DNA of 64,000 bases, taken from the NCBI GenBank assembly GCA_002354095.1, contig DEKX01000037.1, positions 66,525-130,524 on the forward strand. Reading direction: 5' to 3'. The position numbers and the translations under genes were made by a program. Positions within the stretch are counted from its first letter, which is position 1, and every line of letters starts with the position of its first letter. The DNA is from Prevotella sp. UBA2711 (lineage in GTDB: Bacteria; Bacteroidota; Bacteroidia; Bacteroidales; Bacteroidaceae). Below are positions 1-64,000 of this stretch, one piece after another. The notes under the pieces were generated by a model. That model was not told where the DNA came from and made no database searches. It was given only the letters and a program-made list of their open reading frames with translations.

Positions 1-1049
1 CCTGTTTCAATGTCTCTTCCGATAGGCTGAGGCGAATCAAATGAACCAACTTTCCAGTATAATGTATTGTTATTCTCGTGTGAATCGCCTCGTGTCAAAA
101 GATTACCTTGCGCATCTGCGCAAAACCAATCGAAAGTATTGTTAATATTAGCTGGCATCTTGGCATATTCTTCCCATTTTCCTGGAGAAAGCATATTCAT
201 GCGATATATGCGACGTTTACACGATGCATACAGATAATCTCCTGCTTGCTGAATTTTATCGATACGCAAATATGTGCCTCTTTGTGCTTCCTGAACGACA
301 TAAGTTTCCTTGTTTATATTATAATAAGAAACTTTTCCTGTAACAGGACAACGCTTCGCTCCTTCTGAGGAACTGCTCCAAATGGTTCCATCCGAAATCA
401 TAAAGCCTTGATTTTGTTTATCTGGTATTGTACCATCGAGATCATAACTGTAGTTGTACCTTCTTGCTTGTTTTACTACTTTTAATCTTTTAACATCCCA
501 AATTGTCATATTTTCAGTATCACAGTCATAAGCCAATAAGTAATTATCACTGCCAACATACATTTGGCCTCTTTTTGAGGGGAAAAGACTTGCGGAAGTT
601 TCTACAGACTTACCATCATATAGATAAACACCACCGCAATCCCAACTTATACCCGAAGCTACCAACTGAAAGAATAATCTTTCCCCACAAACCTTAATAC
701 TATAAATTCTTGGGCGTGCACCTTCATAAATGCCGGCAATACCTGGTATGATGGTTTTTAAGTCACCCGTTTTCCTGTCAATAGCCATAACCGCATTATT
801 TTCGTTACCTTCAACATAATAGATGTAGTCTTTTGTGACTTGAACACTTCTTACGTCTTTTTCCCAACTATAAATGGCACAATTCTTATTGACCCTAACA
901 ACAGGTTTTGCCACTGTAGTCTTAACTGGTTTTCTGGTTACCTTCTTTTTGCGATTTTGCGCATTAACATTAAGGCAGAAGACTAATACCAGTAAAAGAA
1001 TACTCCAAATTCGAAGCGAAAAATGAATTGAACAATTTATTTTCTTCAT
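1..1049 (-). CDS. Secreted hypothetical protein, beta-propeller-like (partial, runs off left edge; absent from ORF track)
   Basis: Hand translation from ATG at 1049 is stop-free to the window edge (>349 aa): MKKINCSIHFSLRIWSILLLVLVFCLNVNAQNRKKKVTRK... Signal peptide, then beta-strand-rich motifs (YIYYVEG, VMAIDRKTG, MTIWDV). The fold is inference. Confidence 0.8.
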   Translation of the reverse strand, partial: MKKINCSIHFSLRIWSILLLVLVFCLNVNAQNRKKKVTRKPVKTTVAKPVVRVNKNCAIYSWEKDVRSVQVTKDYIYYVEGNENNAVMAIDRKTGDLKTIIPGIAGIYEGARPRIYSIKVCGERLFFQLVASGISWDCGGVYLYDGKSVETSASLFPSKRGQMYVGSDNYLLAYDCDTENMTIWDVKRLKVVKQARRYNYSYDLDGTIPDKQNQGFMISDGTIWSSSSEGAKRCPVTGKVSYYNINKETYVVQEAQRGTYLRIDKIQQAGDYLYASCKRRIYRMNMLSPGKWEEYAKMPANINNTFDWFCADAQGNLLTRGDSHENNNTLYWKVGSFDSPQPIGRDIET

Positions 1050-1105
1050 AGCTGATGAGTTTTGAATTAATTTTTATAAGAATCTCACATACTGACTCAT
1101 TACAA

Positions 1106-1684
1106 TTAATAATAGGTAATAGTTCTTGTCTCAACATTGCCTTTCTGGGTCTTACGCTTTGTCCAGTTGCCTTGGCTGTCGCGCGAGAGGATGGTGAAAA
1201 TGGCTACATTCTTGCCAGAACCACCCATGTCGCCATAGCTGAACGACTCCTTGGTGCATTCACCTTCACTATTATATGAATAGGTGGCAACATCGCGACC
1301 GTCCATATACACAGTAACTAGCTTGGTCAGAAGACCATTATTGTTATAGGTAAACAGTTGACCTGTTTCTTCACCATCGCCCATCTGGATGATGCGACCT
1401 TTGTTGTCACGTTTTACAGAACCGTAGTTAAACCAAGGCTTGTTCCCGTTCTCTGAAGTCCACATTCCATTACGGTCGAAACCCAACTTGCGAGTCTGGT
1501 CTTTGGTAGTCCACACGCATTCCTTTACAGGACCCCGCAAGGCAAAAATACCCAATTCACCTTGAGCATTGAAATTAATAACGATGTTTTTGCTGACAGT
1601 TTTTCTGGCTGTTCCCTTTTTCTTTTGTGCCATTCCTGACAGGCAGAGGATGGCCATCAGGGCAATAAGTGTTACTTTCTTCAT
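1106..1684 (-). CDS. Secreted YD/RHS-repeat-like protein
   Basis: Signal peptide, LRGPVK motif, repeated turn-strand units (YNNNGLL, YNSEGEC, DSQGNWT), C-terminal RTITYY; typical of small Bacteroidota YD-repeat proteins. Confidence 0.65.
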   Translation of the reverse strand: MKKVTLIALMAILCLSGMAQKKKGTARKTVSKNIVINFNAQGELGIFALRGPVKECVWTTKDQTRKLGFDRNGMWTSENGNKPWFNYGSVKRDNKGRIIQMGDGEETGQLFTYNNNGLLTKLVTVYMDGRDVATYSYNSEGECTKESFSYGDMGGSGKNVAIFTILSRDSQGNWTKRKTQKGNVETRTITYY

Positions 1685-1710
1685 AGTTGTATTGTTTAAA
1701 AGATTAGAAA

Positions 1711-3750
1711 TTATTTCTTATATAGTACTACCTGAAGGTTCTTACCGTCGCCCTCAGCATAGCCGGAAACGAGACTTTCGTTGCCACCAAGGTGGAAGCG
1801 CCATTGATTGCCTTGAGCGTCGTTGCCCCAAAAGGTTGTGTTGCCCTCATTGTCATCCTGTGCGTCGCTTTCAAGTTTGATGGTAGCACTAAACTTGACG
1901 TTTCTATAGACGGCACTGAGGCTATTGCCCGTTTTGGTAATAGAGAACTCAATAGGGAAACCTGCCATTTCTCCTTTGTATTCTGAGGTTCCTTCAGGAA
2001 GAATTGCCAACAAACCTGACTTTTCTGAATGGTTGTTTCCTTCCGAAGAGGTTTCTTGCTCTGGTTGTTCCCCTTCTGTTTCCTCAATAGTTTCCTTTAT
2101 AGCAACAGAGAGGGCTTTTGCCGTATAGATTTCCTTACCTACATCTGTAAAATGTGACTCCAATTCAGAGATGGGAATCATCACATCGCCATATCCGTGA
2201 TTAACTGACCAGGCGACTCGGCAACTGTCGTTAACAGCAGGCAGTACGAAGTAACCATCTCCCAAGAAAACAGGCAAATTTCCATGATAGTATTTCTTGA
2301 CGATGGGCTCTAAGGTTTCTGGGGTAATAGATATCATTTCGTCCGTCTGCATGATGTGACCATCAGAGAAACGGATGACGCGGAAATAGGTTTCGGGCGC
2401 GCCATTGAAATAGACACCGTCATCTACTTGGAATACTACACAAGCCTCGTTCTGATAGACACTTTCAATGTAGAGTTGGCAGACAGGAGGTTCTGGAGCT
2501 TCCGACTCTTTCATAAAGTAATCAGCAAATTTCTGATAGCGTTGGTTGCAGTCATCTATAATCTCATGCAAACTACCTTCTTTGGGCGTGCCGACCACTT
2601 CTTCTTTGCACAGCTCAGAGTTGGCAATGATCTCGCGTAATCCTTTCGTAATGTTTTGCTCTCTGTCACTATCGCCTTTGGGAATATCAATCGTTACTTG
2701 ATAGTAACCCTCCATCACCTCATAGGTCTCAAATTCAATGCCCTTATTACCGCCTAACAGCGAAATGAGCCATAAAATGAAAGCAATAACAGCCACACAG
2801 CCTGCTCCGATACCCACTTTTCGTTTGTTTGCAACAGTCCACTCTTTCGCTTTCTCCAGTTTTGGGGTTAACGACTCTTTGAACGAGGCGAAAGCTTTTT
2901 CACCTTGCGCTTTGAGTGCCTGTACACGTTCGTCGGTAGTAGGTATATCTGCCATACGCTGTTCTATCTCGCTGGTATCTGTCAGCGAATCATCTCCAGG
3001 ACCGCCATTCATAATCTTGTACCAGCCAATGAAGGGATAGACAAGAGCAAAAAACATAAATACCAATGCACAGATGATGGCTGCAAAGCCTATAAAACCT
3101 CCAATATACAGAAGCCACGTTGGGTTAGACCCTCCCCTCATCGAACCTACAATCAGCAGAGCAAGCAACCCGAAAATCAGGAAAATGGCAATAGGCATCA
3201 GCATCAACCGGATATTGCATACAGCAGCATAATGCAGTTTCTTGGCACCAACTTGCGACATAGCGCTAAATGCTGGACTCGTCATCAATCCACTAAAGGC
3301 ATTTTTCATTTTGAAATAAGCAACCAGCGTAGCAATCCACACTGCCAGGCTAATCAGCGTGCCCAAGAAGGGAATGCTGAACAGGATTCCGAAAATGGCA
3401 CCTGCTACAAAACAGCAAATCAGAATAATGACTGCTGTACGAACTTTCTGAATATTCTGGGCGGCAAGTGCATTGGTTTGCATAGCAGCAAAACGTGTCA
3501 GGCCTAACAAGTAGAGTACATAACCCACTACAACGGCTACTTTAGCTAAAAAACCCAGTGTATGAATACTAGTGAAAAAAGCCCCCAGTCCATTGTTGCC
3601 ACTAGGCAGAAATTTAGTCACGAACTCAAAGATATAAACAACGTAAGACACATAATCATACAGCACATTGAAGATGCCTGCAACGGCAATTACAATGACT
3701 CCCCAGAAAATCTTTTGGGTGTTTTCTTTCCACGCCACACTTGTTTCCAT
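1711..3750 (-). CDS. Multi-pass membrane protein with extracytoplasmic RsiV/DUF3298-like and C-terminal beta domains
   Basis: About 6 N-terminal hydrophobic helices, a charged linker and one more TM. These are followed by motifs resembling DUF3298 (GVYFNGAP..RFSDGHIMQTDEMI; GDVMIPISELESHF). The domain call is by eye. Confidence 0.55.
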   Translation of the reverse strand: METSVAWKENTQKIFWGVIVIAVAGIFNVLYDYVSYVVYIFEFVTKFLPSGNNGLGAFFTSIHTLGFLAKVAVVVGYVLYLLGLTRFAAMQTNALAAQNIQKVRTAVIILICCFVAGAIFGILFSIPFLGTLISLAVWIATLVAYFKMKNAFSGLMTSPAFSAMSQVGAKKLHYAAVCNIRLMLMPIAIFLIFGLLALLIVGSMRGGSNPTWLLYIGGFIGFAAIICALVFMFFALVYPFIGWYKIMNGGPGDDSLTDTSEIEQRMADIPTTDERVQALKAQGEKAFASFKESLTPKLEKAKEWTVANKRKVGIGAGCVAVIAFILWLISLLGGNKGIEFETYEVMEGYYQVTIDIPKGDSDREQNITKGLREIIANSELCKEEVVGTPKEGSLHEIIDDCNQRYQKFADYFMKESEAPEPPVCQLYIESVYQNEACVVFQVDDGVYFNGAPETYFRVIRFSDGHIMQTDEMISITPETLEPIVKKYYHGNLPVFLGDGYFVLPAVNDSCRVAWSVNHGYGDVMIPISELESHFTDVGKEIYTAKALSVAIKETIEETEGEQPEQETSSEGNNHSEKSGLLAILPEGTSEYKGEMAGFPIEFSITKTGNSLSAVYRNVKFSATIKLESDAQDDNEGNTTFWGNDAQGNQWRFHLGGNESLVSGYAEGDGKNLQVVLYKK

Positions 3751-3897
3751 AGTTTTGTTTTTTAATTATTAGTTATACTGCAAAGATATAAAAAGAAGGC
3801 GATACAGAGAACATTTTTAACAAAAAATAGTGGTTTTCCACTATTTTCTCTTAAATGATTTGGGCTTTTTCGGCAAAAACTATACTTTTGTATGCTG

Positions 3898-4008
3898 ATG
3901 AAAGAACAAATATTGAGACATATTCTGACATCCATGCTACTCTTCCTGACGTTGCAAACTGTGGGGAAGAGAATTAGAGCCGGATACATCCATCCTGCTG
4001 GACAGTAA
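3898..4008 (+). CDS. Possible 36-aa small ORF or truncated signal-peptide remnant
   Basis: MKEQILRHILTSMLLFLTLQTVGKRIRAGYIHPAGQ*, directly behind a TACTTTTG box at 3883-3890. Confidence 0.3.
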   Translation: MKEQILRHILTSMLLFLTLQTVGKRIRAGYIHPAGQ

Positions 4009-4027
4009 TTAGTATCACAAAAGATAA

Positions 4028-4522
4028 CTATTCAAACCTTTCTGCCCATGAAAGGAACTTCTTGACGCCTTCTGAACCGAACTTCTCAAGACTTTTTGCT
4101 GTTTCCGAAACGGTAAGCACCCGGTCAGGATGTGACTTAGAGTAGAACTTATCGGCATAGCAGATAATCTGCTCCTCCAGTGTTTCAGGTTCATAACCAG
4201 GGAGCCCCGTTCCTGTATGGCGCTCAGCTACACGGGCATGGCGGGGAAAGCCTCCCTGACGGAGAATCTCACCTCCGATTGGACCATGTTTCAAATAGGG
4301 CTCGGTGCCATAGCAATAGATACTTGGTGCATCACATCGGAAGATACCAATATCATGTAGCATGGCAGCCTCCTCTACAAAAGAACGGTCCACAGCCAGT
4401 TCTTTGTGTTTGTCACAAATAAGCAAAGCACGGTCGGCCACTTGCCGACTGTGCTTGATGAGGAGACGACGAAGAATGTCGTCTTGAGGATAATATTTAT
4501 CGATAATTGCTTGATAATCCAT
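4028..4522 (-). CDS. HD-domain phosphohydrolase
   Basis: HS..VA, LHDIG, HTGTG and YADKF motifs; start overlaps the upstream stop (TAATG). Confidence 0.85.
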   Translation of the reverse strand: MDYQAIIDKYYPQDDILRRLLIKHSRQVADRALLICDKHKELAVDRSFVEEAAMLHDIGIFRCDAPSIYCYGTEPYLKHGPIGGEILRQGGFPRHARVAERHTGTGLPGYEPETLEEQIICYADKFYSKSHPDRVLTVSETAKSLEKFGSEGVKKFLSWAERFE

Positions 4523-6294
4523 TACTCTGCGCGTTCAATCCATGCCAGATTATCACCACGGCGCACTTTGCTTCCAGGCTTGGCAGCGACCTCAACGAGT
4601 TTACCGCCCAAAGCTGCTGGTATAGGAACGATTTCGCCCCATGGAGCCTGAATATAGCAGAAGGTGTCACCTTCTTTATACTGCTGTCCGATAAATGGTT
4701 CGAGACAGGGTTCGCAAGCCCCCTCGCCAGAGAACTGATAGTAAACCTGACCGGCAATAGGAGCTGTCAGGGCATCGGCTTTGGCATGCTTGAAGGCTGC
4801 CAACTCTTCTGCCGACATCTTACCACCCAGCTTCTCGTCCTTCGCCTTCTGCAGGTCTGCCAGGAAATTCTTCTTAGCCTGTCCGCTCTTATAGTTACGA
4901 TACTGCTCCGGATGCATGGCGAGTTCGAAGAGTTCTTCGTTGTCCTGTCCATACTCCCAACCGTTTTCGTCCATCTCCTTACGGAAATCATCGAGCGCAT
5001 TAGGCAACAACGTATGAGGGTCAACATCTGTAAATTCGCGTCCCTGCTTTTTAGCCAAATCAATAAGTTCCTGATCAATTGTTCCAGGAATCTTACCACT
5101 CTTACCAAGAATCATGCCCCACATAGAGTCGTCCATCATCACGAAACGACCCTTGCCCTGTTCGATGGTAAGCAAGTTCATCAGTGCAATGTTCTTAACA
5201 TATTGTGAGAATGGAGTCACCAATGGGGGATAACCTACGCGAGGCCATACATATTCTACCTCTTGGAACAGTTTAACGAGCATATCGTCAGTAGAGAGCT
5301 CAGGCTCGCCCTTTTTGGCACGGCTCTTGTTGATGACACTATGAATACCGCCCAAGTCTGCCATCATAGAACCCATCATTCCGCCAGGAAGTCCACAACC
5401 CAAAAGCAGTGACGACATGTGTTTGTTGGCAGGATTGATAAAATAGCCAAGCCAATCATCAATGAATTCCTGTGTCAGCGTACGGGCCTGCATATAGGCA
5501 TTCATATTGATGTCTTCCACTTCGAAACCTTCGTTCTTCAGCATCGACTGAACAGAAATGATATCGGGATGCACCTTACCCCAGCTCAGTGGTTCAATGG
5601 CTGTATCAATGATATCAGCGCCATTATTGCAGACTTCGAGGATAGAAGCCATTGAGAGTCCGGGACCAGAATGTCCGTGATACTGGATGATGATGTCGGG
5701 GTGCTTTTCCTTGATACTCTTGGTGAGTGCGCCCAACAGGGCTGGCTGACCAATACCCGCCATGTCTTTCAGACAGATTTCCTCGGCTCCGGCAGCAATC
5801 ACTTCATCGGCAATCTTCGAATAATACTCCACCGTATGCACGGGGGAAGTCGTGATACACAGGGTTGCCTGTGGAATCATGCCAGCCTCTTTGGCCCATT
5901 TGATACTTGGAATAATATTGCGCGTATCATTCAAGCCACAGAAGATACGGGGAATATCCACGCCCTGGGCTTTTTTTACCTTATACATTAATTGGCGTAC
6001 ATCGTCGGGAACAGGATACATACGCAAGGCATTCAAGCCACGATCCAACATGTGGGTCTGGATACCCACCTCATTGAAAGGTTTGCAGAAAGCACGAACC
6101 GCCGCATTAGGGTTTTCACCTGCCAACAGATTCACTTGCTCGAAAGCACCGCCATTGGTTTCAACTCGGGCAAAACATCCCATATCAATAATGACGGGAG
6201 CTATACGCTCCAACTGATCCTTTCGGGGTTGGAATTTTCCACTTGACTGCCACATGTCTCTGTAAACGAGACTGAACTTAATTTTCTTTTTCAT
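4522..6294 (-). CDS. Oxaloacetate decarboxylase alpha / pyruvate carboxylase B-like carboxyltransferase
   Basis: RDMWQS, CLKDMAG, HGHSG and VTPFSQ motifs plus a C-terminal biotinyl-like domain. Start reassigned to MKKKIKF at 6294, below a -7 box at 6329-6336. Confidence 0.85.
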   Translation of the reverse strand: MKKKIKFSLVYRDMWQSSGKFQPRKDQLERIAPVIIDMGCFARVETNGGAFEQVNLLAGENPNAAVRAFCKPFNEVGIQTHMLDRGLNALRMYPVPDDVRQLMYKVKKAQGVDIPRIFCGLNDTRNIIPSIKWAKEAGMIPQATLCITTSPVHTVEYYSKIADEVIAAGAEEICLKDMAGIGQPALLGALTKSIKEKHPDIIIQYHGHSGPGLSMASILEVCNNGADIIDTAIEPLSWGKVHPDIISVQSMLKNEGFEVEDINMNAYMQARTLTQEFIDDWLGYFINPANKHMSSLLLGCGLPGGMMGSMMADLGGIHSVINKSRAKKGEPELSTDDMLVKLFQEVEYVWPRVGYPPLVTPFSQYVKNIALMNLLTIEQGKGRFVMMDDSMWGMILGKSGKIPGTIDQELIDLAKKQGREFTDVDPHTLLPNALDDFRKEMDENGWEYGQDNEELFELAMHPEQYRNYKSGQAKKNFLADLQKAKDEKLGGKMSAEELAAFKHAKADALTAPIAGQVYYQFSGEGACEPCLEPFIGQQYKEGDTFCYIQAPWGEIVPIPAALGGKLVEVAAKPGSKVRRGDNLAWIERAE

Positions 6295-6446
6295 TACGAA
6301 TAGAATCAATATGTTGTTAAATTTTCTGCAAAGGTATGAAATATTTCTCAATTCTCAGTTGTCTAACCGATAAAAAATCGCTTTGCTTGCTAAGAATTCT
6401 CAATTATTTCGTATCTTTGCCGAAAATTTTACGTTTCGTTAGAAAG

Positions 6447-7193
6447 ATGAAGAAAATATTATTTGCCTTTTGGGCCTTGATAAGCGTGATGGCTTGCGGA
6501 GATAAGAGTAAAGCACCTTATAACAAGGAGCAGCCTGTGCAACAGAACGAACCAGGCGACTCGACGCGCTACGGACTGGCCTGCGACGGATGTACCGATT
6601 CCATACTTCTGCTTTTGCCTTTCGATGGTGGCGATCCTGACACCTTCGACATCATCAGCGCATACCAAAACCGCAAAATATACGGCAGACCGCGCATCGG
6701 CGACGAACTGGCAGTTATTCTGAATCCTGAAGACAAGGAGGAGGCACTGATGATTATCAATATCGAACGGCTGAAGGGACAATGGTGCTATCAGGTAATG
6801 CCTACGTTCCGAAACATAGAGAAGATGCCCCAGAAGATGCAACGCCGTATGATGGCACAGATTCCTGACTCTGTGAAACAGCGTCTGCTGGTGCCTTGTG
6901 AATATGGTATTCAACTGAAGCGCGGTCATTTGGCTCAGACGATAGGAAGCTACCGCAACCGTCATTCCGACAGCATGAGTCCTGTGGAATATCCCAAAGT
7001 ACGACGCTATGCCGGATGGAAACTCTTCAACGGGCGATTGGTGTTGGAAACTGATACGGCACGGCTGATTCAAACCGATCAAGCACATAAGCCGGAGTAT
7101 GACACAGCTGATATTGTATCGCTGCGCCGCGACACATTAGTACTCCGTTTCAAGGATCACGAACAGACATACTACCGTAAAAAGGATTCTTAA
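6447..7193 (+). CDS. Lipocalin-like lipoprotein
   Basis: Lipobox VMAC, LKGQW motif and beta-rich C-terminus. Start moved to 6447, downstream of TATCTTTG at 6412-6419. Confidence 0.55.
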   Translation: MKKILFAFWALISVMACGDKSKAPYNKEQPVQQNEPGDSTRYGLACDGCTDSILLLLPFDGGDPDTFDIISAYQNRKIYGRPRIGDELAVILNPEDKEEALMIINIERLKGQWCYQVMPTFRNIEKMPQKMQRRMMAQIPDSVKQRLLVPCEYGIQLKRGHLAQTIGSYRNRHSDSMSPVEYPKVRRYAGWKLFNGRLVLETDTARLIQTDQAHKPEYDTADIVSLRRDTLVLRFKDHEQTYYRKKDS

Positions 7194-7205
7194 ATATTAT
7201 ACGCT

Positions 7206-8876
7206 ATGAAATTAGAAACTATTCATCATCGCATTTCTTGGCTGACACTCTCACTCATGGGAGGATGTATGCTGCTGGCCTCATGCAACAGCAATCAAAA
7301 AGCCACTGCCGAACAGGTGGAGACAGGTATGAAAACTGTAGGTAATCCGTATCTCCCTCTTTGGGAACATATTCCCGATGGCGAGCCTTATGTCTTTGAG
7401 GACCCTGACCAGCCTGGCAAATATCGTGTGTATATTTATGGTTCACACGACTCTCGCATCACCGACTATTGCGGACGCGAACAGGTGGTGTGGTCGGCCT
7501 CGGTCGACAGTCTGAACAACTGGCGCTATGATGGCGAAATACTGGCTGTCAGCAAGAATGCTAAAGGAGAATTTATTAATAAGGACAGTCTGGCTGACGT
7601 GCTCTTTGCGCCAGACGTAACACTGGTAACGGACAAAGATGGCAAGAAGACTTACTACCTCTTCCCCAACGACCAGCATGGCGGACGCAACGGACTGGTG
7701 GCCAAGAGCAATCGCCCTGACGGACCTTTCGAGGTGTGCAACTGGAGCCAAACGGATCCCAATGCCACGGACGGCGTTTTGAAGTTCGATCCCGCGGTGT
7801 TTGTTGACGATGACGGCAAGGTGTATGGCTATTGGGGCTTTGAGCGCTCATACGCAGGTGAATTGGATCCTGCAACCATGGCTACCCTGAAGCCGGGCAC
7901 CAAGGCTATAGAAGACATGATACCAGGCCGTAACCAACCAGGCGATTTCCGTTTCTTCGAGGCTTCCTCTATCCGTAAGATTAAGGATAAATATGTGTTT
8001 ATCTATAGCCGCTGGACCAAGGATGGCGAATTCGGACTTCCCGAGACCAACTATACCCTCGCCTATGCCTATAGCGACAAACCTCTGGGGCCCTGGACCT
8101 ATGGCGGCACCATTATAGACGGACGTGCCCGTGAGAAAGACGAACAGGGAAATGTGATAGCCTCTGGCAATGTATCAGGAAATACCCATGGAAGCATTTG
8201 CGAGATTAACGGACAGTGGTATGTATTCTATCACCGCCAGTCGGGTCTCAACGAATTTGCCCGTCAGGCAATGGTGGCTCCCATTGAAGTGAAAGTGCAG
8301 GAAGGTGCTGGCGGCAAGGTTGAAATCTCTGAAGGCGAATACACTTCTGAAGGTTTTGCCCTCAACGGCCTTGACCCCTTCGAGCGTCACTCTGCCGGTA
8401 TCTGCTGTTGGTACACCGGTCCGAAGGTGGCTGAACACAAGTGGCCAAACAACATCTTTTACGGCTCCTATGTAGAAACCAGCTATGGCACTGACAATAA
8501 GTTTGCCGAGCCTTATTCTCTGAAAAACAACACCAACCTTGTAGTCAATAATACGGCTGGCTCCATTGTGGGCTACAAATACTTCAATTTCGATGCGCTT
8601 AAAGGTCGCAAGGATGTAAAGTTGCTGTTGAAACTGATTCCAGAGGGAGTTGACGGTAAGATAACCATCATGATTGACCGCCCTTGGACATCACAGGGCG
8701 GCAAGGAGATAGGCACCATCGAGCTGAAAGCCGACATGAAACAGGAGCCTACAGAGACGACAACTTCCCTGCCTGCTCTGAGCGAACTGACAGGGAAGCA
8801 TGCGCTGTTCTTCGTCTTCTCGTCTGACACGAAAGAGAAGTCGCTCTGCAAACTCTGTGACTTCGCCTTCGAGTAG
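7206..8876 (+). CDS. GH43 glycoside hydrolase lipoprotein with C-terminal CBM-like domain
   Basis: Lipobox LASC; GH43 motifs FAPDV, FDPAVFVDDDG, FFEASSIRK, NTHGSI. Confidence 0.85.
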   Translation: MKLETIHHRISWLTLSLMGGCMLLASCNSNQKATAEQVETGMKTVGNPYLPLWEHIPDGEPYVFEDPDQPGKYRVYIYGSHDSRITDYCGREQVVWSASVDSLNNWRYDGEILAVSKNAKGEFINKDSLADVLFAPDVTLVTDKDGKKTYYLFPNDQHGGRNGLVAKSNRPDGPFEVCNWSQTDPNATDGVLKFDPAVFVDDDGKVYGYWGFERSYAGELDPATMATLKPGTKAIEDMIPGRNQPGDFRFFEASSIRKIKDKYVFIYSRWTKDGEFGLPETNYTLAYAYSDKPLGPWTYGGTIIDGRAREKDEQGNVIASGNVSGNTHGSICEINGQWYVFYHRQSGLNEFARQAMVAPIEVKVQEGAGGKVEISEGEYTSEGFALNGLDPFERHSAGICCWYTGPKVAEHKWPNNIFYGSYVETSYGTDNKFAEPYSLKNNTNLVVNNTAGSIVGYKYFNFDALKGRKDVKLLLKLIPEGVDGKITIMIDRPWTSQGGKEIGTIELKADMKQEPTETTTSLPALSELTGKHALFFVFSSDTKEKSLCKLCDFAFE

Positions 8877-8890
8877 AAAACTACAGAATG

Positions 8891-9352
8891 TTAGATTACC
8901 TGATGGCTGAGCATCCGTTGCTCAGCCATTTTTTCGTATTTCGTACCTGGCATGCCATAATTGGCATAGGGGTAGATAGAGATTCCGCCACGTGGGGTAA
9001 ACAATCCGATGACCTCTATATATTTAGGTTGCATCAGTTTCACCAGATCTTTCATAATGGTGTTGACACAGTCTTCGTGGAAGTCACCATGATTACGAAA
9101 CGAGAACAGATAGAGTTTCAAGCTCTTCGACTCCACCATTCGCTCGCCGGGGATATACATGATTTTAATCTCAGCGAAGTCAGGCTGCCCCGTAATAGGA
9201 CATAGCGATGTGAACTCCGGACAGTTGAACTGAACCCAATAGTCGTTGTCAGGGTGTTTGTTCTCAAAGGTTTCCAAAACCTCCGGTGCGTAGTCCATCC
9301 GATACTCCGTCTTCTTACCCAGTTGTTGTAAGTGTTCCTGTTCCCTATTCAT
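8891..9352 (-). CDS. queF: preQ0 reductase (preQ1 synthase)
   Basis: [25 protein letters not shown] and FHEDCVN signatures. Confidence 0.97.
8903..8934 (+). terminator. Intrinsic terminator of the GH43 transcript, inside the queF 3' end
   Basis: ATGGCTGAGCA-tccgt-TGCTCAGCCAT followed by a T run. Confidence 0.7.
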
Positions 9353-10041
9353 ATTTTCTTAACTTTAAAAATATTATATGAGATGTCGTAGTCATAGACA
9401 TCTTCATGGTCGTGCTCCTTGGTGTATTTCACTACGCGCTTTGTAACGGGCAGTGCTATAACCTCATAAAGCGTTTTCAGCACCACCTGCGTAATCACCA
9501 ATGAAGGCATTTCCTCCCAAGGCAGGATAAACGAGAAGGCCAAGGGGAAGAAGATGATTGAATCAGTCAACTCGCCGAACACCGTGCTCAGTACCGCACG
9601 GGCAGAGAAATACTTACCCTCTGACGAGAGTTTCATGCGACTCATCACATAGGCATTGATAAACGAGCCTGCCAGGAATGCCACAAACGATGCCGCAGCA
9701 ATACGTGGTGCCAGTCCGAAAATGCTATGGAATGCCTCATCACGGTCCCAATAGGGAGCCCCTGGAATCACGTCGGCCAATGCTCCCATAGCCACGAAGA
9801 AGAAATTCATGATGAATCCCATCCAAATCAGCAGACGAGCACGGCGATAACCCCACACTTCACACACCACGTCGTTGATGATGTAGCTGACGGGGAATAC
9901 CAACAAGCCACCAGTGAAATTGGCAATACCAAACGAGATTTGCTTTGTCTCCAACACGTTTGCCGTAATCAGGCAAACGCAGAACAGTGTACAGAAAAGC
10001 ATAAACAGCACACTGACTTTCTGATTGTCTTTTTTTTCCAT
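9349..10041 (-). CDS. yhhQ: Queuosine precursor transporter (YhhQ/VUT family)
   Basis: [34 protein letters not shown]; coupled to queF. Confidence 0.9.
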
Positions 10042-10049
10042 TATTTATT

Positions 10050-10100
10050 CTTGTTTTGTTAAAGGGGGTCCACCTCCGCGGAGGCTTCGCAAGTACCCCT
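10050..10100 (-). ncRNA. preQ1 class I riboswitch with a hairpin inserted in the loop
   Basis: Minus strand reads AGGGG-UACUUG-CGAAG-CCUCCGCGGAGG-UGGAC-CCCCU-UUAACAAAACAAG: P1 stem, loop-terminal C, A-rich tail. It lies upstream of yhhQ-queF, with a promoter box at 10118-10125. Confidence 0.85.
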
Positions 10101-10206
10101 ATTGCATTTTGCGGGTGCAAAGGTAGTACATTTTGAGTAAAAAACAAAAAGAAAATCGATAAACTATAAAAAACTTTTCGTATCTTTGCCACCAGTATTA
10201 AACAAA

Positions 10207-11049
10207 ATGAATATGAAAAAGATTTTTTTGATGGCACTGACGGCTATTGCCATGACAGCTCAGGCACAAACTTACATTGACCCCTATCAGCCCTTGATGG
10301 ACGGAATCGACAAACAGGCTGAAAGTATTCTGAACGAATATCGCGCACTGCAGCAGAAAGACCCTAAAGGGAAACTGCCCGAGAGTAAGGCTAAGGCCAA
10401 ATTGTTGTCGGACAGGCTGGACTCGCTGGGCGACGTGCAACTGGCGCTGATTAAGGAGATTATCCGCGACAACCGCGACAACGAACTGCCCGCAAAGTAT
10501 ATCAAGGATGCCATGTATCAGTTCTCGTACGAAGAACTGAAGAACGCACTTGACCCCAAGACGGCCTATTACAACCATCCCGACGTAGCTCCTGCCAAGA
10601 TGCTGCTGGCCGGATACGAAAAGCGTAAGCCCGGCATCCAGTTCCACGAACTGAGCATGAAGGATCCTGCCGACAAGGATGTAACTCTGAGCCAATGGGT
10701 TGGCAAAGGAAACTATGTATTGGTTGATTTCTGGGCTTCGTGGTGCGGCCCCTGTCGGAAGGAAATGCCTTATGTTATCACTGCTTATGAACAGTTCCAC
10801 CCAAAGGGTTTCGAAGTAGTAGGCGTATCATTCGACCAAAAGAAGGATGCGTGGATAAATGCCATCCAGCAGATGGGTATGCAATGGCCTCAGATGAGCG
10901 ACCTGAAGGGTTGGAAGTGTGCCGCCTCAGACCTTTACGGCGTGTCCAGCATTCCCTCCAACGTACTGGTTGACCCACAAGGCAAGATTGTCGCCATGGA
11001 TTTGCGTGGCGAGAAACTGCTCAATAAGCTTAAAGAGATTTACCAGTAG
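10207..11049 (+). CDS. TlpA/AhpC-TSA thiol-disulfide oxidoreductase, secreted
   Basis: Signal peptide and DFWASWCGPC; -7 box at 10181-10188. Confidence 0.9.
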   Translation: MNMKKIFLMALTAIAMTAQAQTYIDPYQPLMDGIDKQAESILNEYRALQQKDPKGKLPESKAKAKLLSDRLDSLGDVQLALIKEIIRDNRDNELPAKYIKDAMYQFSYEELKNALDPKTAYYNHPDVAPAKMLLAGYEKRKPGIQFHELSMKDPADKDVTLSQWVGKGNYVLVDFWASWCGPCRKEMPYVITAYEQFHPKGFEVVGVSFDQKKDAWINAIQQMGMQWPQMSDLKGWKCAASDLYGVSSIPSNVLVDPQGKIVAMDLRGEKLLNKLKEIYQ

Positions 11050-11053
11050 TAAG

Positions 11054-11983
11054 CTACACCTGGCTCAGCAGCCAGCATACATAGGCGATATAGACCACCG
11101 CCAGGAGTGCTCCCTCCCAGCGCTCTATCGTGTACTTTGTACGTGAGAAGAGCCATACCATGACAATGGAACCGAGCATCATCAAGAGGTCGATATGCGT
11201 GATGCCTTGTATCTGCATGGGACTGATGGTAGCTGTGAGACCTAAAATCATCAGGATATTAAAGACATTGGAGCCAATGACATTACCAATGGCAATGGCT
11301 GACTGTCCCTTGCGAGCTGCCACAACACTGGTGGCGAGTTCCGGAAGCGACGTGCCTCCTGCCACAATGGTCAGTCCGACGACAGCCTCGCTGAGTCCTA
11401 AAGCATAAGCTACGCGCGAAGCTGAATCCACGAAGATATTACTGCCTATCACCAAAAGAGCCAATCCCAGAACAACGAAGAAGACACTCAGCCAGGGATT
11501 CTGCATCTTAGTTTCGTCTGAAGGGGCTGCTTCACCTGTCTTGGCTTGCGACAGCGTGTAATACATGAAAGCCGCAAAGCCAGCCAAAAGGATGATGCCG
11601 TCGATGCGTCCAAGCTCAGCATCTATGGCTAACAGCGGTAACAGCACCGAAGCAACTACCGCGAAGGGGATATCCTTACGGACGGTATTACGGCTGATGC
11701 TCATGGGAGCTACCACGGCGGCACAGCCAACTATCAGCATGGCATTCATGGTATTGGAACCTACCACATTACCTATGGCCATATCGGGGGTTCCCTTCAA
11801 TGCCGACACAAGACTGACAAAGAGTTCGGGGGCAGAAGTACCGGCAGCTACTATCGTCAGTCCAATGATTATCTCCGACACGTTCATACGACGTGCCAAG
11901 GCAGAAGCTCCTTCTGTCAGGCGATCAGCTCCATAGAGCACCATCGCCACACCTGCTATAATCAGAACAACATCAAATATCAT
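11054..11983 (-). CDS. Calcium/sodium antiporter (CaCA, YrbG-like)
   Basis: Two alpha repeats, GTSAPEL and GTSLPEL, with GNVVGSN/GNVIGSN. Start uncertain (11983 or 11989). Confidence 0.9.
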   Translation of the reverse strand: MIFDVVLIIAGVAMVLYGADRLTEGASALARRMNVSEIIIGLTIVAAGTSAPELFVSLVSALKGTPDMAIGNVVGSNTMNAMLIVGCAAVVAPMSISRNTVRKDIPFAVVASVLLPLLAIDAELGRIDGIILLAGFAAFMYYTLSQAKTGEAAPSDETKMQNPWLSVFFVVLGLALLVIGSNIFVDSASRVAYALGLSEAVVGLTIVAGGTSLPELATSVVAARKGQSAIAIGNVIGSNVFNILMILGLTATISPMQIQGITHIDLLMMLGSIVMVWLFSRTKYTIERWEGALLAVVYIAYVCWLLSQV

Positions 11984-12392
11984 CGTCATCAAAATCAAAT
12001 TCGTCAAAACCTTCTAACGAAGGACCAATAAACTCGTCCAGCGCGCGACGCTCCTTTTTGGTAGGACGTCCCGTGCCACGGGCCCGGTCTATGAAACCAC
12101 TGATGCGGTTCATCTCCAGCAATTCATACTGGTCGGCAGGAGTTACATTCTCATAGATCTCCGGCAGCAATTTGGCGCCCACACGCTGTTCTATCGTTTT
12201 CAGTATCTTAAAGGAATAAGTGACGGGGGGCTTGCGTACACTGACCACCTCGCCCACCTTCACCATACGTGAGGGCTTCACATTCATGCCATTCATCGTT
12301 ACACGACCATTCTTAATGGCATCAACGGCTATACTGCGAGTTTTGAAAATGCGAGCAGCCCACAACCATTTGTCAACTCTTGCTTCCTCCAT
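11973..12392 (-). CDS. hslR: Ribosome-associated heat shock protein Hsp15 (S4 domain)
   Basis: [16 protein letters not shown] and GRPTKKERR. Confidence 0.92.
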
Positions 12393-12963
12393 GATTCTTA
12401 CCTAATTTATTATATTGGTTCATCGTGACATCAATACCAGCCAAGACAAAACTCTTGATGATATCGACACCCAAGTCAATCGCAGGTTGCAGTTGCTTGA
12501 GTTCTTCATCGCTGTAGCGACCCAACACATAGTCAATCTGCATACCCTGAGGATAGTCGTTACCAATTCCCATCCGCAGACGGGCATAGTTCTGACCTAT
12601 CAGTTGTTGGATATGCCCCAAGCCGTTGTGACCGCCATTTGAGCCATTTGCCTTCAGCCGGAACTGCCCCAACGGAAGGGCAACATCATCACTGATAACC
12701 AGCAGGCGGCTCTGGTCAATATTCTCCTTATTCAGCCAATAGCGAACGGCATTACCACTCAGATTCATAAAAGTAGAGGGTTTGAGGAGAAACACCTTAC
12801 GCCCCTTCAGACTGGTTTCAGCCAAGAAGCCATAGCGTTTGTCTTCATAAACAATATTGGACGCCTTCGCAAAAGCGTCCAATACCATAAATCCAGTATT
12901 GTGTCGGGTCATGTCGTACTCATCGCCCACATTGCCCAAACCAACAATCAGATACTTGTCCAT
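12373..12963 (-). CDS. pth: Peptidyl-tRNA hydrolase
   Basis: [30 protein letters not shown]. Confidence 0.97.
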
Positions 12964-12966
12964 GTC

Positions 12967-13001
12967 AGTGCTGTTAGCTAATAGCCGTTAGCCGTTGACA
13001 A
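12967..13001. repeat. Heptamer tandem repeats (RGCYAAC family) in the rplY-pth spacer
   Basis: Minus strand tgtcaac ggctaac ggctatt agctaac agcactg. Confidence 0.55.
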
Positions 13002-13604
13002 TTACTGAGCGCTCTCCTCGGTGGCAGCTGCTGAACGAGATGCACGAGTAGCCTTCACTGAGCATACGATAACCTCCTTCGGAGTGGCAATCTCAAGACC
13101 TTCAAACTGCAGTGAGCCAACCTTGATGCTCTTGCCAAGTTCCAGTGAAGTAACGTCGATGTCCAACTTCTCAGGAATGTTCTTATAAGGAGCAGTAACG
13201 TTGATCTTACGGATAGAGAGGTTCAGACGACCACCATCACGTACACCCTGAGCGTGACCAGTCAGGTTCACAGGAATACCTACGGTGATAGCCTTAGTCT
13301 CGTTGATTTCATAGAAGTCAGCGTGAATCAGCGCATCACTTGTGGGATGGAACTGAAGCTCCTTGATGATAGCCTTGTGCTCCTGGCCGTCGATAGTCAG
13401 GTTGACTACATAGACATGAGGAGTATAGACTGCTTTACGCAACTCAGCCATTGGAGCAACGAAAGCCATTGCCTCGGGCAATCCTTTCTCGTCTCTCTTC
13501 TCACCATACAGATTACAGGGAACCAAGCCCTCCTTACGAAGCATCTTAGAGGCCTTCTTGCCTGTCTCGGTGCGCTTCTGACCGCTTACACTAATCTCTT
13601 TCAT
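13002..13604 (-). CDS. rplY: 50S ribosomal protein L25/Ctc
   Basis: LRKEGLVPCNLYG, KELQFHP, IHADF; -7 box at 13677-13684. Confidence 0.96.
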   Translation of the reverse strand: MKEISVSGQKRTETGKKASKMLRKEGLVPCNLYGEKRDEKGLPEAMAFVAPMAELRKAVYTPHVYVVNLTIDGQEHKAIIKELQFHPTSDALIHADFYEINETKAITVGIPVNLTGHAQGVRDGGRLNLSIRKINVTAPYKNIPEKLDIDVTSLELGKSIKVGSLQFEGLEIATPKEVIVCSVKATRASRSAAATEESAQ

Positions 13605-13823
13605 AATAATGTGTTACTCTAAATTAAGTTATACATTTTTGCTTAATTCACCATCACACGATGCGAAAAGCGGGTGCAAAGGTACAAATAAGTAAGCAAA
13701 AAACCAAAGGAAAATCCATTTTTAATTGAAAATATCATAAAATCCCGTCTTTTTCTTGCATAATCGAGGAAATCTTAGTACTTTTGCAAATGATAAGAGT
13801 ATCGAATAAGCTATTAGAAGTAT

Positions 13824-14771
13824 ATGATTAATCGCGAACTAATTAGAATTAAGGTAGTCCAGTTAACCTATGCGTACTATCAAAACGGGAACAAGAATAT
13901 CGAAACGGCTGAAAAGGAACTGATGTTCAGCCTTTCAAAAGCGTATGACTTATATAATTACCTGCTCTCGCTCATTGTAGGGATAACTCGTGAATCTCGT
14001 CGTTTCCTGGAAGTGGCTCAATCGAAGGCTAAACGTGAAGGCACAGAAATGCCTTCACAGAAATTTGCCTATAACCGGTTTGCCATACAGCTGGAAGAAA
14101 ACAAAATGCTCAACGACTTTCTGGAGACCAAGAAACTGAACTGGGATGACGAGCCTGAGTTCTTGAAAAAGATGTATACTCAGATCGTGGACAGTCAGAT
14201 TTACAAAGACTACATGAACTCCACTGAAGACGATTATGCCGCAGACAGAGAGTTGTGGCGCAAACTGTATCGTACGCTGATACAGGACAATGCCGATCTG
14301 GATGCACTACTGGAGGAAAAGAGTCTTTACTGGAATGACGACAAAGAAGTGGTAGATACCTTTGTCCTGAAAACCATCAAACGGTTTGAGGAGAAAAACC
14401 AGTCGAAGCAGGAATTGTTGCCCGAATACGACAACGAGGAAGATAAGGAATATGCCCGCAAATTGTTCCGCTCTACCATTATGAATGCAGACGAATACCA
14501 GCACCACATGAGTGAAGCATCACGCAACTGGGATTTCTCACGTCTGGCATATATGGACATTGTCATCATGCAGATTGCCATTGCCGAGATGATGACATTC
14601 CCAAGCATTCCCATCAGTGTCTCCATTAACGAGTATGTAGAGATTGCCAAATTATACTCTACTCCACGCAGTGGCAGTTACATCAATGGTATGCTCGACA
14701 CTATTGCCCGCCATCTGGTTCAGTCGGGCAAACTACTGAAAACGATAGAACCGAAATCGCAACACGAATAA
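13824..14771 (+). CDS. nusB: Transcription antitermination factor NusB
   Basis: MINRELIRIKVVQ start; SINEYVEIAKLYS..S..YINGMLD. Confidence 0.93.
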   Translation: MINRELIRIKVVQLTYAYYQNGNKNIETAEKELMFSLSKAYDLYNYLLSLIVGITRESRRFLEVAQSKAKREGTEMPSQKFAYNRFAIQLEENKMLNDFLETKKLNWDDEPEFLKKMYTQIVDSQIYKDYMNSTEDDYAADRELWRKLYRTLIQDNADLDALLEEKSLYWNDDKEVVDTFVLKTIKRFEEKNQSKQELLPEYDNEEDKEYARKLFRSTIMNADEYQHHMSEASRNWDFSRLAYMDIVIMQIAIAEMMTFPSIPISVSINEYVEIAKLYSTPRSGSYINGMLDTIARHLVQSGKLLKTIEPKSQHE

Positions 14772-14790
14772 ATTATAACATTAAATAATT

Positions 14791-15114
14791 ATGACTCAAG
14801 TTTTTCTCGCTGCACAAGCCGCACAAAACGGTGGCAGCATGACCAGTTTTATCATTATGATGGTAGCTATCTTTGCCATCATGTACTTCTTTATGATTAA
14901 GCCCCAGCAGAAGCGCCAGAAGGAGATTCAGAATTTCCAAAACACACTGGCTGAAGGTACTTCTGTGATTACTGGTGGCGGTATCTATGGTACTGTTAAG
15001 AAGATTGACCTTGCCAACAATATCGTTGAGGTGAAGATTGCCGACGGAGTTGTAATACGTGTGGACAAGGGGTCTGTTTTCAAAGACACTGCCAGCACAC
15101 CTATACAGAAATAA
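14791..15114 (+). CDS. yajC: Preprotein translocase subunit YajC
   Basis: YFFMIKPQQKRQK and VITGGGIYG. Confidence 0.95.
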   Translation: MTQVFLAAQAAQNGGSMTSFIIMMVAIFAIMYFFMIKPQQKRQKEIQNFQNTLAEGTSVITGGGIYGTVKKIDLANNIVEVKIADGVVIRVDKGSVFKDTASTPIQK

Positions 15115-15132
15115 ACAACAGAACGTCTGGAA

Positions 15133-16110
15133 GTGACGACCCGATTCTTCTCTCTGTATTTTAGGCGCCTCTTGCTCAATGGAATGAGCAAGCAGGTTTT
15201 TATATTCCTGTTCTTCCTCGTCTTATCGGGCATTTTCTGGCTTATCATGACCCTCAATGAGACATACGAACGGGATATTAAAGTAACTATGCAGATAAAG
15301 GGTATTCCAAAGAACGTGGTACTCACTTCTAAGGAGACTGACACGCTACGTGTCACAGTGCGCGACAAGGGGTGGGTACTCTTCAGGTATCTTTATGAGA
15401 ACCCTCGCAACATTAACATTTCCTACAAGAACTACGACCGAGGGAATGGCTTTGGCAGTGTTTCCACATCTGATCTCAAGCGATTGGTGATGCAACAGAT
15501 GGAGTTATCAACCTACATTTCCACTGTCAAACCCGACAGGATAGAGTTTTTCTATAATAATGGTGAGCGCAAGCGTGTTCCCGTCAAATGGGCGGGCCGT
15601 GTTACTCCCGAACAGTTATACTTCATCTCGCATGTGCAGTATTGGCCAGACAGCGTTGATGTTTATACTTCTAATGAGAAACTCGACAGCATTGATGTCA
15701 TATACACCGAGCCGTTGAACTATTCCGGATTCCGTGACACACTGATAATCAGTAGTAAATTGTCGCACCCCAAGGATGTCAAAGTGGTGCCCAGTCAGGT
15801 TCGCATTGGATTCTTTACCGACCTATTGACAGAAGAAAGCATTGACGGTGTGCCCATCAAGGCCATCAACATGCCTGCCGGTAAAGTGCTGCGCACATTC
15901 CCTGCAAAAGTGAGAGTCCGCTTTGTGACAGGTGTCAGTCAATTCCGCACATTGCGCCCCGAGGACTTCACTGTCATTGCTGATTATGAGGAGATTTCCA
16001 AGAGCTCTTCCGAGAAATGCAATATTTACTTAAAGTCATCGCCACAGGGTATCAACCGTCCTACTTTAGATATCAATAAGGTAGATTATCTGATAGAAGA
16101 AGATCAATGA
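15133..16110 (+). CDS. YbbR/CdaR-like protein
   Basis: N-terminal TM (FLFFLVLSGIFW) followed by beta domains; usual position between yajC and coaE in Bacteroidales. Confidence 0.75.
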   Translation: MTTRFFSLYFRRLLLNGMSKQVFIFLFFLVLSGIFWLIMTLNETYERDIKVTMQIKGIPKNVVLTSKETDTLRVTVRDKGWVLFRYLYENPRNINISYKNYDRGNGFGSVSTSDLKRLVMQQMELSTYISTVKPDRIEFFYNNGERKRVPVKWAGRVTPEQLYFISHVQYWPDSVDVYTSNEKLDSIDVIYTEPLNYSGFRDTLIISSKLSHPKDVKVVPSQVRIGFFTDLLTEESIDGVPIKAINMPAGKVLRTFPAKVRVRFVTGVSQFRTLRPEDFTVIADYEEISKSSSEKCNIYLKSSPQGINRPTLDINKVDYLIEEDQ

Positions 16111-16664
16111 AAATAGGAATAACGGGAGGTATCGGGTCTGGCAAAAGCTACATTTGCCTACAACTGAAGGAACGTGGCTTTCAGGTATATGATTGTGACG
16201 CTGCAGCCAAACGGCTCATCCGCACCTCACCTGAAATCAAAAGAAAACTGACAGACCTTGTTGGTACTGATGCCTATATTGATGGAAAACTGAATAAAGC
16301 TGCTATCGCCCAATTTCTGCTGAGGAGTGAGGCAAACGCCAAGGCTATTGACAACATTGTACATCCTGCCGTCTTTCAAGACTTCGAAGAAAGTGGCATG
16401 CAGTGGATGGAAAGTGCCATCATGTATGAGTCTGGAATTTATCGCCTGATTGACAAGGTGATAGTAGTTACTGCTCCTCAGGAAGTGCGTATCCAGCGAG
16501 TGATGCAGCGCGACCACATCTCACGTAACGAGGTACTGCAGTGGATGCAGCGCCAATGGCCCCAAGAGGAAATCGTCAAAAGGGCTGATTATGAAATCAT
16601 CAATGACGGCATAGCCGATATCAATACGCAGATAGACAATATAATTAATAAAGAAAAGTTATGA
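16107..16664 (+). CDS. coaE: Dephospho-CoA kinase
   Basis: IGITGGIGSGKS and IVHPAV. Confidence 0.95.
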   Translation: MKIGITGGIGSGKSYICLQLKERGFQVYDCDAAAKRLIRTSPEIKRKLTDLVGTDAYIDGKLNKAAIAQFLLRSEANAKAIDNIVHPAVFQDFEESGMQWMESAIMYESGIYRLIDKVIVVTAPQEVRIQRVMQRDHISRNEVLQWMQRQWPQEEIVKRADYEIINDGIADINTQIDNIINKEKL

Positions 16665-17104
16665 AACAAACCATTTTAGCAATCTCCGGTAAACCCGGAC
16701 TTTACAAACTCGTTTCACGTGGCAAGAACAGTTTGATTGTCGAGGCACTCGATGGTACTGGGAAACGCATACCAGCTTTCGGTACTGACCGAATTACTTC
16801 TTTGGCCGACATCGCTATGTTTACTGAAACAGAAGATGTTCCCCTCATGAAAATCCTTGCATCTCTGCGCGACTTGGAGAAAGGAAAGGCGTCAAGCCTC
16901 AATTACAAAAAGGCGAGCCCCGACGAACTCCATGAATACTTCACAAAGGTGCTGCCCGAATGGGATAGAGACCGCGTTCATAACAGCGACATCAAGAAAC
17001 TCCTTCAGTGGTACGACATCCTCGTCCAAGCTGGCATTACTGATTTCGAAGAGGAAATGGCTCCAACTGAGGGCGACAACATTGACGACCGCAAGGAAGA
17101 ATAA
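16661..17104 (+). CDS. Conserved Bacteroidota protein (DUF5606-like)
   Basis: ILAISGKPGLYKL, DRVHNSDIKKLLQWY. Confidence 0.75.
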   Translation: MKQTILAISGKPGLYKLVSRGKNSLIVEALDGTGKRIPAFGTDRITSLADIAMFTETEDVPLMKILASLRDLEKGKASSLNYKKASPDELHEYFTKVLPEWDRDRVHNSDIKKLLQWYDILVQAGITDFEEEMAPTEGDNIDDRKEE

Positions 17105-17121
17105 CCTGTATCTTACGCTAC

Positions 17122-17158
17122 AATGAAGGCACTCCAAAGTAGAGTGCCTTCATTTTTT
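17122..17158. terminator. Bidirectional intrinsic terminator
   Basis: Perfect 13-bp stem AATGAAGGCACTC/GAGTGCCTTCATT between convergent genes, with a T tail on +. Confidence 0.85.
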
Positions 17159-17162
17159 ATGA

Positions 17163-20114
17163 TCAGAATCGTGGACCGCCAAAACCTCCTCTTGGACCTC
17201 GACCGCCAGGACCGCCAAAGCCACCTCCGCGCCGACCGCCAGGACCGCCAAGTCCTCCCTGAGGACCACGATTATTGCCGCCTCCAAAGATATTAAGTCG
17301 ATAGATGACATGCAACATGGCATAGTTGGTAATGGCATTATACTCAGTATCACTGCGGCGCATCGCATCAACTGTTCGACTGAAAGTGGACTGCTGATGC
17401 AGGATATCATAAAGTTGGAGCGACAATGTCAGGGCATTACCCTTTAAGAATGACTGTGAGAGCTGTGCATTCCAAATGAGTTCGTTAGTGTTCATCGAAG
17501 CATCGTTATAACCACGACGACTGTTCATATTCATACTCGTGGAGAGTTGTGTTCCCCAGGGTGCTGTCAATTGCAGGCTACCTCCATAAGAGAATGTCCA
17601 CGTATCCAGATTATTGTTGCTTTGCAACTCACTGCGAGCATGCATGTATTCCAAAGACCCGTTGAGTTCCAACTCCATCCAATTATTACGATAGCTGGCT
17701 GCCAGACGCTCGCCAAAAGTAGTCGACTTAGTGGTCGATTTCTGCGAATCGGCATTGCGATTGATACTGACATAACCCACACTATTATTGTAACGCAGAG
17801 TAGTAAAGGTATTGACATTAAAGAAACCTGCAGAATCAATTGCTGTATTGAACATAAACATGCCAAAAGCATTCCAATTGCCATTGATATTCTCCGGACG
17901 AGTTGTACGTCCACCCGAAGCCTCATCGTAGGTCACCATATTAGATATGGAATTACGCGTTGTGGAGAAATTCAGATTGGCCATGATACTACGCTGATGG
18001 TTCTGTATGTAATTATTGTAGAACAAGCGGAAATTCTGGGTAAACGAAGGTTTTAGTCCCGGATTACCTTTACGGACATTCAGAGGGTCGCTATCGTCAG
18101 TAATATCAAGCAGATCGCTCATCGAAGGCTGACTGCTATTAGCTCGGTAGTTGAAGCGCAGCTGACTGACTTTGGATATCTTCCAACGGAAATCAGCTGT
18201 AGGCGCAACATTCGTCACAGTGCGCACTGTATCGGTGTGAACGCCCTGATAATCTTGCGTGAAATGCGAACGCTGAGGCATCACCTGAAAACCGATATTC
18301 AGGTTGTAGGCTTTACGAACTACGCGTAACATCATCTCAGCAGTATGATTGTAGTTGCGGTACTCTGAGAAACGACTCAATTTATCGTCTCTGAAATTTT
18401 CTAAAGGATTTCCTCCCAATAATGCAAGATAGTCATCCCATCCCCGATACAAGGGCTTTACACCAAAGAAGTCTGCCGGGAACGTGCTAAAATCATAAGT
18501 AGCACGGTCGCTCTTGGTATAACTATACTGATACTGATAACTGAACTGCAAATAAACCTGACGGAAGATGGGTTCGCTATAGGTTGCACGAAGACCATAA
18601 TTCCAGTTTTTTGTAGGAGTAACGGCATAACGGTTAGCCTGATAGACAGAATCCTTACCGTCCTTCGTGACGAGTTGCAGATATTCCACCAAACTATTTG
18701 TAAAAGACTTGCTCATGCCCTCCCCCACATTTCCTGTGAAACGCAGAGTAATATTCCTTCCGTTCCTGCTAAGACGGCGATTAAACTGCAGCCACCCGCC
18801 AGCACTTTTAGAATCGCTGTAGGAGATGGAGTTGTTTATATTACGATTCTTCACGATACCATGATCAATCAGAATTTTCATAGCTTCATCGTCCATTGGA
18901 TTCCTTACATACTTATACGGATCTTCATCAAAAGTCATAGACATTCCTTCTCCCAACCCATCACTCGAGTTATAACGGAATTGCGGGCGCATCATAATAT
19001 TCGTCATGGAGTCTGGCATCCATTCCAGACGGAAACGAGCATCCCAACTGTTGCCACGTGACAGATTGCTGTTCACACTATTACTGAAAGTAGAGGTCGT
19101 CCCACTCATAAAGTCTTCGGTTGAACGACGGATAACCGCATCACCATCACTATGATTCCAACGAATACTGGCGTCAAACTTAAAACGGTCTTTCTTCTCA
19201 TAATTCAGATTGAAACCTGCCATCTTGGTAGCCGTCAATTCCTGTCTGCCACCACCGAAGCGGCCACCTCCTCCGCCTGGGAATCCCATATCATTAACGT
19301 TGTTGGCACTCAAGGGGATGAATATTTTCAAGTCAGAACTCTGCATACCAGCAAAAATGCGTCCGCTATAGCGTTTCTTTGTGCCAGCAGCCAAGTCGGC
19401 ATTTAGCATAAAACCACGGTTCATACCACGTTTGATACCAAAATCAAGGACGGTCTCTTCTTCTCCATCATCAATACCACTCACACGGGCCAAGTCGCTC
19501 TTCTGGTCGTAGGCCTTTACTCGTTCTACAATAGAAGTAGGGAGGTTCTTCATGGCTGTCTTGGTATCACCTGTCATGAATTCCTTCCCATCTATGAGAA
19601 TTTTCTTCACCTCCTTACCATTAATAGTAATCTTTCCATCATCATCCACCTGGGCGCCTGGCAATTTCCTTACCAATTCCTCTATCACAGAGCCTTCTGG
19701 CGTACGATATGCAGAGGCGTTATATACAAAAGTATCTTCCTTTAGTGTCACTTTTGCAGCCTGTCCTGTGACAGTGGCCCCTTTTAACATAATAGCATCT
19801 GGATCAAGATTAATTGTGCCCAGTGCAATATCCTTATCGGCAGTCACCTTTACATTTTTTGTATAGGGCTTAAAACCTACGCAGGTTATCTGAACAATAA
19901 AGTTTCCTGCCGATGGGGCCTTTACACGAAACAGTCCGTCAAGATTGGTGAGCGACCCTGTCACCAGAGTACTGTCTGTCTTCAACAGACGTACAGTGGT
20001 CTGAGCAACTGGTTCCTGAGAGTCACTTTCCAGTACTTTACCTGTAATATTTCTTTGAGCCATTGCCTGTATTACAGATACAGACATGAGTATAAGCAAT
20101 AACAGTTTCTTCAT
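17163..20114 (-). CDS. Outer-membrane beta-barrel protein, TonB-receptor-like (carboxypeptidase-regulatory N-domain)
   Basis: Signal peptide, ITGKV..LLKTDSTLVTG, plug-like EELVRKLPG, aromatic-ended strands, Gly/Arg-rich tail. Confidence 0.85.
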   Translation of the reverse strand: MKKLLLLILMSVSVIQAMAQRNITGKVLESDSQEPVAQTTVRLLKTDSTLVTGSLTNLDGLFRVKAPSAGNFIVQITCVGFKPYTKNVKVTADKDIALGTINLDPDAIMLKGATVTGQAAKVTLKEDTFVYNASAYRTPEGSVIEELVRKLPGAQVDDDGKITINGKEVKKILIDGKEFMTGDTKTAMKNLPTSIVERVKAYDQKSDLARVSGIDDGEEETVLDFGIKRGMNRGFMLNADLAAGTKKRYSGRIFAGMQSSDLKIFIPLSANNVNDMGFPGGGGGRFGGGRQELTATKMAGFNLNYEKKDRFKFDASIRWNHSDGDAVIRRSTEDFMSGTTSTFSNSVNSNLSRGNSWDARFRLEWMPDSMTNIMMRPQFRYNSSDGLGEGMSMTFDEDPYKYVRNPMDDEAMKILIDHGIVKNRNINNSISYSDSKSAGGWLQFNRRLSRNGRNITLRFTGNVGEGMSKSFTNSLVEYLQLVTKDGKDSVYQANRYAVTPTKNWNYGLRATYSEPIFRQVYLQFSYQYQYSYTKSDRATYDFSTFPADFFGVKPLYRGWDDYLALLGGNPLENFRDDKLSRFSEYRNYNHTAEMMLRVVRKAYNLNIGFQVMPQRSHFTQDYQGVHTDTVRTVTNVAPTADFRWKISKVSQLRFNYRANSSQPSMSDLLDITDDSDPLNVRKGNPGLKPSFTQNFRLFYNNYIQNHQRSIMANLNFSTTRNSISNMVTYDEASGGRTTRPENINGNWNAFGMFMFNTAIDSAGFFNVNTFTTLRYNNSVGYVSINRNADSQKSTTKSTTFGERLAASYRNNWMELELNGSLEYMHARSELQSNNNLDTWTFSYGGSLQLTAPWGTQLSTSMNMNSRRGYNDASMNTNELIWNAQLSQSFLKGNALTLSLQLYDILHQQSTFSRTVDAMRRSDTEYNAITNYAMLHVIYRLNIFGGGNNRGPQGGLGGPGGRRGGGFGGPGGRGPRGGFGGPRF

Positions 20115-20258
20115 CGTTATAGTCGATCTTAATTGATTTTTGGACGCTCTTATTCTGCAAAAGTTTAAATATCAATATCAAAAAATACACCTTGTATAAT
20201 AATATTTTAACGAAACATAGGAGAAATTAGAAAAAATATATTAATTTTGCACCCCGAT

Positions 20259-21305
20259 ATGAAGCAACAAAAAGTAGTCATCTCACAAAACCTATCGGAG
20301 ACCATTAGCAAAGCCGTCAATGAATGTAAGCACGACCTGCTGCTTGTACTCGTTGATGAAACCACCAAGGAGTATTGCTGGCCTGTCATTAAAGACATCA
20401 CTTGTCTGCAACAGGCAAAATTGATTACTATTGGTACTACCGATACCCATAAAACACTCGATACTCTTTCACATGTATGGAGTGAAATGCAACGCTATGG
20501 AGCTACCCGCCATTCGCTGATGATTAATCTTGGTGGAGGTATGGTGACGGATTTAGGCGGATTTGCTGCTTCAACCTTTAAGCGAGGTATTTCCTACATC
20601 AACATCCCTACTACCCTACTTTCTATGGTTGACGCCAGTGTTGGAGGCAAGACAGGTATCAACTTCGGAGGATTGAAAAACGAGATTGGTGTCTTTAATA
20701 ATGCAAACTGTGTGATTCTTGATACCACCTTCCTGCGTACACTTGACTCAGAGAACATCCTCTCTGGATATGCAGAGATGTTGAAGCATGGACTGATTTC
20801 TACCGAACAGATGTGGGCTGAACTGCTTAACTTAGAGTTTAGCGTTCAGTGTTCAGAGTTTGTTTCTGCCCTTGAGAAAAGTGTAGCCGTCAAGCAGCGT
20901 ATTGTAACGGAAGACCCTACAGAGAAAGGACTCCGTAAAGCACTCAACTTAGGACATACCGCTGGACACGCTTTTGAGTCCTTAGCGCTGGAGCGTAAGC
21001 CTATTTTGCATGGATATGCTGTTGCTTACGGACTGGTGGTCGAACTATATCTTTGCTGTGTCAAGATGGGATTCCCGCAGGACAAGATGCGCCAGACCGT
21101 CAACTTCATCAAGGAGCACTACGGACGAATGAACATCACTTGCGACGACTATCCCCATTTGTTGGAACTGATGCATCACGACAAGAAGAACATGGGGCAA
21201 GACATCAATTTCACTTTGCTTGGCAACATCGGTGATATCCGTATCAATCAGACAGCCACAGAAGAGGAAATCAAAGAAGCATTGGATTTTTACAGGGAAT
21301 ATTAG
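20259..21305 (+). CDS. aroB: 3-dehydroquinate synthase
   Basis: LGGGMVTDLGGF, PTTLLSMVDASVGGKTG, LNLGHTAGHAFE. Confidence 0.96.
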   Translation: MKQQKVVISQNLSETISKAVNECKHDLLLVLVDETTKEYCWPVIKDITCLQQAKLITIGTTDTHKTLDTLSHVWSEMQRYGATRHSLMINLGGGMVTDLGGFAASTFKRGISYINIPTTLLSMVDASVGGKTGINFGGLKNEIGVFNNANCVILDTTFLRTLDSENILSGYAEMLKHGLISTEQMWAELLNLEFSVQCSEFVSALEKSVAVKQRIVTEDPTEKGLRKALNLGHTAGHAFESLALERKPILHGYAVAYGLVVELYLCCVKMGFPQDKMRQTVNFIKEHYGRMNITCDDYPHLLELMHHDKKNMGQDINFTLLGNIGDIRINQTATEEEIKEALDFYREY

Positions 21306-21352
21306 TCCCCTGATACACTACACTACTACCTATTTAGATTGCTAACAACCGA

Positions 21353-21396
21353 AGGTGGGACAAATCCGTGAGGATTGGGTCCCACTTATATTTTTT
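21353..21396 (+). terminator. Intrinsic terminator after aroB
   Basis: GTGGGAC..AATCC-gtga-GGATT..GTCCCAC followed by a T-rich run. Confidence 0.65.
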
Positions 21397-21469
21397 CGTG
21401 TTTTTTCTTGTATTGTCAGTTTTTTATGCTATCTTTGCATAATTATTAATACTACAACCAACAAAATTT

Positions 21470-22408
21470 ATGAAAAGAATATTAGTAACTGGAGGAGCCG
21501 GATTCATTGGTTCCCATCTCTGCGAAAGGTTAGTCAACGAAGGCCACGATGTTATCTGCATCGACAATTTCTACAGTGGTTCTAAAGAAAATGTATGGCA
21601 CCTCATCGGAAAGCCCAACTTCGAACTCGTTCGTCACGATGTCATCAATCCCTATTGGGCTGAAGTTGACGAAATCTATAATCTGGCATGCCCTGCTTCA
21701 CCTATATATTATCAGAACGACCCTATCCAAACTACTAAGACCAGTTTCTTTGGTGCTTATCACATGCTGGGACTGGCTCGCCGTACCAAGGCTAAGATTC
21801 TACAGTCATCAACCAGTGAAGTGTATGGCGATCCCAATGTACATCCACAGCCTGAATCGTATTGGGGAAATGTGAATCCCATTGGACTACGCTCATGCTA
21901 TGATGAAGGTAAGCGCGTAGCTGAGACGCTTTTCTTTGATTATCACCGTTTGCACAAGGTTCGTTCGAAGGTGATTCGTATTTTCAACACCTATGGTCCA
22001 CGCATGGCAGTGAGCGACGGTCGTGTAGTTTCTAATTTTGTTGTGCAGGCGCTTAAAGGCGAAGATCTCACCATCTATGGTGACGGTCAGCAGACACGTT
22101 CGTTCCAGTATGTCAGCGACTTGATAGAGGGTATGATTCGGATGATGGACACACCCGACGATTTCACAGGTCCCGTCAATCTGGGTAATCCTGGCGAATT
22201 TACCATGTTGGAACTGGCAGAGAAGGTCATCAAGAAGATTGGTGGAAAGAGTAAGATCGTGTTCCGCCCACTGCCCAGCGACGACCCCAAGATGCGCCGT
22301 CCTGACATCACTATTGCTAAGCGTGAATTAGGATGGGAACCTAAGGTGCCGCTGGACGAGGGACTTGACCACATCATCGCCTACTTCCGCGAGTACCTGA
22401 AGCGTTGA
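21470..22408 (+). CDS. UDP-glucuronic acid decarboxylase (SDR)
   Basis: [51 protein letters not shown]. Confidence 0.92.
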
Positions 22409-24464
22409 ACTTCACTTTCAGTCCTACGACAAGCATACGCCCTGGTGTGTAAAGGGCATACTTACGATTAGCAGAATCTATCCTACAGTCAACTCGGTCG
22501 AAGATATTATCAACACCGATGCTGGGCTGTAGGATAATTCGTTTCAGACCATCAAAGGTATGAACGGTGTGGAGGTTCCACACGCCAAACCCTGGAGCAT
22601 CTTCGTAAGTAGTATAGTAGGTTTTCGACTGCAACTTACCATTCAGATTGACATGCAGCGAATAGTGGCCCCAACGGTGGTGATAGTTGGCTGCAATAGT
22701 GGCTGCATGGCGGATGCTGCGCTCCATCATGGTCCATTCTTCATCCGACTTCGTTCGAGCATAGGTATAGACATAATTAGCCGACAGGTTGAAACCCTGG
22801 AACAGATTGGCGGAAACATTCATCTGCAATCCCTTGACATCTCCCAAATCACTGTTCTGATAGCGTGAGTAACGTTCCAGTTTTCCTGCTTGATCATCTG
22901 TCATCTCAGGAAACTCCTGACGGAGCATTTCCAGCGATGTACCATCAACAGGAATATCCTGACGCACCACCATATCGTTGATGCGATTGAGGAACCCCGT
23001 CACACTGACAGCCAACAAATCACTACGGTATTCGGCATTCAGCGACACATAATGACTACGCTCAGCCTTCAAATCAGGATTTCCGAAAATAATCTGTGCC
23101 TTACCACGGTTGACGGAAAAATAGCGATAATAGATTTCGTCAAGTCCTGGCGCACGGAATCCTTGCGAATAGGTTGCACGGAAACGGAAATTGCCTGGTG
23201 CATACATCAGAACTGCCTTGGGCGAAAACTGATTGCCAAAAGTCTCGTGATGCGTATAGCGCAATCCTACCGTTACCGTCAGGTCGCGAAGGAGCCGATG
23301 CTCATGCTGGGCGTATGCCGCCAATGTATAGGCATGCTGATGGATATCGCCTGAGGTAGCTGTCAAATAGTCTTTTCTGTAATTGGCGCCCAGAATGGTC
23401 GTGCTACCTTCCACCAGTCCAAGAATGGCTTTCATTTCGCCCTCCATTGTGCGTTGTTTCTTCGACTGCACATAATCTCCCACAGCATACTTTTTGGTAG
23501 CTACGTCATACTCTTTACCATAACGGAAACGATCGACGGTGAAATTGGCCTGCAAGGAATTCTTGGCAGTAAACTTATAGATTCCACCAATATTCCAGCG
23601 AAGTCCTTTGTACCGCATTTCGTAGTCTGTACCGCCAGTAATATCCTCACGTGTCTCTGGACGATTGGTTATCTTATAGTAATAATCCATACCCGCATTC
23701 AAGGCTAAATGCCGATTGGGGGCATAGGTAAACTTCTGACCGACGATGTTGGAGCGATAGCCAGTAAAGAAAGGAGCTATCGTCTGCTGCGTTTCCGTGT
23801 CTGAACCTTTCACAAATTCCAGGTTATTATTCTGATAACTGTCCGCACGGTCGTGAGCAAACGAAGTGTAAGAACCGAAACCATTCTTATAGATATCGAG
23901 ATTGATGCTTTCTGTCAGAATACCGTGCCCGCTGACCTTTGTCGTGTTGGTAACACTACATACGGAATTGGTGGGCTGATCGGTAATGATGTTGATAACA
24001 CCTCCTATGGCATCGGAACCATAAAGAGAAGAGGCTGCTCCGTCGAGAATCTCGATGCGCTTGACCCGCGCCATATTGATGCGGTTCAAATCTACATTAT
24101 TAGAGATATCGCCTGAGAGCTTCTGTCCATTCATCAGAATCAGAATATATTTATTACCCAGTCCGTTCAGGCGCAGGAAAGTACCCATCGAGTTAGGAGC
24201 CATAGATGCCTGAGGCATCATGCGTGTCAATGCCTCATCAAAGGTCGTAATGCCTTGCTCACTGATTTCCTGAGCCGACAACACATGCACGGGGGTAGCC
24301 GTTGACTTCAGACGCTGATGGTGACCAGAGCCTGTCACGACGATAGGGTTCAGATTGTACGTGCGCTTCACTTGGGCGGAATCGCTGTTATCTGTCTGAT
24401 GAATTTGAGCCTGTCCTGACAGACAGAATGTCAAAAGACTGGCTACGAATATCTGTTTCTTCAT
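22374..24464 (-). CDS. TonB-dependent receptor (BtuB-like), second copy
   Basis: [32 protein letters not shown], barrel strands, GVDNIFD..PGR C-terminus. Confidence 0.9.
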
Positions 24465-24485
24465 GAAAAAGAGTTTAATGGAAAG

Positions 24486-24513
24486 GGAGATGCAGTCTCA
24501 CGACTACACCTCC
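24486..24513 (-). terminator. Intra-operon hairpin/terminator between the CbiK-like gene and the second receptor
   Basis: 12-bp stem that closes on the minus strand with two G-U pairs (GGAGGUGUAGUC/GACUGCAUCUCC) and a short U run. Confidence 0.55.
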
Positions 24514-24549
24514 TTTGTACAACTTATATAATAATACATCTACAATTGA

Positions 24550-25713
24550 TTATTCGGATGCCGTTGTAGGAGTTGACATAGCAGCGTCAGTTCCCAACTT
24601 CTTGATAGCATCACTTGTGTGCTTCTTCCAAAGGGCACGAACAGCACTGCGCTCTGCAAGACCTGGGATATAACCATTAGCCTTAATCTCAGCGGTGTTC
24701 TTCCAGCAAGCCTCGGTGAAGTTGGTTTCGTAGGCGGCTGTCTCTATATCAGCCTTATTGAACAGTGAGACCCAGCTCTCGGGGTCTTCCTCGTCAGCCA
24801 TATCGTTGTGAGCATGGTCACCGGCAATTGACATCAGCACAAAGAGCTGAGCCTTCTTGGCATTGTTCTTTTCATAGTTAGCGGTGTAGCCCATCGCACC
24901 CACCTGATAATCAAACTTGCCACCGCCAATGTGAGCCAACACATCCTCGGCATAGGTTTCAGCCATATCCACCGTACCTACATAATAGTTCTTGTTGATG
25001 GCACGCAGGGCGTCTTCCAACTGCAAGTAGCGAATGTTACCGCCATAGTAGTCGTAACCCTCAGGATTACCGTGTCCCATAAAGGCAACGATACCCTCTC
25101 CAACAGCAGCCTTCACGTCGGCTTCATCGTTCAGAACCTTAGCGAGGTTTTCTGCGTCGCTCTCCTCAGCCATCAGCGGTGTACCTACTACCACCTGACG
25201 GTCGATGCTCTTCATGTAGTCATCAGTGAAGTCGCCGTTACGGTTGTTCATGAAGTCCTTCACATAGCTGTCACGAACACGACGGTACTCCTCACCAGGA
25301 ATCACCTGCAACGACTGGACTACTATCTGCTTGTAGCCAGCCAGTCCGATAGCTGTCAGGAAGTGCTCTGGGTCGTAGAAGTCGCGAGGTTCCACATTCT
25401 CACCGGCACGTGCCTGATTGATGCAGATAGCACTTGAGAAAGAGAGGAATACATCCCAACCGGAGAAACTGGCTTTGTAGTCTTCCACCACCTTTTCGAA
25501 GGTGTCGTAGGCCTGCTCCCAAGTTGAACCGAAGGCTACTACCAGAATAACCTTGTCGTTCTTCTTCTGAGCATTGACAATTGCATTGACGGCCTGCTGA
25601 TATTGGTCGTACTTAGAAGGGGCCGTCTTGTTGTCATCATCACCACAAGCAGTAAATGTGGTACACACTGTGATTGCCATCAGGGCAATCAGCAAAAACT
25701 TAATTTTCTTCAT
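24550..25713 (-). CDS. CbiK-like cobaltochelatase lipoprotein (IhtB-like)
   Basis: Lipobox TAC-GDDD; ILVVAFGS, FMGHG and LMSIAGDHAHNDM retain both chelatase histidines. Confidence 0.85.
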   Translation of the reverse strand: MKKIKFLLIALMAITVCTTFTACGDDDNKTAPSKYDQYQQAVNAIVNAQKKNDKVILVVAFGSTWEQAYDTFEKVVEDYKASFSGWDVFLSFSSAICINQARAGENVEPRDFYDPEHFLTAIGLAGYKQIVVQSLQVIPGEEYRRVRDSYVKDFMNNRNGDFTDDYMKSIDRQVVVGTPLMAEESDAENLAKVLNDEADVKAAVGEGIVAFMGHGNPEGYDYYGGNIRYLQLEDALRAINKNYYVGTVDMAETYAEDVLAHIGGGKFDYQVGAMGYTANYEKNNAKKAQLFVLMSIAGDHAHNDMADEEDPESWVSLFNKADIETAAYETNFTEACWKNTAEIKANGYIPGLAERSAVRALWKKHTSDAIKKLGTDAAMSTPTTASE

Positions 25714-27826
25714 TGTTTCTTTGATTTAAGTTACGTTTATATTTGTTAGTCAATTTCTTACCTTTATTGAATCGTAGGGTCAGCGAGGCATAGACGGTAG
25801 TGCCTGGCGTGGTGGTGCCGAGATGGAGCCCGTGAGGGGTCTTATCAATATAGTTGAAGATGTTGTCGATACCCGCCTCCAGTCGCAGATTCTTACCAAA
25901 CTGGTGGGTGGTGGACAGTCGCCAAATCTGATAGCCCTTGCCATCTCCGTCTATCTGGTAATAGCGCTTGGTGGACATGCGTCCATAAATGCCAAGTCCC
26001 AATTGGTAGTGTTTCGAGAAATCGCGGTTCCATGTGGCATACCAGTTGGCTTTGTGGTGAGCCATACCGTCTATCGTCACTTCACGCATCACCTCTTTAT
26101 CCGTATCATACTGGTGGGCTTTGGTGTCCAGATAGCTATACGAGCCTCCAAAAGTAAAGTGCTTGGTCTGGTAGCGCGCCGTGAAGTCGATGCCATAGGT
26201 CTTGGCATCCTCCATGTTCTGATATTGGCGCACGCGCTTGGGGTCATACTGCACGATGAGGTCGCCCGGTGCCTCACTCGTAGGAATCGTCACCAGTGCT
26301 ATCATATTGTCCACCTTATTATAATAACCAGAGAGCGTCAGCGTCAGGTTCCCTATGGTATATTCAGCACTCAGTCCGAAATAATTGGAGGTTTGTGCCT
26401 TCAGGTCGGTATTGCCTAAATAGAGATACACCCCACTCATATTACGGATATACTGATAATGCAGTTCCTTGGGCGTGGGTGTCTTATAGCCCTGGCTCCA
26501 GGTGGCACGCAGTCGCCAGTCGTGCAGTTTCAGCATGGCTGAGAGTTTAGGCGTCAGACGGGTGCCGAAGCCCTCATTGCGTGTTAATCGCAGACCGCCA
26601 GTAATGTGTGCAGCGATTCTGTCGCTGCACAGCCAACGCCACTCGTCCTGCACATAGAGAGCCTGCGTATTATCCGTTGCCTTGCCGCCCTTCACGCGCA
26701 TAGGAGCTTCAAGCCAGTCGTAACGATAGTCGAAGCCTGCCGACAGGGTCTGCTCGTAGGGCAGCGCAAAGACGCCCTTCAGCGAGATGTGCGTCAATTG
26801 CTGATCGCTCTGCAACTCCTTATCACCAGGGAAATAAGGATAATAGTTCGTAAAGTGCCCGTTGACATAACCATCGGTCAGTGTCGTATCCGTATAAACG
26901 TATTTATAGGCATGTCTCTTCCAATCGGCATCCAGCGTAATGACATCCGTTGCATTGAGTTTCCACTTACCCCCAACAGAGGCAGAGGCATTATTGTATT
27001 GCAGGTCGTAGGTCCTGACATCCACCCCGGGGTGATGTCCGCAAGGGCGATAGATGCGCTTCCAGTAGATACTGCCGTCGGCATAGAGTTCTATCTTCGG
27101 TGTAAGCTGATAGGTCAGATGCTCCGCCACCTGCCAGTTCGTATGCCGGTTGGTCGTTTTATTACGTGAATCAGTGATGTGGTATTCCGTCTGCGAAATA
27201 GCCTCTTCGCTGGTGTTCTGCCAACCGTCAGAATGCTGCAGTTGAAAGTTTGTATATGACGACCACTTGCCATAGTTCAAGGCAATACCGTTATGCTGAC
27301 GAATGTCACCATACGAACCGAATCGCGAAGTATTCTCCAGCATCACGCCCTGTTCGCGGTGCTTCTTGGTGATGATGTTAATCACACCTGCAATAGCATC
27401 CGAGCCATAGAGCGCCGACGAAGCACCCTTCACGATTTCTATCTTCTCAATGTTGTGAGGGTCGATGAGCGAGAGGTCGTTTTCGCCACCATTGTCACCA
27501 TGCAGTCTTCTGCCGTCTATCAGGATGAGCACATACGAGTTGCCCAGACCGTTCATCTGCAAATGCGAACCCATATCGTTCTCGTTGAAGGCAAACGAAG
27601 CCGTCAGACCTCCGAGAATATCCTCGATACTCTTGCCTGCATACTGTCGTAACTGCCTGCCGCTAATGACCTCCGTCTGCACGGGGGCATCCTTCAGCAG
27701 GTGCTGGGTGCCTGTACCTGTCACCACCACCTCCTGCAAACTGTCAGCACGCAACACATCTTTCTGTGCAGATACGCCAATAGCCAACAGCCAACAGCCA
27801 ATAGCTAACACTATTTTCTTCATCAT
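25700..27826 (-). CDS. TonB-dependent receptor (BtuB-like), first copy
   Basis: EVVVTGTGT, IEIVKGASSALYGSDAIAGVINIIT, GIDNIFN; directly below the cobalamin riboswitch. Confidence 0.92.
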   Translation of the reverse strand: MMKKIVLAIGCWLLAIGVSAQKDVLRADSLQEVVVTGTGTQHLLKDAPVQTEVISGRQLRQYAGKSIEDILGGLTASFAFNENDMGSHLQMNGLGNSYVLILIDGRRLHGDNGGENDLSLIDPHNIEKIEIVKGASSALYGSDAIAGVINIITKKHREQGVMLENTSRFGSYGDIRQHNGIALNYGKWSSYTNFQLQHSDGWQNTSEEAISQTEYHITDSRNKTTNRHTNWQVAEHLTYQLTPKIELYADGSIYWKRIYRPCGHHPGVDVRTYDLQYNNASASVGGKWKLNATDVITLDADWKRHAYKYVYTDTTLTDGYVNGHFTNYYPYFPGDKELQSDQQLTHISLKGVFALPYEQTLSAGFDYRYDWLEAPMRVKGGKATDNTQALYVQDEWRWLCSDRIAAHITGGLRLTRNEGFGTRLTPKLSAMLKLHDWRLRATWSQGYKTPTPKELHYQYIRNMSGVYLYLGNTDLKAQTSNYFGLSAEYTIGNLTLTLSGYYNKVDNMIALVTIPTSEAPGDLIVQYDPKRVRQYQNMEDAKTYGIDFTARYQTKHFTFGGSYSYLDTKAHQYDTDKEVMREVTIDGMAHHKANWYATWNRDFSKHYQLGLGIYGRMSTKRYYQIDGDGKGYQIWRLSTTHQFGKNLRLEAGIDNIFNYIDKTPHGLHLGTTTPGTTVYASLTLRFNKGKKLTNKYKRNLNQRNNEEN

Positions 27827-27877
27827 TCCTAATTTTCCGCAACGCATATCCCTGTACGCGCGTACCTATAATATTAT

Positions 27878-28071
27878 ATTGGCAGGTCTTCTGACTTTCC
27901 TCAGCCTGTTCTACCTTCCCGACTATACCGTCAGTGGCGTTATACGAACAAGCCTCTTAAACGAGGATTACAGCAGCAGGTACTGTTCAGGACTTTCACC
28001 TGATTCCCTTACATCAGGCACCATTCGAGTGCCAGATTGCCTAACAGCGAACATCGTCACGACTCAGCCAA
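27878..28071 (-). ncRNA. Cobalamin riboswitch
   Basis: Minus strand AAGGGAATCAGGTGAAAGTCCTGAACAGTACCTGCTGCTGTAA...GCCACTG...GGGAAGG...AGTCAGAAGACCTGCCAA; a TTGGC/GCCAA closing stem; promoter TAACTTTG at 28123-28130. Confidence 0.93.
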
Positions 28072-28204
28072 ACGTGCCAGCACGATGGCATTCGCAGCTC
28101 CGATATTTGCCATTTTCGAGTGCAAAGTTACGAAAATATGAGCGAAAAGCCAAAGGAAAGCAAACTTTTCTTTGGCTTTATTGAGAAAAAAGTATAAGTC
28201 ACAT

Positions 28205-30334
28205 TTAAATGATTCTAACACACATCATCGTTAGATCGTCGTTAGGCTCGGCACCCTTGCGATGTGCTTCTACTGCAGCACGGACTGTATCGATGGTCTG
28301 GCAGGCCGAGTCATGCTGGGTATTACGTATAATGTCTATCAGTCGGTCATCACCAAACTGTTCTTGCTGCGGGTCTTCAGCCTCATTGAGTCCGTCAGTA
28401 TAGATAAACAACTGTTGGTTCTTGATGCTGTCAATTTCTTCGCCCTCATAATCAAGACCAGGGAATAGACCGATGGGAGCATTGGCCTCCATTTCCAGGA
28501 ACTCGCAGTTGTGGTCGCCGTTTCCAATGACAGGAGGGTTATGCCCTGCATTGCAGAAGTAAAGATGACCTGTCCGGAGGTCGGCAAGTCCAATCCAGAA
28601 CGTCACAAACATACCGTTCTCATTGTCGTTTCCACTGAGTGCATCGTTCATACGCGTACAGATTTCTGCAGGCATCATGCCCTGCTTGGCCATAGTCAGG
28701 AACAGGCGAGTGGCTTGAGCCATAAACAACGAGGCAGGTACCCCCTTACCACTGACGTCGCCGATAGCGAAATAGAGTTGGTTGTCCATTAACAGATAGC
28801 CGTAGAGGTCACCGCCTACCTCTTTCGCCGGGGTCATTGAGGCAAACATGTCCAGCCTGTCGTGCTCAGGGAAGATGCTGGGAACCATTGACATCTGAAT
28901 GTCACGGGCCACACGTAGCTCAGACTCTATGCGTTCCTGCAGGGCTTGCATCTTGGTGATGCGGCGTTGGTAGATGGTGTAGATAGCAAACGACAGCACC
29001 ACCAGGGCGAGCACCACCATCGTGGCTATCCACCACAGACGGGTCAACGATGCTTCTTTCTGGGCTATCAGTGCCTCCTTGCCCTGCGTGTCGTAGATGG
29101 TGGCCAGCTCTAAAGCATCGCTATTGCGCCAGCGAACAATAGCACTGTCTAAAACGCCGCTGATGCTGTCTGCCATCAACAGGGCTTTCGGGCTGTTGGC
29201 GAGGCCCCGCCAAGCTCTATATTGAGGAACGAGTATTTGATTGATATCTTCGAGTGAAAGCTGAGACGGATCGAAGGCTGTTGAGTCGAGTTTGTGGAAC
29301 ATGCCAATGACCTCCTGCCAGTGGCCGGTTTCAAGCAGAAACTGACCGCACTCCCTTATATCCTTTGCCTTTAGTGAAACCACATCGTCAAGACACGGCA
29401 GGAAAACCTGATATGCCTCATCCGCCCTGCCCTGATGGTGGAGCAGGCGCGCCTCGGCTAGTGCCATTGCAAAAGTATGCCGACGATACATGGAATTGCT
29501 GATATCGACATGCTCCTGCAGCTGGCGGTAGTTATCCCGGGCTATGGGAAACCACTTGCCGGCCTTGTCGTATTGCTGCTGGTCGATGTAGGAAAGGGTA
29601 GCTTCCTCTGCGGTATTCACCTTCACCTCCATGAATGTCGTGTCGCTGTCGAGACTCTCTCCGTCAATAAACAGCAGCGATTGATTACGTTCGTATGAGT
29701 CTATCGCTTCACGGTAATGCTGGTCACCCTCGTCGTAACGTCCCAGCTCTACCAAACAGTTGCCCATCGTGGTATAGAGACTGGAAGTGGAGCTCGGCAG
29801 CAGCATGAGGGTGCTCGACTCATGGGCCTTGATGACTTCCATGGCGGGCATCAGCACCTCCAGTGCCTCAGCGTAGTCGTGTCTTTCTGTCAGCAGCCGC
29901 GACAAGAACATGACACTGTGAGCGTAGGTTGTCAGTTCTGGTTCATCACCCGAGAACGCCTCAATGGACTTTCTCAACTGAAACTCCGCCGCCTTATATT
30001 GTTTTTGCATTTTATAGGCTGCGGCATGAAAAAAGTGAAGGTCTGTCTTGAACACCTTCGTACGTCCTTCAAGGCTGTCGCACACCACGTGGACAGAGTC
30101 ATAGTTCTTGCGGTTAAACTGAGTGGTTATCAGATTCAAGTCATACTCTTGTTCGTCGTAGATATCAACCTTCAGGACGTGCTTAAGAACTGGGAGAAAT
30201 TTTTCATCAAACAGCTCGGGTGCTATCCAGTTGGCAATCTCCAGTAACAAGAACAGTCCCACAATCAGCGTCACGGGAAATCCTATTCCCCATAGCAGCA
30301 GGCGCTTTATCCATTTCTTGATGCTTTTACTCAT
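28205..30334 (-). CDS. Membrane-anchored TPR sensor with SpoIIE/PP2C phosphatase domain
   Basis: TM, helical TPR-like region and second TM; then ARDIQMSM, VGGDLY, IGDVSGKG, NAGHNPP, YTDGLNEA, NDDLT. Confidence 0.9.
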   Translation of the reverse strand: MSKSIKKWIKRLLLWGIGFPVTLIVGLFLLLEIANWIAPELFDEKFLPVLKHVLKVDIYDEQEYDLNLITTQFNRKNYDSVHVVCDSLEGRTKVFKTDLHFFHAAAYKMQKQYKAAEFQLRKSIEAFSGDEPELTTYAHSVMFLSRLLTERHDYAEALEVLMPAMEVIKAHESSTLMLLPSSTSSLYTTMGNCLVELGRYDEGDQHYREAIDSYERNQSLLFIDGESLDSDTTFMEVKVNTAEEATLSYIDQQQYDKAGKWFPIARDNYRQLQEHVDISNSMYRRHTFAMALAEARLLHHQGRADEAYQVFLPCLDDVVSLKAKDIRECGQFLLETGHWQEVIGMFHKLDSTAFDPSQLSLEDINQILVPQYRAWRGLANSPKALLMADSISGVLDSAIVRWRNSDALELATIYDTQGKEALIAQKEASLTRLWWIATMVVLALVVLSFAIYTIYQRRITKMQALQERIESELRVARDIQMSMVPSIFPEHDRLDMFASMTPAKEVGGDLYGYLLMDNQLYFAIGDVSGKGVPASLFMAQATRLFLTMAKQGMMPAEICTRMNDALSGNDNENGMFVTFWIGLADLRTGHLYFCNAGHNPPVIGNGDHNCEFLEMEANAPIGLFPGLDYEGEEIDSIKNQQLFIYTDGLNEAEDPQQEQFGDDRLIDIIRNTQHDSACQTIDTVRAAVEAHRKGAEPNDDLTMMCVRII

Positions 30335-30619
30335 TTCTTATGTCGTATATGTATGGTTAAGAAAATGGCTCATACCTGTATATTTGCCGAATTTTACTTT
30401 TTCGGATACAAAAATAGCGTTTTTTTTTAAACTTTGGATTGGCTGGGCAAATAATCTGATGACAGGACGCCTATATTTAACGTTTATTTGGAAAAGTTTA
30501 AAAGTTGGCTTACCCTAGAAAAGGTTGGCTCATAGAAAGTCAACATTTCTACTATGTATATGAGACGAGTAGTTCGCTCTAAAAAAGGGCTATTGCCCTC
30601 ACAAGGATTTTTCATTTTT

Positions 30620-30706
30620 AATATCACAATATCACCAAATTGGGATTGAAGACCGATGGACAAAGGGATTGAGCTTGGTGATATTAGTGGTGATATTGGT
30701 GATATT
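30620..30706. repeat. Inverted array of GGTGATATT nonamers (2 reverse + 3 forward)
   Basis: aatatcac at 30620 and aatatcacc at 30628; ggtgatatt at 30677, 30689 and 30698. Confidence 0.75.
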
Positions 30707-30714
30707 ATCCGCCC

Positions 30715-30750
30715 GTATTTAACAAATTTATGCCAAATTGCGATAAATAT
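30715..30750 (+). repeat. 36-bp direct repeat, copy A
   Basis: GTATTTAACAAA-tttatg-CCAAATTGCGATAAATAT; 33/36 identical to copy B. Confidence 0.85.
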
Positions 30751-30763
30751 TTTGGTGAATCTA

Positions 30764-32524
30764 TCAGAACCTCCAGGCTACGCCCGCCAGCAGTGCCGAG
30801 AGCTTCGAGTAGAACATGTCGTGCCATTGCAGGTGGAAGTCCCAGTGGTCAAATATCTGCTTGTTTGCCTGCAGCGAGCCGTAGAACGCCGTATTGTCCA
30901 TCATGGCACGGCGGGGCGCATTGGCAGAGAACCATACCAGACGGGCCGAGGCCTGCCAACCACCGGACAGACTCACCACAGGCACCAGGCGTACATCAGC
31001 AAAGGTGGTGCTGGGTGTGCCGTTCATGGAGAGACGGCAGACATCGAAACCGCCCGTCAGCGCCAGGATGCCGAAACGCGTGTAGACGACACCACCGATG
31101 GTCCAATAGTCGTCAGACTTGTCGGTATGGTAGATGCTGCCCGTCAGCGAGGCATTGAAGCGGCGCGTACCATAATTGTAAGCCAGTTTGTATTGGTCAA
31201 TCTTGGTTTCCTCGAGCAGTGGATTACCAGCAGTGAGTTTGCCTGCCGCATTGGGCCAGGCAGCAGGAAACAGCCCCAAAGCTGATGGGTGGCGGAACTT
31301 ACGGTAGTAAGCCGCCTGCAACTGATGACCGCCAGGCAGACGGCATATAGCACTGGCCTGGAAGTGGTAGCGCGTGTCGTTCTTGGACCAGTCGTTGCCA
31401 TAGTCTTTCTGCTGGTAGTGATAGAACATGACGCGAGAGCCGGCGGTAAGTCGCAGCGGTCCCACAAGGTAGTTCAGTTGCAGATAGATGTCGTTGTTGA
31501 TGACATGGAGGGTGCTCTCTTCGTCGAAGGCACTGCCATCCTCCAGGGGACTTTGGCTGATGCCATAGCGCTGGAGGTCGAAATCGCCCTCGTAGCCCAG
31601 CATCATCGACAATCCTTTGACGGGCAGCGGGGTGTTGAGTTCGAGCATAACCATCGGTATGTTGGAGCGTTGCTTCAGGCGGCGACAGGCCTGATCGGAG
31701 ACATTCATCACGTCGCTGGGCGAAGTTTTGTGTTGCCATGAGAGCAAGGTGAGCAGTTCGGTACCTGCATCGTTGAACGTATGGAACCAGCGGAAGCGGG
31801 CCATGAAAGACTCGTTGCGATTGTGCTGCGAGGTGCCGTCAGTGCCTGCGTCACTCACCGCCGATGACTGCGTGACATAACTCAGCAGGCGGTCGCGTGA
31901 TGACAGGCGGCTGGTCATTTGCAGGTGAAGGTGCTCGGCATTGTTCACCGTACCGCGCAGGTCGCTGTGCGTATAGTCCACCGTACCCCAGAGGTCGGTA
32001 TGCTGATTGCCATAGTGCAACTGGGCTGACGGTGCCAGCAGGTGGTCGGTGCCACCCTGCATCGAGACCTGTCCGTGAGCGCCCTTCTCAGCCTTCAGCA
32101 GGTTTATGTCTATGACGCGCCCGTCACCATTACGCCCTTTGGCCACGCCCGCATTGTCGCATATCTGGACCTTGCTGACAAGGCGTGCCTTAATCTGGGT
32201 GAGTTGCAGGCGCAGGTCGCCGCTGACAGCCACGTTGTCTATGCGCAACTGCCAGCCGTCGAAAGGGCTCGCACCTTGCAACAGGTCGTCGAAACCTGCC
32301 GCCATCAGGTCTGGATACATATCGAGGATATCCATCAGCGTCTCCTCGCCACTCAGTTCCATGCGTTGCGGATATATTAAGGTACGGTCGCCCCGCATTT
32401 CCACCACAGGTTGCTCGGTGTCAGGGGCTGCCGCGCATGCCACGCCTGCCGTCATCAGGGATATCCATAGGATTGTTGCTCTCGCAATCTGGCTCATCAG
32501 CGTCACATCGGGCAATTTTGTCAT
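30764..32524 (-). CDS. Outer-membrane beta-barrel protein with plug-like N-terminus
   Basis: Signal peptide, TLMDILDMYP, RVIDINL, alternating strands, C-terminal VAWRF. Start moved to 32524, below the -7 box at 32550-32557. Confidence 0.75.
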   Translation of the reverse strand: MTKLPDVTLMSQIARATILWISLMTAGVACAAAPDTEQPVVEMRGDRTLIYPQRMELSGEETLMDILDMYPDLMAAGFDDLLQGASPFDGWQLRIDNVAVSGDLRLQLTQIKARLVSKVQICDNAGVAKGRNGDGRVIDINLLKAEKGAHGQVSMQGGTDHLLAPSAQLHYGNQHTDLWGTVDYTHSDLRGTVNNAEHLHLQMTSRLSSRDRLLSYVTQSSAVSDAGTDGTSQHNRNESFMARFRWFHTFNDAGTELLTLLSWQHKTSPSDVMNVSDQACRRLKQRSNIPMVMLELNTPLPVKGLSMMLGYEGDFDLQRYGISQSPLEDGSAFDEESTLHVINNDIYLQLNYLVGPLRLTAGSRVMFYHYQQKDYGNDWSKNDTRYHFQASAICRLPGGHQLQAAYYRKFRHPSALGLFPAAWPNAAGKLTAGNPLLEETKIDQYKLAYNYGTRRFNASLTGSIYHTDKSDDYWTIGGVVYTRFGILALTGGFDVCRLSMNGTPSTTFADVRLVPVVSLSGGWQASARLVWFSANAPRRAMMDNTAFYGSLQANKQIFDHWDFHLQWHDMFYSKLSALLAGVAWRF

Positions 32525-32633
32525 GGCAAAATAGTTTAGAAGTATTTGGCAAAGATAAGAATTATTTTTCAAATTTGCAAGTTTACTAAAGAATGAATTC
32601 ATTATTGTATGTGCATCAGGGAGTGAACTGCTT

Positions 32634-32669
32634 GTATTTAACAAACTTTTTCCAAATTGCGATAAATAT
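32634..32669 (+). repeat. 36-bp direct repeat, copy B
   Basis: GTATTTAACAAA-cttttt-CCAAATTGCGATAAATAT. Confidence 0.85.
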
Positions 32670-32736
32670 ATTGGGAATTCAGAATAATTGATTATCTTTG
32701 CAAACGAAACAAATATGGGCAAACGAAATAAGGAGG

Positions 32737-33996
32737 ATGAATAATGGTTTCCTGATAGCAGCACCTATGAGCGGCTCTGGCAAAACAACTGTTGCCAGAG
32801 GGCTGATGGCATTGCTGACGGAACAGGGACATACGGTGCAACCCTTTAAGTGCGGACCCGACTATATCGACACAAAATTCCATGAAGCGGTTTGTGGGCG
32901 CCCCTCGGTGAATCTTGATACGTTTATGGCTACGCCTAAGCATGTGAGGGCGCTCTTCGAGCACTACAGCGAGGGGGCAGACGTGAGTATCGTGGAAGGT
33001 ATGATGGGGCTCTTCGACGGCTACGACCGCGACAGAGGCTCTTCGGCAGAGGTAGCGCGCGTATTGGATATCCCCATCGTGCTGGTAGTCGATGCCAAGT
33101 CGGCAGCTTATTCAATGGCAGCACTGTTGACGGGTTTCCTCCATTTCCGTGACGATATTCGTTTTGCGGGCGTGATATTTAATAAGGTGGGGTCGGAGCG
33201 TCATCTCCAGATGCTTCAGGATGTATGCGACGACCTGCATATTTCGTGTCTGGGCTATGTGAAGAAGAACGCTCAACTGGAACAAGGCTCCCGTTACTTA
33301 GGGCTCGACTTCTCCCAACAGACAGGGCGGCAGGAGCTGTTGGATTGTTTCCATAGTTCCCTGCATTTATTCCCAAGGTGGGAATGTTTTATTCCCAAGG
33401 TGGGAACATTTCATTCCCAAGGTGGGAATATTTTGTCCGCAACAAGGGGACTACGCGTGGCTATGGCTCGAAACAGCGAAAGCTTCAGTTTCGTCTATCA
33501 AGAGACGCTTGATTCTTTGGGCGAAATTACCTACTTCGACCCAGAGAAGGACGTTCCCCAACTCACCGACATTGACTTACTCTACCTGCCCGGTGGGTAT
33601 CCTGAGAAGCATGCCGAGGCACTTACCAAGAACGAAGCCTGTCGCCAAGCCATTCGCGATTATGCCGAACGGGGCGGTCGCATCGTGGCTGAGTGTGGGG
33701 GCATGATGTATCTCTGTCAGAGCATCATGACCGACGAGGGGGAATATCCGATGTGTGGCGTTCTGCCCTACAAGATTTCGGCACGCAAGGCTGACCGCAA
33801 GCTATCGCTGGGCTATCGCCGCTTTGAACTGGGCGGCAAGGAGTATCGTGGACATGAGTTCCACTACAGTCAGTTTGTGGGCGAAACGCCCCCTTCCGTC
33901 ACCCAGGTCTATGACGCCAAGGGACGCCCCGTTGCCACCCCTGTGTTCAAATATAAGAATGTATTAGCCAGTTATACTCACCTCTATCCGCTATGA
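32737..33996 (+). CDS. cbiA: Cobyrinate a,c-diamide synthase
   Basis: SGSGKTT, FKCGPDYID, EGMMGLFDG, AECGGMMYL, HEFHYS; -7 box at 32693-32700. Confidence 0.95.
   Translation: MNNGFLIAAPMSGSGKTTVARGLMALLTEQGHTVQPFKCGPDYIDTKFHEAVCGRPSVNLDTFMATPKHVRALFEHYSEGADVSIVEGMMGLFDGYDRDRGSSAEVARVLDIPIVLVVDAKSAAYSMAALLTGFLHFRDDIRFAGVIFNKVGSERHLQMLQDVCDDLHISCLGYVKKNAQLEQGSRYLGLDFSQQTGRQELLDCFHSSLHLFPRWECFIPKVGTFHSQGGNILSATRGLRVAMARNSESFSFVYQETLDSLGEITYFDPEKDVPQLTDIDLLYLPGGYPEKHAEALTKNEACRQAIRDYAERGGRIVAECGGMMYLCQSIMTDEGEYPMCGVLPYKISARKADRKLSLGYRRFELGGKEYRGHEFHYSQFVGETPPSVTQVYDAKGRPVATPVFKYKNVLASYTHLYPL
33369..33434. repeat. Three tandem 22-bp palindromic units inside cbiA
   Basis: ATTCCCAAGGTGGGAA at 33369, 33391 and 33413. 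Confidence 0.9.
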
Positions 33997-35444
33997 AACA
34001 ATTACACCCCTTGATGCTGGCAGGAACAGGCAGCGATGTCGGTAAGAGCATCGTTGCGGCGGCTTTCTGTCGCATCTTCCTGCAAGACGGCTATCAGCCT
34101 GCCCCTTTCAAAGCCCAGAACATGGCGCTCAACAGCTATGCCACCCCAGAGGGTTTGGAGATAGGGCGCGCTCAGGCAGTACAGGCAGAGGCAGCCGGTA
34201 TTCCCTGTCATACGGATATGAACCCGCTGCTCTTGAAACCTCAGAGTGACCATACGTCGCAAGTGGTACTGCATGGCAGACCGATTGGCAATAAGAATGC
34301 GTATGAATATTGGAGGAAGCACACTGGTGAGATTGACTTCCGTCAGGAGGTGTGCGATGCTTTCGACCGACTGGCAGCACGTTACAACCCTATAGTGATG
34401 GAGGGGGCTGGCAGTATTTCGGAAATCAATCTGCGCGATACCGATTTGGTGAATCTGCCGATGGCACGTCATGCCAAGGCTGATGTCATCCTTGTGGGCG
34501 ATATTGACAGGGGTGGCGTTTTTGCTTCCGTCTATGGCAGCATTGCCTTGCAGACGCCTGAGGACCGCCAACTCATTAAAGGCATCATTATCAACAAGTT
34601 CCGTGGCGATTTGCGCCTTTTCGAAGAGGGACGGCACATGCTGGAACAGATTTGCGGTATTCCCGTATTGGGGGTTATCCCCTACTTGAAGGATATCCAT
34701 ATCGAAGAGGAAGACAGTGTGGCATTGGCTATGAAAAGTTCAAAGTTCATAGTTCATAGTTCAAAGGTGAACGTGGCAGTCATCATGTTGCGCCACATCA
34801 GCAACTACACCGACTTCAATGTCCTGGAACAGGACCCACGCGTACACCTGTTCTATACCAATAATGTGGATGACATCCGCCAGTCGGACATCATCATCCT
34901 GCCAGGCACGAAATCGACCCTCAACGACCTCTACGAACTGCGCCGCAACGGGTGTGCACAGGCTATTATACAGGCTCACCGTGAGGGGGCTGTGGTACTG
35001 GGCATCTGTGGCGGTTACCAGATGCTGGGACAGGAGGTGAGCGACCCGCAGCATGTGGAGGGCGACATCGAGCGACTGCCTGGTCTGGGGCTTCTGCCTA
35101 TCACTACGACAATGGAGGGTGAGAAAGTGACGCGACAGACGGAATTCCTGTATCATGGACAACTGCTGAAGGGTTACGAGATTCACATGGGACAGACGAC
35201 TGCCCCACCCGATGGCGGATATGTCTGGGAGGGTCATCACTGTCTGGGAACGTATATTCACGGCATCCTCGACAATGCTGCCTTCATCAACCGACTATTG
35301 GAGCCCTTTAAGGAAAAGATACAGGAACGCACCAGCCATTTCGACTACCAGACCTACAAGGAAGAGCAATACAATCGCTTGGCTGAGCATGTGCGCCGAC
35401 ATGTAGATATGGACAAAATCTATGAAATACTGACCCATGACTAA
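33993..35444 (+). CDS. cobQ: Cobyric acid synthase
   Basis: GTGSDVGKS, PFKAQNMALNS, VMEGAGS, GICGGYQMLG, GYEIHMG. Confidence 0.96.
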   Translation: MKQLHPLMLAGTGSDVGKSIVAAAFCRIFLQDGYQPAPFKAQNMALNSYATPEGLEIGRAQAVQAEAAGIPCHTDMNPLLLKPQSDHTSQVVLHGRPIGNKNAYEYWRKHTGEIDFRQEVCDAFDRLAARYNPIVMEGAGSISEINLRDTDLVNLPMARHAKADVILVGDIDRGGVFASVYGSIALQTPEDRQLIKGIIINKFRGDLRLFEEGRHMLEQICGIPVLGVIPYLKDIHIEEEDSVALAMKSSKFIVHSSKVNVAVIMLRHISNYTDFNVLEQDPRVHLFYTNNVDDIRQSDIIILPGTKSTLNDLYELRRNGCAQAIIQAHREGAVVLGICGGYQMLGQEVSDPQHVEGDIERLPGLGLLPITTTMEGEKVTRQTEFLYHGQLLKGYEIHMGQTTAPPDGGYVWEGHHCLGTYIHGILDNAAFINRLLEPFKEKIQERTSHFDYQTYKEEQYNRLAEHVRRHVDMDKIYEILTHD

Positions 35445-36366
35445 ACTGCTGGCTCTACTTTTCGGATGGATTCTCGACCTCCTGCTGGGCGACCCCGCAT
35501 GGCTGCCCCACCCCGTTGTAGGGTTCGGCAAAATGATAGCCTTTGGAGAACATCGGCAGAACAAGGGAACACACAGAAAACTGAAAGGAGCCGTCTTAGC
35601 CATCGGACTGATTCTGGCAACTTTTGCAGCCACATGGCTCTTATTATATGCTATTTCAAAACTCCCCTCGCCTTTAGGAGAGGGGTTGGGGGTGAGGCTT
35701 CTCCTCATCTTCTTCTGTTTAGCAGGCACCACCCTCATACGCGAAGTCCGTGAGGTATTCCTTGCCCTTGACCGTTCACTGGAAGAAGGGCGCAGACAGG
35801 TGGCACGCATCGTGGGGCGCGACACCTCCGAACTCTCTGCACAGGAAGTGCGTACGGCTGCCCTGGAGACGTTAGCCGAGAATTTGAGCGATGGCGTTAT
35901 CGCTCCCCTCTTCTGGCTGGCATTATTGGGCGTGCCCGGTATGGTGGCTTATAAGATGGTGAATACGCTTGACTCCATGATAGGCTATCGCACGGAGCGC
36001 TATCGGGAGTTCGGATGTTGGGCGGCTCATATCGATGATATTGCCAACTACATCCCTGCCCGTCTGACGGCTTTGCTGATGATTATCGTTGCAGGCAGAC
36101 CATGCCTTGCCGGTTTCGTATGGAGGAACGGATGCCGACATGCTTCACCCAACAGTGGCTATCCTGAAGCAGCCTTAGCAGGCATCCTCAACTGTCGCTT
36201 TGGAGGTCCGCATTACTACTTCGGTGAACTTTTCGACAAACCGTTTATCGGCGAGAACGACAGAGCACTCACCACCGAGGACATGAAAAAAGCCATCCGT
36301 GTGAATCGAATGGCTGAGGTCTTGATGGTCGTATTGGTAGGGCTATGCGCCTGGTTGGGCTACTAA
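35437..36366 (+). CDS. cbiB: Adenosylcobinamide-phosphate synthase
   Basis: GDP..PHPVV, IVGRDT, AENLSDG, NTLDSMIGY, SPNSGYPEAA. Confidence 0.96.
   Translation: MTKLLALLFGWILDLLLGDPAWLPHPVVGFGKMIAFGEHRQNKGTHRKLKGAVLAIGLILATFAATWLLLYAISKLPSPLGEGLGVRLLLIFFCLAGTTLIREVREVFLALDRSLEEGRRQVARIVGRDTSELSAQEVRTAALETLAENLSDGVIAPLFWLALLGVPGMVAYKMVNTLDSMIGYRTERYREFGCWAAHIDDIANYIPARLTALLMIIVAGRPCLAGFVWRNGCRHASPNSGYPEAALAGILNCRFGGPHYYFGELFDKPFIGENDRALTTEDMKKAIRVNRMAEVLMVVLVGLCAWLGY
35662..35697. repeat. REP-like hairpin element in frame in cbiB (PSPLGEGLGVR)
   Basis: CCCCTC-GCCTTTAGGA-GAGGGG then TTGGGGGTGAGG. Confidence 0.7.
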
Positions 36367-37140
36367 GCATACCACCACGAGATAGACGGTCAATTCCACC
36401 AACAGGCAGACGGCTCCACAACAGTCGCCTGTATATCCGCGAAGCCTATTCCATATCAGCAGGTAGAGGAAATACATCACCAATCCCGGGAGGAAAATAA
36501 TATACTCCCACGAGAGGCCCGTCAGATATAGAAAACCCACCATCGGAAGCAAACCCTGAATGGCCAGACTGACACCTGCCAAGGGCTGAATCTTGCGATA
36601 GACGGTTTTCGACTTGGCCTCTTCTTCCCTGCGGGCATAAGGCATCATGATAATCAGTTGACTCGTCACCATCTTGCTATAAGGGTCGGCAGCCAGTATA
36701 GCCAAAGCCGCTATCTCTGTGGGCATGGAATAGAGGGTTGCCACCAACAGCAACTCATAGAGTATCAGTCCTAACACGCCATAGGTACCGATATGCGAAT
36801 CCTTCATGATGTCAAGAATACGCTGGCGGTCTCTGCCTCCTCCACCGAAGCCGTCCAGAAAATCAGCCAACCCATCCTCATGCAAGGCTCCCATCAGCAA
36901 CAGACGCACCACCACGGCTGCAATGACAGCCAGCAGATGGGGCAGCAACATACTGCCGAACCATAGTGTGGCAGCCATCGCTCCACCTGTGAGCCAACCA
37001 GTCAGGGGCCAATGTTCCACAGCTGCCTGATAACACTCCTTAGGCGGCTGATGCAGTCGCCAGAAAGGCAGTCGGGTAAAGAAGATAAAGGATGCCCAAA
37101 TGCGGTCGTACCATTTCGTCTGATCAATACTTACTTCCAT
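36343..37140 (-). CDS. cobS: Adenosylcobinamide-GDP ribazoletransferase
   Basis: FFTRLP, GALHEDGLADFLDG, MKDSHIGTYG, GYTGDCCGA. Confidence 0.96.
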   Translation of the reverse strand: MEVSIDQTKWYDRIWASFIFFTRLPFWRLHQPPKECYQAAVEHWPLTGWLTGGAMAATLWFGSMLLPHLLAVIAAVVVRLLLMGALHEDGLADFLDGFGGGGRDRQRILDIMKDSHIGTYGVLGLILYELLLVATLYSMPTEIAALAILAADPYSKMVTSQLIIMMPYARREEEAKSKTVYRKIQPLAGVSLAIQGLLPMVGFLYLTGLSWEYIIFLPGLVMYFLYLLIWNRLRGYTGDCCGAVCLLVELTVYLVVVCLVAQPGA

Positions 37141-37145
37141 CTCGT

Positions 37146-38171
37146 TCAGAAATATTTTGTGATTGCTGCATTTTGAAAGTTATTCATCTCGTTCATCATG
37201 CGCACCGCACTGTCCACGATAGGGAAAGCACAAAGTGCACCAGTGCCCTCGCCCAAACGCAGGCCCAGCTTCAGAAGGGGTTTCACTTGCATGGCCTCCA
37301 ACATCAGTTGATGGCCTGACTCATCGCCACAATGGGTAAATATCATGTAGTCCTTGCTTTTAGGCTCCAAGTGTATAGCAGCCAGTGCACAGGCTGTCAT
37401 GATGAATCCATCTACCAATATCACGAGGTGTTGCTCTGCCGCACGAAGCATCGCGCCTACGGCTGCTATCATCTCAAAGCCTCCGAAATAGGCTAAAGGA
37501 TTGTCATGCTGATAGTTGGCAAGAGCCTGCGAGAGTACTTCGTACTTATGACGAATGCCTTCGGAATTAAGTCCTGCACCTGCACCGATACAGTCTTTAA
37601 GGGGTATATGACAGAAGAGGTGCATCCAGATGCTGGAGGGCGATGTATTGGCAATACCCATCTCACCAATACATAGCACGCGACAACCTTCCTTCACGCA
37701 CTCGTCCACCAAGTCGGCACCAATGGCGACGGCTTCATCGAACTGTTCTTCTGTCATGGCTGGTTCATGCAGGAAATTGCCTGTGCCACGCGCTATCTTT
37801 CTGTCGATGATACCGTCTATATGACTGAGGTCGTAGTCAACACCCACATCCACAATGCGCAAATGGAAACCATGCTGTCGGCAGAACATATTGACGCCTC
37901 CTCCACCTCGTGTGAAGTTAATCATTTGTTGCCAGGTGACTTCCCGTGGTGACACACTGACACCCTCACGCTCTATCCCATGGTCGCCTCCCAATAACAA
38001 GTGACAGGGATGAGCCAACGAAGGCGATAGCGTCTGCTGTATCAGGCACACCTGCATGGCCAACTCTTCCAAGCGTCCCAACGAACCCTTAGGTTTGTTC
38101 AGATTGTCTATCTTTTCTTGTATCTGAGGGCGCATGGCCTCGTCAGGTGATGTTATCTTAAACTGTTTCAT
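37146..38171 (-). CDS. cobT: Nicotinate-nucleotide:DMB phosphoribosyltransferase
   Basis: KPKGSLGRLE, GEMGIANTS, DGFI, LRLGEGTGA. Confidence 0.96.
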   Translation of the reverse strand: MKQFKITSPDEAMRPQIQEKIDNLNKPKGSLGRLEELAMQVCLIQQTLSPSLAHPCHLLLGGDHGIEREGVSVSPREVTWQQMINFTRGGGGVNMFCRQHGFHLRIVDVGVDYDLSHIDGIIDRKIARGTGNFLHEPAMTEEQFDEAVAIGADLVDECVKEGCRVLCIGEMGIANTSPSSIWMHLFCHIPLKDCIGAGAGLNSEGIRHKYEVLSQALANYQHDNPLAYFGGFEMIAAVGAMLRAAEQHLVILVDGFIMTACALAAIHLEPKSKDYMIFTHCGDESGHQLMLEAMQVKPLLKLGLRLGEGTGALCAFPIVDSAVRMMNEMNNFQNAAITKYF

Positions 38172-38674
38172 TTGATCTTTACTGGTATGCCACTGACCAT
38201 CAGCACGACCTCATCGGCTTGCTGGGCAATGTATTGGTTCATCCATCCTTCCAAATCGGTAAACTTCCGTTGGATGGCATTCTCACTGACACCACCACTG
38301 CCTATCTCGTTGGTAACAAAGATATAGGTGGCATCAGGAGCCGTGAAACGATTGAACTCCTCCTTGGCGGCTTCGAGGGTTTGGGCTACATCCGACGTCT
38401 CGAAAAAGAAATTGGTAAGCCAAAGGGTTACACAGTCTATCACCACCACTCTACCCGTCAGGTCATGACGACTCAGAAACTTTTCTTCTTCGATATTCGT
38501 CCATTGGGGACCTCGTCGCTCTTGGTGCTTCTTCACGCGCTCACGAAATTCGTCATCCCAGATATGGGCAGTAGCCAAATAGACGGGATGGTCCGACAGA
38601 CTCAAAGCCAACTGCTCTGCCTGTTGACTCTTCCCTGAGCGTTGTCCTCCTGTTATCAGAATAATTCGTTTCAT
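38168..38674 (-). CDS. cobU: Adenosylcobinamide kinase / guanylyltransferase
   Basis: ITGGQRSGKS, YLATA, HQERRG, DCVTLWLTN, VTNEIGSG. Confidence 0.95.
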   Translation of the reverse strand: MKRIILITGGQRSGKSQQAEQLALSLSDHPVYLATAHIWDDEFRERVKKHQERRGPQWTNIEEEKFLSRHDLTGRVVVIDCVTLWLTNFFFETSDVAQTLEAAKEEFNRFTAPDATYIFVTNEIGSGGVSENAIQRKFTDLEGWMNQYIAQQADEVVLMVSGIPVKIK

Positions 38675-38694
38675 CTTTTTGTAGTATTTTGCTG

Positions 38695-38721
38695 CAAAAT
38701 TAATCATTTTTTGTAACTTTG
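38695..38721. promoter_or_regulatory. Back-to-back -7 boxes of the divergent cobU and cbiH operons
   Basis: TAATTTTG (minus, 38695-38702) and TAACTTTG (plus, 38714-38721) in a 55-bp gap. Confidence 0.6.
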
Positions 38722-38729
38722 CACACAAT

Positions 38730-40133
38730 ATGAAGAAAATAATCGTTGCAGGAATCGGTCCAGGTAGTCCGCAGGATATTACACCTGCTGTGATGGAGGC
38801 CGTCAGAGAAGCTGATGCCGTTGTAGGCTATAAGTATTACTTCCAGTTTGTTGAATCCTATCTGAAACCTGGGTGTGAATGTATTGACACAGGTATGAAA
38901 CGGGAAAGCGAACGGGCAGAGCAGGCTTTTGCGCTGGCTGAAGAAAACAAAACGGTGGTGGTCATTTCCAGTGGTGATGCCGGCATCTACGGCATGGCTC
39001 CCCTCATCTACGAGATGAAACTGCAACGAGATTCGGATGTAGAGATTACAACCCTGCCGGGTATTTCTGCTTTTCAGAAAGCAGCATCCCTTCTCGGGGC
39101 TCCTATCGGTCACGACACCTGCATTATCTCACTCTCCGACTTGATGACACCCTGGGAGGTGATAGAACGGAGAATCGAGGCTGCTGCCATGGGCGATTTC
39201 GTCACTGCTATCTATAATCCCAAGTCGCACGGTCGCTATTGGCAGCTGTATCGCCTACAGGAAATATTCCTGCAGCACCGTGCTACTGGCACACCCGTCG
39301 GCTATGTCCACCAGGCTGGTCGCGAAGAGGAAATTGTGAAAGTCACCACCCTGAAGGATTTCAATCCTGAGGATGTGGATATGTTTACCGTCATCATCAT
39401 CGGTAACTCGCAATCGTATATAGCCGATAGCAAGATGATTACTCCCCGTGGGTATTATAGGAATCAGTCTGAACCGACAGGCAATAAGATTGGACAAAAT
39501 ATCATGATGGAGTCTTTCCGCACCATCAAGAATGAACTGAGCCGACAGGACTATCCGTTAGACCATCTGTGGGCGCTGCTGCATGCCATCCATACCACAG
39601 CCGACTTTGATATGGAGCGCATTCTCCATACTGACGAGCATGCCGTGGCATCATTATTTAATAAGGTGAAGGACGGAACGCTGAAAACTATTGTGACGGA
39701 TGTGACGATGGTGACCAGTGGTATCCGCAAGGGAGCCTTAGAACGGTTGGGTATTACGGCTAAGTGTTATCTGAGTGATGCCCGGGTGGCTGAGATGGCT
39801 GCCCAAGAGGGTTGTACAAGAACACAAGCGGGTATCCGACTGGCTGTAGAGGAGCATCCCGATGCGCTCTATGCCTTTGGCAATGCCCCAACAGCGCTCA
39901 TGGAACTCTGTGAACTGATTCGCAAGGGTAAGGCTCACCCTGCCGGCATCATTGCTGCCCCTGTGGGCTTTGTGCATGTCAGGGAATCCAAACACATGGT
40001 AAAGCCGTTCCACGATATCCCAAAGATTATTGTTGAGGGCAGAAAGGGAGGCAGTAATCTGGCTGCAACACTATGCAATGCCATTCTGACTTTCGACGAT
40101 GCCGAACAACTAAAACCTGGACGCGATTTATGA
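38730..40133 (+). CDS. CbiH(CobJ)-CbiC(CobH) fusion: C17-methyltransferase / precorrin-8X methylmutase
   Basis: GIGPG, ISSGDAGIYGM, ISLSDLMTPW, TPRGY; then HTTADF, GNAPTAL, GRKGGSNLAA. Confidence 0.93.
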   Translation: MKKIIVAGIGPGSPQDITPAVMEAVREADAVVGYKYYFQFVESYLKPGCECIDTGMKRESERAEQAFALAEENKTVVVISSGDAGIYGMAPLIYEMKLQRDSDVEITTLPGISAFQKAASLLGAPIGHDTCIISLSDLMTPWEVIERRIEAAAMGDFVTAIYNPKSHGRYWQLYRLQEIFLQHRATGTPVGYVHQAGREEEIVKVTTLKDFNPEDVDMFTVIIIGNSQSYIADSKMITPRGYYRNQSEPTGNKIGQNIMMESFRTIKNELSRQDYPLDHLWALLHAIHTTADFDMERILHTDEHAVASLFNKVKDGTLKTIVTDVTMVTSGIRKGALERLGITAKCYLSDARVAEMAAQEGCTRTQAGIRLAVEEHPDALYAFGNAPTALMELCELIRKGKAHPAGIIAAPVGFVHVRESKHMVKPFHDIPKIIVEGRKGGSNLAATLCNAILTFDDAEQLKPGRDL

Positions 40134-41353
40134 AGTTTATCATCATAGGCATAACAGACCATCCTCACCCATACTTTCCACCGGAAGTAATGGAAATCAT
40201 CCAGCATGGCAGGGTCTTCTCTGGTGGTAAGCGCCACCACGAGATTGTAGCCCCCTTGCTCCCCACTGGCGCTGAATGGATAGACATCACCGTACCCCTC
40301 GATAGCGTCTTCAACCAATACCTCAGTGTCCCTCTCTTTCGGAGAGGGGGCAGAAGAGAAGTCATCATCTTTGCCAGTGGTGATCCGCTGTTTTTCGGTT
40401 TTGCCAATACCATCCGTCGGAAAATGCCTGATGCTGAATTGGTGGTCTTCCCTACTTTCAACTCGTTGCAACTGTTAGCCCACCGCTTGCTGATACCATA
40501 TCATGACATGCGAATCGTCTCCCTGACGGGACGCCCTTGGCATGAGTTCGACAAAGCGCTGATTCAAAGGACCGGGAAGATAGGCGTTCTGACAGACCGC
40601 GAACACGCCCCTGCTACCATTGCCCAACGCATGTTGGACTATGGATATACCGATTACCAGATGCATGTCGGTGAACATTTGGGGAATCCTGACGAGGAAC
40701 GTGTTACCACCATGAGTTTACAGGAAGCAGCCAAACAACAGTTTCAGCATCCTAACTGTCTGATTCTTACTTCCGACATCAGCCTTCAGACATCCCCCTT
40801 CGGCATTCCCGACCATGAGTTTGCACTCCTTGACGGTAGGGAGAAGATGATTACGAAGATGCCTATCCGTCTGTTGACACTCCAAACCTTGGACCTGCCA
40901 CGGAAACGGGTACTATGGGATATCGGTTTCTGTACGGGCAGTGTCAGTATCGAGGCAAAACTGCAATTCCCCCACTTACAGGTGGAGGCCTTTGAGATTC
41001 GTCCTGAGTGCGAAGCCATCATCCAGGAGAATGCCCACCGTCATGGCACCCCAGGCATCGGCATCCACATCGGCGATTTCCGCACGGTGTGTTGCGATTC
41101 CGTCGCAACACCCGATGCCGTCTTCATCGGAGGCCACGGAGGCCACCTCCAAGAAATCATGGAAAAAGCATTGCACTATATGGCTCCTGGCGGTTGTATC
41201 GTCATGAACAGTGTCAAAGCGCCTCGTGTAACCACCGATAGCGAGCAGCTATGGAATGAGGCTTGCCAAGCATTAGGCCTGCATCAAGAACCTCCCTTGC
41301 ATATACAATTAAATGATCATCATCCTATTACTATACTAAAATGCAGAAGATAG
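40130..41353 (+). CDS. CbiE-CbiT fusion (C5,15-methyltransferase/decarboxylase)
   Basis: FASGDPLFFG, SLTGRPW, MITKMPIR, WDIGFCTGSVSIE. Confidence 0.92.
   Translation: MKFIIIGITDHPHPYFPPEVMEIIQHGRVFSGGKRHHEIVAPLLPTGAEWIDITVPLDSVFNQYLSVPLFRRGGRREVIIFASGDPLFFGFANTIRRKMPDAELVVFPTFNSLQLLAHRLLIPYHDMRIVSLTGRPWHEFDKALIQRTGKIGVLTDREHAPATIAQRMLDYGYTDYQMHVGEHLGNPDEERVTTMSLQEAAKQQFQHPNCLILTSDISLQTSPFGIPDHEFALLDGREKMITKMPIRLLTLQTLDLPRKRVLWDIGFCTGSVSIEAKLQFPHLQVEAFEIRPECEAIIQENAHRHGTPGIGIHIGDFRTVCCDSVATPDAVFIGGHGGHLQEIMEKALHYMAPGGCIVMNSVKAPRVTTDSEQLWNEACQALGLHQEPPLHIQLNDHHPITILKCRR
40330..40358. repeat. Second REP-like hairpin element, in frame in cbiET
   Basis: CCCTCTC-tttcg-GAGAGGG-ggcagaagag; related to 35662-35697. 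Confidence 0.55.
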
Positions 41354-43119
41354 CCATTATCCAAATTAGTGAAGCAGGGGCTGAAGTAGCCAACAGTCTG
41401 CGCAGAGAACTACAAGCAGAAATCATTGAACGTTCCGCTGTCGGCAAACAATGGAAGAAGTTCGATGCCTTTGTGTTCATCGGTGCGATGGGCATTTGTG
41501 TTCGCACCATTGCTCCTTACATCGAAGACAAGCATACCGACCCTGCCGTGGTATGTGTGGACACCTTCGGCAACAATGCCATATCGGTTCTTTCAGGACA
41601 CATCGGAGGAGCTAATAACCTCGCTACTGAGGTGGCTGCCATTCTGGGGGCTCGCCCTGTCATCACCACTCAGAGCGACAATGCAGGACTATGGGCACTC
41701 GATACCTTTGCCGAGCGTTTCCATTGGGCGATTGCCAGTGAGGATGATATGAACGAATGTATTTTTGCTTTCGTGAATCGCCAACCCACTGCCCTGCTGA
41801 TGGAAATATGCGACGAAGGCACTGACTATCTCGAAAAGACACTCCCTGACCATGTCACCGTTGTCAAGAGTCTGGCTGAGGTCGATCCTCAAAAATATAG
41901 TCTGCTCATCATGGTAACGCCCTACAATCTCTGTCCACCTGCTGGTATGTTAGAGTTGCATTTCGTTCCTATGATAGCCTCTCTCGGATTTGGATTGGCT
42001 AACCATCCTGCCGACTATGAGTGCATCTATGATGAGATAGACGAGACATTGAGCAGTATCGGCATTCTGCCCTGCTACAAGCGCTACTGCACCATCGATG
42101 TGAAGGAGGACGAAGAATTCTGTGCCATGCTGGTTGACGAATATGATGAGGAATTGGTGTTCTATACGGCAGAACAACTGGCAAAGGTGCAGGTTCCTAA
42201 TCCCAGCGAGACCGTTCGCAAGCACGTGGGTACTCCCAGTGTCTGTGAGGCAGCTGCTATTCTGGGGGCTAACAACGGAAAACTAATTGTTCCTAAGGTG
42301 AAGGGCAGAAACTGGACTGCTGCACTGGCTATTGATTATAAATATCTCCGTGAACAGAAAGGACATATCGAGATTGTGGGAGCCGGTCCTGGCGACCCCG
42401 ATTTGATATCCGTACGGGGGCGCAAGATGTTGGAACGTGCCGATTTGATTCTGTATGCCGGCAGTCTTGTTCCCAAAGAACTCACTGATTGTCATAAGCC
42501 AGGTGCTATGGTTCGCTCTTCTGCGGATATGACACTCGAGGAACAGTGCTCATTGATGAAACAATATTACGACCAGGGGAAATACATTGTACGCCTACAT
42601 ACTGGCGACCCCTGCATCTTTGGAGCCATTCAGGAACAGATGGCTTTCTTCGACCAGAACAGCATGGAGTATCACATCACCCCTGGCATCTCGTCGTTCC
42701 TCGCTGCCGCTGCAGAATTGCAGAGTCAGTTTACGATTCCAGAGCGTTGTCAGACCATCATCCTGACTCGTGGTGAAGGGCGTACGCCCATGCCTGAAAA
42801 GGAACAGCTCCATCTGTTGGCTAAGAGTCAAAGTACCATGTGTATCTTCCTCAGTGCTGCCATCGTGGATGATGTGCAGAAAGAGCTCTTAATGGAATAT
42901 CCCGAAGACACTCCCGTTGCAGCCTGCTATCATCTGACATGGCCCGACCAGCAGATTTTTCGTGGAAAGCTGAAAGACTTAGCCAAGATTGTTCATGACA
43001 ACCACCTCACCCTCACCACCATGCTGGTGGTTGGTGATGCCATTGACAACCGCCAAGGGCTCTCCGAACTTTATTCCAGTCATTTCTCCCACCTGTTCAG
43101 AAAAGGCAATCCATCATGA
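41341..43119 (+). CDS. CbiG-CbiF(CobM) fusion
   Basis: AMGICVR, SGHIGGAN, TPSVCEAAA; then VGAGPGDPDLI, YAGSLV, RLHTGDP. Confidence 0.94.
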   Translation: MQKIAIIQISEAGAEVANSLRRELQAEIIERSAVGKQWKKFDAFVFIGAMGICVRTIAPYIEDKHTDPAVVCVDTFGNNAISVLSGHIGGANNLATEVAAILGARPVITTQSDNAGLWALDTFAERFHWAIASEDDMNECIFAFVNRQPTALLMEICDEGTDYLEKTLPDHVTVVKSLAEVDPQKYSLLIMVTPYNLCPPAGMLELHFVPMIASLGFGLANHPADYECIYDEIDETLSSIGILPCYKRYCTIDVKEDEEFCAMLVDEYDEELVFYTAEQLAKVQVPNPSETVRKHVGTPSVCEAAAILGANNGKLIVPKVKGRNWTAALAIDYKYLREQKGHIEIVGAGPGDPDLISVRGRKMLERADLILYAGSLVPKELTDCHKPGAMVRSSADMTLEEQCSLMKQYYDQGKYIVRLHTGDPCIFGAIQEQMAFFDQNSMEYHITPGISSFLAAAAELQSQFTIPERCQTIILTRGEGRTPMPEKEQLHLLAKSQSTMCIFLSAAIVDDVQKELLMEYPEDTPVAACYHLTWPDQQIFRGKLKDLAKIVHDNHLTLTTMLVVGDAIDNRQGLSELYSSHFSHLFRKGNPS

Positions 43120-44837
43120 TACTGGTATTTGGAGGAACGACAGAAGGACGCAGGGCGGTGGAGGTGCTGGAGGAAGCAGGTTCACTCTATTATTATAGTA
43201 CCAAGACCGATGAGCAAGAGATTCACATGCATCATGGCATACACTTGGTAGGAGTGCTTGTGCGTGAAGCGATGATTGATATTTGTGAAAAACAGTCTAT
43301 CCGACTTATCATTGACGCTGCCCATCCATTTGCCCAGCATCTCCATCAGACTATTGCCGATGTTGCCGAGTCATTGGCTATTCCTGTTATCAGATACGAG
43401 CGTATCTATCCTCCCCGTGATACTGATGTTGAGTGGATTGATGACTATAGTCAGATTCCTCAGGATATTCATTCCCTATTAGCTACAACAGGCGTTCAGA
43501 GCATCCAGAAACTAAAACCTCTTGAACAACAGGGCATGAAGATCTACTACCGCATCCTGCCCCGTGAATCGTCTATCGATATGGCCTTACAACAAGGAGC
43601 TACCGAAGAACAGTTAATCTACTACGAAGACAGCAGTACCATTGAGATAGATGCTGATGCTATTTTATTGAAAGAGAGTGGTATTTCTGGCGGTTTTATC
43701 GAAAAGGTAAAAGCTGCCAAAGAAAAGGGCATGCGTACTATCGTTTTAAAACGTCCCCAACTCACCATTCCCAGTCCGCTATACTCCATTGTCAACGGCC
43801 CTCATGGGCTACGACGGGCGGTAGAAAGGTTATTGCCTGAGTTTTATCCGCTGAAGAGTGGACTGACTACGGGAACTTGTGCTACAGCGGCTGCTGTGGC
43901 AGCTACGCTCCGACTGCTGCATAACGAAACGCCCTCCGAGGTGCCCGTCCGTTTGCCTGATGGTGAGACCATCCATGTGTCTGTGGGATATGCCGACGGA
44001 TATGCCTATTGTATCAAAGAGGCAGGTGATGATCCTGATGTGACGGACGGCATAGAGGTGAGAGCGATGGTGGAACCGGCAGAGTCTTTTGAGATAAAAG
44101 GTGGCGAGGGGGTTGGTCGTTTCACACTCCCCGGTTTTGATTATCCTCCTGGTGAACCTGCCATCAATAAAGGTCCGCGACAGATGATTCGTGACAATAT
44201 CAAGGAACATGTCAGGGTGACTATTTCAGTGCCCCACGGAGCAGATATTGCCCACCGCACTTTCAATCCCCGACTAGGCATTGAGGGTGGTATCTCCATC
44301 ATCGGTGTGTCAGGCATTGTAAAACCCTTCTCCGAAGATGCTTTCATCGAGAGTATTCGTAAGTGTATGGAGGTGGCTCAGGCCAGCGGTACGGAAAGGG
44401 TGGTCATCAATAGCGGGGCAAAGAGCGAACGGTTTATCAAGGTGAAATACCCTGATCTCCCAGCGCAGGCTTTCGTGCAATATGGCAACTACATCGGGGA
44501 GACCCTGAAGATAGCCAACGAACTCAACATCCCTAAGGTCACGTTGTGCGTGATGATGGGCAAGGCTGTCAAATTGGCTGCCGGTCAGTTGGATACGCAT
44601 AGCAAGAAAACCACCATGGACTTATCCTTCATTCAACAGATGCTCCGAGAATCGGATATTCAGATGGATATCAGTGACATGACACTGGCTCGCGAATTAT
44701 GGGAACGGATACCGGCTCATCAGCTAAACGGCTTTGCATCCACCGTCATCATGCACTGTATGGAGCACTGCCGACCACTGCTTCCCCAAGGAGAACTAAC
44801 GATTTTATTAATAGACGAAAATGGCAAAATATACTGA
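43116..44837 (+). CDS. CbiJ(CobK)-CbiD fusion
   Basis: FGGTTEG, IDAAHPFA, KESG; then GLTTGTCATAA, KEAGDDPDVT, GISIIG. Confidence 0.93.
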   Translation: MILVFGGTTEGRRAVEVLEEAGSLYYYSTKTDEQEIHMHHGIHLVGVLVREAMIDICEKQSIRLIIDAAHPFAQHLHQTIADVAESLAIPVIRYERIYPPRDTDVEWIDDYSQIPQDIHSLLATTGVQSIQKLKPLEQQGMKIYYRILPRESSIDMALQQGATEEQLIYYEDSSTIEIDADAILLKESGISGGFIEKVKAAKEKGMRTIVLKRPQLTIPSPLYSIVNGPHGLRRAVERLLPEFYPLKSGLTTGTCATAAAVAATLRLLHNETPSEVPVRLPDGETIHVSVGYADGYAYCIKEAGDDPDVTDGIEVRAMVEPAESFEIKGGEGVGRFTLPGFDYPPGEPAINKGPRQMIRDNIKEHVRVTISVPHGADIAHRTFNPRLGIEGGISIIGVSGIVKPFSEDAFIESIRKCMEVAQASGTERVVINSGAKSERFIKVKYPDLPAQAFVQYGNYIGETLKIANELNIPKVTLCVMMGKAVKLAAGQLDTHSKKTTMDLSFIQQMLRESDIQMDISDMTLARELWERIPAHQLNGFASTVIMHCMEHCRPLLPQGELTILLIDENGKIY

Positions 44838-45525
44838 TTTGTTCATCGATTACGATGATACCCTCTACGACACCTACGGAAATGCGGTGATAGCCTTAAA
44901 AGAGGCTTTCGAACTCTTCCACTTGGAACGTTATTTCCCTGACCCACAGGTGTTCTATGATGAATATTGGAAAACGAATATCGGTCTTTGGACACAATAT
45001 TCCAAAGGTGAAATCACTCGCGACACACTCATCCTTGAACGATTCCGTCGCCCATTGAGCGTGGGAATGGGCGAAGATGCCACCAAGGAAAAGTGTTTGG
45101 AGATCAGTGATCGCTTCCTCGATTTATGCGCCTCCAAACCTGGGGTGGTCAGCGGTGCCCATGAATTGATGCAATACTTGCAGCGTCGTGGCTATCGGAT
45201 GCACATGTGCAGCAATGGTTTTCACGAGGTACAGTATAAGAAGTTGGAAGCCTCCCACATGCGCGATTATTTCCATACGATTATTCTCAGTGAGGATGCC
45301 GGTGCCAACAAGCCCTCGCGTCTGTTCTTTGACTATGCTTTTAAGATAACGGGGGCTTCGCCAGCCACCACCCTGATGATAGGCGATAATCTACAAACTG
45401 ATATCATGGGAGCGCAGGGTGCCGGACTTGACACCATCTTCTACAACCGTTTTCCTGAGCATGAAAAATCACAGATAGCCACCTATAGCGTGACACGGTT
45501 GAAAGATATCATGCAGATTCTGTAA
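44821..45525 (+). CDS. YjjG-like HAD-superfamily phosphatase
   Basis: FIDYDDTL, SNGF, KP, MIGDNLQTDI. Confidence 0.88.
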   Translation: MAKYTDLFIDYDDTLYDTYGNAVIALKEAFELFHLERYFPDPQVFYDEYWKTNIGLWTQYSKGEITRDTLILERFRRPLSVGMGEDATKEKCLEISDRFLDLCASKPGVVSGAHELMQYLQRRGYRMHMCSNGFHEVQYKKLEASHMRDYFHTIILSEDAGANKPSRLFFDYAFKITGASPATTLMIGDNLQTDIMGAQGAGLDTIFYNRFPEHEKSQIATYSVTRLKDIMQIL

Positions 45526-46563
45526 TTACTCTCCAAAACTCTCCCTGTTTTTCTTCCTAAACAGTACGGCGGCTATCACGGGGGCACCCACCAGTGCCGT
45601 CACACTGTTCACAGGCAGGGCTCCTTCAAACCCTGGCATACGGGCTATGAAGTTGCATACCAATGCCAATGCTGCACCACACAGGGCGGTGGCAGGCATC
45701 AGGATACGATGGTCGGAACTGCGGAAGATACCTCTTGCCAAATGGGGCACTGCCAGACCAATAAACATAATAGGTCCGCAATAGGCTGTTACGATGGCAA
45801 CCAACACTCCCGAACAGATGATAATCAGCATACGTGCCCGTCCTACGTTCAGGCCGAGATTGGCAGCATAGCGCTCTCCCAAAAGCAGCATGTTCATGGG
45901 TTTCACCAACAGGAAACTCAAAGGGATGAGGATGCACATCAGTGCAACGAACAACATCATCTCATCACCCGATACGCGCGAGAACGAACCCAGTCCCCAT
46001 ACTACAAATGATTTCACATCTTCTTCAGGACTGAGGAATTTCAGCACACCGATAATGGCATTAGCCAAATAACCTATCATCACACCGATAATCAGCAGCG
46101 TGACATTGCCCTTTACCTGTCTTGCCACCCATACTATCAGCAGCATCACAGCCAAAGCGCCTACGATAGCAGCTACCGACATAGCGGCATCGCCCAGATA
46201 GCCCAGCCGGCTCAGTGCTACACCGCCTAACCTGCCCGACAGTAATACCACGAAGGCTACTCCCAAGGCTGCACCATTCGAGATACCCAGTACCGACGGA
46301 CCAGCCAACGGATTGCGGAACACCGTCTGCATCTGCAGTCCGCTTACTGCCAGTCCGGCTCCAGCCGCAATAGCTGTCAGCACCTGGGGTAGGCGCGATT
46401 TCCAGATGATGTTCGTCCATATTTCCGATTCACTTTCCCGCCCGATTAATATATTGCAGACATCCCCCACAGGAATCTTGATCGACCCTATCAGCAGATT
46501 GACGATAGCCAATACCACAATCGTCAACACCGTCAGCAATATCAAAAGCAGCGTCCGTCTCAT
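45526..46563 (-). CDS. ABC transporter permease, BtuC/FecCD family
   Basis: SRLP, FRNPLAGP, GPIMFIGLAVPHLAR, LPVNSVTALVGAP. Confidence 0.92.
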   Translation of the reverse strand: MRRTLLLILLTVLTIVVLAIVNLLIGSIKIPVGDVCNILIGRESESEIWTNIIWKSRLPQVLTAIAAGAGLAVSGLQMQTVFRNPLAGPSVLGISNGAALGVAFVVLLSGRLGGVALSRLGYLGDAAMSVAAIVGALAVMLLIVWVARQVKGNVTLLIIGVMIGYLANAIIGVLKFLSPEEDVKSFVVWGLGSFSRVSGDEMMLFVALMCILIPLSFLLVKPMNMLLLGERYAANLGLNVGRARMLIIICSGVLVAIVTAYCGPIMFIGLAVPHLARGIFRSSDHRILMPATALCGAALALVCNFIARMPGFEGALPVNSVTALVGAPVIAAVLFRKKNRESFGE

Positions 46564-47666
46564 TTCAACAACTGATAGAAGGTTGGTTGGTAATCGCTCT
46601 CCACCAGTTCGGGGTGGAAAATAGCCACGAAGTCTTTCAGCAGCACATCGGGCTTCACAGGGGCTATCTCATAATAGGGTGTCTGCTTCATATTGCAATA
46701 GATGACCTTCTTCTCCTTGAAGGCATCAAACAGTTCGTTACGGGGTTCACTGGCTTTCAGCGCCTCATACGAGAAATCGCCAGGATAACTGTTCAGGATG
46801 CGCCAATAGTCAGCATGGGCAGCTAAGGCATACACCTTCTCAAACTCCATATTCTCGCCTCCCGTTTCGTCATCCTTAATCAGATAGTCGGCACCCGCAT
46901 CGCGGAATATCTGTGCCAGATAGTTCTTACCACCCACCGCATGCCAGTTGCCGTAGTGCATCTCGCCGCTGATGATGGTCGGCTTCACGCTCAACTTTAA
47001 ACTGTCAACGCTCAACTTTAAACTTGTATAGCGTTGCTCGATACCTGCAAAGATGTCGTAGGCTTCCTTTTCCTTGCCGATAAACATACCCACGAACTTT
47101 ATCCATTCGGCTTGTCCCAATGGGTCGAGTTCCTGATAGCCTAAATGGGGCACCAGCGTGATACCCGTTTCGCGAATGGCGTCGTAACCGCCTCGCTTGG
47201 AGGGCGAAATAAATATCACGTCGGGATTTGCCGCCAGCACCATCTCTGTATCGAAGTTGCCCTCCATACCTATTTTCACGATGCGCCCGTCCTTCGTCCG
47301 CTTCAGGATATCCTTGTTATAAAGATTCTTCGTACCCGTCAGTCCTTTCACCACATCGTGGGCATCCAGTATGGTGAAGTTCGAGAGTTGCAAGGCAGTC
47401 ATGCAGATGGTACTCTTGATGGGCACCACCACTTTCACGTAGTCTGACGGCACCTCCGTTTCCTCCTGTCTCACCAAGGCGAAGTGATAGTCTTTGCCTA
47501 CATCCACCAGTCGCACACCGGCACTGTCCTTCACCTGGTAACCTGTAGCATAACGGGGCTTCACCAGACTGTCTGCCACCATATCTGTTTCATTCTTTGT
47601 CGCTGTCCCTTGCTGACACGAACAGCATATCACAATCATGGCACAAGCCATCAATAGTTTCTTCAT
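46560..47666 (-). CDS. ABC substrate-binding lipoprotein, BtuF/iron-chelate type
   Basis: Lipobox CCSC; EMVLAANPD, LGQAEWIKF, PDVLLKDF..IFHP. Confidence 0.88.
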   Translation of the reverse strand: MKKLLMACAMIVICCSCQQGTATKNETDMVADSLVKPRYATGYQVKDSAGVRLVDVGKDYHFALVRQEETEVPSDYVKVVVPIKSTICMTALQLSNFTILDAHDVVKGLTGTKNLYNKDILKRTKDGRIVKIGMEGNFDTEMVLAANPDVIFISPSKRGGYDAIRETGITLVPHLGYQELDPLGQAEWIKFVGMFIGKEKEAYDIFAGIEQRYTSLKLSVDSLKLSVKPTIISGEMHYGNWHAVGGKNYLAQIFRDAGADYLIKDDETGGENMEFEKVYALAAHADYWRILNSYPGDFSYEALKASEPRNELFDAFKEKKVIYCNMKQTPYYEIAPVKPDVLLKDFVAIFHPELVESDYQPTFYQLLK

Positions 47667-48631
47667 TATTCCTTGCTTTGAGTTCTAACCATCTTTTCCG
47701 CTTCTGCCCGAGCAGGCTTGCCAGTCTCCGTCAGCGGAATCTTTGCCACATGCAGATACATCCGAGGTTGCCAATAGCGAGGTAACACTTGCTGACAGAC
47801 TTCCTTGACATTCGATACATCTGTTGATTCGGTGAGCAGCACTACCTGTTCACCGAATTTCTTATCTGCCTTTTTGGTAATCAGGAACGGCACTTTCAGA
47901 TGGGCACTGAGCATTCGCTCCACCTCTTCTATCTGTATCTTGATACCCCCAGAACAGACCACATTGTCTTTTCTGCCTTTGATGCGAAACTTCCCATCCT
48001 TTAGTTCTGCGATGTCGTTGGTCACTAAGATGCCCTCATGCACAGCGGGGGCATGAATCACCAGACATTCCTCCTCATTCAGCGACACCTCCACCCCGTC
48101 GAAGGGGGTGTACCATTCACTGCGCTCCGCACCGTTCAGTCGGCGCAGGGCTATGTGCGACAGGGTCTCTGTCATGCCATAGGTACTCCATATATAGTTG
48201 GGCATATCTTTCAGGGCATCAGCCAACTCGTCGCTGATAGCCCCACCTCCTATGATGAGGTGACGAATCTGTCGCAGTCGCTCTGGTGCCTGTTGTACGA
48301 GGTTCCACACCTGCATCGGTACCATCGCGGCAAAATCAATGGCACCTTCCCACTGAGGACACCCTTTCGGCTCTACGCTGATCAGTCGCAATCCGCAAGT
48401 CAAGGCTCTCACCACCATCATTTTTCCTGCGATATAGTCGAGCGACATACAGAGCAGAGCAGTATCGCCCTCCTTCAATCCCAGAAAATCGCAGGTGATA
48501 CGTGCCGAAGCCTCCATGCGTCGTTTCTCCACCTGCATCGGTTTCGGCTTGCCCGTCGAACCGCTGGTATGCACCCAGACCCATGGCTTATCATTATTCC
48601 ACTCTGCTATAAAAGCGTCAAGCGACATCAT
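47666..48631 (-). CDS. menE: O-succinylbenzoate-CoA ligase
   Basis: HTSGSTGKPK, STYGMTET, TNDIA, CSGGIKI, TETGK; follows menC. Confidence 0.9.
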   Translation of the reverse strand: MMSLDAFIAEWNNDKPWVWVHTSGSTGKPKPMQVEKRRMEASARITCDFLGLKEGDTALLCMSLDYIAGKMMVVRALTCGLRLISVEPKGCPQWEGAIDFAAMVPMQVWNLVQQAPERLRQIRHLIIGGGAISDELADALKDMPNYIWSTYGMTETLSHIALRRLNGAERSEWYTPFDGVEVSLNEEECLVIHAPAVHEGILVTNDIAELKDGKFRIKGRKDNVVCSGGIKIQIEEVERMLSAHLKVPFLITKKADKKFGEQVVLLTESTDVSNVKEVCQQVLPRYWQPRMYLHVAKIPLTETGKPARAEAEKMVRTQSKE

Positions 48632-48679
48632 CTGTTACCTATATCTGTTAATATGTTATTATGTCTTAAAAAACAGTTA

Positions 48680-49681
48680 TTATGTCTTTATTACCAGGCG
48701 GTCACCCCGTATTTCCAACGGCATGGGAATATTATCCGTGAAGAGTTGTCCCGTACCCAGTCCTTGTGGCATACGGATATCAGGACCGTATATCTCCTGT
48801 GCCAGTCGGGCAATCGCATAAAGTCCCACATTGCTCTCCAACGCCGATGTAATCCACGAACCGATGCTCATATCACGTGCTATGTCCACCCATTCCCTGA
48901 CGCCCATCATACCACCATGCAACGAGGGTTTCAGTATGATGTAAGCAGGTCGGATGATGTTCAGCAACTGTCGTTTCTGGTCAGGGTCGTTCACCCCTAT
49001 CAGTTCCTCGTCGAGTGCAATACGCAGGGGTGCTTCCCGACAGAGTTCTGCCATGTCCGCCCACTGTCCTGCCTTGATGGGCTGTTCGATGGAGTGCAGC
49101 GCATATTGCGAGAGCAGTTCCAGTTTATACAGAGCCTCGTCAAATTTAAATGCTCCATTCGCATCCACGCGCAGTTCCAGTTCACGAGGTCCGAAGCGTT
49201 CACGAATCTTTTTCAGCAATTCCAGTTCTGCCTCGAAGTCGATGGCACCTATCTTCAGTTTGATACATCTGAACCCCTGTTCCAATTTCTGCTCGATGCG
49301 CTGTTGCATCTCGTCGAACGTACCCATCCACACCAGTCCGTTGATGGGAATGGAGAAGGCCTCGCCCTCCGTATCTTCCTTCTTACATCTTACATCATTC
49401 AGTGCCGTTTCCATACCAAAGAGCATCGAGGGATAGTCGCGCATTGTTTCATAGTCTATCTTCCCTGTTCGCTCCACGTCATCACAGAACGTCCTCAGTT
49501 TCTCACTATAGTCCGGTATGTCGTCACAACTCAACTGAGGCAATGGGGCACACTCCCCCACTCCCTTCCTGTTGCCATCCTCCAAATGCAACAGCCATAT
49601 CTTACGCTCCGTGTACACCCCTCGGCTCGTTCCAGCCGGTTGCTTAAAGTGCAGCACGCGCTCCTCTATCGATATCTTCAT
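48680..49681 (-). CDS. menC: O-succinylbenzoate synthase
   Basis: [36 protein letters not shown]. Confidence 0.92.
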
Positions 49682-50535
49682 GGGATTTTAGGATATTGGT
49701 CGAAATCGGGTTTACGTTTTTCCAGGAAAGCCTTACCACCCTCCTGCGCTTCATCCAGGAAGTAGTAGAGCATCGTCGCATCACCAGCCAACTGCTGAAT
49801 ACCAGCCTGTCCGTCCAGTTCCGCATTCAGTCCTGCCTTGATCATACGCAGGGCAATAGGACTGCGCTCCATCATTTCCTCTGCCCATGCCACACACTCG
49901 TCTTCCAACTGCTCCAGGGGCACCACCTTGTTCACCATACCCATTTCCAGAGCTTCCTGAGCCGTGTACTGTCTGCACATAAACCATATCTCGCGTGCCT
50001 TTTTCTGTCCTACGATACGAGCCAGATAACTGCTTCCGAAGCCCGCATCAAACGAACCCACCTTCGGACCCGTCTGTCCGAAGATAGCATTCTCCGAGGC
50101 AATCGTCAGGTCGCACACCAAATGCAACACGTGTCCGCCCCCAATGGCATAACCGTTCACCATCGCTATCACGGGCTTAGGCAGACGACGAATCTGCATC
50201 TGCACATCCAGCACACTCAGACGGGGCACGCCCTCATCATCCACATATCCGCCGCGCCCCTTCACGTGCATATCGCCACCCGAGCAAAACGCATGTTTCA
50301 CGTCAGCGAGCGATTTACCCTCCGGCACTTCCGACATAGCCCCCGTCAGCAGCACCACTCTGATCTGTTGCATCTCACGGCACATGGCGAAAGCCTGCGA
50401 CAGTTCCAGTGTTGTTTTCGGTGTAAACGCATTCCGGTAGTGCGCCCTATTAATAGTAATCTTCGCAATACCATGATATTCTTCGAAGAGAATTTCCTCG
50501 AATTTCCTAATCTCTTTCCATTCTCGTTGCATCAT
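49678..50535 (-). CDS. menB: 1,4-dihydroxy-2-naphthoyl-CoA synthase
   Basis: [31 protein letters not shown]. Start reassigned to MMQREW at 50535. Confidence 0.96.
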
Positions 50536-50650
50536 ATCTCTTTTATTTTTAGAATCTATGTGCAAAGGTACAAAAAAAAATCTAATTCTGTCATTTGGCT
50601 CGTTTTTATTCCCCCATTTGGCCATATTCCGTTCTGCCGTTTGTAGAAAT

Positions 50651-50682
50651 ATCCCTGCTAAGCGCCATTGCTTAACAGGGAT
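50651..50682. terminator. Hairpin terminator after the lysozyme-like gene
   Basis: ATCCCTG(c)TAAGC-gccatt-GCTTA(a)CAGGGAT. Confidence 0.6.
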
Positions 50683-50687
50683 TTTCA

Positions 50688-51137
50688 TTACTCATTTAAA
50701 ATTTCCCACGCCCTCGCCACATACGGTGCCAGTTCTTCACGTTGCCGGGTGGTCAGTCCGCACTCCATCGTTGCCATAGCCAGCACGATGTCGCACCACA
50801 CCACCTGCGTTTCCGCCTTCATCGGGGGCAGGGGTGTTTCAGGTGATAGTCCTGTCAGTCGGCACACCGTCTGCACGTAGGCGTTGATCACCCGTTCCCC
50901 TTCAGGGTCCCAACGTGCCACGATCTGCCTGATGGTTCGGCACCCATGCTTATTATAATAAGTACGTAGCAGACAAAGTGCAGCCCTGAATCCATATTCC
51001 ATTGTTTCAAACTGGGCGAAGTTCCTGTCTGTAGATGGCTTCACCTCCCCCTGCCAATTAATTTTCTCACTCTTAATAATATTCAGCGGATTATTGTTCC
51101 GAAGTCCACGTGGAAGTTTATTAATTTTTGTATTCAT
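50688..51137 (-). CDS. Phage-type lysozyme-like protein (RNNNP family, often labelled structural protein P5)
   Basis: [46 protein letters not shown]. Confidence 0.75.
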
Positions 51138-51209
51138 AATTTTTCTAATCGTATCTTCAGCACGCTTTCACAAAGCGAAGCGATTGAAAGAATTCTTCAA
51201 TTTTAAATT

Positions 51210-53669
51210 CTACAACATAATAGTACCTGTTTTGTGGAACAAAGCCTTCTGACTGCCCTTCTCTTCGCAAATTTTCTCTATCAGATGGTCGCGACACAGG
51301 CGCGTCACCTTCTTGCGAGCAGAGGCCTCACTACCCAGATTGAAGCAGCGAACGACGTCCTCGATGGTAAACTCATCAGGCAGACGATCAAAAGCCTCGT
51401 AGGTCTTCTGACGGCGCTGCACATTCACGCTGGCGTCCTTCAGCTTGTTGTCGAAATAGTTCTCGGCCATCGCACCAAAGTAGTGACGCTGACAGGCGTA
51501 TTGGATGTTCGTAATCAGCTCTGCCAGTCGCCAATCCACTTCATCCGTCTCAAACTCACCACACCAGTACTGTCCTTCCTGCTTCATCTGATCCCAGTGA
51601 CGCATCACAATAAACGGCGCAGCGAAGTTCAGGCCATGATAGGCACAGCGCTTCAGCAGCATCTCGTCAGCTTTCGAATCGTTCTCCTTGGCATCCTCCA
51701 TGCGACGTGCCGTCCAGTCATATAACTCGTCGACAATTTTGTCGACACTCAAGAGCCCCTTCGTCTTGTCCAGCTTCTCGGCCCACACCCTCAGGCGCTC
51801 GTCGCTGTCGTAGTCCACAACACTCTCGCGACTCATCATCTCAAAGTTGGTCGCAGGCAGAGGAATACAGGTCAGACGGGTTGCCAGTCCAGAACCAAAA
51901 TTCTGCTCGTTCACCATCTTCTTCAGCGCGATGGGCGTACCTGTGTAGATGAAGTTCCAAATCACGTAGAACTCCTGGAACACACTGTCTACATTCGAGT
52001 AGGCCTGACCGTCTTCCTCGTTGTGGAACGCCTTCAATTGCAGCGCCTGCTTGTCGATGTACGCGCCACCCTTCTGCAGCGACAGCGTGTTGTCCAGCTC
52101 CGTGTCGAACGTCAGCATGTGCAGCTGCATCGGTTCTCCGTCCACCTCCTCAACAGCATTCACCATGTCCTGAATAAACTGCGCATTACTGGTTCGTGCA
52201 GGGTGAATCCTAACCACCACCTTCGGCTTCTTGGGCTTCTCTTTATTGGCACCCTTCGTACGCATCTGCTCACGATAGGCATTGATCGCCTCTTTGCCAA
52301 TCTTATCAGCCGCCACGATGGGCGAAGCCAACAGTTTGAACAATCGCGTGGCAAAGCTCTTACCACTGGCAGGATCGCCAATAATCAACGTTGAATTATT
52401 CAGCCTGCGCAGCTCCTCAGGGCGATGGTAGAACCTGTAAGTACAGCGTGTCATCAAGGTCATCAGCAGACCTCCGCCTACAAACAGCGCCGCAGGATAC
52501 TGATTGCGCTTCAATCCCTTCGTAATATCCTTTATCAGCGGATACTCTTCAGCCAGAGCCTCGATCTCAGCGCCCCATTCCCACAATAGAGGGTCGATGT
52601 TTGAAGGCTGATGGCTGACATCAACTAATTTTTCACTTTTCACTATTCCCTTTTCACTCAAAATGCCACTAAGCATTTTACTCAGTCCTTTGGGTGGCTC
52701 CTTGCAGGCAGATTCCACGATGCTGCACAGTTCCTGCTCGCCCAGTCCCAGGCGAGGCATAATCTCCAAGAGCAGCTGCTTGTTGTTGTCGCAAATAGCC
52801 CTCAGGTTCACTGCCAACTGGTACAGTTTCACATTCCTCTCACCCTCCTGTGGCTCTCCACCATTCTGTTTCCACCACGCGTCAATGATCTCGCTGTACG
52901 GAATACCTTTGAATTTCTTTTCTGAACACGAATCTGTCGAATCTGACGAATCTTTTTCCTGTGCGCAGCTATTCGTGTGATTCGTGCAATTCGTGTTCGT
53001 TAAAAACTGCTCCGTGTTCGTTTCCTCCCAAGGCCTGTAGTGTTTGTTAGCCTTCTTCGCTCCAGCAGGCACTTGTTCCTGTTTCCTCATCACGCGTACC
53101 TTCAGCAGATTATACTCTTTCTCGCACTCCTCTGCCGTCATGGGTTCCTCGAAGAGGCAATCGTCCAGATAAGGCAGGTCTTCCTCACTGCCGCTGGTCG
53201 AGAATACCACCCGCTGCAAGTCCTTCGCGCTTGTGTCCATTTCCACTTTCAGAATCGTTGCCACGCGCACCTGATTCTCCAGTATTGTAGTGCCCCTGCG
53301 GCGCTCACAGACCAAGTGCCAACCTCCACTGGCCGAACGTTCGAGCATCTTCAGACCAATCTCGTCCCTTTTGCTAAGAATCAGTTCCTTCAGCTGTTGT
53401 GAGTGTTCTTTATCGTAGCAGTCTACATCGTGAAAGAAGTAACTGCCGATGTTATTACAGCCTGCAATCTGGCCATTCACATGACCTATGTTATAAGCCA
53501 GTTGCAGCAAGGCGGCCTTAGCCTTCTCGTCGCCCTGACGCGCCTTGTTCAGGTTTTCCAAATTCTGTTGCGAGCTGCGCAGCGCCATCAACTCGTCACG
53601 GTTCTTTACAGGGTGGGCAAACTTTCGCTTGTCCTTACCCTTGCATAAATATTCAATCCTGTATATCAT
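51210..53669 (-). CDS. Primase/helicase-like replication protein (VirE-N/BT4734-like + PriCT-like + DUF3987-like)
   Basis: HDVD...RSASGGWH primase-like region, GERNVKLYQLA helical domain, Walker A IIGDPASGKS, HTH-like C-terminus. Confidence 0.7.
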   Translation of the reverse strand: MIYRIEYLCKGKDKRKFAHPVKNRDELMALRSSQQNLENLNKARQGDEKAKAALLQLAYNIGHVNGQIAGCNNIGSYFFHDVDCYDKEHSQQLKELILSKRDEIGLKMLERSASGGWHLVCERRRGTTILENQVRVATILKVEMDTSAKDLQRVVFSTSGSEEDLPYLDDCLFEEPMTAEECEKEYNLLKVRVMRKQEQVPAGAKKANKHYRPWEETNTEQFLTNTNCTNHTNSCAQEKDSSDSTDSCSEKKFKGIPYSEIIDAWWKQNGGEPQEGERNVKLYQLAVNLRAICDNNKQLLLEIMPRLGLGEQELCSIVESACKEPPKGLSKMLSGILSEKGIVKSEKLVDVSHQPSNIDPLLWEWGAEIEALAEEYPLIKDITKGLKRNQYPAALFVGGGLLMTLMTRCTYRFYHRPEELRRLNNSTLIIGDPASGKSFATRLFKLLASPIVAADKIGKEAINAYREQMRTKGANKEKPKKPKVVVRIHPARTSNAQFIQDMVNAVEEVDGEPMQLHMLTFDTELDNTLSLQKGGAYIDKQALQLKAFHNEEDGQAYSNVDSVFQEFYVIWNFIYTGTPIALKKMVNEQNFGSGLATRLTCIPLPATNFEMMSRESVVDYDSDERLRVWAEKLDKTKGLLSVDKIVDELYDWTARRMEDAKENDSKADEMLLKRCAYHGLNFAAPFIVMRHWDQMKQEGQYWCGEFETDEVDWRLAELITNIQYACQRHYFGAMAENYFDNKLKDASVNVQRRQKTYEAFDRLPDEFTIEDVVRCFNLGSEASARKKVTRLCRDHLIEKICEEKGSQKALFHKTGTIML

Positions 53670-53674
53670 ACTGT

Positions 53675-53764
53675 CTACAGTGTTTGAAGGTCAGTAATAT
53701 AGAACATATTCTCATGGCGCTCAGCGTATGCGCCCACCGCAATAATTGTTACTAATGCTTCCAT
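53675..53764 (-). CDS. 29-aa small ORF
   Basis: MEALVTIIAVGAYAERHENMFYITDLQTL*; A-rich leader; fills the gap between neighbours. Confidence 0.45.
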   Translation of the reverse strand: MEALVTIIAVGAYAERHENMFYITDLQTL

Positions 53765-53785
53765 GTCGCTTTTAAATTATTAGGT

Positions 53786-54118
53786 TTAACAAAACTCGAT
53801 GAGGTCCAGTTCTTGTTCAATTAGGGCGTTCTTCGCATCCTGGTTGTGCTCATTGAGCAGCTCGATGACCTGCGCCGTGCAGGAATCCTTCGGAAAACTG
53901 CCGAACACCTTGATGCGCTCCATCGACTCCTTCACCCATCCCCACGGCAACTTCTTCACCATGCGGTCCTTCTCGCGCACTCGCGGCTGGCGGTTATACG
54001 CCTTGAAGGTTAAACGACCTGTGTTCTCGTCCACATACAGAACACCTTCCACTCGCTTGCCTGCGATGAGCTTTGTCATCAGCTCCAGGGCATCCAAAAT
54101 AAAAATGTACTTTTTCAT
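53786..54118 (-). CDS. Hypothetical protein, 110 aa
   Basis: Clean ORF co-oriented in the cassette. Confidence 0.7.
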   Translation of the reverse strand: MKKYIFILDALELMTKLIAGKRVEGVLYVDENTGRLTFKAYNRQPRVREKDRMVKKLPWGWVKESMERIKVFGSFPKDSCTAQVIELLNEHNQDAKNALIEQELDLIEFC

Positions 54119-54222
54119 AATCGATTCGAATTAGTGAGCTTTGGAAAGCGGGTTTTAGTTTGAGCTCAATTCGTACGTACACATTTCCACGCTCATCCTC
54201 CGACTCGGTTATTTTAAAATTG

Positions 54223-54492
54223 TTATTTGATAATTATTTCCTGCGTTCCCCTTTGGCGGACCACGCCACCGTTTTGCAGTCCGGCATTCTTCAGTCCGTC
54301 ACACATCTGCCAGTGGCGGCAACAGAACTGCTGACGTACCTTCAACTGCATTTTCTTACACGTACGCTCGCCGTCGTTCTCTACTTCCTTAAACTGGCAC
54401 GAGGCACACATCTTCTTCACTGTGATGCCATAGGCATTCACGCTAACTTCTGAATGTTTCATTGTTTGAAATCTAATTTGTTCTAACATCAT
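54223..54492 (-). CDS. Small Cys-rich, probably zinc-binding protein
   Basis: CASC..C..CC..W pattern; first gene below the -7 box at 54532-54539. Confidence 0.7.
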   Translation of the reverse strand: MMLEQIRFQTMKHSEVSVNAYGITVKKMCASCQFKEVENDGERTCKKMQLKVRQQFCCRHWQMCDGLKNAGLQNGGVVRQRGTQEIIIK

Positions 54493-54551
54493 TTTACCTG
54501 TTTAAGAATCCTTCATTTCTGATTACGCTGGCAAAGATAGAACAAAAAAAA

Positions 54552-54580
54552 GTGACGTACCTTACGAAAAAGTACGTCAC
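54552..54580. promoter_or_regulatory. Perfect 9-bp inverted repeat over the upstream promoter region
   Basis: GTGACGTAC-N11-GTACGTCAC. Confidence 0.65.
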
Positions 54581-54635
54581 GAACAAATCCCCGAACACAG
54601 GAACAAATAACCGAACAACTACCCGAAAACTAAAC

Positions 54636-55100
54636 CTAAGTAGCCTTGAAAATATTCAAAAATCGCTTACCGACATTGATTCTTCGCTTAGCCTCCGTCG
54701 TGTCACAATCAACGAATGTCCAGTCAGGGAAACGACCCGTAAAGGTGTTTTGCTTCTTGTTGATGCTGTCTTCCGACGGCAGGCGCTCAACGTCCGCCGC
54801 TTTCAGATAGGCGATAAACGATGCCGGCGTATTGAAATAAGGCATGTCGTTAGTATGATTCATCACCTCCATCACCCACGTATAGTCATACAAATACTTC
54901 AGCACGCCCTCGTCCCACAATCCCTGCACAGCCATCCCTACGCGCACGTCGGTTGCTGCCGTGTTATCGTCGCCGGTCTCTCTGATGCAGTCATTCGTCT
55001 CATCCACATGCACCTCTCCCTTATCGATACAGAGGTTTACCACCTTGTTGTCATGGACATCGATATACGACCCCTGTACATAAACCTTATTCCCTGCCAT
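54636..55100 (-). CDS. Hypothetical protein, 154 aa
   Basis: Clean ORF overlapping the upstream gene's end. Confidence 0.75.
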   Translation of the reverse strand: MAGNKVYVQGSYIDVHDNKVVNLCIDKGEVHVDETNDCIRETGDDNTAATDVRVGMAVQGLWDEGVLKYLYDYTWVMEVMNHTNDMPYFNTPASFIAYLKAADVERLPSEDSINKKQNTFTGRFPDWTFVDCDTTEAKRRINVGKRFLNIFKAT

Positions 55101-55377
55101 AGCTCACCATATTATTATTGTGAATATCGTTGTAGTTGCCAGCCACCTGCAGCACATGCACCTCCGTCGTCTGTCGCCGCAATGACTCGTTCTCGTTCCT
55201 TAGCCTTTCGTTCTCGGACATCACCTCCGTCACAGCATCAATAGCATGGAAGAATCCATCCATCAACTCGGCTTTCTCCATCATTTGCTCGCGCTCCCGT
55301 TCGAGCGCACGACGCGCATCGCGTGTCGCCTCCTTCATCTCTTCAGCATTCCATCTTTGTTTCATGATGTTTCTCAT
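55087..55377 (-). CDS. Hypothetical coiled-coil protein, 96 aa
   Basis: ERERE/ENERLRNENESLR heptads; below the -7 box at 55447-55454. Confidence 0.7.
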   Translation of the reverse strand: MRNIMKQRWNAEEMKEATRDARRALEREREQMMEKAELMDGFFHAIDAVTEVMSENERLRNENESLRRQTTEVHVLQVAGNYNDIHNNNMVSYGRE

Positions 55378-55455
55378 TTTAATTATTTTTAGTTATACAT
55401 TATATGATTGCCAAGGCATAGCATCCTGTCTTTTGCAATTCAAATGCAAAAATAA

Positions 55456-55490
55456 TAGTAGGGTGTACTATAAGTCAGGACACCCTACTA
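55456..55490. promoter_or_regulatory. Perfect 11-bp inverted repeat abutting the -7 box
   Basis: TAGTAGGGTGT-N13-ACACCCTACTA. Confidence 0.7.
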
Positions 55491-55519
55491 AACTTTAACC
55501 TCTTTTAAGATTTTAATCC

Positions 55520-55605
55520 CTTAACCGTTAACTGTTAACCCTTAACCCTTAACCGTTATATGTCCTTCAGCCTTCATCCATCAGACATCTTACATCAAAC
55601 ATCCT
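55520..55605. repeat. Two adjacent heptamer arrays downstream of hsdR
   Basis: STTAACY x5 (55520-55554), then ccttcag/ccatcag/acatctt-type x6 (55564-55605). Confidence 0.8.
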
Positions 55606-55625
55606 CAGTACCAGCCCCTGGTGTC

Positions 55626-58600
55626 TCATGCCGTTATTGAAATAACCTGATGGATTTCTTTGACGAAATTCTTTAGGCTGACAAAATTATCTCCAAAGGT
55701 ACCTCGCCAATTATATGCCTTTAATGGATACTCCATGAAGTTCCTAACCTCTATATCGCCATTTACGCTAACATAGTCGAGAATATTCTTCAGGTATCTT
55801 TCTTGTTCTGACGTCAGGTTGTTGTCGTTGATAAACTTCTGATATATCTGGAGGGCTTTCTTTCTGTCTATGCCATTGACGACACGGATGAATGCAGCCA
55901 CATTTGTTTTATATGGATGTCCCTCTGCCAGTTCGTCAAACTCTTCACGACTGCCAAGTTCTTCAAAGAATACTCGCTCCAGTTCTGCGAAATCCGCTGG
56001 TGTCAACTGCTCAAACTGCTGTATCTTCTGAAGTGTAGGATTACCTGTATTTTGTGCCAGATAATCTACCACTCTTTGCTTGTAAGAAGTACGGATAACA
56101 GGATCTTCTTCACCCTCTTCTATCAGGTATGGGTCTTCAATGTCAATAATAAACTTCTCTTTCTTTCTGGCCTCTTCAAGCAGCTTTATCAAGTCTCTCA
56201 GTTCTGTCCTTACGCTTTCAAGACTGTCAAGGCTCTCATTCGCCCAGAATGGTGGTTGCTGAACCTCTCGGATGGTGTCTAAATGCTTCATCACAGCAGG
56301 TATTGAGCCCTTCTTTTCCAGATGGGCAGCAACATTTACTACAACCTGCCTATACTGTCCCACACGAACTGTAGAGTCGATATGAGCCAACTGCAGATGA
56401 AGCATGATGACGTCGAATTTCTTGGCAGATTCATCATCATCATCTTGTGGTATCAGCTTCCCTATTTCCTTCAGGCGCAAAACATCTACCTCTGAGAGAT
56501 ATGTCCATTTTTCCTTGTCTCGGAATGGCTCTATGATGTTCCAATATGGGCGAGCATCCTTTCGCTCCTTCACAATGCCGTTTACCTGTTGGTGCAACAG
56601 CACCTTCAGGTCGTCATGCATCTTCTTGTCAAAAGCCTTCTCCTGATGCTCGGCACTTTGCAGTTCCTTTGCTATGTCCAGTCGCAGAGAGAAGAGTCTT
56701 TCTGTCAATGACTTGCTGTTTGAAGCATCTATGCCATCAGGTTTCTTTGAGAAATAATCGAAGTTGCCACACCAGTCAAAGATATAGAAGCATTCCTTGT
56801 CCTTACCCTCTCCGAAGATGTTAGGACAAAGGCGAGTTCCTCGACCTATCATCTGCTCAAACTTGATCTTCGACTTCACAATCTTGAAGAAGACCAGATT
56901 CAATACTTCTGGCACATCAATACCAGTGTCAAGCATATCCACACTGACAGCTATCTGAGGCATGCTTTCTGCAACCTTGAATTTTGCTATCAGCTTATCA
57001 TGATAGTTCACCTGATTGTCTATCAACTGGCAATAGTCTGCCCCACGATTGGGGAATAGTGCATGGAAGCGTTCCACTATTCTCTCAGCATGCTTGTGAT
57101 TATAGGCAAAGATGATCGTCTTTCCTATATCTTCGCCACTCTTAATCTTCAAGCCGTTCTCCATCAGTTCTGACAATACATTGTCTATCGTATCGTCATT
57201 GATGAGGTAACGGAATATCTCGTTTCCTTCTATGTCACGATGGTATTCCGCATTGGGGTCAATGCCCTTCAGCATCTTCTCGTAGTCCCACACTTTTTCC
57301 AGTTCCTCGCGCTGTTCTGGAGTCAGTTCGTCATACTTGATGCCCCTATTTATCATCTTCGAGAAATGACGCTTTGCCTTGTAAGCCACAAGGTATCCAT
57401 CATTAACTGCCTCGTCAAAGGTATATTCAAAGTTCGGCTCATTCTCCAGCTCCAGCAATCGGAAGGTATTCTTGTCTATCTCGTCACGAGGTGTTGCTGT
57501 CAGACCTATCAACAACGAATCAAAGTATTGGAAGATGGCTCCATACTTTCCAAATACCGATCTGTGGGCCTCATCTATGATGATCAGGTCAAAATGTCCT
57601 ACGCTGAACTTCACATCATACTCATTGATGTAGTTGATCATCGTCTGGTAGGTGGAGAAAATGAATCGAGCCTCTAAGTCTGGCTCATCATCGTCTGACA
57701 GTGATGCCATCGACTCACTGGGCAACAGCTTTTCGAAATTGCCCCTTGCCTGACCAACCAATTCTGTTCTGTCGGCAAGGAACAACACATGCTTTATCCA
57801 GTCGTTATTTGACAGCACCTTGCAAAGCGAAATGCTCACTCGCGTCTTTCCTGTACCAGTGGCCAGCACCAGCAATCCACGACGATGCTTCATGTTGAGC
57901 CATTCCACCAGGCTCTTGATGGCAGTCTTCTGATAAGGTCTGTCAGTAATTGTCTCGTCTATGGTCATGTCCTTGATGTCAGCCCTGCCACGTTTCTGCA
58001 TGATATATTCCAGGTCGTCATGACTATGGAATGAGATGACTTCTCTGTCAGGATATCCCAAGCCGTCAATCACCTTGGTGACATAACCATTGGTATAGTA
58101 TATGACAGGTCGGATACCATATTTCTTTTCCAGACAGTCAGCATACAGTATGGCCTGCGCTCTGCCTTTTCCTGCATTCTGTATGGTACTCTTGGCCTCT
58201 ACGACTGCCAAAGGTTTTCCACCTCTGCTAAACAGTACATAGTCGCAATAGCCCTTACCGCTTGGATTGGGCATGCCTTCCACCTCAACCTCAATGCAAG
58301 CCTTTCCACCTTGTATGTCGCCCTTTACTGTCAGGATGTCCCACTTTGCTTCATTCAGCATATAGTCAATGAGACACCTTCTTGTCACTGCCTCGCTGGC
58401 AAGCGACTCCTTTGGCGTTTCTACAGGCTTTACAGGATTGTCTATCACCTCCTTGGGAACGCTGTCAACAACCTCTTGCGACACTTGTGGCTCAGGAGAT
58501 GTTAACACCTGCATTCCAGGCAGCACCTGTGGCACCAAAGTGGCGTCAAAGGCTACGATGTTCTTTATCGCCTTCCAACGATACAGAAAGCCCTCCACTA

Positions 58601-58967
58601 CATAGAATAGAGCCCTCAAGCAGATGAAGGCATCATTCTTCTTGATCTCTTGTGTCCCTGTATGAGAAGCATAGTTGCCAAACTTCTTGACGGTATAGAT
58701 ATTCTTCTGAAACTCCCAGTCATAGTTGATGAAGGCATCCATCTCCGGATGCTTCAGCATATCGTTAAGTGATTCCTTCTGCTCCACCGTGGCTGATGCC
58801 ATAGCCAGATGGTGCCTTACCAGCCATTCCAATGCCTTACGGGCATTAGTAGCAGACTCCTCTGGGTAAGAGTTCTGAAATATTTCTGCCTTATCGCAAT
58901 ACGCATGCAGTTTGCTGAAGCTCGGAATATGCTGAGCTAATAGTTGGATAAAGTCGAAATTCTTCAT
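55626..58967 (-). CDS. hsdR: Type I restriction endonuclease subunit R (EcoAI/EcoEI-like)
   Basis: DYVL..VVEAK nuclease motif, LATGTGKT, DEAHRS, GLTATP, MLDTGIDVP, QMIGRGTR. Confidence 0.95.
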   Translation of the reverse strand: MKNFDFIQLLAQHIPSFSKLHAYCDKAEIFQNSYPEESATNARKALEWLVRHHLAMASATVEQKESLNDMLKHPEMDAFINYDWEFQKNIYTVKKFGNYASHTGTQEIKKNDAFICLRALFYVVEGFLYRWKAIKNIVAFDATLVPQVLPGMQVLTSPEPQVSQEVVDSVPKEVIDNPVKPVETPKESLASEAVTRRCLIDYMLNEAKWDILTVKGDIQGGKACIEVEVEGMPNPSGKGYCDYVLFSRGGKPLAVVEAKSTIQNAGKGRAQAILYADCLEKKYGIRPVIYYTNGYVTKVIDGLGYPDREVISFHSHDDLEYIMQKRGRADIKDMTIDETITDRPYQKTAIKSLVEWLNMKHRRGLLVLATGTGKTRVSISLCKVLSNNDWIKHVLFLADRTELVGQARGNFEKLLPSESMASLSDDDEPDLEARFIFSTYQTMINYINEYDVKFSVGHFDLIIIDEAHRSVFGKYGAIFQYFDSLLIGLTATPRDEIDKNTFRLLELENEPNFEYTFDEAVNDGYLVAYKAKRHFSKMINRGIKYDELTPEQREELEKVWDYEKMLKGIDPNAEYHRDIEGNEIFRYLINDDTIDNVLSELMENGLKIKSGEDIGKTIIFAYNHKHAERIVERFHALFPNRGADYCQLIDNQVNYHDKLIAKFKVAESMPQIAVSVDMLDTGIDVPEVLNLVFFKIVKSKIKFEQMIGRGTRLCPNIFGEGKDKECFYIFDWCGNFDYFSKKPDGIDASNSKSLTERLFSLRLDIAKELQSAEHQEKAFDKKMHDDLKVLLHQQVNGIVKERKDARPYWNIIEPFRDKEKWTYLSEVDVLRLKEIGKLIPQDDDDESAKKFDVIMLHLQLAHIDSTVRVGQYRQVVVNVAAHLEKKGSIPAVMKHLDTIREVQQPPFWANESLDSLESVRTELRDLIKLLEEARKKEKFIIDIEDPYLIEEGEEDPVIRTSYKQRVVDYLAQNTGNPTLQKIQQFEQLTPADFAELERVFFEELGSREEFDELAEGHPYKTNVAAFIRVVNGIDRKKALQIYQKFINDNNLTSEQERYLKNILDYVSVNGDIEVRNFMEYPLKAYNWRGTFGDNFVSLKNFVKEIHQVISITA

Positions 58968-59004
58968 ATCACTTAATTTTTAGTCAAACCATCACTTAAC
59001 GTTT

Positions 59005-60147
59005 TCATTCAAACCAATACTGCATTCTTGATGCAAGCAATGTTTCTAGGTCTTTTATCGTAGAACTGATTTGCGCCTTCTGCTGCTCAATCAACTCTAT
59101 CCTCTTTGCAAATTCTTGCTGAAGGGAGAGAGGAGGGATAATTATTTTGGTCTTTTTGATTTCTCCTAAATGCAAATTGGGAACACCAATACCTTTTAAT
59201 GAGTCATCAAATTGTTGTTTTGTATATGGATTATTAATTGCATAATGCAAATACTCAGGCATATTGTTTGTTTTAGGTCTTAACAAAGCTAAACTTACAT
59301 AAATATCAAATATATCATCGGTATCTACTACAGCACATATACCCGTTGTCCCATTTTTACACAACAGTATATCCCCACGTTTGGGAGCTATTCTTTTGTG
59401 TAATTCGCTATGAAGCTCATAAGGAATAAATTTAATGTTTCCCCAATCAATATAGCCGCTTACGACATCCTTAGCAGATAAAAATTTGACACCATTAATT
59501 TTATCTTCTGTATATTGGGGAGTCTGATGAGTTCCATCTTTTATAAATTCACAAGTGTCGTTCAATGTTTGTACCGAGAATGCTGTATTATGTAAATCTC
59601 CAAACATATCATAGAATATGCTTTGAGCAAGAGCATCAAGGTCACTCAACTGAGCCTTCTTCAGACTTATCAGCTCATTTATCTTATCCAACTCAGAAAC
59701 AATAGATTGCTGCTCAGAGAGAGGGGGAACGGGAAACTCTACGCTATTAAGTTTTTTTGCAGATAGATGTTTGACCGTTACGAATGGCGTTTCATCTTCT
59801 ATGTGTTTTAGAATAATCTGCATCTGATAATAGATAAACCTTTCCAACATAGTACTATCAGCTGCATATATTTTGCACACTCGTTGATTTAACAAAGCCT
59901 TTTCAGATTTCCAAGGCGCTATATTAAATTCGCCATCCATTCCAATGAGAAGGTCACCATTTTCAACATAATATCCTTCAGGAATAGCTCCTTTGTAATA
60001 CGTTTCAGAATAGCCTCGAACGACGTCTCTTATTCTTATCAATTGTGGATAATTGTCGTCTTCGCAAAAGAAAGAAGAATCAAACGCAAATCCATATTGA
60101 ATCCCGCAAACCTCTCCCAATTTCTTATATGTCCACCCTTCTCTCAT
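59005..60147 (-). CDS. hsdS: Type I R-M specificity subunit
   Basis: Two TRDs with conserved PVPPLSEQQSIV and IIPPLSLQQEF spacers; visibly AT-richer than flanks. Confidence 0.93.
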   Translation of the reverse strand: MREGWTYKKLGEVCGIQYGFAFDSSFFCEDDNYPQLIRIRDVVRGYSETYYKGAIPEGYYVENGDLLIGMDGEFNIAPWKSEKALLNQRVCKIYAADSTMLERFIYYQMQIILKHIEDETPFVTVKHLSAKKLNSVEFPVPPLSEQQSIVSELDKINELISLKKAQLSDLDALAQSIFYDMFGDLHNTAFSVQTLNDTCEFIKDGTHQTPQYTEDKINGVKFLSAKDVVSGYIDWGNIKFIPYELHSELHKRIAPKRGDILLCKNGTTGICAVVDTDDIFDIYVSLALLRPKTNNMPEYLHYAINNPYTKQQFDDSLKGIGVPNLHLGEIKKTKIIIPPLSLQQEFAKRIELIEQQKAQISSTIKDLETLLASRMQYWFE

Positions 60148-60635
60148 TCTGTATCTCCGTTGGTTTCTTTAAACTCTGCAATCCACTCTCTCACTTTTGC
60201 CTGCAACAAATCCTTGTCTGGCAAATAGAGTTGATATTGCGTAGCATAAATATTCGTCAACACTGCTGACGAATTTGACAAACACTGTTTACCAATTTCC
60301 TTTTGAATTGGGTAACCACTGTTTACCGAATTTGAATAAACCATAAAGAAACGTCTGCACAACTTAAGCGTTTCTTCAGACCATCCATTTCCAAAACGCG
60401 CAGAAAGCCTGTTGGACAAGGTTTTCAGTACCTGTTTTCCATATTCAGCACGTGCCTTACCCTGCTGTTCGTCTTCAACAATATATTGTCCAATGTGGAA
60501 TTTGGTATAAACCTCTGCCACATTGATTGTCGTAGCAACATGTTTGCGAGCCTGATTTATCAGTGCAGATACCTTCTCAAAGAGGGCATCTATACGAGCT
60601 GTTTCTTGTATTTCGTTCTTCTGTGCCATCATCAT
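60144..60635 (-). pseudogene. YhcG/DUF1016-family gene with an in-frame internal deletion (nuclease domain missing)
   Basis: DUF1016 N-terminus (IGQYIVEDEQQG..RAEYG..LS..L..RFG.GWS) joined directly to the family tail IYATQYQLYLP; only 163 aa. Confidence 0.75.
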
Positions 60636-62149
60636 TTCTCTTCCAACATCTTATACAGTTCACTATAACCCTTCAGATATTCTCCTTCTGTCTTTTCAAG
60701 ACGAGTAAGGATGTCTGCAACAGGTTCGTACTCTACCTTCTCCCTCTCTATCTCCTTGTACTTGTTGATAGACAGGTCGTAGTTGTTCTGGCGAATCTCT
60801 TCCACAGGAACAAAGAAGCTCTGCTCCTTGCGACTGCGAGACTCTTCTGCCTTCAGATTGTTGTAGCGAGCTACCACATCAGGAATATCGTTCTCGCTGA
60901 TAGGACTTCGCTTATCGTCAAGACTGAAGCCATCGGCCTTCATGTCGTAGAACCACACCTTGTCCGTGCCACCACTATTTGTCTTTGAGAAGACCAGAAC
61001 GGCAGTACTTACTCCAGCGTATGGCTTGAAGACGCCACTTGGCATAGAGATGACAGCCTTTAGTTGCTGGTTATCTACAATCTCTTGACGAATGGCGATG
61101 TGGGCCTTGCTGGTGCCAAACAATACGCCATCAGGAACAATGCTGGCACAACGGCCTCCGACCTCCAAAGAGCGAACAAACTGAGCAAGGAACAAGAGTT
61201 CTGTCTTACTCGTATTGGCATAGGCAAGAATCTTCTTGTTTACATTGCCCTTGTCCAGGCTGCCTGCAAAAGGAGGATTTGCCATGATGAGCGTATAGCA
61301 ACTCTGATCATCATTCTGTTCTGACAAAGAGTCGCGCCAAGCAAGTTCTGGAGCAGTAATGTCATGAAGAAGAAGGTTCATGGCACCTATTCGAAGCATC
61401 GTCTGGTCTGTATCGTAACCATTAATCATCGATGTCTTCATGTGATGCACTTCTTCTGCTGCATACAAGGCCGACCCATAATGCTCCTTGATATACTTGA
61501 CTGCTTCCACAAGGAATCCTGCGCTACCCATTGCTGGGTCGCAGATATAGTCTTTGGGGGTTGGCTCCATCATTTCCACAATCATGCGGATGATGTGGCG
61601 AGGAGTACGGAACTGACCATTAGTGCCTGATGCAGCCATCTTGCCAAGGATGTACTCATAGACATCGCCCATAGCATCACGATTGTTCATGTCGAGGGCA
61701 TCCACACCATCAACCACCTTTGTAAGGGTGCGAGCATTGGGGATAAGGAATATGGCAGACTTCATATAGCGACTGTAGGCGCTCTCCTCACCCGTTCCGA
61801 TATGCTTGATAAACTCAAACACACTCTGGCGAACAATCTTGAACATATTGTCAGAGCCAAAGTTCTTAAACACATGCCAGCGAAGATTCTCGTATGGAAC
61901 ACCCTTCTTCTCTTCGTCAGAAACAGCCTCAGGATTCACCCATAGCTGTCCGTCGAGGAATGTGGGGTTTTGGACTTCTGCGCCCCAGTCTCGAGCATTC
62001 TCCTCTTCTTGCAGCTGCTTGTCATCTAGCAACTTCATGAAGAAGATATAGGTCATCTGCTCCAATACTGTTATGGGATTAGTAATACCTGCCACAAAGA
62101 AGGTATCCCAAATCTGGTCAATCTTATTCTTTATCTCGCCTGTAATCAT
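60632..62149 (-). CDS. hsdM: Type I R-M N6-adenine methyltransferase
   Basis: GQFRTPRHI, DPAMGSAGFL, NPPF, VPDGVLFG. Confidence 0.96.
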   Translation of the reverse strand: MITGEIKNKIDQIWDTFFVAGITNPITVLEQMTYIFFMKLLDDKQLQEEENARDWGAEVQNPTFLDGQLWVNPEAVSDEEKKGVPYENLRWHVFKNFGSDNMFKIVRQSVFEFIKHIGTGEESAYSRYMKSAIFLIPNARTLTKVVDGVDALDMNNRDAMGDVYEYILGKMAASGTNGQFRTPRHIIRMIVEMMEPTPKDYICDPAMGSAGFLVEAVKYIKEHYGSALYAAEEVHHMKTSMINGYDTDQTMLRIGAMNLLLHDITAPELAWRDSLSEQNDDQSCYTLIMANPPFAGSLDKGNVNKKILAYANTSKTELLFLAQFVRSLEVGGRCASIVPDGVLFGTSKAHIAIRQEIVDNQQLKAVISMPSGVFKPYAGVSTAVLVFSKTNSGGTDKVWFYDMKADGFSLDDKRSPISENDIPDVVARYNNLKAEESRSRKEQSFFVPVEEIRQNNYDLSINKYKEIEREKVEYEPVADILTRLEKTEGEYLKGYSELYKMLEEK

Positions 62150-62331
62150 ATCATGTTTTAAATTAGTACTTGCAAAGATACATAATATCTTTGAGAAAAA
62201 ATCTTTTTCTACAAAATTTTTACATTAATTATTTAGAAACAGCCTTCTTCCCTCTTCCTTCTTCCCTCTCACATCGGCCCAAGGCTTGCGAAGGAAACTG
62301 ATAATTGTTTCTCCGTAAAAATCGTTAATTT

Positions 62332-62380
62332 TGCACTATCTAAGTGCGTTTTTTTTAATTTTGTGCACTACTTTAGTGCA
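62332..62380. promoter_or_regulatory. Tandem operator-like palindromes in the hsdM/AAA divergent region
   Basis: TGCACTA-tct-AAGTGC at 62332 and perfect TGCACTA-ctt-TAGTGCA at 62364. Confidence 0.5.
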
Positions 62381-62414
62381 ATTTTACTATATTTGCAGCA
62401 AAAATATAACGATT

Positions 62415-63587
62415 ATGGATATTTCGCTTATTGAATTCATGGAGAGTCAGTTGAAGTTAACCACTTCAACATTCCATAGATATATGTACAATCAAGTGAG
62501 TTGGGAGTCGAGAATGTTCGGACTTGTTGGCCCACGTGGTGTAGGAAAGTCAACAATGATCCTGCAATACATCAAGCAGAACAGAGACAAGCGACACATG
62601 TTCTATGTTGCTGCTGACCATCTGTATTTCTCAACCCACACACTTATCGACACTGTAGACGAGTTTGTAAAAGACGGTGGTGAGCAGATATTTATTGACG
62701 AGATTCATAAATATGAGAACTGGTCGCGAGAATTGAAACTCATATACGACTCTCATCCAGACTTAAAGGTGGGATTCACTGGATCGTCCATATTAGATAT
62801 CACAAAAGGAGCATCCGACCTGAGCCGACGTACGCTGATATTTACCATGCAGGGACTTTCGTTCCGAGAATATCTGGCATTGTTTCATAACATAACCGCC
62901 CCAGTATATACCTTCAACGAAATTCTGGAGCATAAGGCAAAACTCGATGCCGTGAACCATCCTCTGCCATTATTCAGAGATTATCTGAAAAACGGCTATT
63001 ACCCATTTGCAAGTGAGGGCAACTATGAAATGCGCTTGCGTCAGGTTATCAACCAAACAATGGAGGTAGACATCCCCCAATACGCGAATATGAACGCCTC
63101 TACTGGCCGGAAACTGAAAAAACTATTGGCCGTTATAGCACAGAGCGTACCCTTTAAGCCTGTCATGGAGTCGTTGGCCACCGTGATAGGTGTAAGTCGC
63201 AATTTGCTGCCCGACTATTTCCTCTACATGGAACAGGCGGGTATGATAGGACAACTGCGCGACGATACTGGCGGCATACGTGGCTTAGGGAAGGTTGAGA
63301 AAGTCTATCTTGACAACACGAACCTGGCCTATCTTCTTGGGCATGAGAGTGCCGACATTGGCAACATTCGCGAGACTTTCTTCTATAATCAAATGCGTGT
63401 AACGACTGATGTCATTAATTCGCGTATCAGCGATTTCGAAATAAACGGCAAGACCTTTGAGGTGGGCGGAAAGAGTAAGAAACAGAAGCAGATACAAGAT
63501 GCGGCCCAAGGCTACGTGGTAAAAGATGATATCGAAACAGGTCATGGAAACATCATTCCCCTTTGGCAATTTGGATTGACTTATTAG
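62415..63587 (+). CDS. AAA_14 ATPase with DUF4143-like C-terminus
   Basis: GPRGVGKS, IFIDEIHKY, FTGSS, EKVYLDNTNL, RETFF, FEVGG. Confidence 0.88.
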   Translation: MDISLIEFMESQLKLTTSTFHRYMYNQVSWESRMFGLVGPRGVGKSTMILQYIKQNRDKRHMFYVAADHLYFSTHTLIDTVDEFVKDGGEQIFIDEIHKYENWSRELKLIYDSHPDLKVGFTGSSILDITKGASDLSRRTLIFTMQGLSFREYLALFHNITAPVYTFNEILEHKAKLDAVNHPLPLFRDYLKNGYYPFASEGNYEMRLRQVINQTMEVDIPQYANMNASTGRKLKKLLAVIAQSVPFKPVMESLATVIGVSRNLLPDYFLYMEQAGMIGQLRDDTGGIRGLGKVEKVYLDNTNLAYLLGHESADIGNIRETFFYNQMRVTTDVINSRISDFEINGKTFEVGGKSKKQKQIQDAAQGYVVKDDIETGHGNIIPLWQFGLTY

Positions 63588-63683
63588 GGCGAAACGGTGC
63601 TGGTTACACGGTGTCTGTCCCTGTGTCACTTACGCATCGCTTCGCTTACAAGTAGTCTTGTGGTAGACGTACTCTGCTAAATT

Positions 63684-64000
63684 TTAATATCTTTCAAGAG
63701 TTTCGGTGATTATTTGCCGCATCTTTTCGCGGAGTTCCAGTGGTTCGAGCACTTCAATACCATTGCTGTGGCGCAACAGTTCGCCCAGGAAATCACTGGT
63801 CGGACGGATGTCGAACGAGAAATCGGTGTAGTCGGGCGTAGATTCGAGCTCCTGCTGGGAGTGATGCAGGGGCAGCGTGCGCAGGTAGTTGGGCATCCAC
63901 TTGTGGGCACGTAAGATGACGTGGGTCAATGGCGTGTCGTCTGTCAGTACCCCAAAATACTCAGAGAAATAACTCTGTGCCGAGAAGTCGGCAGGCATCT
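63684..64000 (-). CDS. WYL-domain regulator, C-terminal part (partial)
   Basis: YFGV.., YLRTLPLHHSQ, F...LL.HS.GIEVLEP.ELR: typical WYL/WCX C-terminus. Confidence 0.85.
   Translation of the reverse strand, partial: MPADFSAQSYFSEYFGVLTDDTPLTHVILRAHKWMPNYLRTLPLHHSQQELESTPDYTDFSFDIRPTSDFLGELLRHSNGIEVLEPLELREKMRQIITETLERY

Follow-up and report, generated by a model that had tools for sequence, protein, structure and literature searches.

A cobalamin-riboswitch operon for a CbiK-fold lipoprotein and two TonB-dependent receptors in a Prevotella genome: a candidate entry point for corrin-ring precursors

The 64,000-nucleotide stretch of Prevotella sp. UBA2711 DNA analyzed here (the window) carries on its minus strand a cobalamin riboswitch followed by the genes for a TonB-dependent receptor (receptor A), a CbiK-fold lipoprotein and a second TonB-dependent receptor (receptor B). 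The operon belongs with the IhtA-IhtB (btuB-fetB) operon of Porphyromonas gingivalis and the system is not new in kind. The genome carries only the later half of the B12 ring pathway, and the search for chelatases in it turned up no homologue apart from the lipoprotein; this combination makes the operon the best candidate for the import of a ring precursor. The reading that we favor, and to which we give an even chance, is that this B12-repressed outer-membrane module of the Iht kind would be the entry point for salvage of corrin-ring precursors, with cobalt handled outside the cytoplasm.

The sequence-only reading had delimited the operon and placed it under B12 control; both hold, coordinates included. 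The aptamer (27864-28059, minus strand) matches RF00174 over its full length (model positions 1-189) with 73.5 bits and an E-value of 3.2e-16, against a gathering score of 31.5 bits. It is the sole Rfam match between 20 and 52 kb of the window, a permissive threshold included, and was recovered by nhmmer as well with a profile made from 46 relatives. Letters 5' of the riboswitch read TAACTTTG (28123-28130, minus strand). The Bacteroides -7 consensus is TAnnTTTG, and this match marks the element as a putative promoter box of the Bacteroides type. The likely start codon of receptor A comes 38 nt after the end of the aptamer. The terminator-like scan returned no terminator between the two, and a 106-nt segment around the start codon, folded in search of an expression platform, gave no significant structure (z -0.39). 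The short gap and the lack of a terminator within it suggest that control is exerted at translation initiation. Farther downstream, the 85 nt that separate the lipoprotein gene from receptor B hold a hairpin with a 12-bp stem (24486-24513, minus strand), found by the same scan with a weak T-run; since this spacer measures 4-100 nt in relatives, co-transcription of receptor B is likely despite the hairpin. Receptor B, the last gene, runs into a convergent gene, its 3' end overlapping the epimerase gene at 21470-22408. A 96-aa open reading frame at 22087-22377, antisense within the epimerase gene and matching no family, was treated as spurious.

The lipoprotein (24550-25713, minus strand; 387 aa) is a homologue of IhtB/FetB of P. 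gingivalis with the fold of the class II chelatases. It scores 121 bits with PF06180 (CbiK; cut-off 26.2 bits) and 95.1 bits at the CbiK equivalog level, below the 400-bit cut-off of NCBIfam NF047852. The start of its gene overlaps the 3' end of receptor A by 14 nt. The N-terminus reads MKKIKFLLIALMAITVCTTFTAC up to the lipobox Cys23 and continues with GDDDN (MKK...TAC/GDDDN). In Bacteroidota, acidic residues at about +2 to +5 after the lipobox cysteine signal export of lipoproteins to the surface. CGDDDN agrees with this rule and predicts surface exposure, and an acidic run follows the lipobox in nearly all receptor-linked homologues, being of the CSDDDD type in most. In the alignment, residues H214 and H300 are the counterparts of His145 and His207 in Salmonella CbiK, whose Glu175 is an Asp in the window lipoprotein. 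Both histidines occur without exception in 43 of 43 homologues, which also retain the acidic residue; such conservation points to an active site under selection. The acidic signal behind the lipobox and the pair of catalytic histidines, each remarked on in the sequence-only reading, are borne out. An AlphaFold2 model from a 26-row alignment shows a two-domain alpha/beta fold with a pLDDT of 81 (34 with single-sequence input). Foldseek aligned it with FetB, Desulfovibrio vulgaris CbiK(P) and Salmonella CbiK (PDB codes 9b86, 2xvx and 1qgo) at target-normalized TM scores of 0.82-0.85. In the tree of homologues we rely on the main split alone, as the class labels come from automatic assignment and are noisy.

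Receptor A (25700-27826, minus strand; 708 aa, IhtA-type) combines a Plug domain with a TonB_dep_Rec barrel. Its open reading frame reaches an ATG at 27847, the likelier start being ATGATG at 27826. Receptor B (22374-24464, minus strand; 696 aa) likewise has a Plug and a barrel, and the two are distant paralogues with 28% identity over the full length (E 4e-80). Receptor A is 38% identical to the Porphyromonas gulae receptor that precedes a FetB homologue, and a receptor-A-like gene lies directly 5' of the CbiK-like gene in most of 38 loci. These neighborhoods indicate that receptor A is the conserved partner of the lipoprotein, a receptor that always pairs with the surface lipoprotein. In related genomes of the Prevotella type the lipoprotein gene is followed by an orthologue of receptor B (64-75% identity); more remote homologues stand directly upstream of cbiHC, where receptor-B-like genes pair with a signal-peptide CbiK and in some genomes have a riboswitch of their own. 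In the homologue set of receptor B, drawn at E 1e-80, some of the weakest matches are receptor-A-type genes. Judged by gene order, the operon joins two modules found apart elsewhere: receptor A with the surface lipoprotein, and a receptor-B-like protein with a signal-peptide CbiK. As to specificity, sequence searches against solved structures gave generic matches only (Cir and the plug of Escherichia coli BtuB), and neither receptor matched a characterized specificity class. That the two receptors divide substrates between them, as the sequence-only reading had proposed, is a guess. Receptor B as a generic BtuB was considered and ruled out, as its homologues track cbiH and adjoin cbiHC on the upstream side.

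The window also encodes the late steps of cobamide synthesis. The genes cbiA, cbiP and cbiB, for amidation and cobinamide steps (32698-36366, plus strand), are called by NCBIfam equivalogs above their cut-offs, and in relatives they diverge from the same riboswitch region. Then come cobS, cobT and cobU for nucleotide loop assembly (36343-38728, minus strand; NCBIfam) and the fusions cbiHC, cbiET, cbiGF and cbiJD (38730-44837, plus strand; NCBIfam domain matches), which cover the late part of corrin-ring synthesis, starting at cobalt-factor III. A BtuC-like permease (NCBIfam BtuC) and a BtuF-like periplasmic binding protein (Pfam Peripla_BP_2), at 45526-47666 on the minus strand, are a candidate inner-membrane leg; their homologues come directly after the CbiK-like gene in P. 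gulae and many other loci. Neither cbiK nor cbiL lies within the cob cluster (32698-44837), which is what the sequence-only reading had claimed, and the gap extends to the whole genome. A search of this genome, 97.7% complete, gave no match to HemB, HemC, CobA, CbiL, CbiX, CobN/HmuS (including PF02514, the CobN-like HmuS dechelatase), HemH, CbiM or a second CbiK. The weak CobA/CbiL-like matches are two RsmI rRNA methyltransferases and were set aside. The genome encodes B12-binding-domain proteins of 919 and 725 aa, of MetH-like and mutase-like size, respectively.

The distribution of the module in relatives agrees with a role in ring synthesis. A survey of 301 genomes from the family found the lipoprotein together with CbiH in 80, the lipoprotein alone in 1, CbiH alone in 18 and neither in 202; cbiH is thus present in 80 of the 81 lipoprotein-positive genomes, whereas the lipoprotein is found in 1 of 203 cbiH-negative ones. 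These genomes are kin, and a Fisher test on the counts overstates the association, which owes something to physical linkage and shared descent. An order-wide sample gave CbiH in 14 of 14 genomes with a CbiK homologue. The linkage is direct in many relatives, where the receptor and lipoprotein genes stand immediately upstream of cbiHC-cbiET-cbiGF-cbiJD on the same strand, the order 3' of the riboswitch being receptor A, lipoprotein, receptor B or BtuF in some, cbiHC, cbiET and cbiGF. Even in four of the five "CbiH only" genomes inspected, a riboswitch, a receptor-B-like gene and a signal-peptide CbiK adjoin cbiHC. Searches for HemC came up empty in 67 of 70 CbiH-positive family genomes and those for CbiL in 59 of 81 lipoprotein-positive ones, and the "cbiK" product is exported in every cbiH-bearing family genome examined. 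Across Bacteroidales, a cobalamin riboswitch is present at 37 of 38 loci with a CbiK homologue. The only locus without it (L085) was considered as a P. gingivalis-like iht operon and ruled out: its order of cbiK, cbiM, cbiQO, hemA, hemC and cobA/hemD, with a CbiK that has no signal peptide, is the canonical cytoplasmic layout. This genomic pattern argues for a module tightly tied to ring synthesis, not to B12 uptake in general, as a role in precursor capture predicts. The sequence-only reading had suggested capture of cobalt or of cobalt-tetrapyrrole precursors. The precursor half of that suggestion predicts the observed cbiH linkage; capture of free cobalt alone fails, because the genome also has no route to the ring substrate.

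Comparison with the P. gingivalis Iht system (IhtABCDE, with IhtA being PGN_0704 "BtuB" and IhtB being FetB, PDB code 9B86) shows the common order of riboswitch, TonB receptor and CbiK-fold outer-membrane lipoprotein. FetB is the best solved-structure match of the window lipoprotein (E 3.9e-21, TM 0.84). Both hosts lack early tetrapyrrole steps and keep corrin genes, for P. gingivalis according to Roper 2000 as reported in PMC6461909. The two systems differ in several respects. A second receptor after the lipoprotein is present only in the window; IhtCDE (binding protein, permease and ATPase) are part of the Iht operon, whereas the BtuFCD-like genes of the window lie 18 kb away. The window lipoprotein is 94 residues longer than FetB, with a beta-hairpin insert at about residues 262-285 and further inserts, and it has the strongly acidic CGDDDN in place of CSSNNKD after the lipobox. 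CbiL is absent from the window genome, unlike the Iht comparison system. The literature treats Iht as an iron/heme system, and the sequence-only reading had taken B12 control as the contrast to it. This contrast is false: the P. gingivalis iht riboswitch responds experimentally to coenzyme B12 (Hirano 2012; PMC3422912) and our scan of the P. gulae locus places RF00174 (75.1 bits) before its receptor. B12 control therefore does not separate the window operon from Iht.

Other known systems share single features with the operon. D. vulgaris CbiK(P) (PDB codes 2XVX, 2XVY and 2XVZ; TM 0.84-0.85) is also an exported class II cobaltochelatase that keeps the catalytic residues, and it is encoded, along with btuCDF, downstream of a B12 element (PMC545781). 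It differs in being soluble and periplasmic, with a type I signal and no TonB-dependent receptor partner, and in a host that has a cytoplasmic CbiK and full pathway as well (Lobo 2008, as reported in PMC13065792). The sirohydrochlorin cobaltochelatase CbiK of Salmonella enterica (1QGO) shares PF06180, the two-domain fold and the equivalent histidines; it is cytoplasmic and has 264 aa, whereas the window lipoprotein carries an export signal and has receptor genes as neighbors, outside the canonical setting of a cytoplasmic CbiK by cbiL and cobalt transport genes. Bacteroides BtuB-BtuG/BtuH provides a riboswitch-controlled TonB receptor with an adjacent surface lipoprotein gene (PMC6143338, PMC10404256), and the same logic, in which a binder at the surface supplies a barrel. 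The binders themselves are unrelated to the chelatase fold, BtuG being a beta-propeller and BtuH carrying a DUF4465 domain, and this system is found in B12 auxotrophs without ring genes, whereas the window module tracks cbiH.

The genome needs B12 and has no other riboswitch-controlled transporter, so the operon may also, or only, import finished corrinoids. Were uptake its only role, both receptors would be BtuB-type importers, the lipoprotein a non-catalytic corrinoid binder analogous to BtuG/BtuH, and the link to cbiH a consequence of the genes being inherited as one cluster. Genes of the btuB type are typically under riboswitch control, and btuB is the name that Hirano 2012 gave to the P. 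gingivalis receptor (PMC3422912). BtuF/BtuC-like genes accompany the operon in relatives, and Bacteroidota display several unrelated B12-binding surface lipoproteins (PMC6143338, PMC8941943). We nevertheless regard this alternative as rather unlikely. The module was found in just one of the cbiH-negative family genomes, although these as a rule still rely on imported B12 (PMC6461909), and a mere binder needs no invariant His-His-acid chelatase site. The receptors also fall short at the BtuB family level, with 123 (A) and 140 bits (B) for TIGR01779 (cut-off 599.7) and 91 and 85 bits for NF007926 (cut-off 836); their matches to E. coli BtuB structures (E about 1e-14) are mainly in the plug domain, and Bacteroides BtuB structures are not among their PDB matches at E 1e-10.

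Two further explanations turn on the metal. In acquisition of cobalt ions, surface Co(II) would be bound at the chelatase site and imported by a receptor, the operon standing in for a CbiMNQO-type transporter. CbiM was indeed not found in the genome, cobalt importers of B12 producers are often riboswitch-controlled (PMC7689651) and D. vulgaris CbiK(P) was crystallized with cobalt (2xvz). Imported cobalt would be useless here, however, given that the genome search revealed neither a cytoplasmic chelatase of any class nor a means of making the ring substrate. Moreover, BtuF/BtuC-type transporters, a kind of type II ABC importer, move large chelates and not free ions, and we consider the explanation improbable. 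The proposal made for P. gingivalis Iht, in which the lipoprotein strips iron from heme at the surface and the receptor imports it, draws on the homology to IhtB/FetB, which binds heme (PMC12094164), as D. vulgaris CbiK(P) does according to PMC13065792. Yet control is by B12 and not by iron or heme, and iron or heme starvation leaves the iht transcripts unchanged (PMC12094164). FetB assayed in vitro metalated a porphyrin analogue with Co(II) and Mn(II) but showed neither Fe(II) insertion nor hemin dechelation (PMC13065792), and disruption of cbiK in Bacteroides fragilis leaves the use of heme iron unaffected (unpublished data in PMC6460266). With HmuS/CobN and HemH not found in the genome either, heme or iron acquisition is very improbable as the role of the operon.

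Precursor salvage, the favored reading, can be set out as a sequence of steps. At low adenosylcobalamin, the riboswitch would permit synthesis of receptor A, the surface CbiK-type chelatase lipoprotein and receptor B. The lipoprotein would then capture an exogenous isobacteriochlorin or early cobalt-tetrapyrrole shed by other microbes: a compound at the level of factor III or cobalt-factor III in this CbiL-less genome, and sirohydrochlorin or cobalt-sirohydrochlorin in relatives that keep CbiL. It probably inserts or holds cobalt outside the cytoplasm through the conserved His-His-Asp site, and would pass the compound to one or both TonB-dependent receptors. The BtuF/BtuC-like ABC system would take it over the inner membrane, where CbiH and the later enzymes could complete the cobamide. 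Without CbiL, the pathway would have to start from an unusual metabolite, one at the cobalt-factor III level; an unrecognized C20 methyltransferase could exist in place of CbiL. We know of no bacterium that takes up sirohydrochlorin- or factor-III-level compounds, and of no documentation of their availability in gut or rumen. The insertion of Co(II) by FetB, with no dechelation of hemin, speaks for the salvage reading; against it, FetB binds heme and its chelatase assay used a porphyrin analogue, not isobacteriochlorin.

New here are the Bacteroidales-wide riboswitch counts, the co-occurrence and synteny with cbiH, the histidines invariant in 43 of 43 homologues and the missing early pathway of the genome. 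We tentatively extend the interpretation to the order, as a possibility short of probable: anaerobic B12 synthesis in Bacteroidales may have shifted its cobalt-chelation step out of the cytoplasm, to a CbiK at the surface or in the periplasm that would, together with dedicated TonB-dependent receptors, metalate and import an isobacteriochlorin taken from neighboring microbes. Existing genetics in B. fragilis and P. gingivalis can address the salvage hypothesis directly. The window Prevotella is of a gut/rumen type, and its genus, like Bacteroides, ranks with the most abundant bacteria of gut and rumen. Genome surveys class such organisms as producers, salvagers or consumers of B12, in part from a count of "cbiK" genes. 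If the module imports a ring precursor, classifications based on "cbiK" need revision, early cobalt-tetrapyrroles become a new class of shared metabolite in cross-feeding models and P. gingivalis Iht/FetB, for 25 years an iron/heme factor, is to be reinterpreted as part of B12 metabolism. If chelation outside the cytoplasm is true, the 25-year-old puzzle of the headless corrin pathway in P. gingivalis and its relatives would be solved; CbiL-less lineages, that of the window included, would import a factor-III-level compound, and gut and rumen "finishers" would turn a ring precursor supplied by the community into cobamides.

The operon lies on the minus strand and opens with a Bacteroides-type -7 box (TAACTTTG, 28123-28130), read from the sequence, upstream of a full-length cobalamin riboswitch aptamer (27864-28059; RF00174, 73.5 bits against a gathering score of 31.5). 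Across the 20-52 kb interval of the window, it is the sole Rfam match even at a permissive threshold. Receptor A (25700-27826/27847), a 387-aa CbiK-family protein (24550-25713; PF06180, 121 bits) and receptor B (22374-24464) follow on the same strand. Both receptors have Plug and barrel domains and share 28% identity over their full length. Receptor A overlaps the lipoprotein gene by 14 nt; the 85-nt spacer between that gene and receptor B contains a hairpin with a 12-bp stem (24486-24513), and the same spacer is only 4-40 nt in several close relatives. A convergent epimerase gene bounds the end of the operon, and the gene upstream encodes an unrelated SpoIIE/TPR protein. A 96-aa ORF past the operon end was rejected, as it is antisense within the epimerase gene and has no family match. 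The parts that the sequence-only reading had recognized (riboswitch, two receptors and CbiK lipoprotein) are all confirmed.

Its description of the lipoprotein was likewise accurate. The N-terminus, MKKIKFLLIALMAITVCTTFTAC followed by GDDDN, is a lipoprotein signal and then an acidic run, an arrangement that targets lipoproteins of Bacteroidota to the cell surface. The best sequence match among solved structures is P. gingivalis FetB (IhtB; PDB code 9b86, E 3.9e-21), with the periplasmic CbiK(P) of D. vulgaris (2xvx) and Salmonella CbiK (1qgo) as further matches. A confident model built from a 26-row alignment (pLDDT 81, pTM 0.83) superimposes on these three structures with target-normalised TM scores of 0.82-0.85. 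Compared with FetB, the protein is ~95 residues longer, the additions being an N-terminal linker helix, a beta-hairpin at ~262-285 and inserts after residue 320. Residues H214 and H300 correspond, as counted from the alignment, to the catalytic His145 and His207 of Salmonella CbiK. Both histidines are invariant among 43 surface, periplasmic and cytoplasmic homologues, and the third active-site residue is Asp or Glu in all of them. As the score against the NCBI equivalog model of the true cobaltochelatase is 95 bits, with a cut-off of 400, the sequence identifies a diverged member of the CbiK family and not the housekeeping enzyme.

The genome assembly of the organism (3.12 Mb, 97.7% complete) carries, 4.5 kb from the operon, a cob cluster with cbiA, cbiP, cbiB, cobS, cobT, cobU and the fusions cbiHC, cbiET, cbiGF and cbiJD, followed by BtuC-like and BtuF-like genes. 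Two proteins with B12-binding domains (919 and 725 aa) match methionine synthase and methylmalonyl-CoA mutase in size, and a HemD-like gene is present. The search for a cytoplasmic CbiK, CbiX or CbiL, which the sequence-only reading had proposed, was run on the whole genome and found none; there was also no match to a second CbiK of any kind, CobA/CysG, HemB, HemC, CobN/HmuS, ferrochelatase or CbiM. Weak CbiL/CobA-like matches elsewhere proved to be two RsmI genes. From this inventory, the organism needs B12 and retains the ring pathway from CbiH onward, with no means of its own to produce the substrate for it. The only recognisable tetrapyrrole chelatase of the genome is, by its predicted signal, exported.

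The cbiA gene of the window (32698-33996) is a single 432-aa ORF; in many relatives (L060, L062-L065, L067, L069 and L073 among the fetched loci) it is two adjacent ORFs of ~180-260 aa each, with a 4-nt overlap of the halves in L063. As the junction is near an in-frame 66-bp palindromic insert (33369-33434), this insert may be what joins both halves. The genome has two cobalamin riboswitches, one of which heads this operon. The second (contig C5:15846-16030, minus strand; L011:11248-12031) scores 83 bits and stands ahead of one 133-aa ORF that resembles flavodoxin weakly. It lies beside a TraG/VirD4-like type IV secretion coupling protein, so it may sit on a conjugative element.

Co-occurrence was counted in an even sample of 301 Bacteroidaceae genomes which are mutually related, so that the counts describe a pattern and not independent events. 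A strong lipoprotein homologue is present in 81 and CbiH in 98: 80 genomes have both, 1 the lipoprotein only, 18 CbiH only and 202 neither. Five of the 18 were inspected. In four of them cbiHC is accompanied by a riboswitch, by a receptor-B-like gene and by a CbiK of 304-306 aa that is more divergent and has an ordinary signal peptide; the fifth stretch showed cbi genes alone. Taken with the locus comparison, this indicates that every CbiK homologue seen in the family is, by sequence, exported and has a TonB-dependent receptor gene next to it. At E 1e-80 or better, a threshold at which some of the weakest matches are of receptor-A type, receptor-B-like genes occur in 85/98 CbiH-positive genomes versus 3/203 of the others. 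HemC was not found in 67 of the 70 CbiH-positive genomes tested. Of the 81 lipoprotein-positive genomes, 59 gave no CbiL match; CbiL is present in 16/18 of the genomes with CbiH and no lipoprotein. In the sample from the whole order Bacteroidales, all 14 genomes having a CbiK homologue have CbiH. Within the genus of the window's own genome just 2/17 sampled genomes have the lipoprotein and cbiH, and the closest lipoprotein homologues (79% and 74%) belong to other genera, which points to horizontal acquisition of the B12 cluster as a whole.

Among 38 loci around CbiK homologues from the family and order, 37 have at least one cobalamin riboswitch beside the homologue. The exception, L085, has the textbook cytoplasmic layout (cbiK, cbiM, cbiQO/sirC, hemA, hemC, cobA/hemD); its cbiK lacks a signal peptide and no cobalamin riboswitch was found near the operon. 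A FopS-family Bacteroidetes sRNA (RF04319, 66.9 bits; L085:7925-7999, genome G227) is found just upstream of that operon. In the tree, the L085 protein nests on a long branch within the long-form exported lipoprotein clade (95/89 support), a hint either that location switched more than once or of a long-branch artefact. The other loci share a core of riboswitch, receptor A and lipoprotein, in that order, with a CSDDDD-type lipoprotein N-terminus in nearly all receptor-linked copies; after it come receptor B, BtuF-BtuC, or both. Many genomes continue the core on the same strand with cbiHC-cbiET-cbiGF(-cbiJD), and have cbiA-cbiP-cbiB divergently oriented on the far side of the riboswitch. The two blocks of the window are merely separated, by ~4.5 kb. 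The operon looks like the union of two modules found apart elsewhere, receptor A with the surface lipoprotein, and a receptor-B-like gene with a periplasmic CbiK ahead of cbiHC, each with its own riboswitch in some Bacteroides-type genomes (L075 and L077). These two loci (G589:C1:2706000-2725500 and G314:C1:114500-131000) have four cobalamin riboswitches each within <20 kb, some as divergent pairs, controlling separate receptor and exported-CbiK modules.

The system belongs, as a variant, to an operon type already known, that of Iht in P. gingivalis. Iht (receptor IhtA, lipoprotein IhtB/FetB and ABC transporter IhtCDE) is treated in the literature as an iron/haem system and its IhtB as a "reverse ferrochelatase" (PMC12094164). 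The sequence-only reading had held that B12 control sets the present operon apart from Iht, which is wrong: Hirano et al. (2012) located a cobalamin riboswitch ahead of PGN_0704 (IhtA), documented its co-transcription and its repression by coenzyme B12, and renamed it btuB (PMC3422912), a riboswitch finding repeated by Scott et al. (2013) (PMC3764172). Our scan of P. gulae agrees, with a 75-bit riboswitch ahead of a receptor, a FetB homologue (94% identity) and BtuF-like and BtuC-like genes. Starvation for iron or haem elicits no iht transcript response (PMC12094164). The metals that FetB inserts into a porphyrin analogue are Co(II) and Mn(II), with no insertion of Fe(II) or Ni(II), and haemin is not dechelated (PMC13065792). 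In B. fragilis, use of haem iron was unaffected when the cbiK homologue was disrupted (PMC6460266, unpublished data there). In Desulfovibrio, cbiK-cbiL and btuCDF are under joint control of a B12 element (PMC545781). All these observations agree better with B12 than with iron.

The best fit, to which we give about an even chance on the genomic evidence, is salvage of a precursor with extracytoplasmic first steps. Low adenosylcobalamin would let the riboswitch permit expression; the surface lipoprotein would capture an early ring compound from the environment, and its conserved chelatase site would insert or hold cobalt. Receptor A, perhaps with receptor B, would move the compound over the outer membrane and a BtuF/BtuC-type system over the inner membrane, for CbiH and the later enzymes to complete the cobamide. 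The main idea of the earlier precursor-capture interpretation is thus strengthened by comparative genomics, and its contrast with Iht falls. Salvage has weak points: lineages without CbiL would need input at the level of cobalt-factor III, an odd metabolite, and linkage and shared ancestry may inflate the lipoprotein-CbiH association.

Import of finished corrinoids is a less probable alternative, and the operon, as the sole riboswitch-controlled transporter of the genome, may carry them as well. However, family members without ring genes must import corrinoids and almost never have the module, and a mere binder would not need an invariant catalytic site. It is improbable that cobalt itself is the cargo, as imported cobalt would meet neither enzyme nor substrate within the cell. 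Acquisition of haem or iron is very improbable in view of the B12 regulation and the published negative assays.

The category of "tetrapyrrole precursor salvagers" comes from Shelton et al., who pointed out that precorrin-2 synthesis is missing in P. gingivalis, without naming a route of uptake (PMC6461909). Within the literature that could be searched, no paper was found that ties the exported chelatase and its receptors to precursor salvage, or that describes this cbiH co-occurrence and synteny. Schemes built on genome content count B. fragilis, Parabacteroides and P. gingivalis among the B12 prototrophs, and CbiK/CbiX belongs to the signature set that they use (PMC8123684 appendix, after Rodionov et al. 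2019). Because the CbiK homologue is exported and HemC missing in the family genomes examined here, such calls of prototrophy may be wrong.

Follow-up and report, generated by a model that had tools for sequence, protein, structure and literature searches.

The window, a stretch of 64,000 nucleotides from Prevotella sp. UBA2711, contains a slot of variable gene content between the operons for vitamin B12 uptake and vitamin B12 synthesis. The left anchor of the slot is a cobalamin riboswitch (27864–28059, minus strand; Rfam), behind which the operon of a TonB-dependent receptor of the btuB type is situated. The right anchor is cbiA (32737–33996, plus strand), encoding a cobyrinate a,c-diamide synthase of 419 residues and standing first in the plus-strand operon cbiA–cobQ–cobD. 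Between the anchors, two genes are located on the minus strand. The gene at 28205–30334 encodes a protein with TPR and a SpoIIE-type (PP2C) phosphatase domain, and the gene at 30764–32524 encodes an outer-membrane beta-barrel protein of 586 residues with a signal peptide, matches to PF00593 and PF14905 and a C-terminal Phe. In the domain search, the barrel protein shows no plug domain, and no NCBIfam name is assigned to it. Its gene has a GC content of 57.5%, compared with 47.1% for the genome, and is covered by metatranscriptome contigs of run X15. As read from the sequence, this gene has a candidate promoter (CTTG, 20 nt, TATCTTTG) at 32550–32581 on the minus strand.

The barrel gene is flanked by two direct repeats of 41 nt, identified by direct-repeat search and alignment. 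R1, the left copy (30715–30755, plus strand), and R2, the right copy (32634–32674, plus strand), are identical at 37 of 41 positions (90%) and lie 1919 bp apart from start to start. As reported in a first-pass annotation of the same DNA, the first 36 nt agree at 33 positions, the three mismatches (positions 13, 16 and 18) all fall within a central block of 6 nt flanked by identical arms of 12 nt and 18 nt, and the gene lies between the two copies together with its own promoter, consistent with the position of the candidate above. The fourth mismatch is found at position 37 of 41, near the 3' end; the longest identical run is 18 nt, and a gapped BLAST alignment of the two copies reaches 55 nt with 85% identity. 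None of 100 shuffles of the window reproduced two matches, and the repeat is genuine, a chance match being excluded. An Rfam search of positions 24000–40000 (E ≤ 1) returned the btuB riboswitch only; neither a cobalamin riboswitch nor another known RNA is the source of the repeat, and no riboswitch was found upstream of cbiA.

Outside this locus, R is absent. The first-pass annotation had suggested looking for further copies throughout the genome, and the scan of all 3.12 Mb returned exactly two, R1 and R2, with no third copy of the 18-nt arm at up to two mismatches. Among the 185,579 GTDB species representatives, the exact pattern of R gave no match, and a looser pattern of 19 bases gave six matches in unrelated phyla, approximately the chance expectation. 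The viral contigs scanned contain neither R nor the palindromic element described below. R is confined to a single locus of a single species, and the notion of a common operator is dismissed because the genome holds only two copies.

R2 overlaps the region from which cbiA is probably transcribed. The Bacteroides promoter consensus consists of TTTG at -33 and TAnnTTTG at -7, separated by 19–21 nt. R2 ends with TTG at 32671–32673, followed after 19 nt by TATCTTTG at 32693–32700 and then by the cbiA ATG at 32737, as read against this consensus. This arrangement suggests that R2 forms the upstream half of the cbiA promoter, including the -33 box. A sigma-70 promoter scan is uninformative for Bacteroidota.

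Metagenome and Logan contigs with flanks 96–99% identical to the window were surveyed for the content of the btuB–cbiA slot, and at least four structural alleles are observed among these near-identical contigs. Allele A comprises this window, L067, L070 and Logan contigs of runs X2 and X8; it contains both R1 and R2 as in the window, and in L070 the barrel gene has an internal deletion of 439 nt. Allele C, with 24 contigs (L037, L071–L079 and 14 similar ones), consists of the phosphatase gene, a spacer of 199 nt, the barrel gene, R2 and cbiA, with 30525–30754 missing; 23 of these contigs were retrieved with a single exact protein sequence and do not count as independent strains. In allele D, represented by two contigs from independent metagenome assemblies (L068 and L093), the left homology with the window ends at 28049, within the riboswitch, and the phosphatase gene carried by alleles A, C and E is replaced by a gene for a C10-peptidase/LRR protein of 1479 residues. 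This gene is followed by its own terminator, the palindromic element, the spacer ATCCGCCC, one R and cbiA. The element of allele D is 98% identical to that of the window, differing at 3 of 140 positions, and its single R is of the R2 type at all four variable sites. Allele E, with 11 contigs (L069, L080 and four similar ones, L090 and two similar ones, L091 and L092), contains the phosphatase gene, a different spacer of 93 nt and cbiA, without the barrel gene, the element or R. When allele E is taken as the reference, the segment with the barrel gene extends from the upstream region of the phosphatase gene to the start codon of cbiA, and its limits do not coincide with R.

The degree of conservation differs along the slot. 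The stretch from R2 through the promoter to 32724 retains 98.9–100% identity across all A, C and D contigs, and the stretch 32534–32633 is 100% identical in the 12 of 12 contigs that have it, whereas the barrel gene is only 96.4% identical in most. The allele types are intermixed in the three gene trees (barrel, cbiA and phosphatase), which fits recombination within the species. Since alternative alleles are seen and, in another species (G008), the receptor gene directly adjoins cbiA, the btuB–cbiA slot is a flexible, strain-variable locus in this rumen Prevotella species.

Allele A is equivalent to allele C plus a block of 230 bp (30525–30754, with ends uncertain by 1–2 nt in a G run), which is found in allele A only. 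In L037 and L071–L079 the block is absent and window position 30524 is joined directly to approximately 30755, so that the intergenic space beside the barrel gene measures 199 nt in C-type contigs and 429 nt in the window. The block is made up of a unique stretch of 66 nt, the palindromic element, the spacer ATCCGCCC and R1. R1 constitutes its right-hand end, 9 nt downstream of the stop codon of the barrel gene; it is unchanged in L067 and L070, the two A-type metagenome contigs, and missing from the 24 C-type contigs. R1 belongs to the 230-bp indel block, not to the barrel gene. No donor for the unique left part of the block (30525–30590) or for the R1 variant, with its TTTATG centre, was found in the sequences searched.

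The core of the palindromic element (30606–30706) is composed of AATATCAC/AATATCACC arms facing three GGTGATATT units, with a conserved loop. Seven to eight intergenic copies are present in the genome, and members of the family lie immediately before promoters with the same orientation. One example precedes a DUF6078 and BT4734-N/VapE-type (VirE/VapE) primase gene pair on contig C46, where two copies of the element form inverted repeats of 112 nt (95% complementary) around the pair. In five further species of the genus only the core was found, never accompanied by R, and in one case it forms an inverted pair 2.6 kb apart. When R1 and the element were folded, both as DNA and as RNA, nothing beyond the palindrome emerged, with z-scores from -0.7 to -1.6. 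An R-like tail follows the copies on contigs C50 and C8 (approximately 70% over 35 nt), but it belongs to a different REP-like family of at least 15 copies and is not counted as evidence here.

The junction left in allele C provides the main evidence on the direction of change. It reads TTACCCT-AGAAA-AGGGTAA and forms a hairpin with a perfect stem of 7–8 bp just past the stop codon of the barrel gene; the fold of L071:5255–5320 has an 8-bp stem and -9 kcal/mol. On the gene strand the hairpin (UUACCCUU-UUCU-AGGGUAA) begins 6 nt past the stop codon, with a U-rich tract behind it. In the window, an arm and the loop of this hairpin lie at 30510–30524 on the minus strand and are split by the block, which is situated inside the hairpin arm. 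Simultaneously, the block supplies a hairpin of its own, resembling an intrinsic terminator (GAGGGC-AAUA-GCCC and U6; predicted fold, 30581–30600, minus strand), which in allele A would end the transcript of the barrel gene. We infer that allele A is probably allele C plus an insertion, because a deletion that made the hairpin of allele C by chance is unlikely, with odds of approximately 1 in 100 by our own estimate.

The right part of the block (element, spacer and R) corresponds to the sequence that precedes cbiA in allele D, and the best account of R1 is therefore that it stems from an ectopic copy of a block composed of the element and the promoter-upstream region. The homology between the two copies of R would then begin on the left (32634) at the point where alleles C and D diverge upstream of cbiA, and its right limit (30754/5) would be the end of the copied block. 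The donor would have carried the R1-type variant and would not have been the R2 now at the locus, since R1 and R2 differ at 4 of 41 positions, the flanks at 2–4% and the element from that of allele D at 3 of 140. The first-pass annotation had offered, as its second option, an insertion with a long duplication; this comes nearer to the truth, but the inserted piece is the 230-bp block and not the gene.

Relative to allele A, allele D is missing exactly the 1919 bp from repeat to repeat, and L068 and L093 have a single copy of R. The empty site that the first-pass annotation had predicted is thereby found, with the element, the spacer, a single R and cbiA in succession in both contigs. A single-repeat site is also expected from ordinary recombination between R1 and R2, and a difference bounded exactly by the repeats would also follow from a site-specific event. 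The A–D difference is compatible with deletion between R1 and R2, with an older D-like source of the block, or with integration at R. More than one event separates the two alleles, because the left gene of allele D also differs, the homology starting at 30591, inside the terminator-like hairpin of the block. In the contigs of three DNA runs, which drop rare variants, no repeat-to-repeat joint and no backward or circle joint was found. A joint of 30703 to 33390, present in three runs, was considered as an excision product; with no more than 30 nt to one side of the joint and a different repeat family at each end, it is read as another locus.

The explanation favoured here, with a probability of about 55%, is that the slot is strain-variable through ordinary recombination, and that R1 arrived with the 230-bp block and does not serve the gene as an attachment site. 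Whole intergenic segments would be exchanged or lost at the slot by such recombination, and R2 would represent the upstream half, with the -33 box, of the cbiA promoter in one of its versions, the one that in allele D is directly preceded by the multi-copy palindromic element. In allele C, the commonest gene-bearing form, the barrel gene presumably ends in its own terminator hairpin without a left repeat. The entry of the 230-bp block into this hairpin would have produced allele A, the direct repeat being a by-product of the ectopic copy of element and promoter-upstream sequence. Once present, the 41-nt repeats could mediate the loss of the 1.9-kb segment, and allele D may have arisen through a loss of this kind, the crossover falling within the first 12 nt, or may be related to the donor of the block.

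The order of events could also be reversed. Allele A or a D-like allele would then be the older, the barrel gene having entered a D-like site at R on incoming DNA that bore an R-like stretch and having left hybrid repeats behind; allele D would be the untouched empty site and allele C the result of a block deletion. The difference of exactly 1919 bp, bounded by the repeats in two assemblies, is what this order predicts, and the R of allele D equals R2 at all variable sites, as for an unoccupied site. In addition, the element of allele D falls within the variation among A-type elements, and the GC content of the gene suggests a foreign origin. Against this, the perfect terminator hairpin of allele C would have to be created by chance through a deletion, alleles C and E are far commoner than D, and homologues of the barrel gene (40–90% identity) occur in unrelated contexts without R flanks, the similarity in the closest one stopping at the stop codon. 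The replacement of the phosphatase gene by the C10-peptidase gene in allele D calls for at least two events anyway, and we regard this reversed order as unlikely. Improbable to a greater degree is the proposal that R is the operator of a regulator and that the second copy was kept to co-regulate or insulate the barrel gene and the cbiA operon. It would account for the conservation of the divergent promoter region 32534–32724 (98.9–100%, with flanking genes at 96–98%) and for the identity of R1 throughout the A-type contigs, and the lack of a riboswitch before cbiA makes a protein regulator plausible. However, two copies in the genome mean that there is no regulon, R1 is located downstream of the gene with no -7 box after it, and R1 is dispensable in most strains, as is R altogether in the E-type. 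Such a function would be compatible with the origin of R1 from the block as proposed above.

The first-pass annotation had interpreted the repeats as sites of a dif-like module, in which XerC/D or another tyrosine recombinase acting in trans would move the gene as a cassette. The design of R, with identical arms around a variable block of 6 nt, and the existence of a single-repeat site recall such modules, and two of the five tyrosine recombinases (PF00589) in the genome, which lie on contigs C1, C11, C28, C9 and C19, are of XerC/D size, namely those on C1 and C11. Krupovic and Forterre proposed dif-like integration for the integrase-less microviruses of Prevotella, and Bacteroidetes microvirus proviruses are integrase-less DNA at dif-like sites (PMC3091885). 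Published dif predictions for Bacteroidetes (Kono 2011) have an ATAA-N6-TTAT core (PMC3025954, supplement). On a matrix built from six of these predictions and the E. coli dif, the best scores are -3.9 bits for R1 and -1.3 bits for R2, that is, within -1 to -4 bits, compared with 39 sites above 14 bits in the genome and a top score of 21.8. These matrix matches are unconvincing as the genome's own dif; the sole exact match to the XerD arm, on contig C27, is without the ATAA-N6-TTAT core.

The best inverted match of 11+11 nt with a spacer of 6–8 nt in R1 and R2 is 7/11, and shuffles of R1 give a mean of 6.7, with 58% reaching 7, so the dyad symmetry is no better than that of shuffled sequence. 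As for the XerD arm of E. coli in reverse complement, the agreement of ATTTAACAAA at 9/11 positions, cited in favour of the module, is arithmetically right, but 907 genome sites agree with this arm equally well or better. The central blocks of R1 and R2 differ at 3 of 6 positions, a degree of mismatch that as a rule prevents complete strand exchange. The PF00589 search found no tyrosine recombinase or integrase on C24, the 131-kb contig of the window. The distribution of R also counts against Xer sites, with two copies in the genome, six chance matches among the representatives and none in viral contigs, as do the gene's presence without R1 in most strains and, as far as contigs can show, the absence of any repeat-to-repeat or circle joint from those of the three runs. 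The first-pass annotation had named, as evidence against its module, that all relatives carry the gene without repeats and that no empty site exists; this largely holds, since the gene stands without R1 in 24 contigs and 11 lack both the gene and R, but the single-R site does exist. With a negative dif score, no dyad, no recombinase on the contig and R1 tied to the block, the Xer or tyrosine-recombinase module is not upheld, and we consider it very improbable. The same very low probability is given to an unrecognised recombination system acting in trans on R, with the element and R as a portable promoter/terminator module. Were it real, strains could switch the barrel or the C10-peptidase surface protein in and out beside the B12 genes, through a cassette system that has no recombinase of its own and whose sites are unlike dif. 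A transposon or insertion sequence with a target duplication was rejected; the repeats are 41 nt long with 90% identity, and the 1.9-kb unit has no inverted ends and contains only the barrel gene.

The locus is a fresh example of known phenomena, without a new mechanism. In IMEX and pdif modules, such as CTX-phi and the pdif modules of Acinetobacter, integrase-less DNA is moved by XerC/D at dif-like sites. The slot resembles them in having a gene without a recombinase between imperfect direct repeats with matching arms and differing centres, and in having a single-site allele. Unlike these modules, R is without the 11-6-11 dyad and the ATAA-N6-TTAT core (PMC3025954, supplement) and scores below background. 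The slot also resembles flexible loci, the recombination hotspots of bacterial pangenomes, and cases of repeat-mediated deletion, in that conserved anchors enclose alternative genes in strains of 96–99% identity, one allele pair is distinguished by the DNA between direct repeats, of which a single copy remains, and the allele types depart from the phylogeny of the flanks. Compared with typical repeat-mediated deletion, the repeats, at 41 nt with an identical run of 18 nt, are short for RecA-dependent exchange. A plausible-looking recombination cassette is thereby replaced by a documented flexible locus in an uncultured-type rumen Prevotella, at which surface-exposed proteins, the plug-less barrel and the C10 peptidase of 1479 residues, alternate between the operons for vitamin B12 uptake and synthesis.

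The palindromic element adjoining R1 resembles REP/BIME and MITE-like elements. Its core of approximately 100 nt is likewise palindromic, multi-copy, intergenic and present in several species, and it is polymorphic in its presence, being absent from C-type strains. Unlike REP and MITE-like elements, its copies share the core only and not the whole 230-bp block; unlike a MITE, the block has no target duplication beyond GG and no transposase evident at it. These observations are of use for the annotation of Prevotella pangenomes and for studies of REP/MITE-like elements in Bacteroidota. Unlike classic REPs, pairs of the element bracket the DUF6078–primase module as inverted repeats, and at the B12 slot this module-linked element is caught as a presence/absence polymorphism.

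Within the slot between the receptor operon and the cbiA-cobQ-cobD operon, the barrel gene, encoding a 586-aa outer-membrane beta-barrel (30764–32524, minus strand), has a GC content of 57.5%, exceeding both that of its neighbours (50–53%) and that of the genome (47.1%), which suggests a foreign origin. In a bovine rumen metatranscriptome (run X15), contigs cover the barrel gene and continue through the left repeat copy, R1 (30715–30755), up to the first palindromic element (core 30606–30706). A homologue with 90% DNA identity lies in a different context on another contig (L038:2150–2260), adjacent to a lipoprotein gene, and carries a tandem duplication of approximately 42 nt over the stop codon region.

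The slot also shows decay and alternative gene content. In one A-type contig (L070:3903–5269), the barrel gene has a 439-nt internal deletion (window 31868–32306), and in one E-type contig (L069:7767–9897), the gene for the TPR and SpoIIE-type phosphatase is broken into reading frames of 248 aa and 471 aa; both are decay within the slot. In D-type strains, the slot is taken by a 1479-aa protein with a C10 (streptopain-like) peptidase domain (L068:1825–6264); it also has a Spi-inhibitor prodomain, BspA-type LRR, and a region resembling Omp28.

The divergent promoter region that separates cbiA from the barrel gene (window 32534–32724) is 98.9–100% identical across 12–13 contigs, while the flanking genes reach only 96–98%; this excess of identity suggests that the intergenic segment is strongly constrained or has recently undergone a sweep. 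No cobalamin riboswitch was detectable upstream of the cbiA-cobQ-cobD operon (window 32525–32736), whereas the neighbouring receptor operon has one. In E-type strains, cbiA is driven from a wholly different 93-nt spacer. The cbiA N-terminus (window 32740–32748) occurs in two variants, MNNGF in the window and in L068 (allele D), and MKSQF in L037 (allele C), L069 (allele E), and L093 (allele D), which segregate independently of the structural alleles.

Elsewhere in the genome (G000 C46:14768–17565, equivalent to L040:1268–4065), 112-nt inverted copies of the palindromic element, 95% identical, surround a two-gene pair formed by a DUF6078 gene and a BT4734-N/VapE/DUF3874 primase gene. The same inverted element pair, with 2.6 kb between the copies, exists in a second species (G299:C14:1988–4753). 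The arrangement resembles a self-contained unit that ends in long inverted repeats and is devoid of a transposase or integrase. Copies of a further REP-like family of palindromes (GAGTGCACTCCAGTAAAAAATGGAGTGC...) are spread across many G000 contigs (C50:175170–175240, C8:53745–53810, and at least 15 other sites), at times immediately after the first palindromic element. Three runs contain contigs in which the palindromic element's end (window 30703) is connected to 22-bp palindromic units (window 33390). These units are also present inside cbiA, the joint has 30 nt on one side, and it is probably another genomic locus where both repeat families abut.

Follow-up and report, generated by a model that had tools for sequence, protein, structure and literature searches.

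A primase and lysin gene module in rumen Prevotella, possibly the replication arm of an integrase-less, satellite-like defence island

Main finding

We analyzed a module of about 5 kb from Prevotella sp. UBA2711, a rumen Prevotella with a 3.1-Mb genome. It lies at positions 50688 to 55490 of the window, which is the whole stretch of DNA that was analyzed (64,000 nucleotides). The reading we favor, held at about even confidence, is that the module serves a satellite-like defence island without an integrase as its arm for replication and control. The module contains seven co-oriented ORFs on the minus strand in two units. Unit 1 contains the genes for a 96-aa and a 154-aa protein. Unit 2 contains the genes for an 89-aa protein, a 110-aa protein, an 819-aa primase, and a 149-aa lysin, together with a 29-aa remnant. 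An earlier note on this DNA had described seven co-oriented genes in two transcription units, and all of these ORFs were found again at their coordinates, on the minus strand.

Insertion site and island content

The locus is not a core locus and sits in an island of at least 15 kb between menD and menB. The core gene menB flanks the island (49678 to 50508, minus strand; ECH_1, E 3.4e-76). In six of nine relatives, menD and menB are directly adjacent and 90 to 170 bp apart. Here menD opens contig C30, and menB is on contig C24, preceded by the module. These positions support an insertion between the two genes. Between menB and the end of contig C24 are, in order, the module, the type I R-M operon, and genes of the AAA_14 and WYL families. 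None of the 80 related loci adjoins menB. A repeat search found no repeats bracketing the module; the left end of the island lies beyond the assembled contig, and any att sites or target duplications there would thus fall outside the searched DNA. The true unit exceeds 50688 to 55490, and the upstream R-M genes are part of the same island.

The R-M operon is upstream cargo (55626 to 62149, minus strand). It contains hsdM, a DUF1016_N ORF, hsdS, and hsdR, as assigned by Pfam matches. The left part of the island encodes an AAA_14 ATPase (62331 to 63587, plus strand; PF13173). The related island L045 has a 92% identical homolog at its left extremity, and the genes between that homolog and the module differ from those in Prevotella sp. 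UBA2711.

The two nearest large ORFs upstream of the module at 40 loci include HsdR, ResIII, Eco57I, Methylase_S, and DUF1016/YhcG families. They also include SLFN-type ATPase, WYL, RhuM, and Dcm families. On the downstream side, 33 loci gave 66 ORFs, which are housekeeping genes of various kinds. Four of the approximately eight R-M systems in the genome are directly upstream of a module, and an R-M system precedes all four modules that have assembled upstream DNA (six modules in the genome). The module is the conserved downstream end of these islands, and the upstream arm consists of variable R-M or other defence-type genes.

Primase-helicase

The largest gene (51210 to 53669, minus strand) encodes an 819-aa predicted AEP primase of a divergent BT4734-like type, fused to a DUF3987-type P-loop ATPase/helicase. 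A 19-member alignment at 24 to 58% identity shows no exception to D81, D83, D145, K437, and E524. These residues belong to AEP motifs I and III (FFHDVDCYD with D81 and D83, and D145) and to Walker A and B (GDPASGKSF with K437, and E524). The earlier note had likewise called this gene a primase/helicase. Motif II reads SGGWH, with H118 where the family consensus has K. BT4734-like primases are treated as a separate AEP family (PMC5862659, PMC11724360), and a lysine replaces the usual motif II histidine in them (PMC11724360).

The 819-aa protein gave no match to PF08800 at E ≤ 0.01 and stays below the Pfam gathering threshold. It scores 17.0 bits on DUF3987 (PF13148), for which the cut-off is 27. 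Five paralogs (on contigs C37, C34, C25, C7, and C39) pass PF08800 and align end to end with it. The C39 paralog also passes PF13148 with 47.7 bits. The hypervariable linker of the primase is of low complexity and varies in length among homologs. It contains an in-frame imperfect palindrome of 9-nt repeats (52924 to 52998, minus strand).

Cell wall hydrolase

The last gene of unit 2 (50688 to 51137, minus strand) encodes a 149-aa endolysin-like muramidase. Residues 7 to 101 align to 7q47_A (PDB 7q47, "Endolysin," E 2.5e-9), and the protein matches phrog_873 ("endolysin," E 1.6e-35). The earlier note had described the gene as lysozyme-like. A signal peptide was not found in the protein, and no holin or membrane protein was seen in the module. 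Four other modules in the genome encode lysin paralogs that are 69 to 93% identical. An M15 peptidase takes the lysin slot in 32 of 54 related loci.

Small proteins of unit 2

The first gene of unit 2 (54223 to 54492, minus strand) encodes an 89-aa zinc-ribbon-like protein. All 39 of 39 homologs keep its four cysteines (C29, C32, C45, and C58) and also N19, S31, G41, R43, and W61. A protein of this kind is found at the same position in 45 of 80 loci. It had no family match in the Pfam, PHROGs, NCBIfam, or PADLOC profiles.

The 110-aa protein (53786 to 54118, minus strand) is the most conserved accessory gene product. Its gene is directly upstream of the primase gene or an SSB-like gene in 63 of 80 loci. 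Structure prediction of the small ORFs, as proposed in the earlier note, gave models for this protein and for the 154-aa protein; neither matched a fold in PDB. The 110-aa model (pLDDT 90.8) contains a helix, five strands, and a long helix, and it had no fold match in PDB or BFVD.

The 29-aa ORF (53675 to 53764, minus strand) had been counted as a gene. It is instead the remnant of an SSB-like gene of 95 to 97 aa from which about 68 codons have been deleted in frame. At least 10 loci have the intact ORF, whose start and end correspond to the N- and C-terminal halves of the remnant. In PDB, the top four matches to the intact ORF are SSB proteins without exception, and all four are weak (E 0.17 to 1.9). 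We infer that the copy at 50688 to 55490 is partly decayed.

Unit 1 and the direct-repeat array

Unit 1 encodes a 96-aa coiled-coil protein (55087 to 55377, minus strand), for which all matches to coiled-coil families are below threshold. Homologs with 78 to 80% identity were found in 3 of 80 loci, where they likewise overlap the 154-aa gene. The 154-aa protein (54636 to 55100, minus strand) is a candidate sequence-specific DNA-binding regulator or origin binder. Its C-terminal 100 aa or so are conserved in 16 loci. The AlphaFold model has a pLDDT above 90 from residue 50, and a search of it against PDB gave no fold match.

Five direct repeats, T[GT]TTC[GC], form an array at 54578 to 54629 (minus strand) with spacings of 12, 12, 8, and 12 nt. 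The array is iteron- or operator-like. Nowhere else in the 3.1-Mb genome do five of these motifs cluster within 60 nt; the expectation for TGTTC[GC] is 0.04 motifs per 60 nt. The array is kept in loci L043, L045, L068, and L069, and other repeats are found where the 154-aa homolog differs. Across the 16 loci, the kind of repeat matches the cluster into which the 154-aa protein falls by sequence. Because the array, and not a palindrome, covaries with a protein, it is the better regulatory candidate. The [96-aa, 154-aa] unit plausibly controls unit 2, and to this extent the regulatory cascade proposed earlier may stand, with its palindromic gates set aside. Direct repeats upstream of a promoter would be equally expected for an origin and for an ordinary transcription factor.

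Hairpins and promoters

TAnnTTTG is the Bacteroidetes-type promoter box. A -7 box of this type was read from the sequence upstream of unit 1 (55447 to 55454, minus strand), and the 5' leader downstream of it is conserved in L043, L045, and L069. The unit 2 box, TATCTTTG, is at 54532 to 54539 (minus strand), and TAnnTTTGC is invariant there in eight of eight aligned loci. The earlier note had placed a perfect inverted repeat just upstream of each box. Both repeats are present, and they are perfect in their 11-bp and 9-bp cores only.

Hairpin 1, with its T-rich tail, is terminator-like (55456 to 55490, minus strand). This inverted repeat is 136 nt downstream of the hsdR stop codon and has 14-nt arms that are 93% complementary, including the 11-bp core. 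Its RNA fold is -20.9 kcal/mol, with a z of about -4.1 versus shuffles. Hairpin 2, followed by T8, is the predicted intrinsic terminator of unit 1 (54544 to 54580, minus strand). The terminator scan gave 12 pairs and the tail TTTTTTTT. Its inverted repeat (54552 to 54580) has 12-nt arms that are 92% complementary, including the 9-bp core, and folds as RNA at -18.0 kcal/mol (z of about -4.2 versus shuffles). In four relatives, the 3' arm carries an A-to-G change, and pairing is kept solely as G·U. Since G·U wobble pairing works only in RNA, hairpin 2 probably acts as RNA. Hairpin 3, recognized by its RNA fold at approximately 50646 to 50686 (minus strand), would be the terminator of unit 2 and the right-hand end of the module. 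The paralogous modules on C25, C37, and C7 conserve it, and the C7 copy carries a compensatory change. Homology among the paralogs ends about 40 nt past the lysin stop codon. The terminator scan called hairpin 2; hairpins 1 and 3 were not called, yet both are stable folds with T-rich tails after stop codons.

All three hairpins are best read as terminators; hsdR, the 154-aa gene, and the lysin gene each have one at the 3' end. The reasons are their T-runs, their 3'-end position after stop codons, and, for hairpin 2, the pairing kept by G·U. The earlier note had taken the first two to gate the promoters in a regulatory cascade, which would make them operators. They do lie 2 to 13 nt upstream of the TAnnTTTG boxes, where a bound protein could influence initiation. 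This proposal is very unlikely in our estimate. Each palindrome comes soon after a stop codon and has a T-run behind it, and the lysin gene is followed by a third. The wobble-only pairing of hairpin 2 in four relatives also argues against operators. So do the conservation of hairpin 1 in L043 only, one of the three loci that share unit 1, and the tracking of protein identity by the direct repeats.

Paralogs and distribution

Counting paralogous cassettes, as had been suggested, gave six modules in the genome. Their primases are just 24 to 69% identical. In a survey of the genus, 64 of 121 genomes carry the module, with one to at least eight copies each. With its insertion between menD and menB, its six paralogs, and its patchy, multicopy distribution in the genus, the locus is not the conserved single-copy core locus that the earlier note had considered as the opposite case. 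Gene order is preserved in 80 loci from many species, and some related loci are without the hydrolase or small genes. About one-tenth of the copies listed in the genus have internal stops.

We retrieved at least 7,942 primase homologs from a 90% library and at least 1,249 clusters at 50% identity. Among the genomes sampled, members of the close subfamily occur only in a single rumen Prevotella/Xylanibacter genus. The family is nearly missing from known phages, with one 4-kb fragment; it was not found in plasmids, and IMG/VR contained one contig. This scarcity counts against a currently mobile episome, which should have left more traces.

Searches for mobility genes

No capsid or packaging families were found in the Pfam, PHROGs, and NCBIfam searches, and Phage_integrase had no match on the six module-bearing contigs. 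The earlier observation that capsid and integrase genes are missing is thus confirmed for these profiles and contigs. The five PF00589 matches in the genome are on C1, C11, C28, C9, and C19, none of which carries a module. Resolvase (PF00239) had no match in the genome. We identified no recombinase candidate or relaxase gene. The terS, cpm, sid, psu, cos-type, and capsid-size functions were not detected with Pfam, PHROGs, or NCBIfam; two module proteins (154 aa and 110 aa) are without a fold match.

Interpretation

In the favored reading, the 154-aa protein would bind the five direct repeats, which lie past the stop codon of its gene and before the unit 2 promoter. This binding would control unit 2 expression or mark an origin for the primase-helicase. 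The island might then replicate as an episome or amplify in place, much as phage satellites or cryptic replicons do, and the hydrolase may help in release or transfer. The invariant AEP and Walker residues and the SSB-like gene in relatives support a replication-type reading.

A bolder proposal is that the modules mark a class of mobile defence islands that is new, present in Prevotella and in other Bacteroidales as well. They would replicate with their own initiator-repeat pair and AEP primase-helicase and carry R-M or other defence cargo. They would relocate without a tyrosine or serine recombinase, using either one of the fold-orphan proteins (the 154-aa protein, the 110-aa protein, or the recurrent proteins of about 290 aa and about 430 to 480 aa) or the primase-polymerase itself. 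We consider this unlikely.

The module may alternatively be an anti-phage system, which we judge somewhat unlikely. Phage DNA replication would be sensed or disturbed by the primase-helicase together with the SSB-like protein and the small proteins, and the hydrolase would be an abortive-lysis effector. The consistent adjacency to R-M and other defence-type genes fits this, since defence genes accumulate in islands. BT4734-like ("VirEN") primases are reportedly associated with CRISPR-Cas and defence reverse transcriptases (PMC11724360). The distribution is also patchy, multicopy, fast-diverging, and pseudogene-rich, like that of defence genes, and the hydrolase slot is retained despite the change of enzyme family. 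However, six module proteins (without the 29-aa remnant) and the intact SSB-like homolog matched none of the 5,027 models of PADLOC-DB 2.0. Only the neighboring AAA_14 gene matched, as candidate PDC-S01. The module has no holin, signal peptide, or membrane protein that could deliver the hydrolase to the cell wall. Replicons, and not known defence systems, usually combine a primase-helicase and an SSB with a dedicated DNA-binding protein and its cognate repeats.

It is unlikely that the module is what is left of an old prophage, plasmid, or conjugative element, now without function and kept by chance or by hitchhiking with the addictive R-M genes. Such an origin would explain the loss of about 68 codons from the SSB-like gene in this copy, the stop codons in about one-tenth of the listed family members, the missing hydrolase or small genes at some loci, and the lack of a recombinase on the module contigs. 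Against it, the primase and ATPase catalytic residues are invariant at 24 to 58% identity, and gene order is held across 80 loci in a wide range of species. None of the 39 homologs of the zinc protein has lost any of the four cysteines, the repeats covary with the 154-aa protein, and the hairpin changes are compensatory. Together these observations indicate purifying selection.

A host-domesticated apparatus for cell-to-cell exchange, with the hydrolase opening the wall in concert with DNA handling, has been hypothesized for a Bacteroides neighborhood of DNA-binding protein, small membrane protein, amidase, and VirE genes (bioRxiv 10.1101/494179), and locus L023 has HU-HIG and DUF6486 genes a few kb upstream of a homologous module, but this is highly improbable here, as the module has no membrane protein or secretion component and the idea in the source paper is itself hypothetical.

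Comparison with known systems

The lysin resembles the 7Q47 and phrog_873 endolysins in sequence over the catalytic domain. It differs in that its gene stands alone, without a holin or other lysis-cassette genes.

The 819-aa protein shares its two-domain layout with the BT4734-like (VirE_N, PF08800) AEP and DUF3987/VirE proteins of Bacteroidales. It differs from them in its motif II histidine and in its PF08800 and PF13148 scores.

The Bacteroides neighborhood contains genes for an HU-like protein, a DUF6486 membrane protein, an N-acetylmuramoyl-L-alanine amidase, DUF4248, and VirE/DUF3987 (bioRxiv 10.1101/494179). It is also visible in gene lists of B. thetaiotaomicron (PMC10434189). Both systems have a recurrent, multicopy primase-helicase by a wall hydrolase, often near variable loci. 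In contrast, the Prevotella accessory genes (154-aa, zinc, 110-aa, and SSB-like) have no Pfam family, and the hydrolase is 7Q47-like or M15 instead of Amidase_2. The Prevotella window contains no HU, DUF4248, or membrane peptide.

P4-like elements, PICIs/SaPIs, and PICMIs are likewise small islands with a primase-helicase and specific repeats beside the replication genes. They resemble the module in having no capsid genes, in carrying defence cargo, and in occurring as several diverged copies per genome. DUF3987 is also mentioned in passages of the PICMI papers. Unlike these satellites, the Prevotella module has no integrase, no detected packaging-hijack genes, and no known helper phage. Its binding specificity is apparently in the separate 154-aa protein and not in a Rep helicase, and a peptidoglycan hydrolase is a fixed member of the module.

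Layout of the module and its setting

The source genome (G000) contains 3.1 Mb in 50 contigs, and source names on homologs point to rumen Prevotella/Xylanibacter. The window covers positions 66525-130524 of contig C24, and the module lies at 50688-55377 of the window. Its seven ORFs are co-oriented, as the earlier note had it; all are on the minus strand and encode proteins of 96, 154, 89, 110, 29, 819, and 149 aa. A type I R-M operon (hsdM, a DUF1016_N ORF, hsdS, and hsdR; 55626-62149) lies upstream and is co-oriented with the module. Beyond it, further upstream, are a divergent AAA_14 ATPase gene and a WYL/WCX regulator. The genes menB, menC, and menE lie downstream of the module. Of DUF1016 (YhcG-type nuclease family), the 163-aa ORF between hsdM and hsdS (60144-60635) encodes the N-terminal domain alone, and DUF1016/YhcG proteins recur upstream of related modules.

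The longest ORF for menB encodes 336 aa (49678-50688) and starts at the base where the lysin gene ends. The true start is probably near 50508-50520, because the MenB frames of relatives are 274 to 305 aa; this would leave a spacer of ~170 nt with hairpin 3 (see below) and a TAccTTTG box. A CbiJ/CobK-CbiD fusion of 573 aa is encoded at 43116-44837, inside a cobalamin-synthesis gene group. A tRNA scan of the window found none, and an Rfam scan of the window gave one sub-threshold match and none that was credible.

Copies and insertion sites

The genome contains six modules (C24, C37, C34, C25, C7, and C39), with primases that are 24 to 69% identical. This count of paralogous cassettes, which the earlier note had proposed, is not that of a single-copy core locus. 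The family was found in 64 of 121 genomes of the genus, with 1 to at least 8 copies each, and the rest of the order gave weak matches only. Stop codons interrupt about a tenth of the copies, among those listed.

In 6 of 9 relatives examined, menD and menB are adjacent. Here, menD lies 485 bp from the start of contig C30, and the module precedes menB. None of 80 related loci lies beside menB. The comparison shows that the chromosomal site of the islands differs between species.

The left end of the island in the window lies in unassembled DNA. C24 ends in a 160-bp dispersed repeat (G000:C24:131474-131633, just past the window), which elsewhere precedes unrelated genes and was not taken as the left end. 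It holds a promoter-like box and a leader, and its copies on C21, C20, and C44 are 92 to 96% identical. On the menD side, a short match to the 3' end of the lysin gene with its hairpin is part of a repeat family dispersed over many contig ends, and it is therefore not an island end. A MITE-like dispersed element is present 3' of menD (G000:C30:1-485). It has inverted CACAGAAATC-type arms, is flanked by TTCATAG heptamer arrays, and adjoins a 35-aa lipoprotein-like ORF. It also occurs at C7:43735-43844 and at contig ends of C25, C21, C48, C20, C36, and C37. In the C7 module, the DUF5675 and lysin genes are separated by a spacer that matches a 110-nt piece of this element at 100% identity. An empty site was sought for the C34 island; in the closest relative, the ThiF-Tex interval has a different gene content, and a clean junction therefore cannot be defined.

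Cargo and polarity of the islands

An R-M system was present upstream of all four modules with assembled upstream DNA: a type I system on C24, an MmeI-like one on C34, and type III systems on both C37 and C39. The genome has about eight R-M systems, including these four; the type III systems on C36 and C48 have no adjoining module. For 40 related loci, the two large ORFs closest to the module on its upstream side include HsdR/ResIII/SWI2_SNF2, Eco57I, Methylase_S, DUF1016/YhcG, and SLFN-type ATPases, together with WYL/WCX, RhuM, Dcm, and many proteins without a family. Two further contexts also have a defence-type upstream side. The control was a tally of 66 ORFs on the downstream side, taken from 33 of these loci. 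They encode assorted housekeeping proteins (e.g., SAICAR synthase, chorismate synthase, EPSP synthase, and H+-PPase), and R-M families are absent from the listed tally. Homology among the paralogs stops ~40 nt past the lysin stop, which makes the hydrolase end the border of the island. These comparisons show that the module forms one end of the islands, fixed and polar, and that R-M and other defence-type genes occupy the other arm.

At the far left of one related island (L045) is the same AAA_14 gene, with 92% identity. The right end carries the same module, but the genes in between are different, which would fit an exchange of the cargo in the middle.

Hairpins between the transcription units

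Hairpin 1 (55456-55490), with a T-rich tail, lies 136 nt past the hsdR stop. Hairpin 2 (54552-54580) contains 12 pairs and a T8 tail and was called by a terminator scan. Hairpin 3 (about 50646-50686) is directly 3' of the lysin stop. After each of the three comes the TAnnTTTG box of the next unit. In 4 related loci, a G in the 3' arm of hairpin 2 can pair only as G·U, a pairing available to RNA but not to DNA. The post-lysin hairpin is retained in the paralogs, with a compensatory change in C7. Hairpin 1 was found in only 1 of 3 loci having the same unit 1.

With stop codons upstream, T tails, and a third hairpin after the lysin gene, each hairpin would end a transcription unit, and we read all three as intrinsic terminators, not operators. 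The earlier note had described two palindromes gating promoters. Both inverted repeats are real, but the T tails, G·U pairing, and compensatory change speak for terminators in place of the operator role. A heptamer array (TTAACCG/TTAACCC, 5 to 6 copies; 55513-55558) lies between the hsdR stop and hairpin 1.

Direct repeats and the 154-aa protein

Five copies of T[GT]TTC[GC], spaced by 12, 12, 8, and 12 nt, lie at 54578-54629, after the stop of the 154-aa gene and before hairpin 2. No other cluster of five such motifs within 60 nt was found in the whole 3.1-Mb genome. The first ~60 nt past this stop were compared across 16 loci with a 154-aa homolog. Most have two to five direct repeats, and one (L080) has none. 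The repeat sequence tracks the sequence cluster of the 154-aa protein. The window and L043, with 154-aa proteins 89% identical, have the repeat TTGTTCGG, which is also found in L068, L045, and L069. L037, L103, and L070 (47 to 80% identical within the group) have TTCCGAA. L044, L075, L109, and L050 (51 to 85%) have GTCGGAC, and L046, L047, and L057 (64 to 68%) have CTACA or CTGCAAC types. The zinc and 110-aa proteins are 86 to 95% identical between the TTGTTCGG and TTCCGAA groups, so it is the 154-aa protein, not either of these, that the repeats follow. We infer that the 154-aa protein binds the direct repeats. The comparison shows that the module contains a putative protein-and-repeat pair whose specificities appear to have diversified together.

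Structure prediction covered the 110-aa and 154-aa proteins. The C-terminal 100 residues of the 154-aa protein gave a confident model matching no known fold. The confident models of both proteins had no fold match in the PDB or BFVD, and profile searches against PDB sequences also gave no match. A ~420- to 480-aa protein without a Pfam family is encoded upstream of many modules (L037:4169-5617; homologs in L039, L049, L051, L097, and L098) and, in the source genome, at L018:12120-13394 and L015:11012-12307. At least on C39, its C terminus is homologous to the 154-aa protein. An orphan protein of ~290 aa is often encoded before the 154-aa homolog.

Primase-helicase and small genes of unit 2

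The 819-aa protein contains FFHDVDCYD (AEP motif I), SGGWH (motif II), and GDPASGKSF (Walker A). Residues D81, D83, D145, K437, and E524 are invariant across it and 18 homologs (24 to 58% identity). The copy in the window falls below Pfam thresholds; its 5 paralogs pass BT4734-like_N, and 1 of these also passes DUF3987. The family has at least 7942 homologs in a 90% library and 1249 clusters at 50% identity. The low-complexity primase linker (TNTNCTNHTNS...DSSDSTDS) is encoded by an in-frame imperfect palindrome of 9-nt repeats (52924-52998), and its length and sequence are hypervariable across homologs.

The four cysteines of the zinc protein are invariant in 39 of 39 homologs. The 110-aa protein was present at 63 of 80 loci, and its model had very high confidence (pLDDT 90.8). 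The 29-aa ORF matches ~16 residues at the start and ~13 at the end of a 95- to 97-aa ORF that is intact in at least 10 loci; ~68 codons were therefore lost in frame. The best four PDB matches of the intact ORF are all SSB proteins, but weak. At L114:8650-9324, a 224-aa protein is encoded directly upstream of the 110-aa homolog, and by eye its C terminus may resemble sigma-70 region 4.

Cell wall hydrolase

The 149-aa protein matches endolysin 7q47 and phrog_873. In 54 related loci, the hydrolase slot encodes Peptidase_M15_3 (32 of 54), the 149-aa type (~13), or DUF5675 (3). The wall-hydrolase role would be retained while the enzyme family changes. Lysin paralogs lie at C24:117215-117661, C25:17433-17855, C37:12998-13435, and C7:43280-43705. 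The lysin proteins of four modules are 86 to 93% identical, versus 24 to 69% for the primases. This high lysin identity suggests shuffling or exchange of modules, or gene conversion, among elements.

Mobility and possible roles

No tyrosine-recombinase match was found on any module contig and no serine recombinase in the genome, which agrees with the earlier description of the element as integrase-less. A search for bracketing repeats around the module gave only chance-level matches of 13 to 19 nt. A phage or plasmid origin was rejected: the primase family was found in one 4-kb fragment among 50,697 phage records, in no plasmids, and in one IMG/VR contig.

The gene content fits the control and replication arm of a replicon: it includes a candidate specific DNA binder and its repeats, a primase-helicase whose catalytic residues are intact, an SSB, and small proteins of nucleic-acid type. 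Because the islands are patchy, multicopy, mosaic, often decayed, and at varied sites, they would fit a mobile or formerly mobile element with defence cargo. The module might itself be an anti-phage defence system, since BT4734-like primases occur in defence contexts (PMC11724360). We consider this unlikely; PADLOC had no model matching any module protein tested. That the module is an inert remnant is still more doubtful, being weakened by the conservation pattern.

The primase family was described in PMC5862659 and PMC11724360 and a related Bacteroides neighbourhood in bioRxiv 10.1101/494179, with no function given. We found no paper assigning primase-helicase modules a function, and literature searches (DUF3987, BT4734, DUF4248, and satellites) turned up no description of these islands. 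Such modules belong to the commonest unexplained gene neighbourhoods in Bacteroidales. The protein-and-repeat pair opens a cassette of unknown function to binding, replication, and induction experiments. If these putative mobile elements replicate or move, they would explain the exchange of restriction systems among rumen and gut Bacteroidales. The module has no integrase or packaging genes and so falls outside the phage satellites. These are nevertheless its nearest functional analogy, and islands that replicate or move would extend the known satellites and islands by a type without a recombinase.
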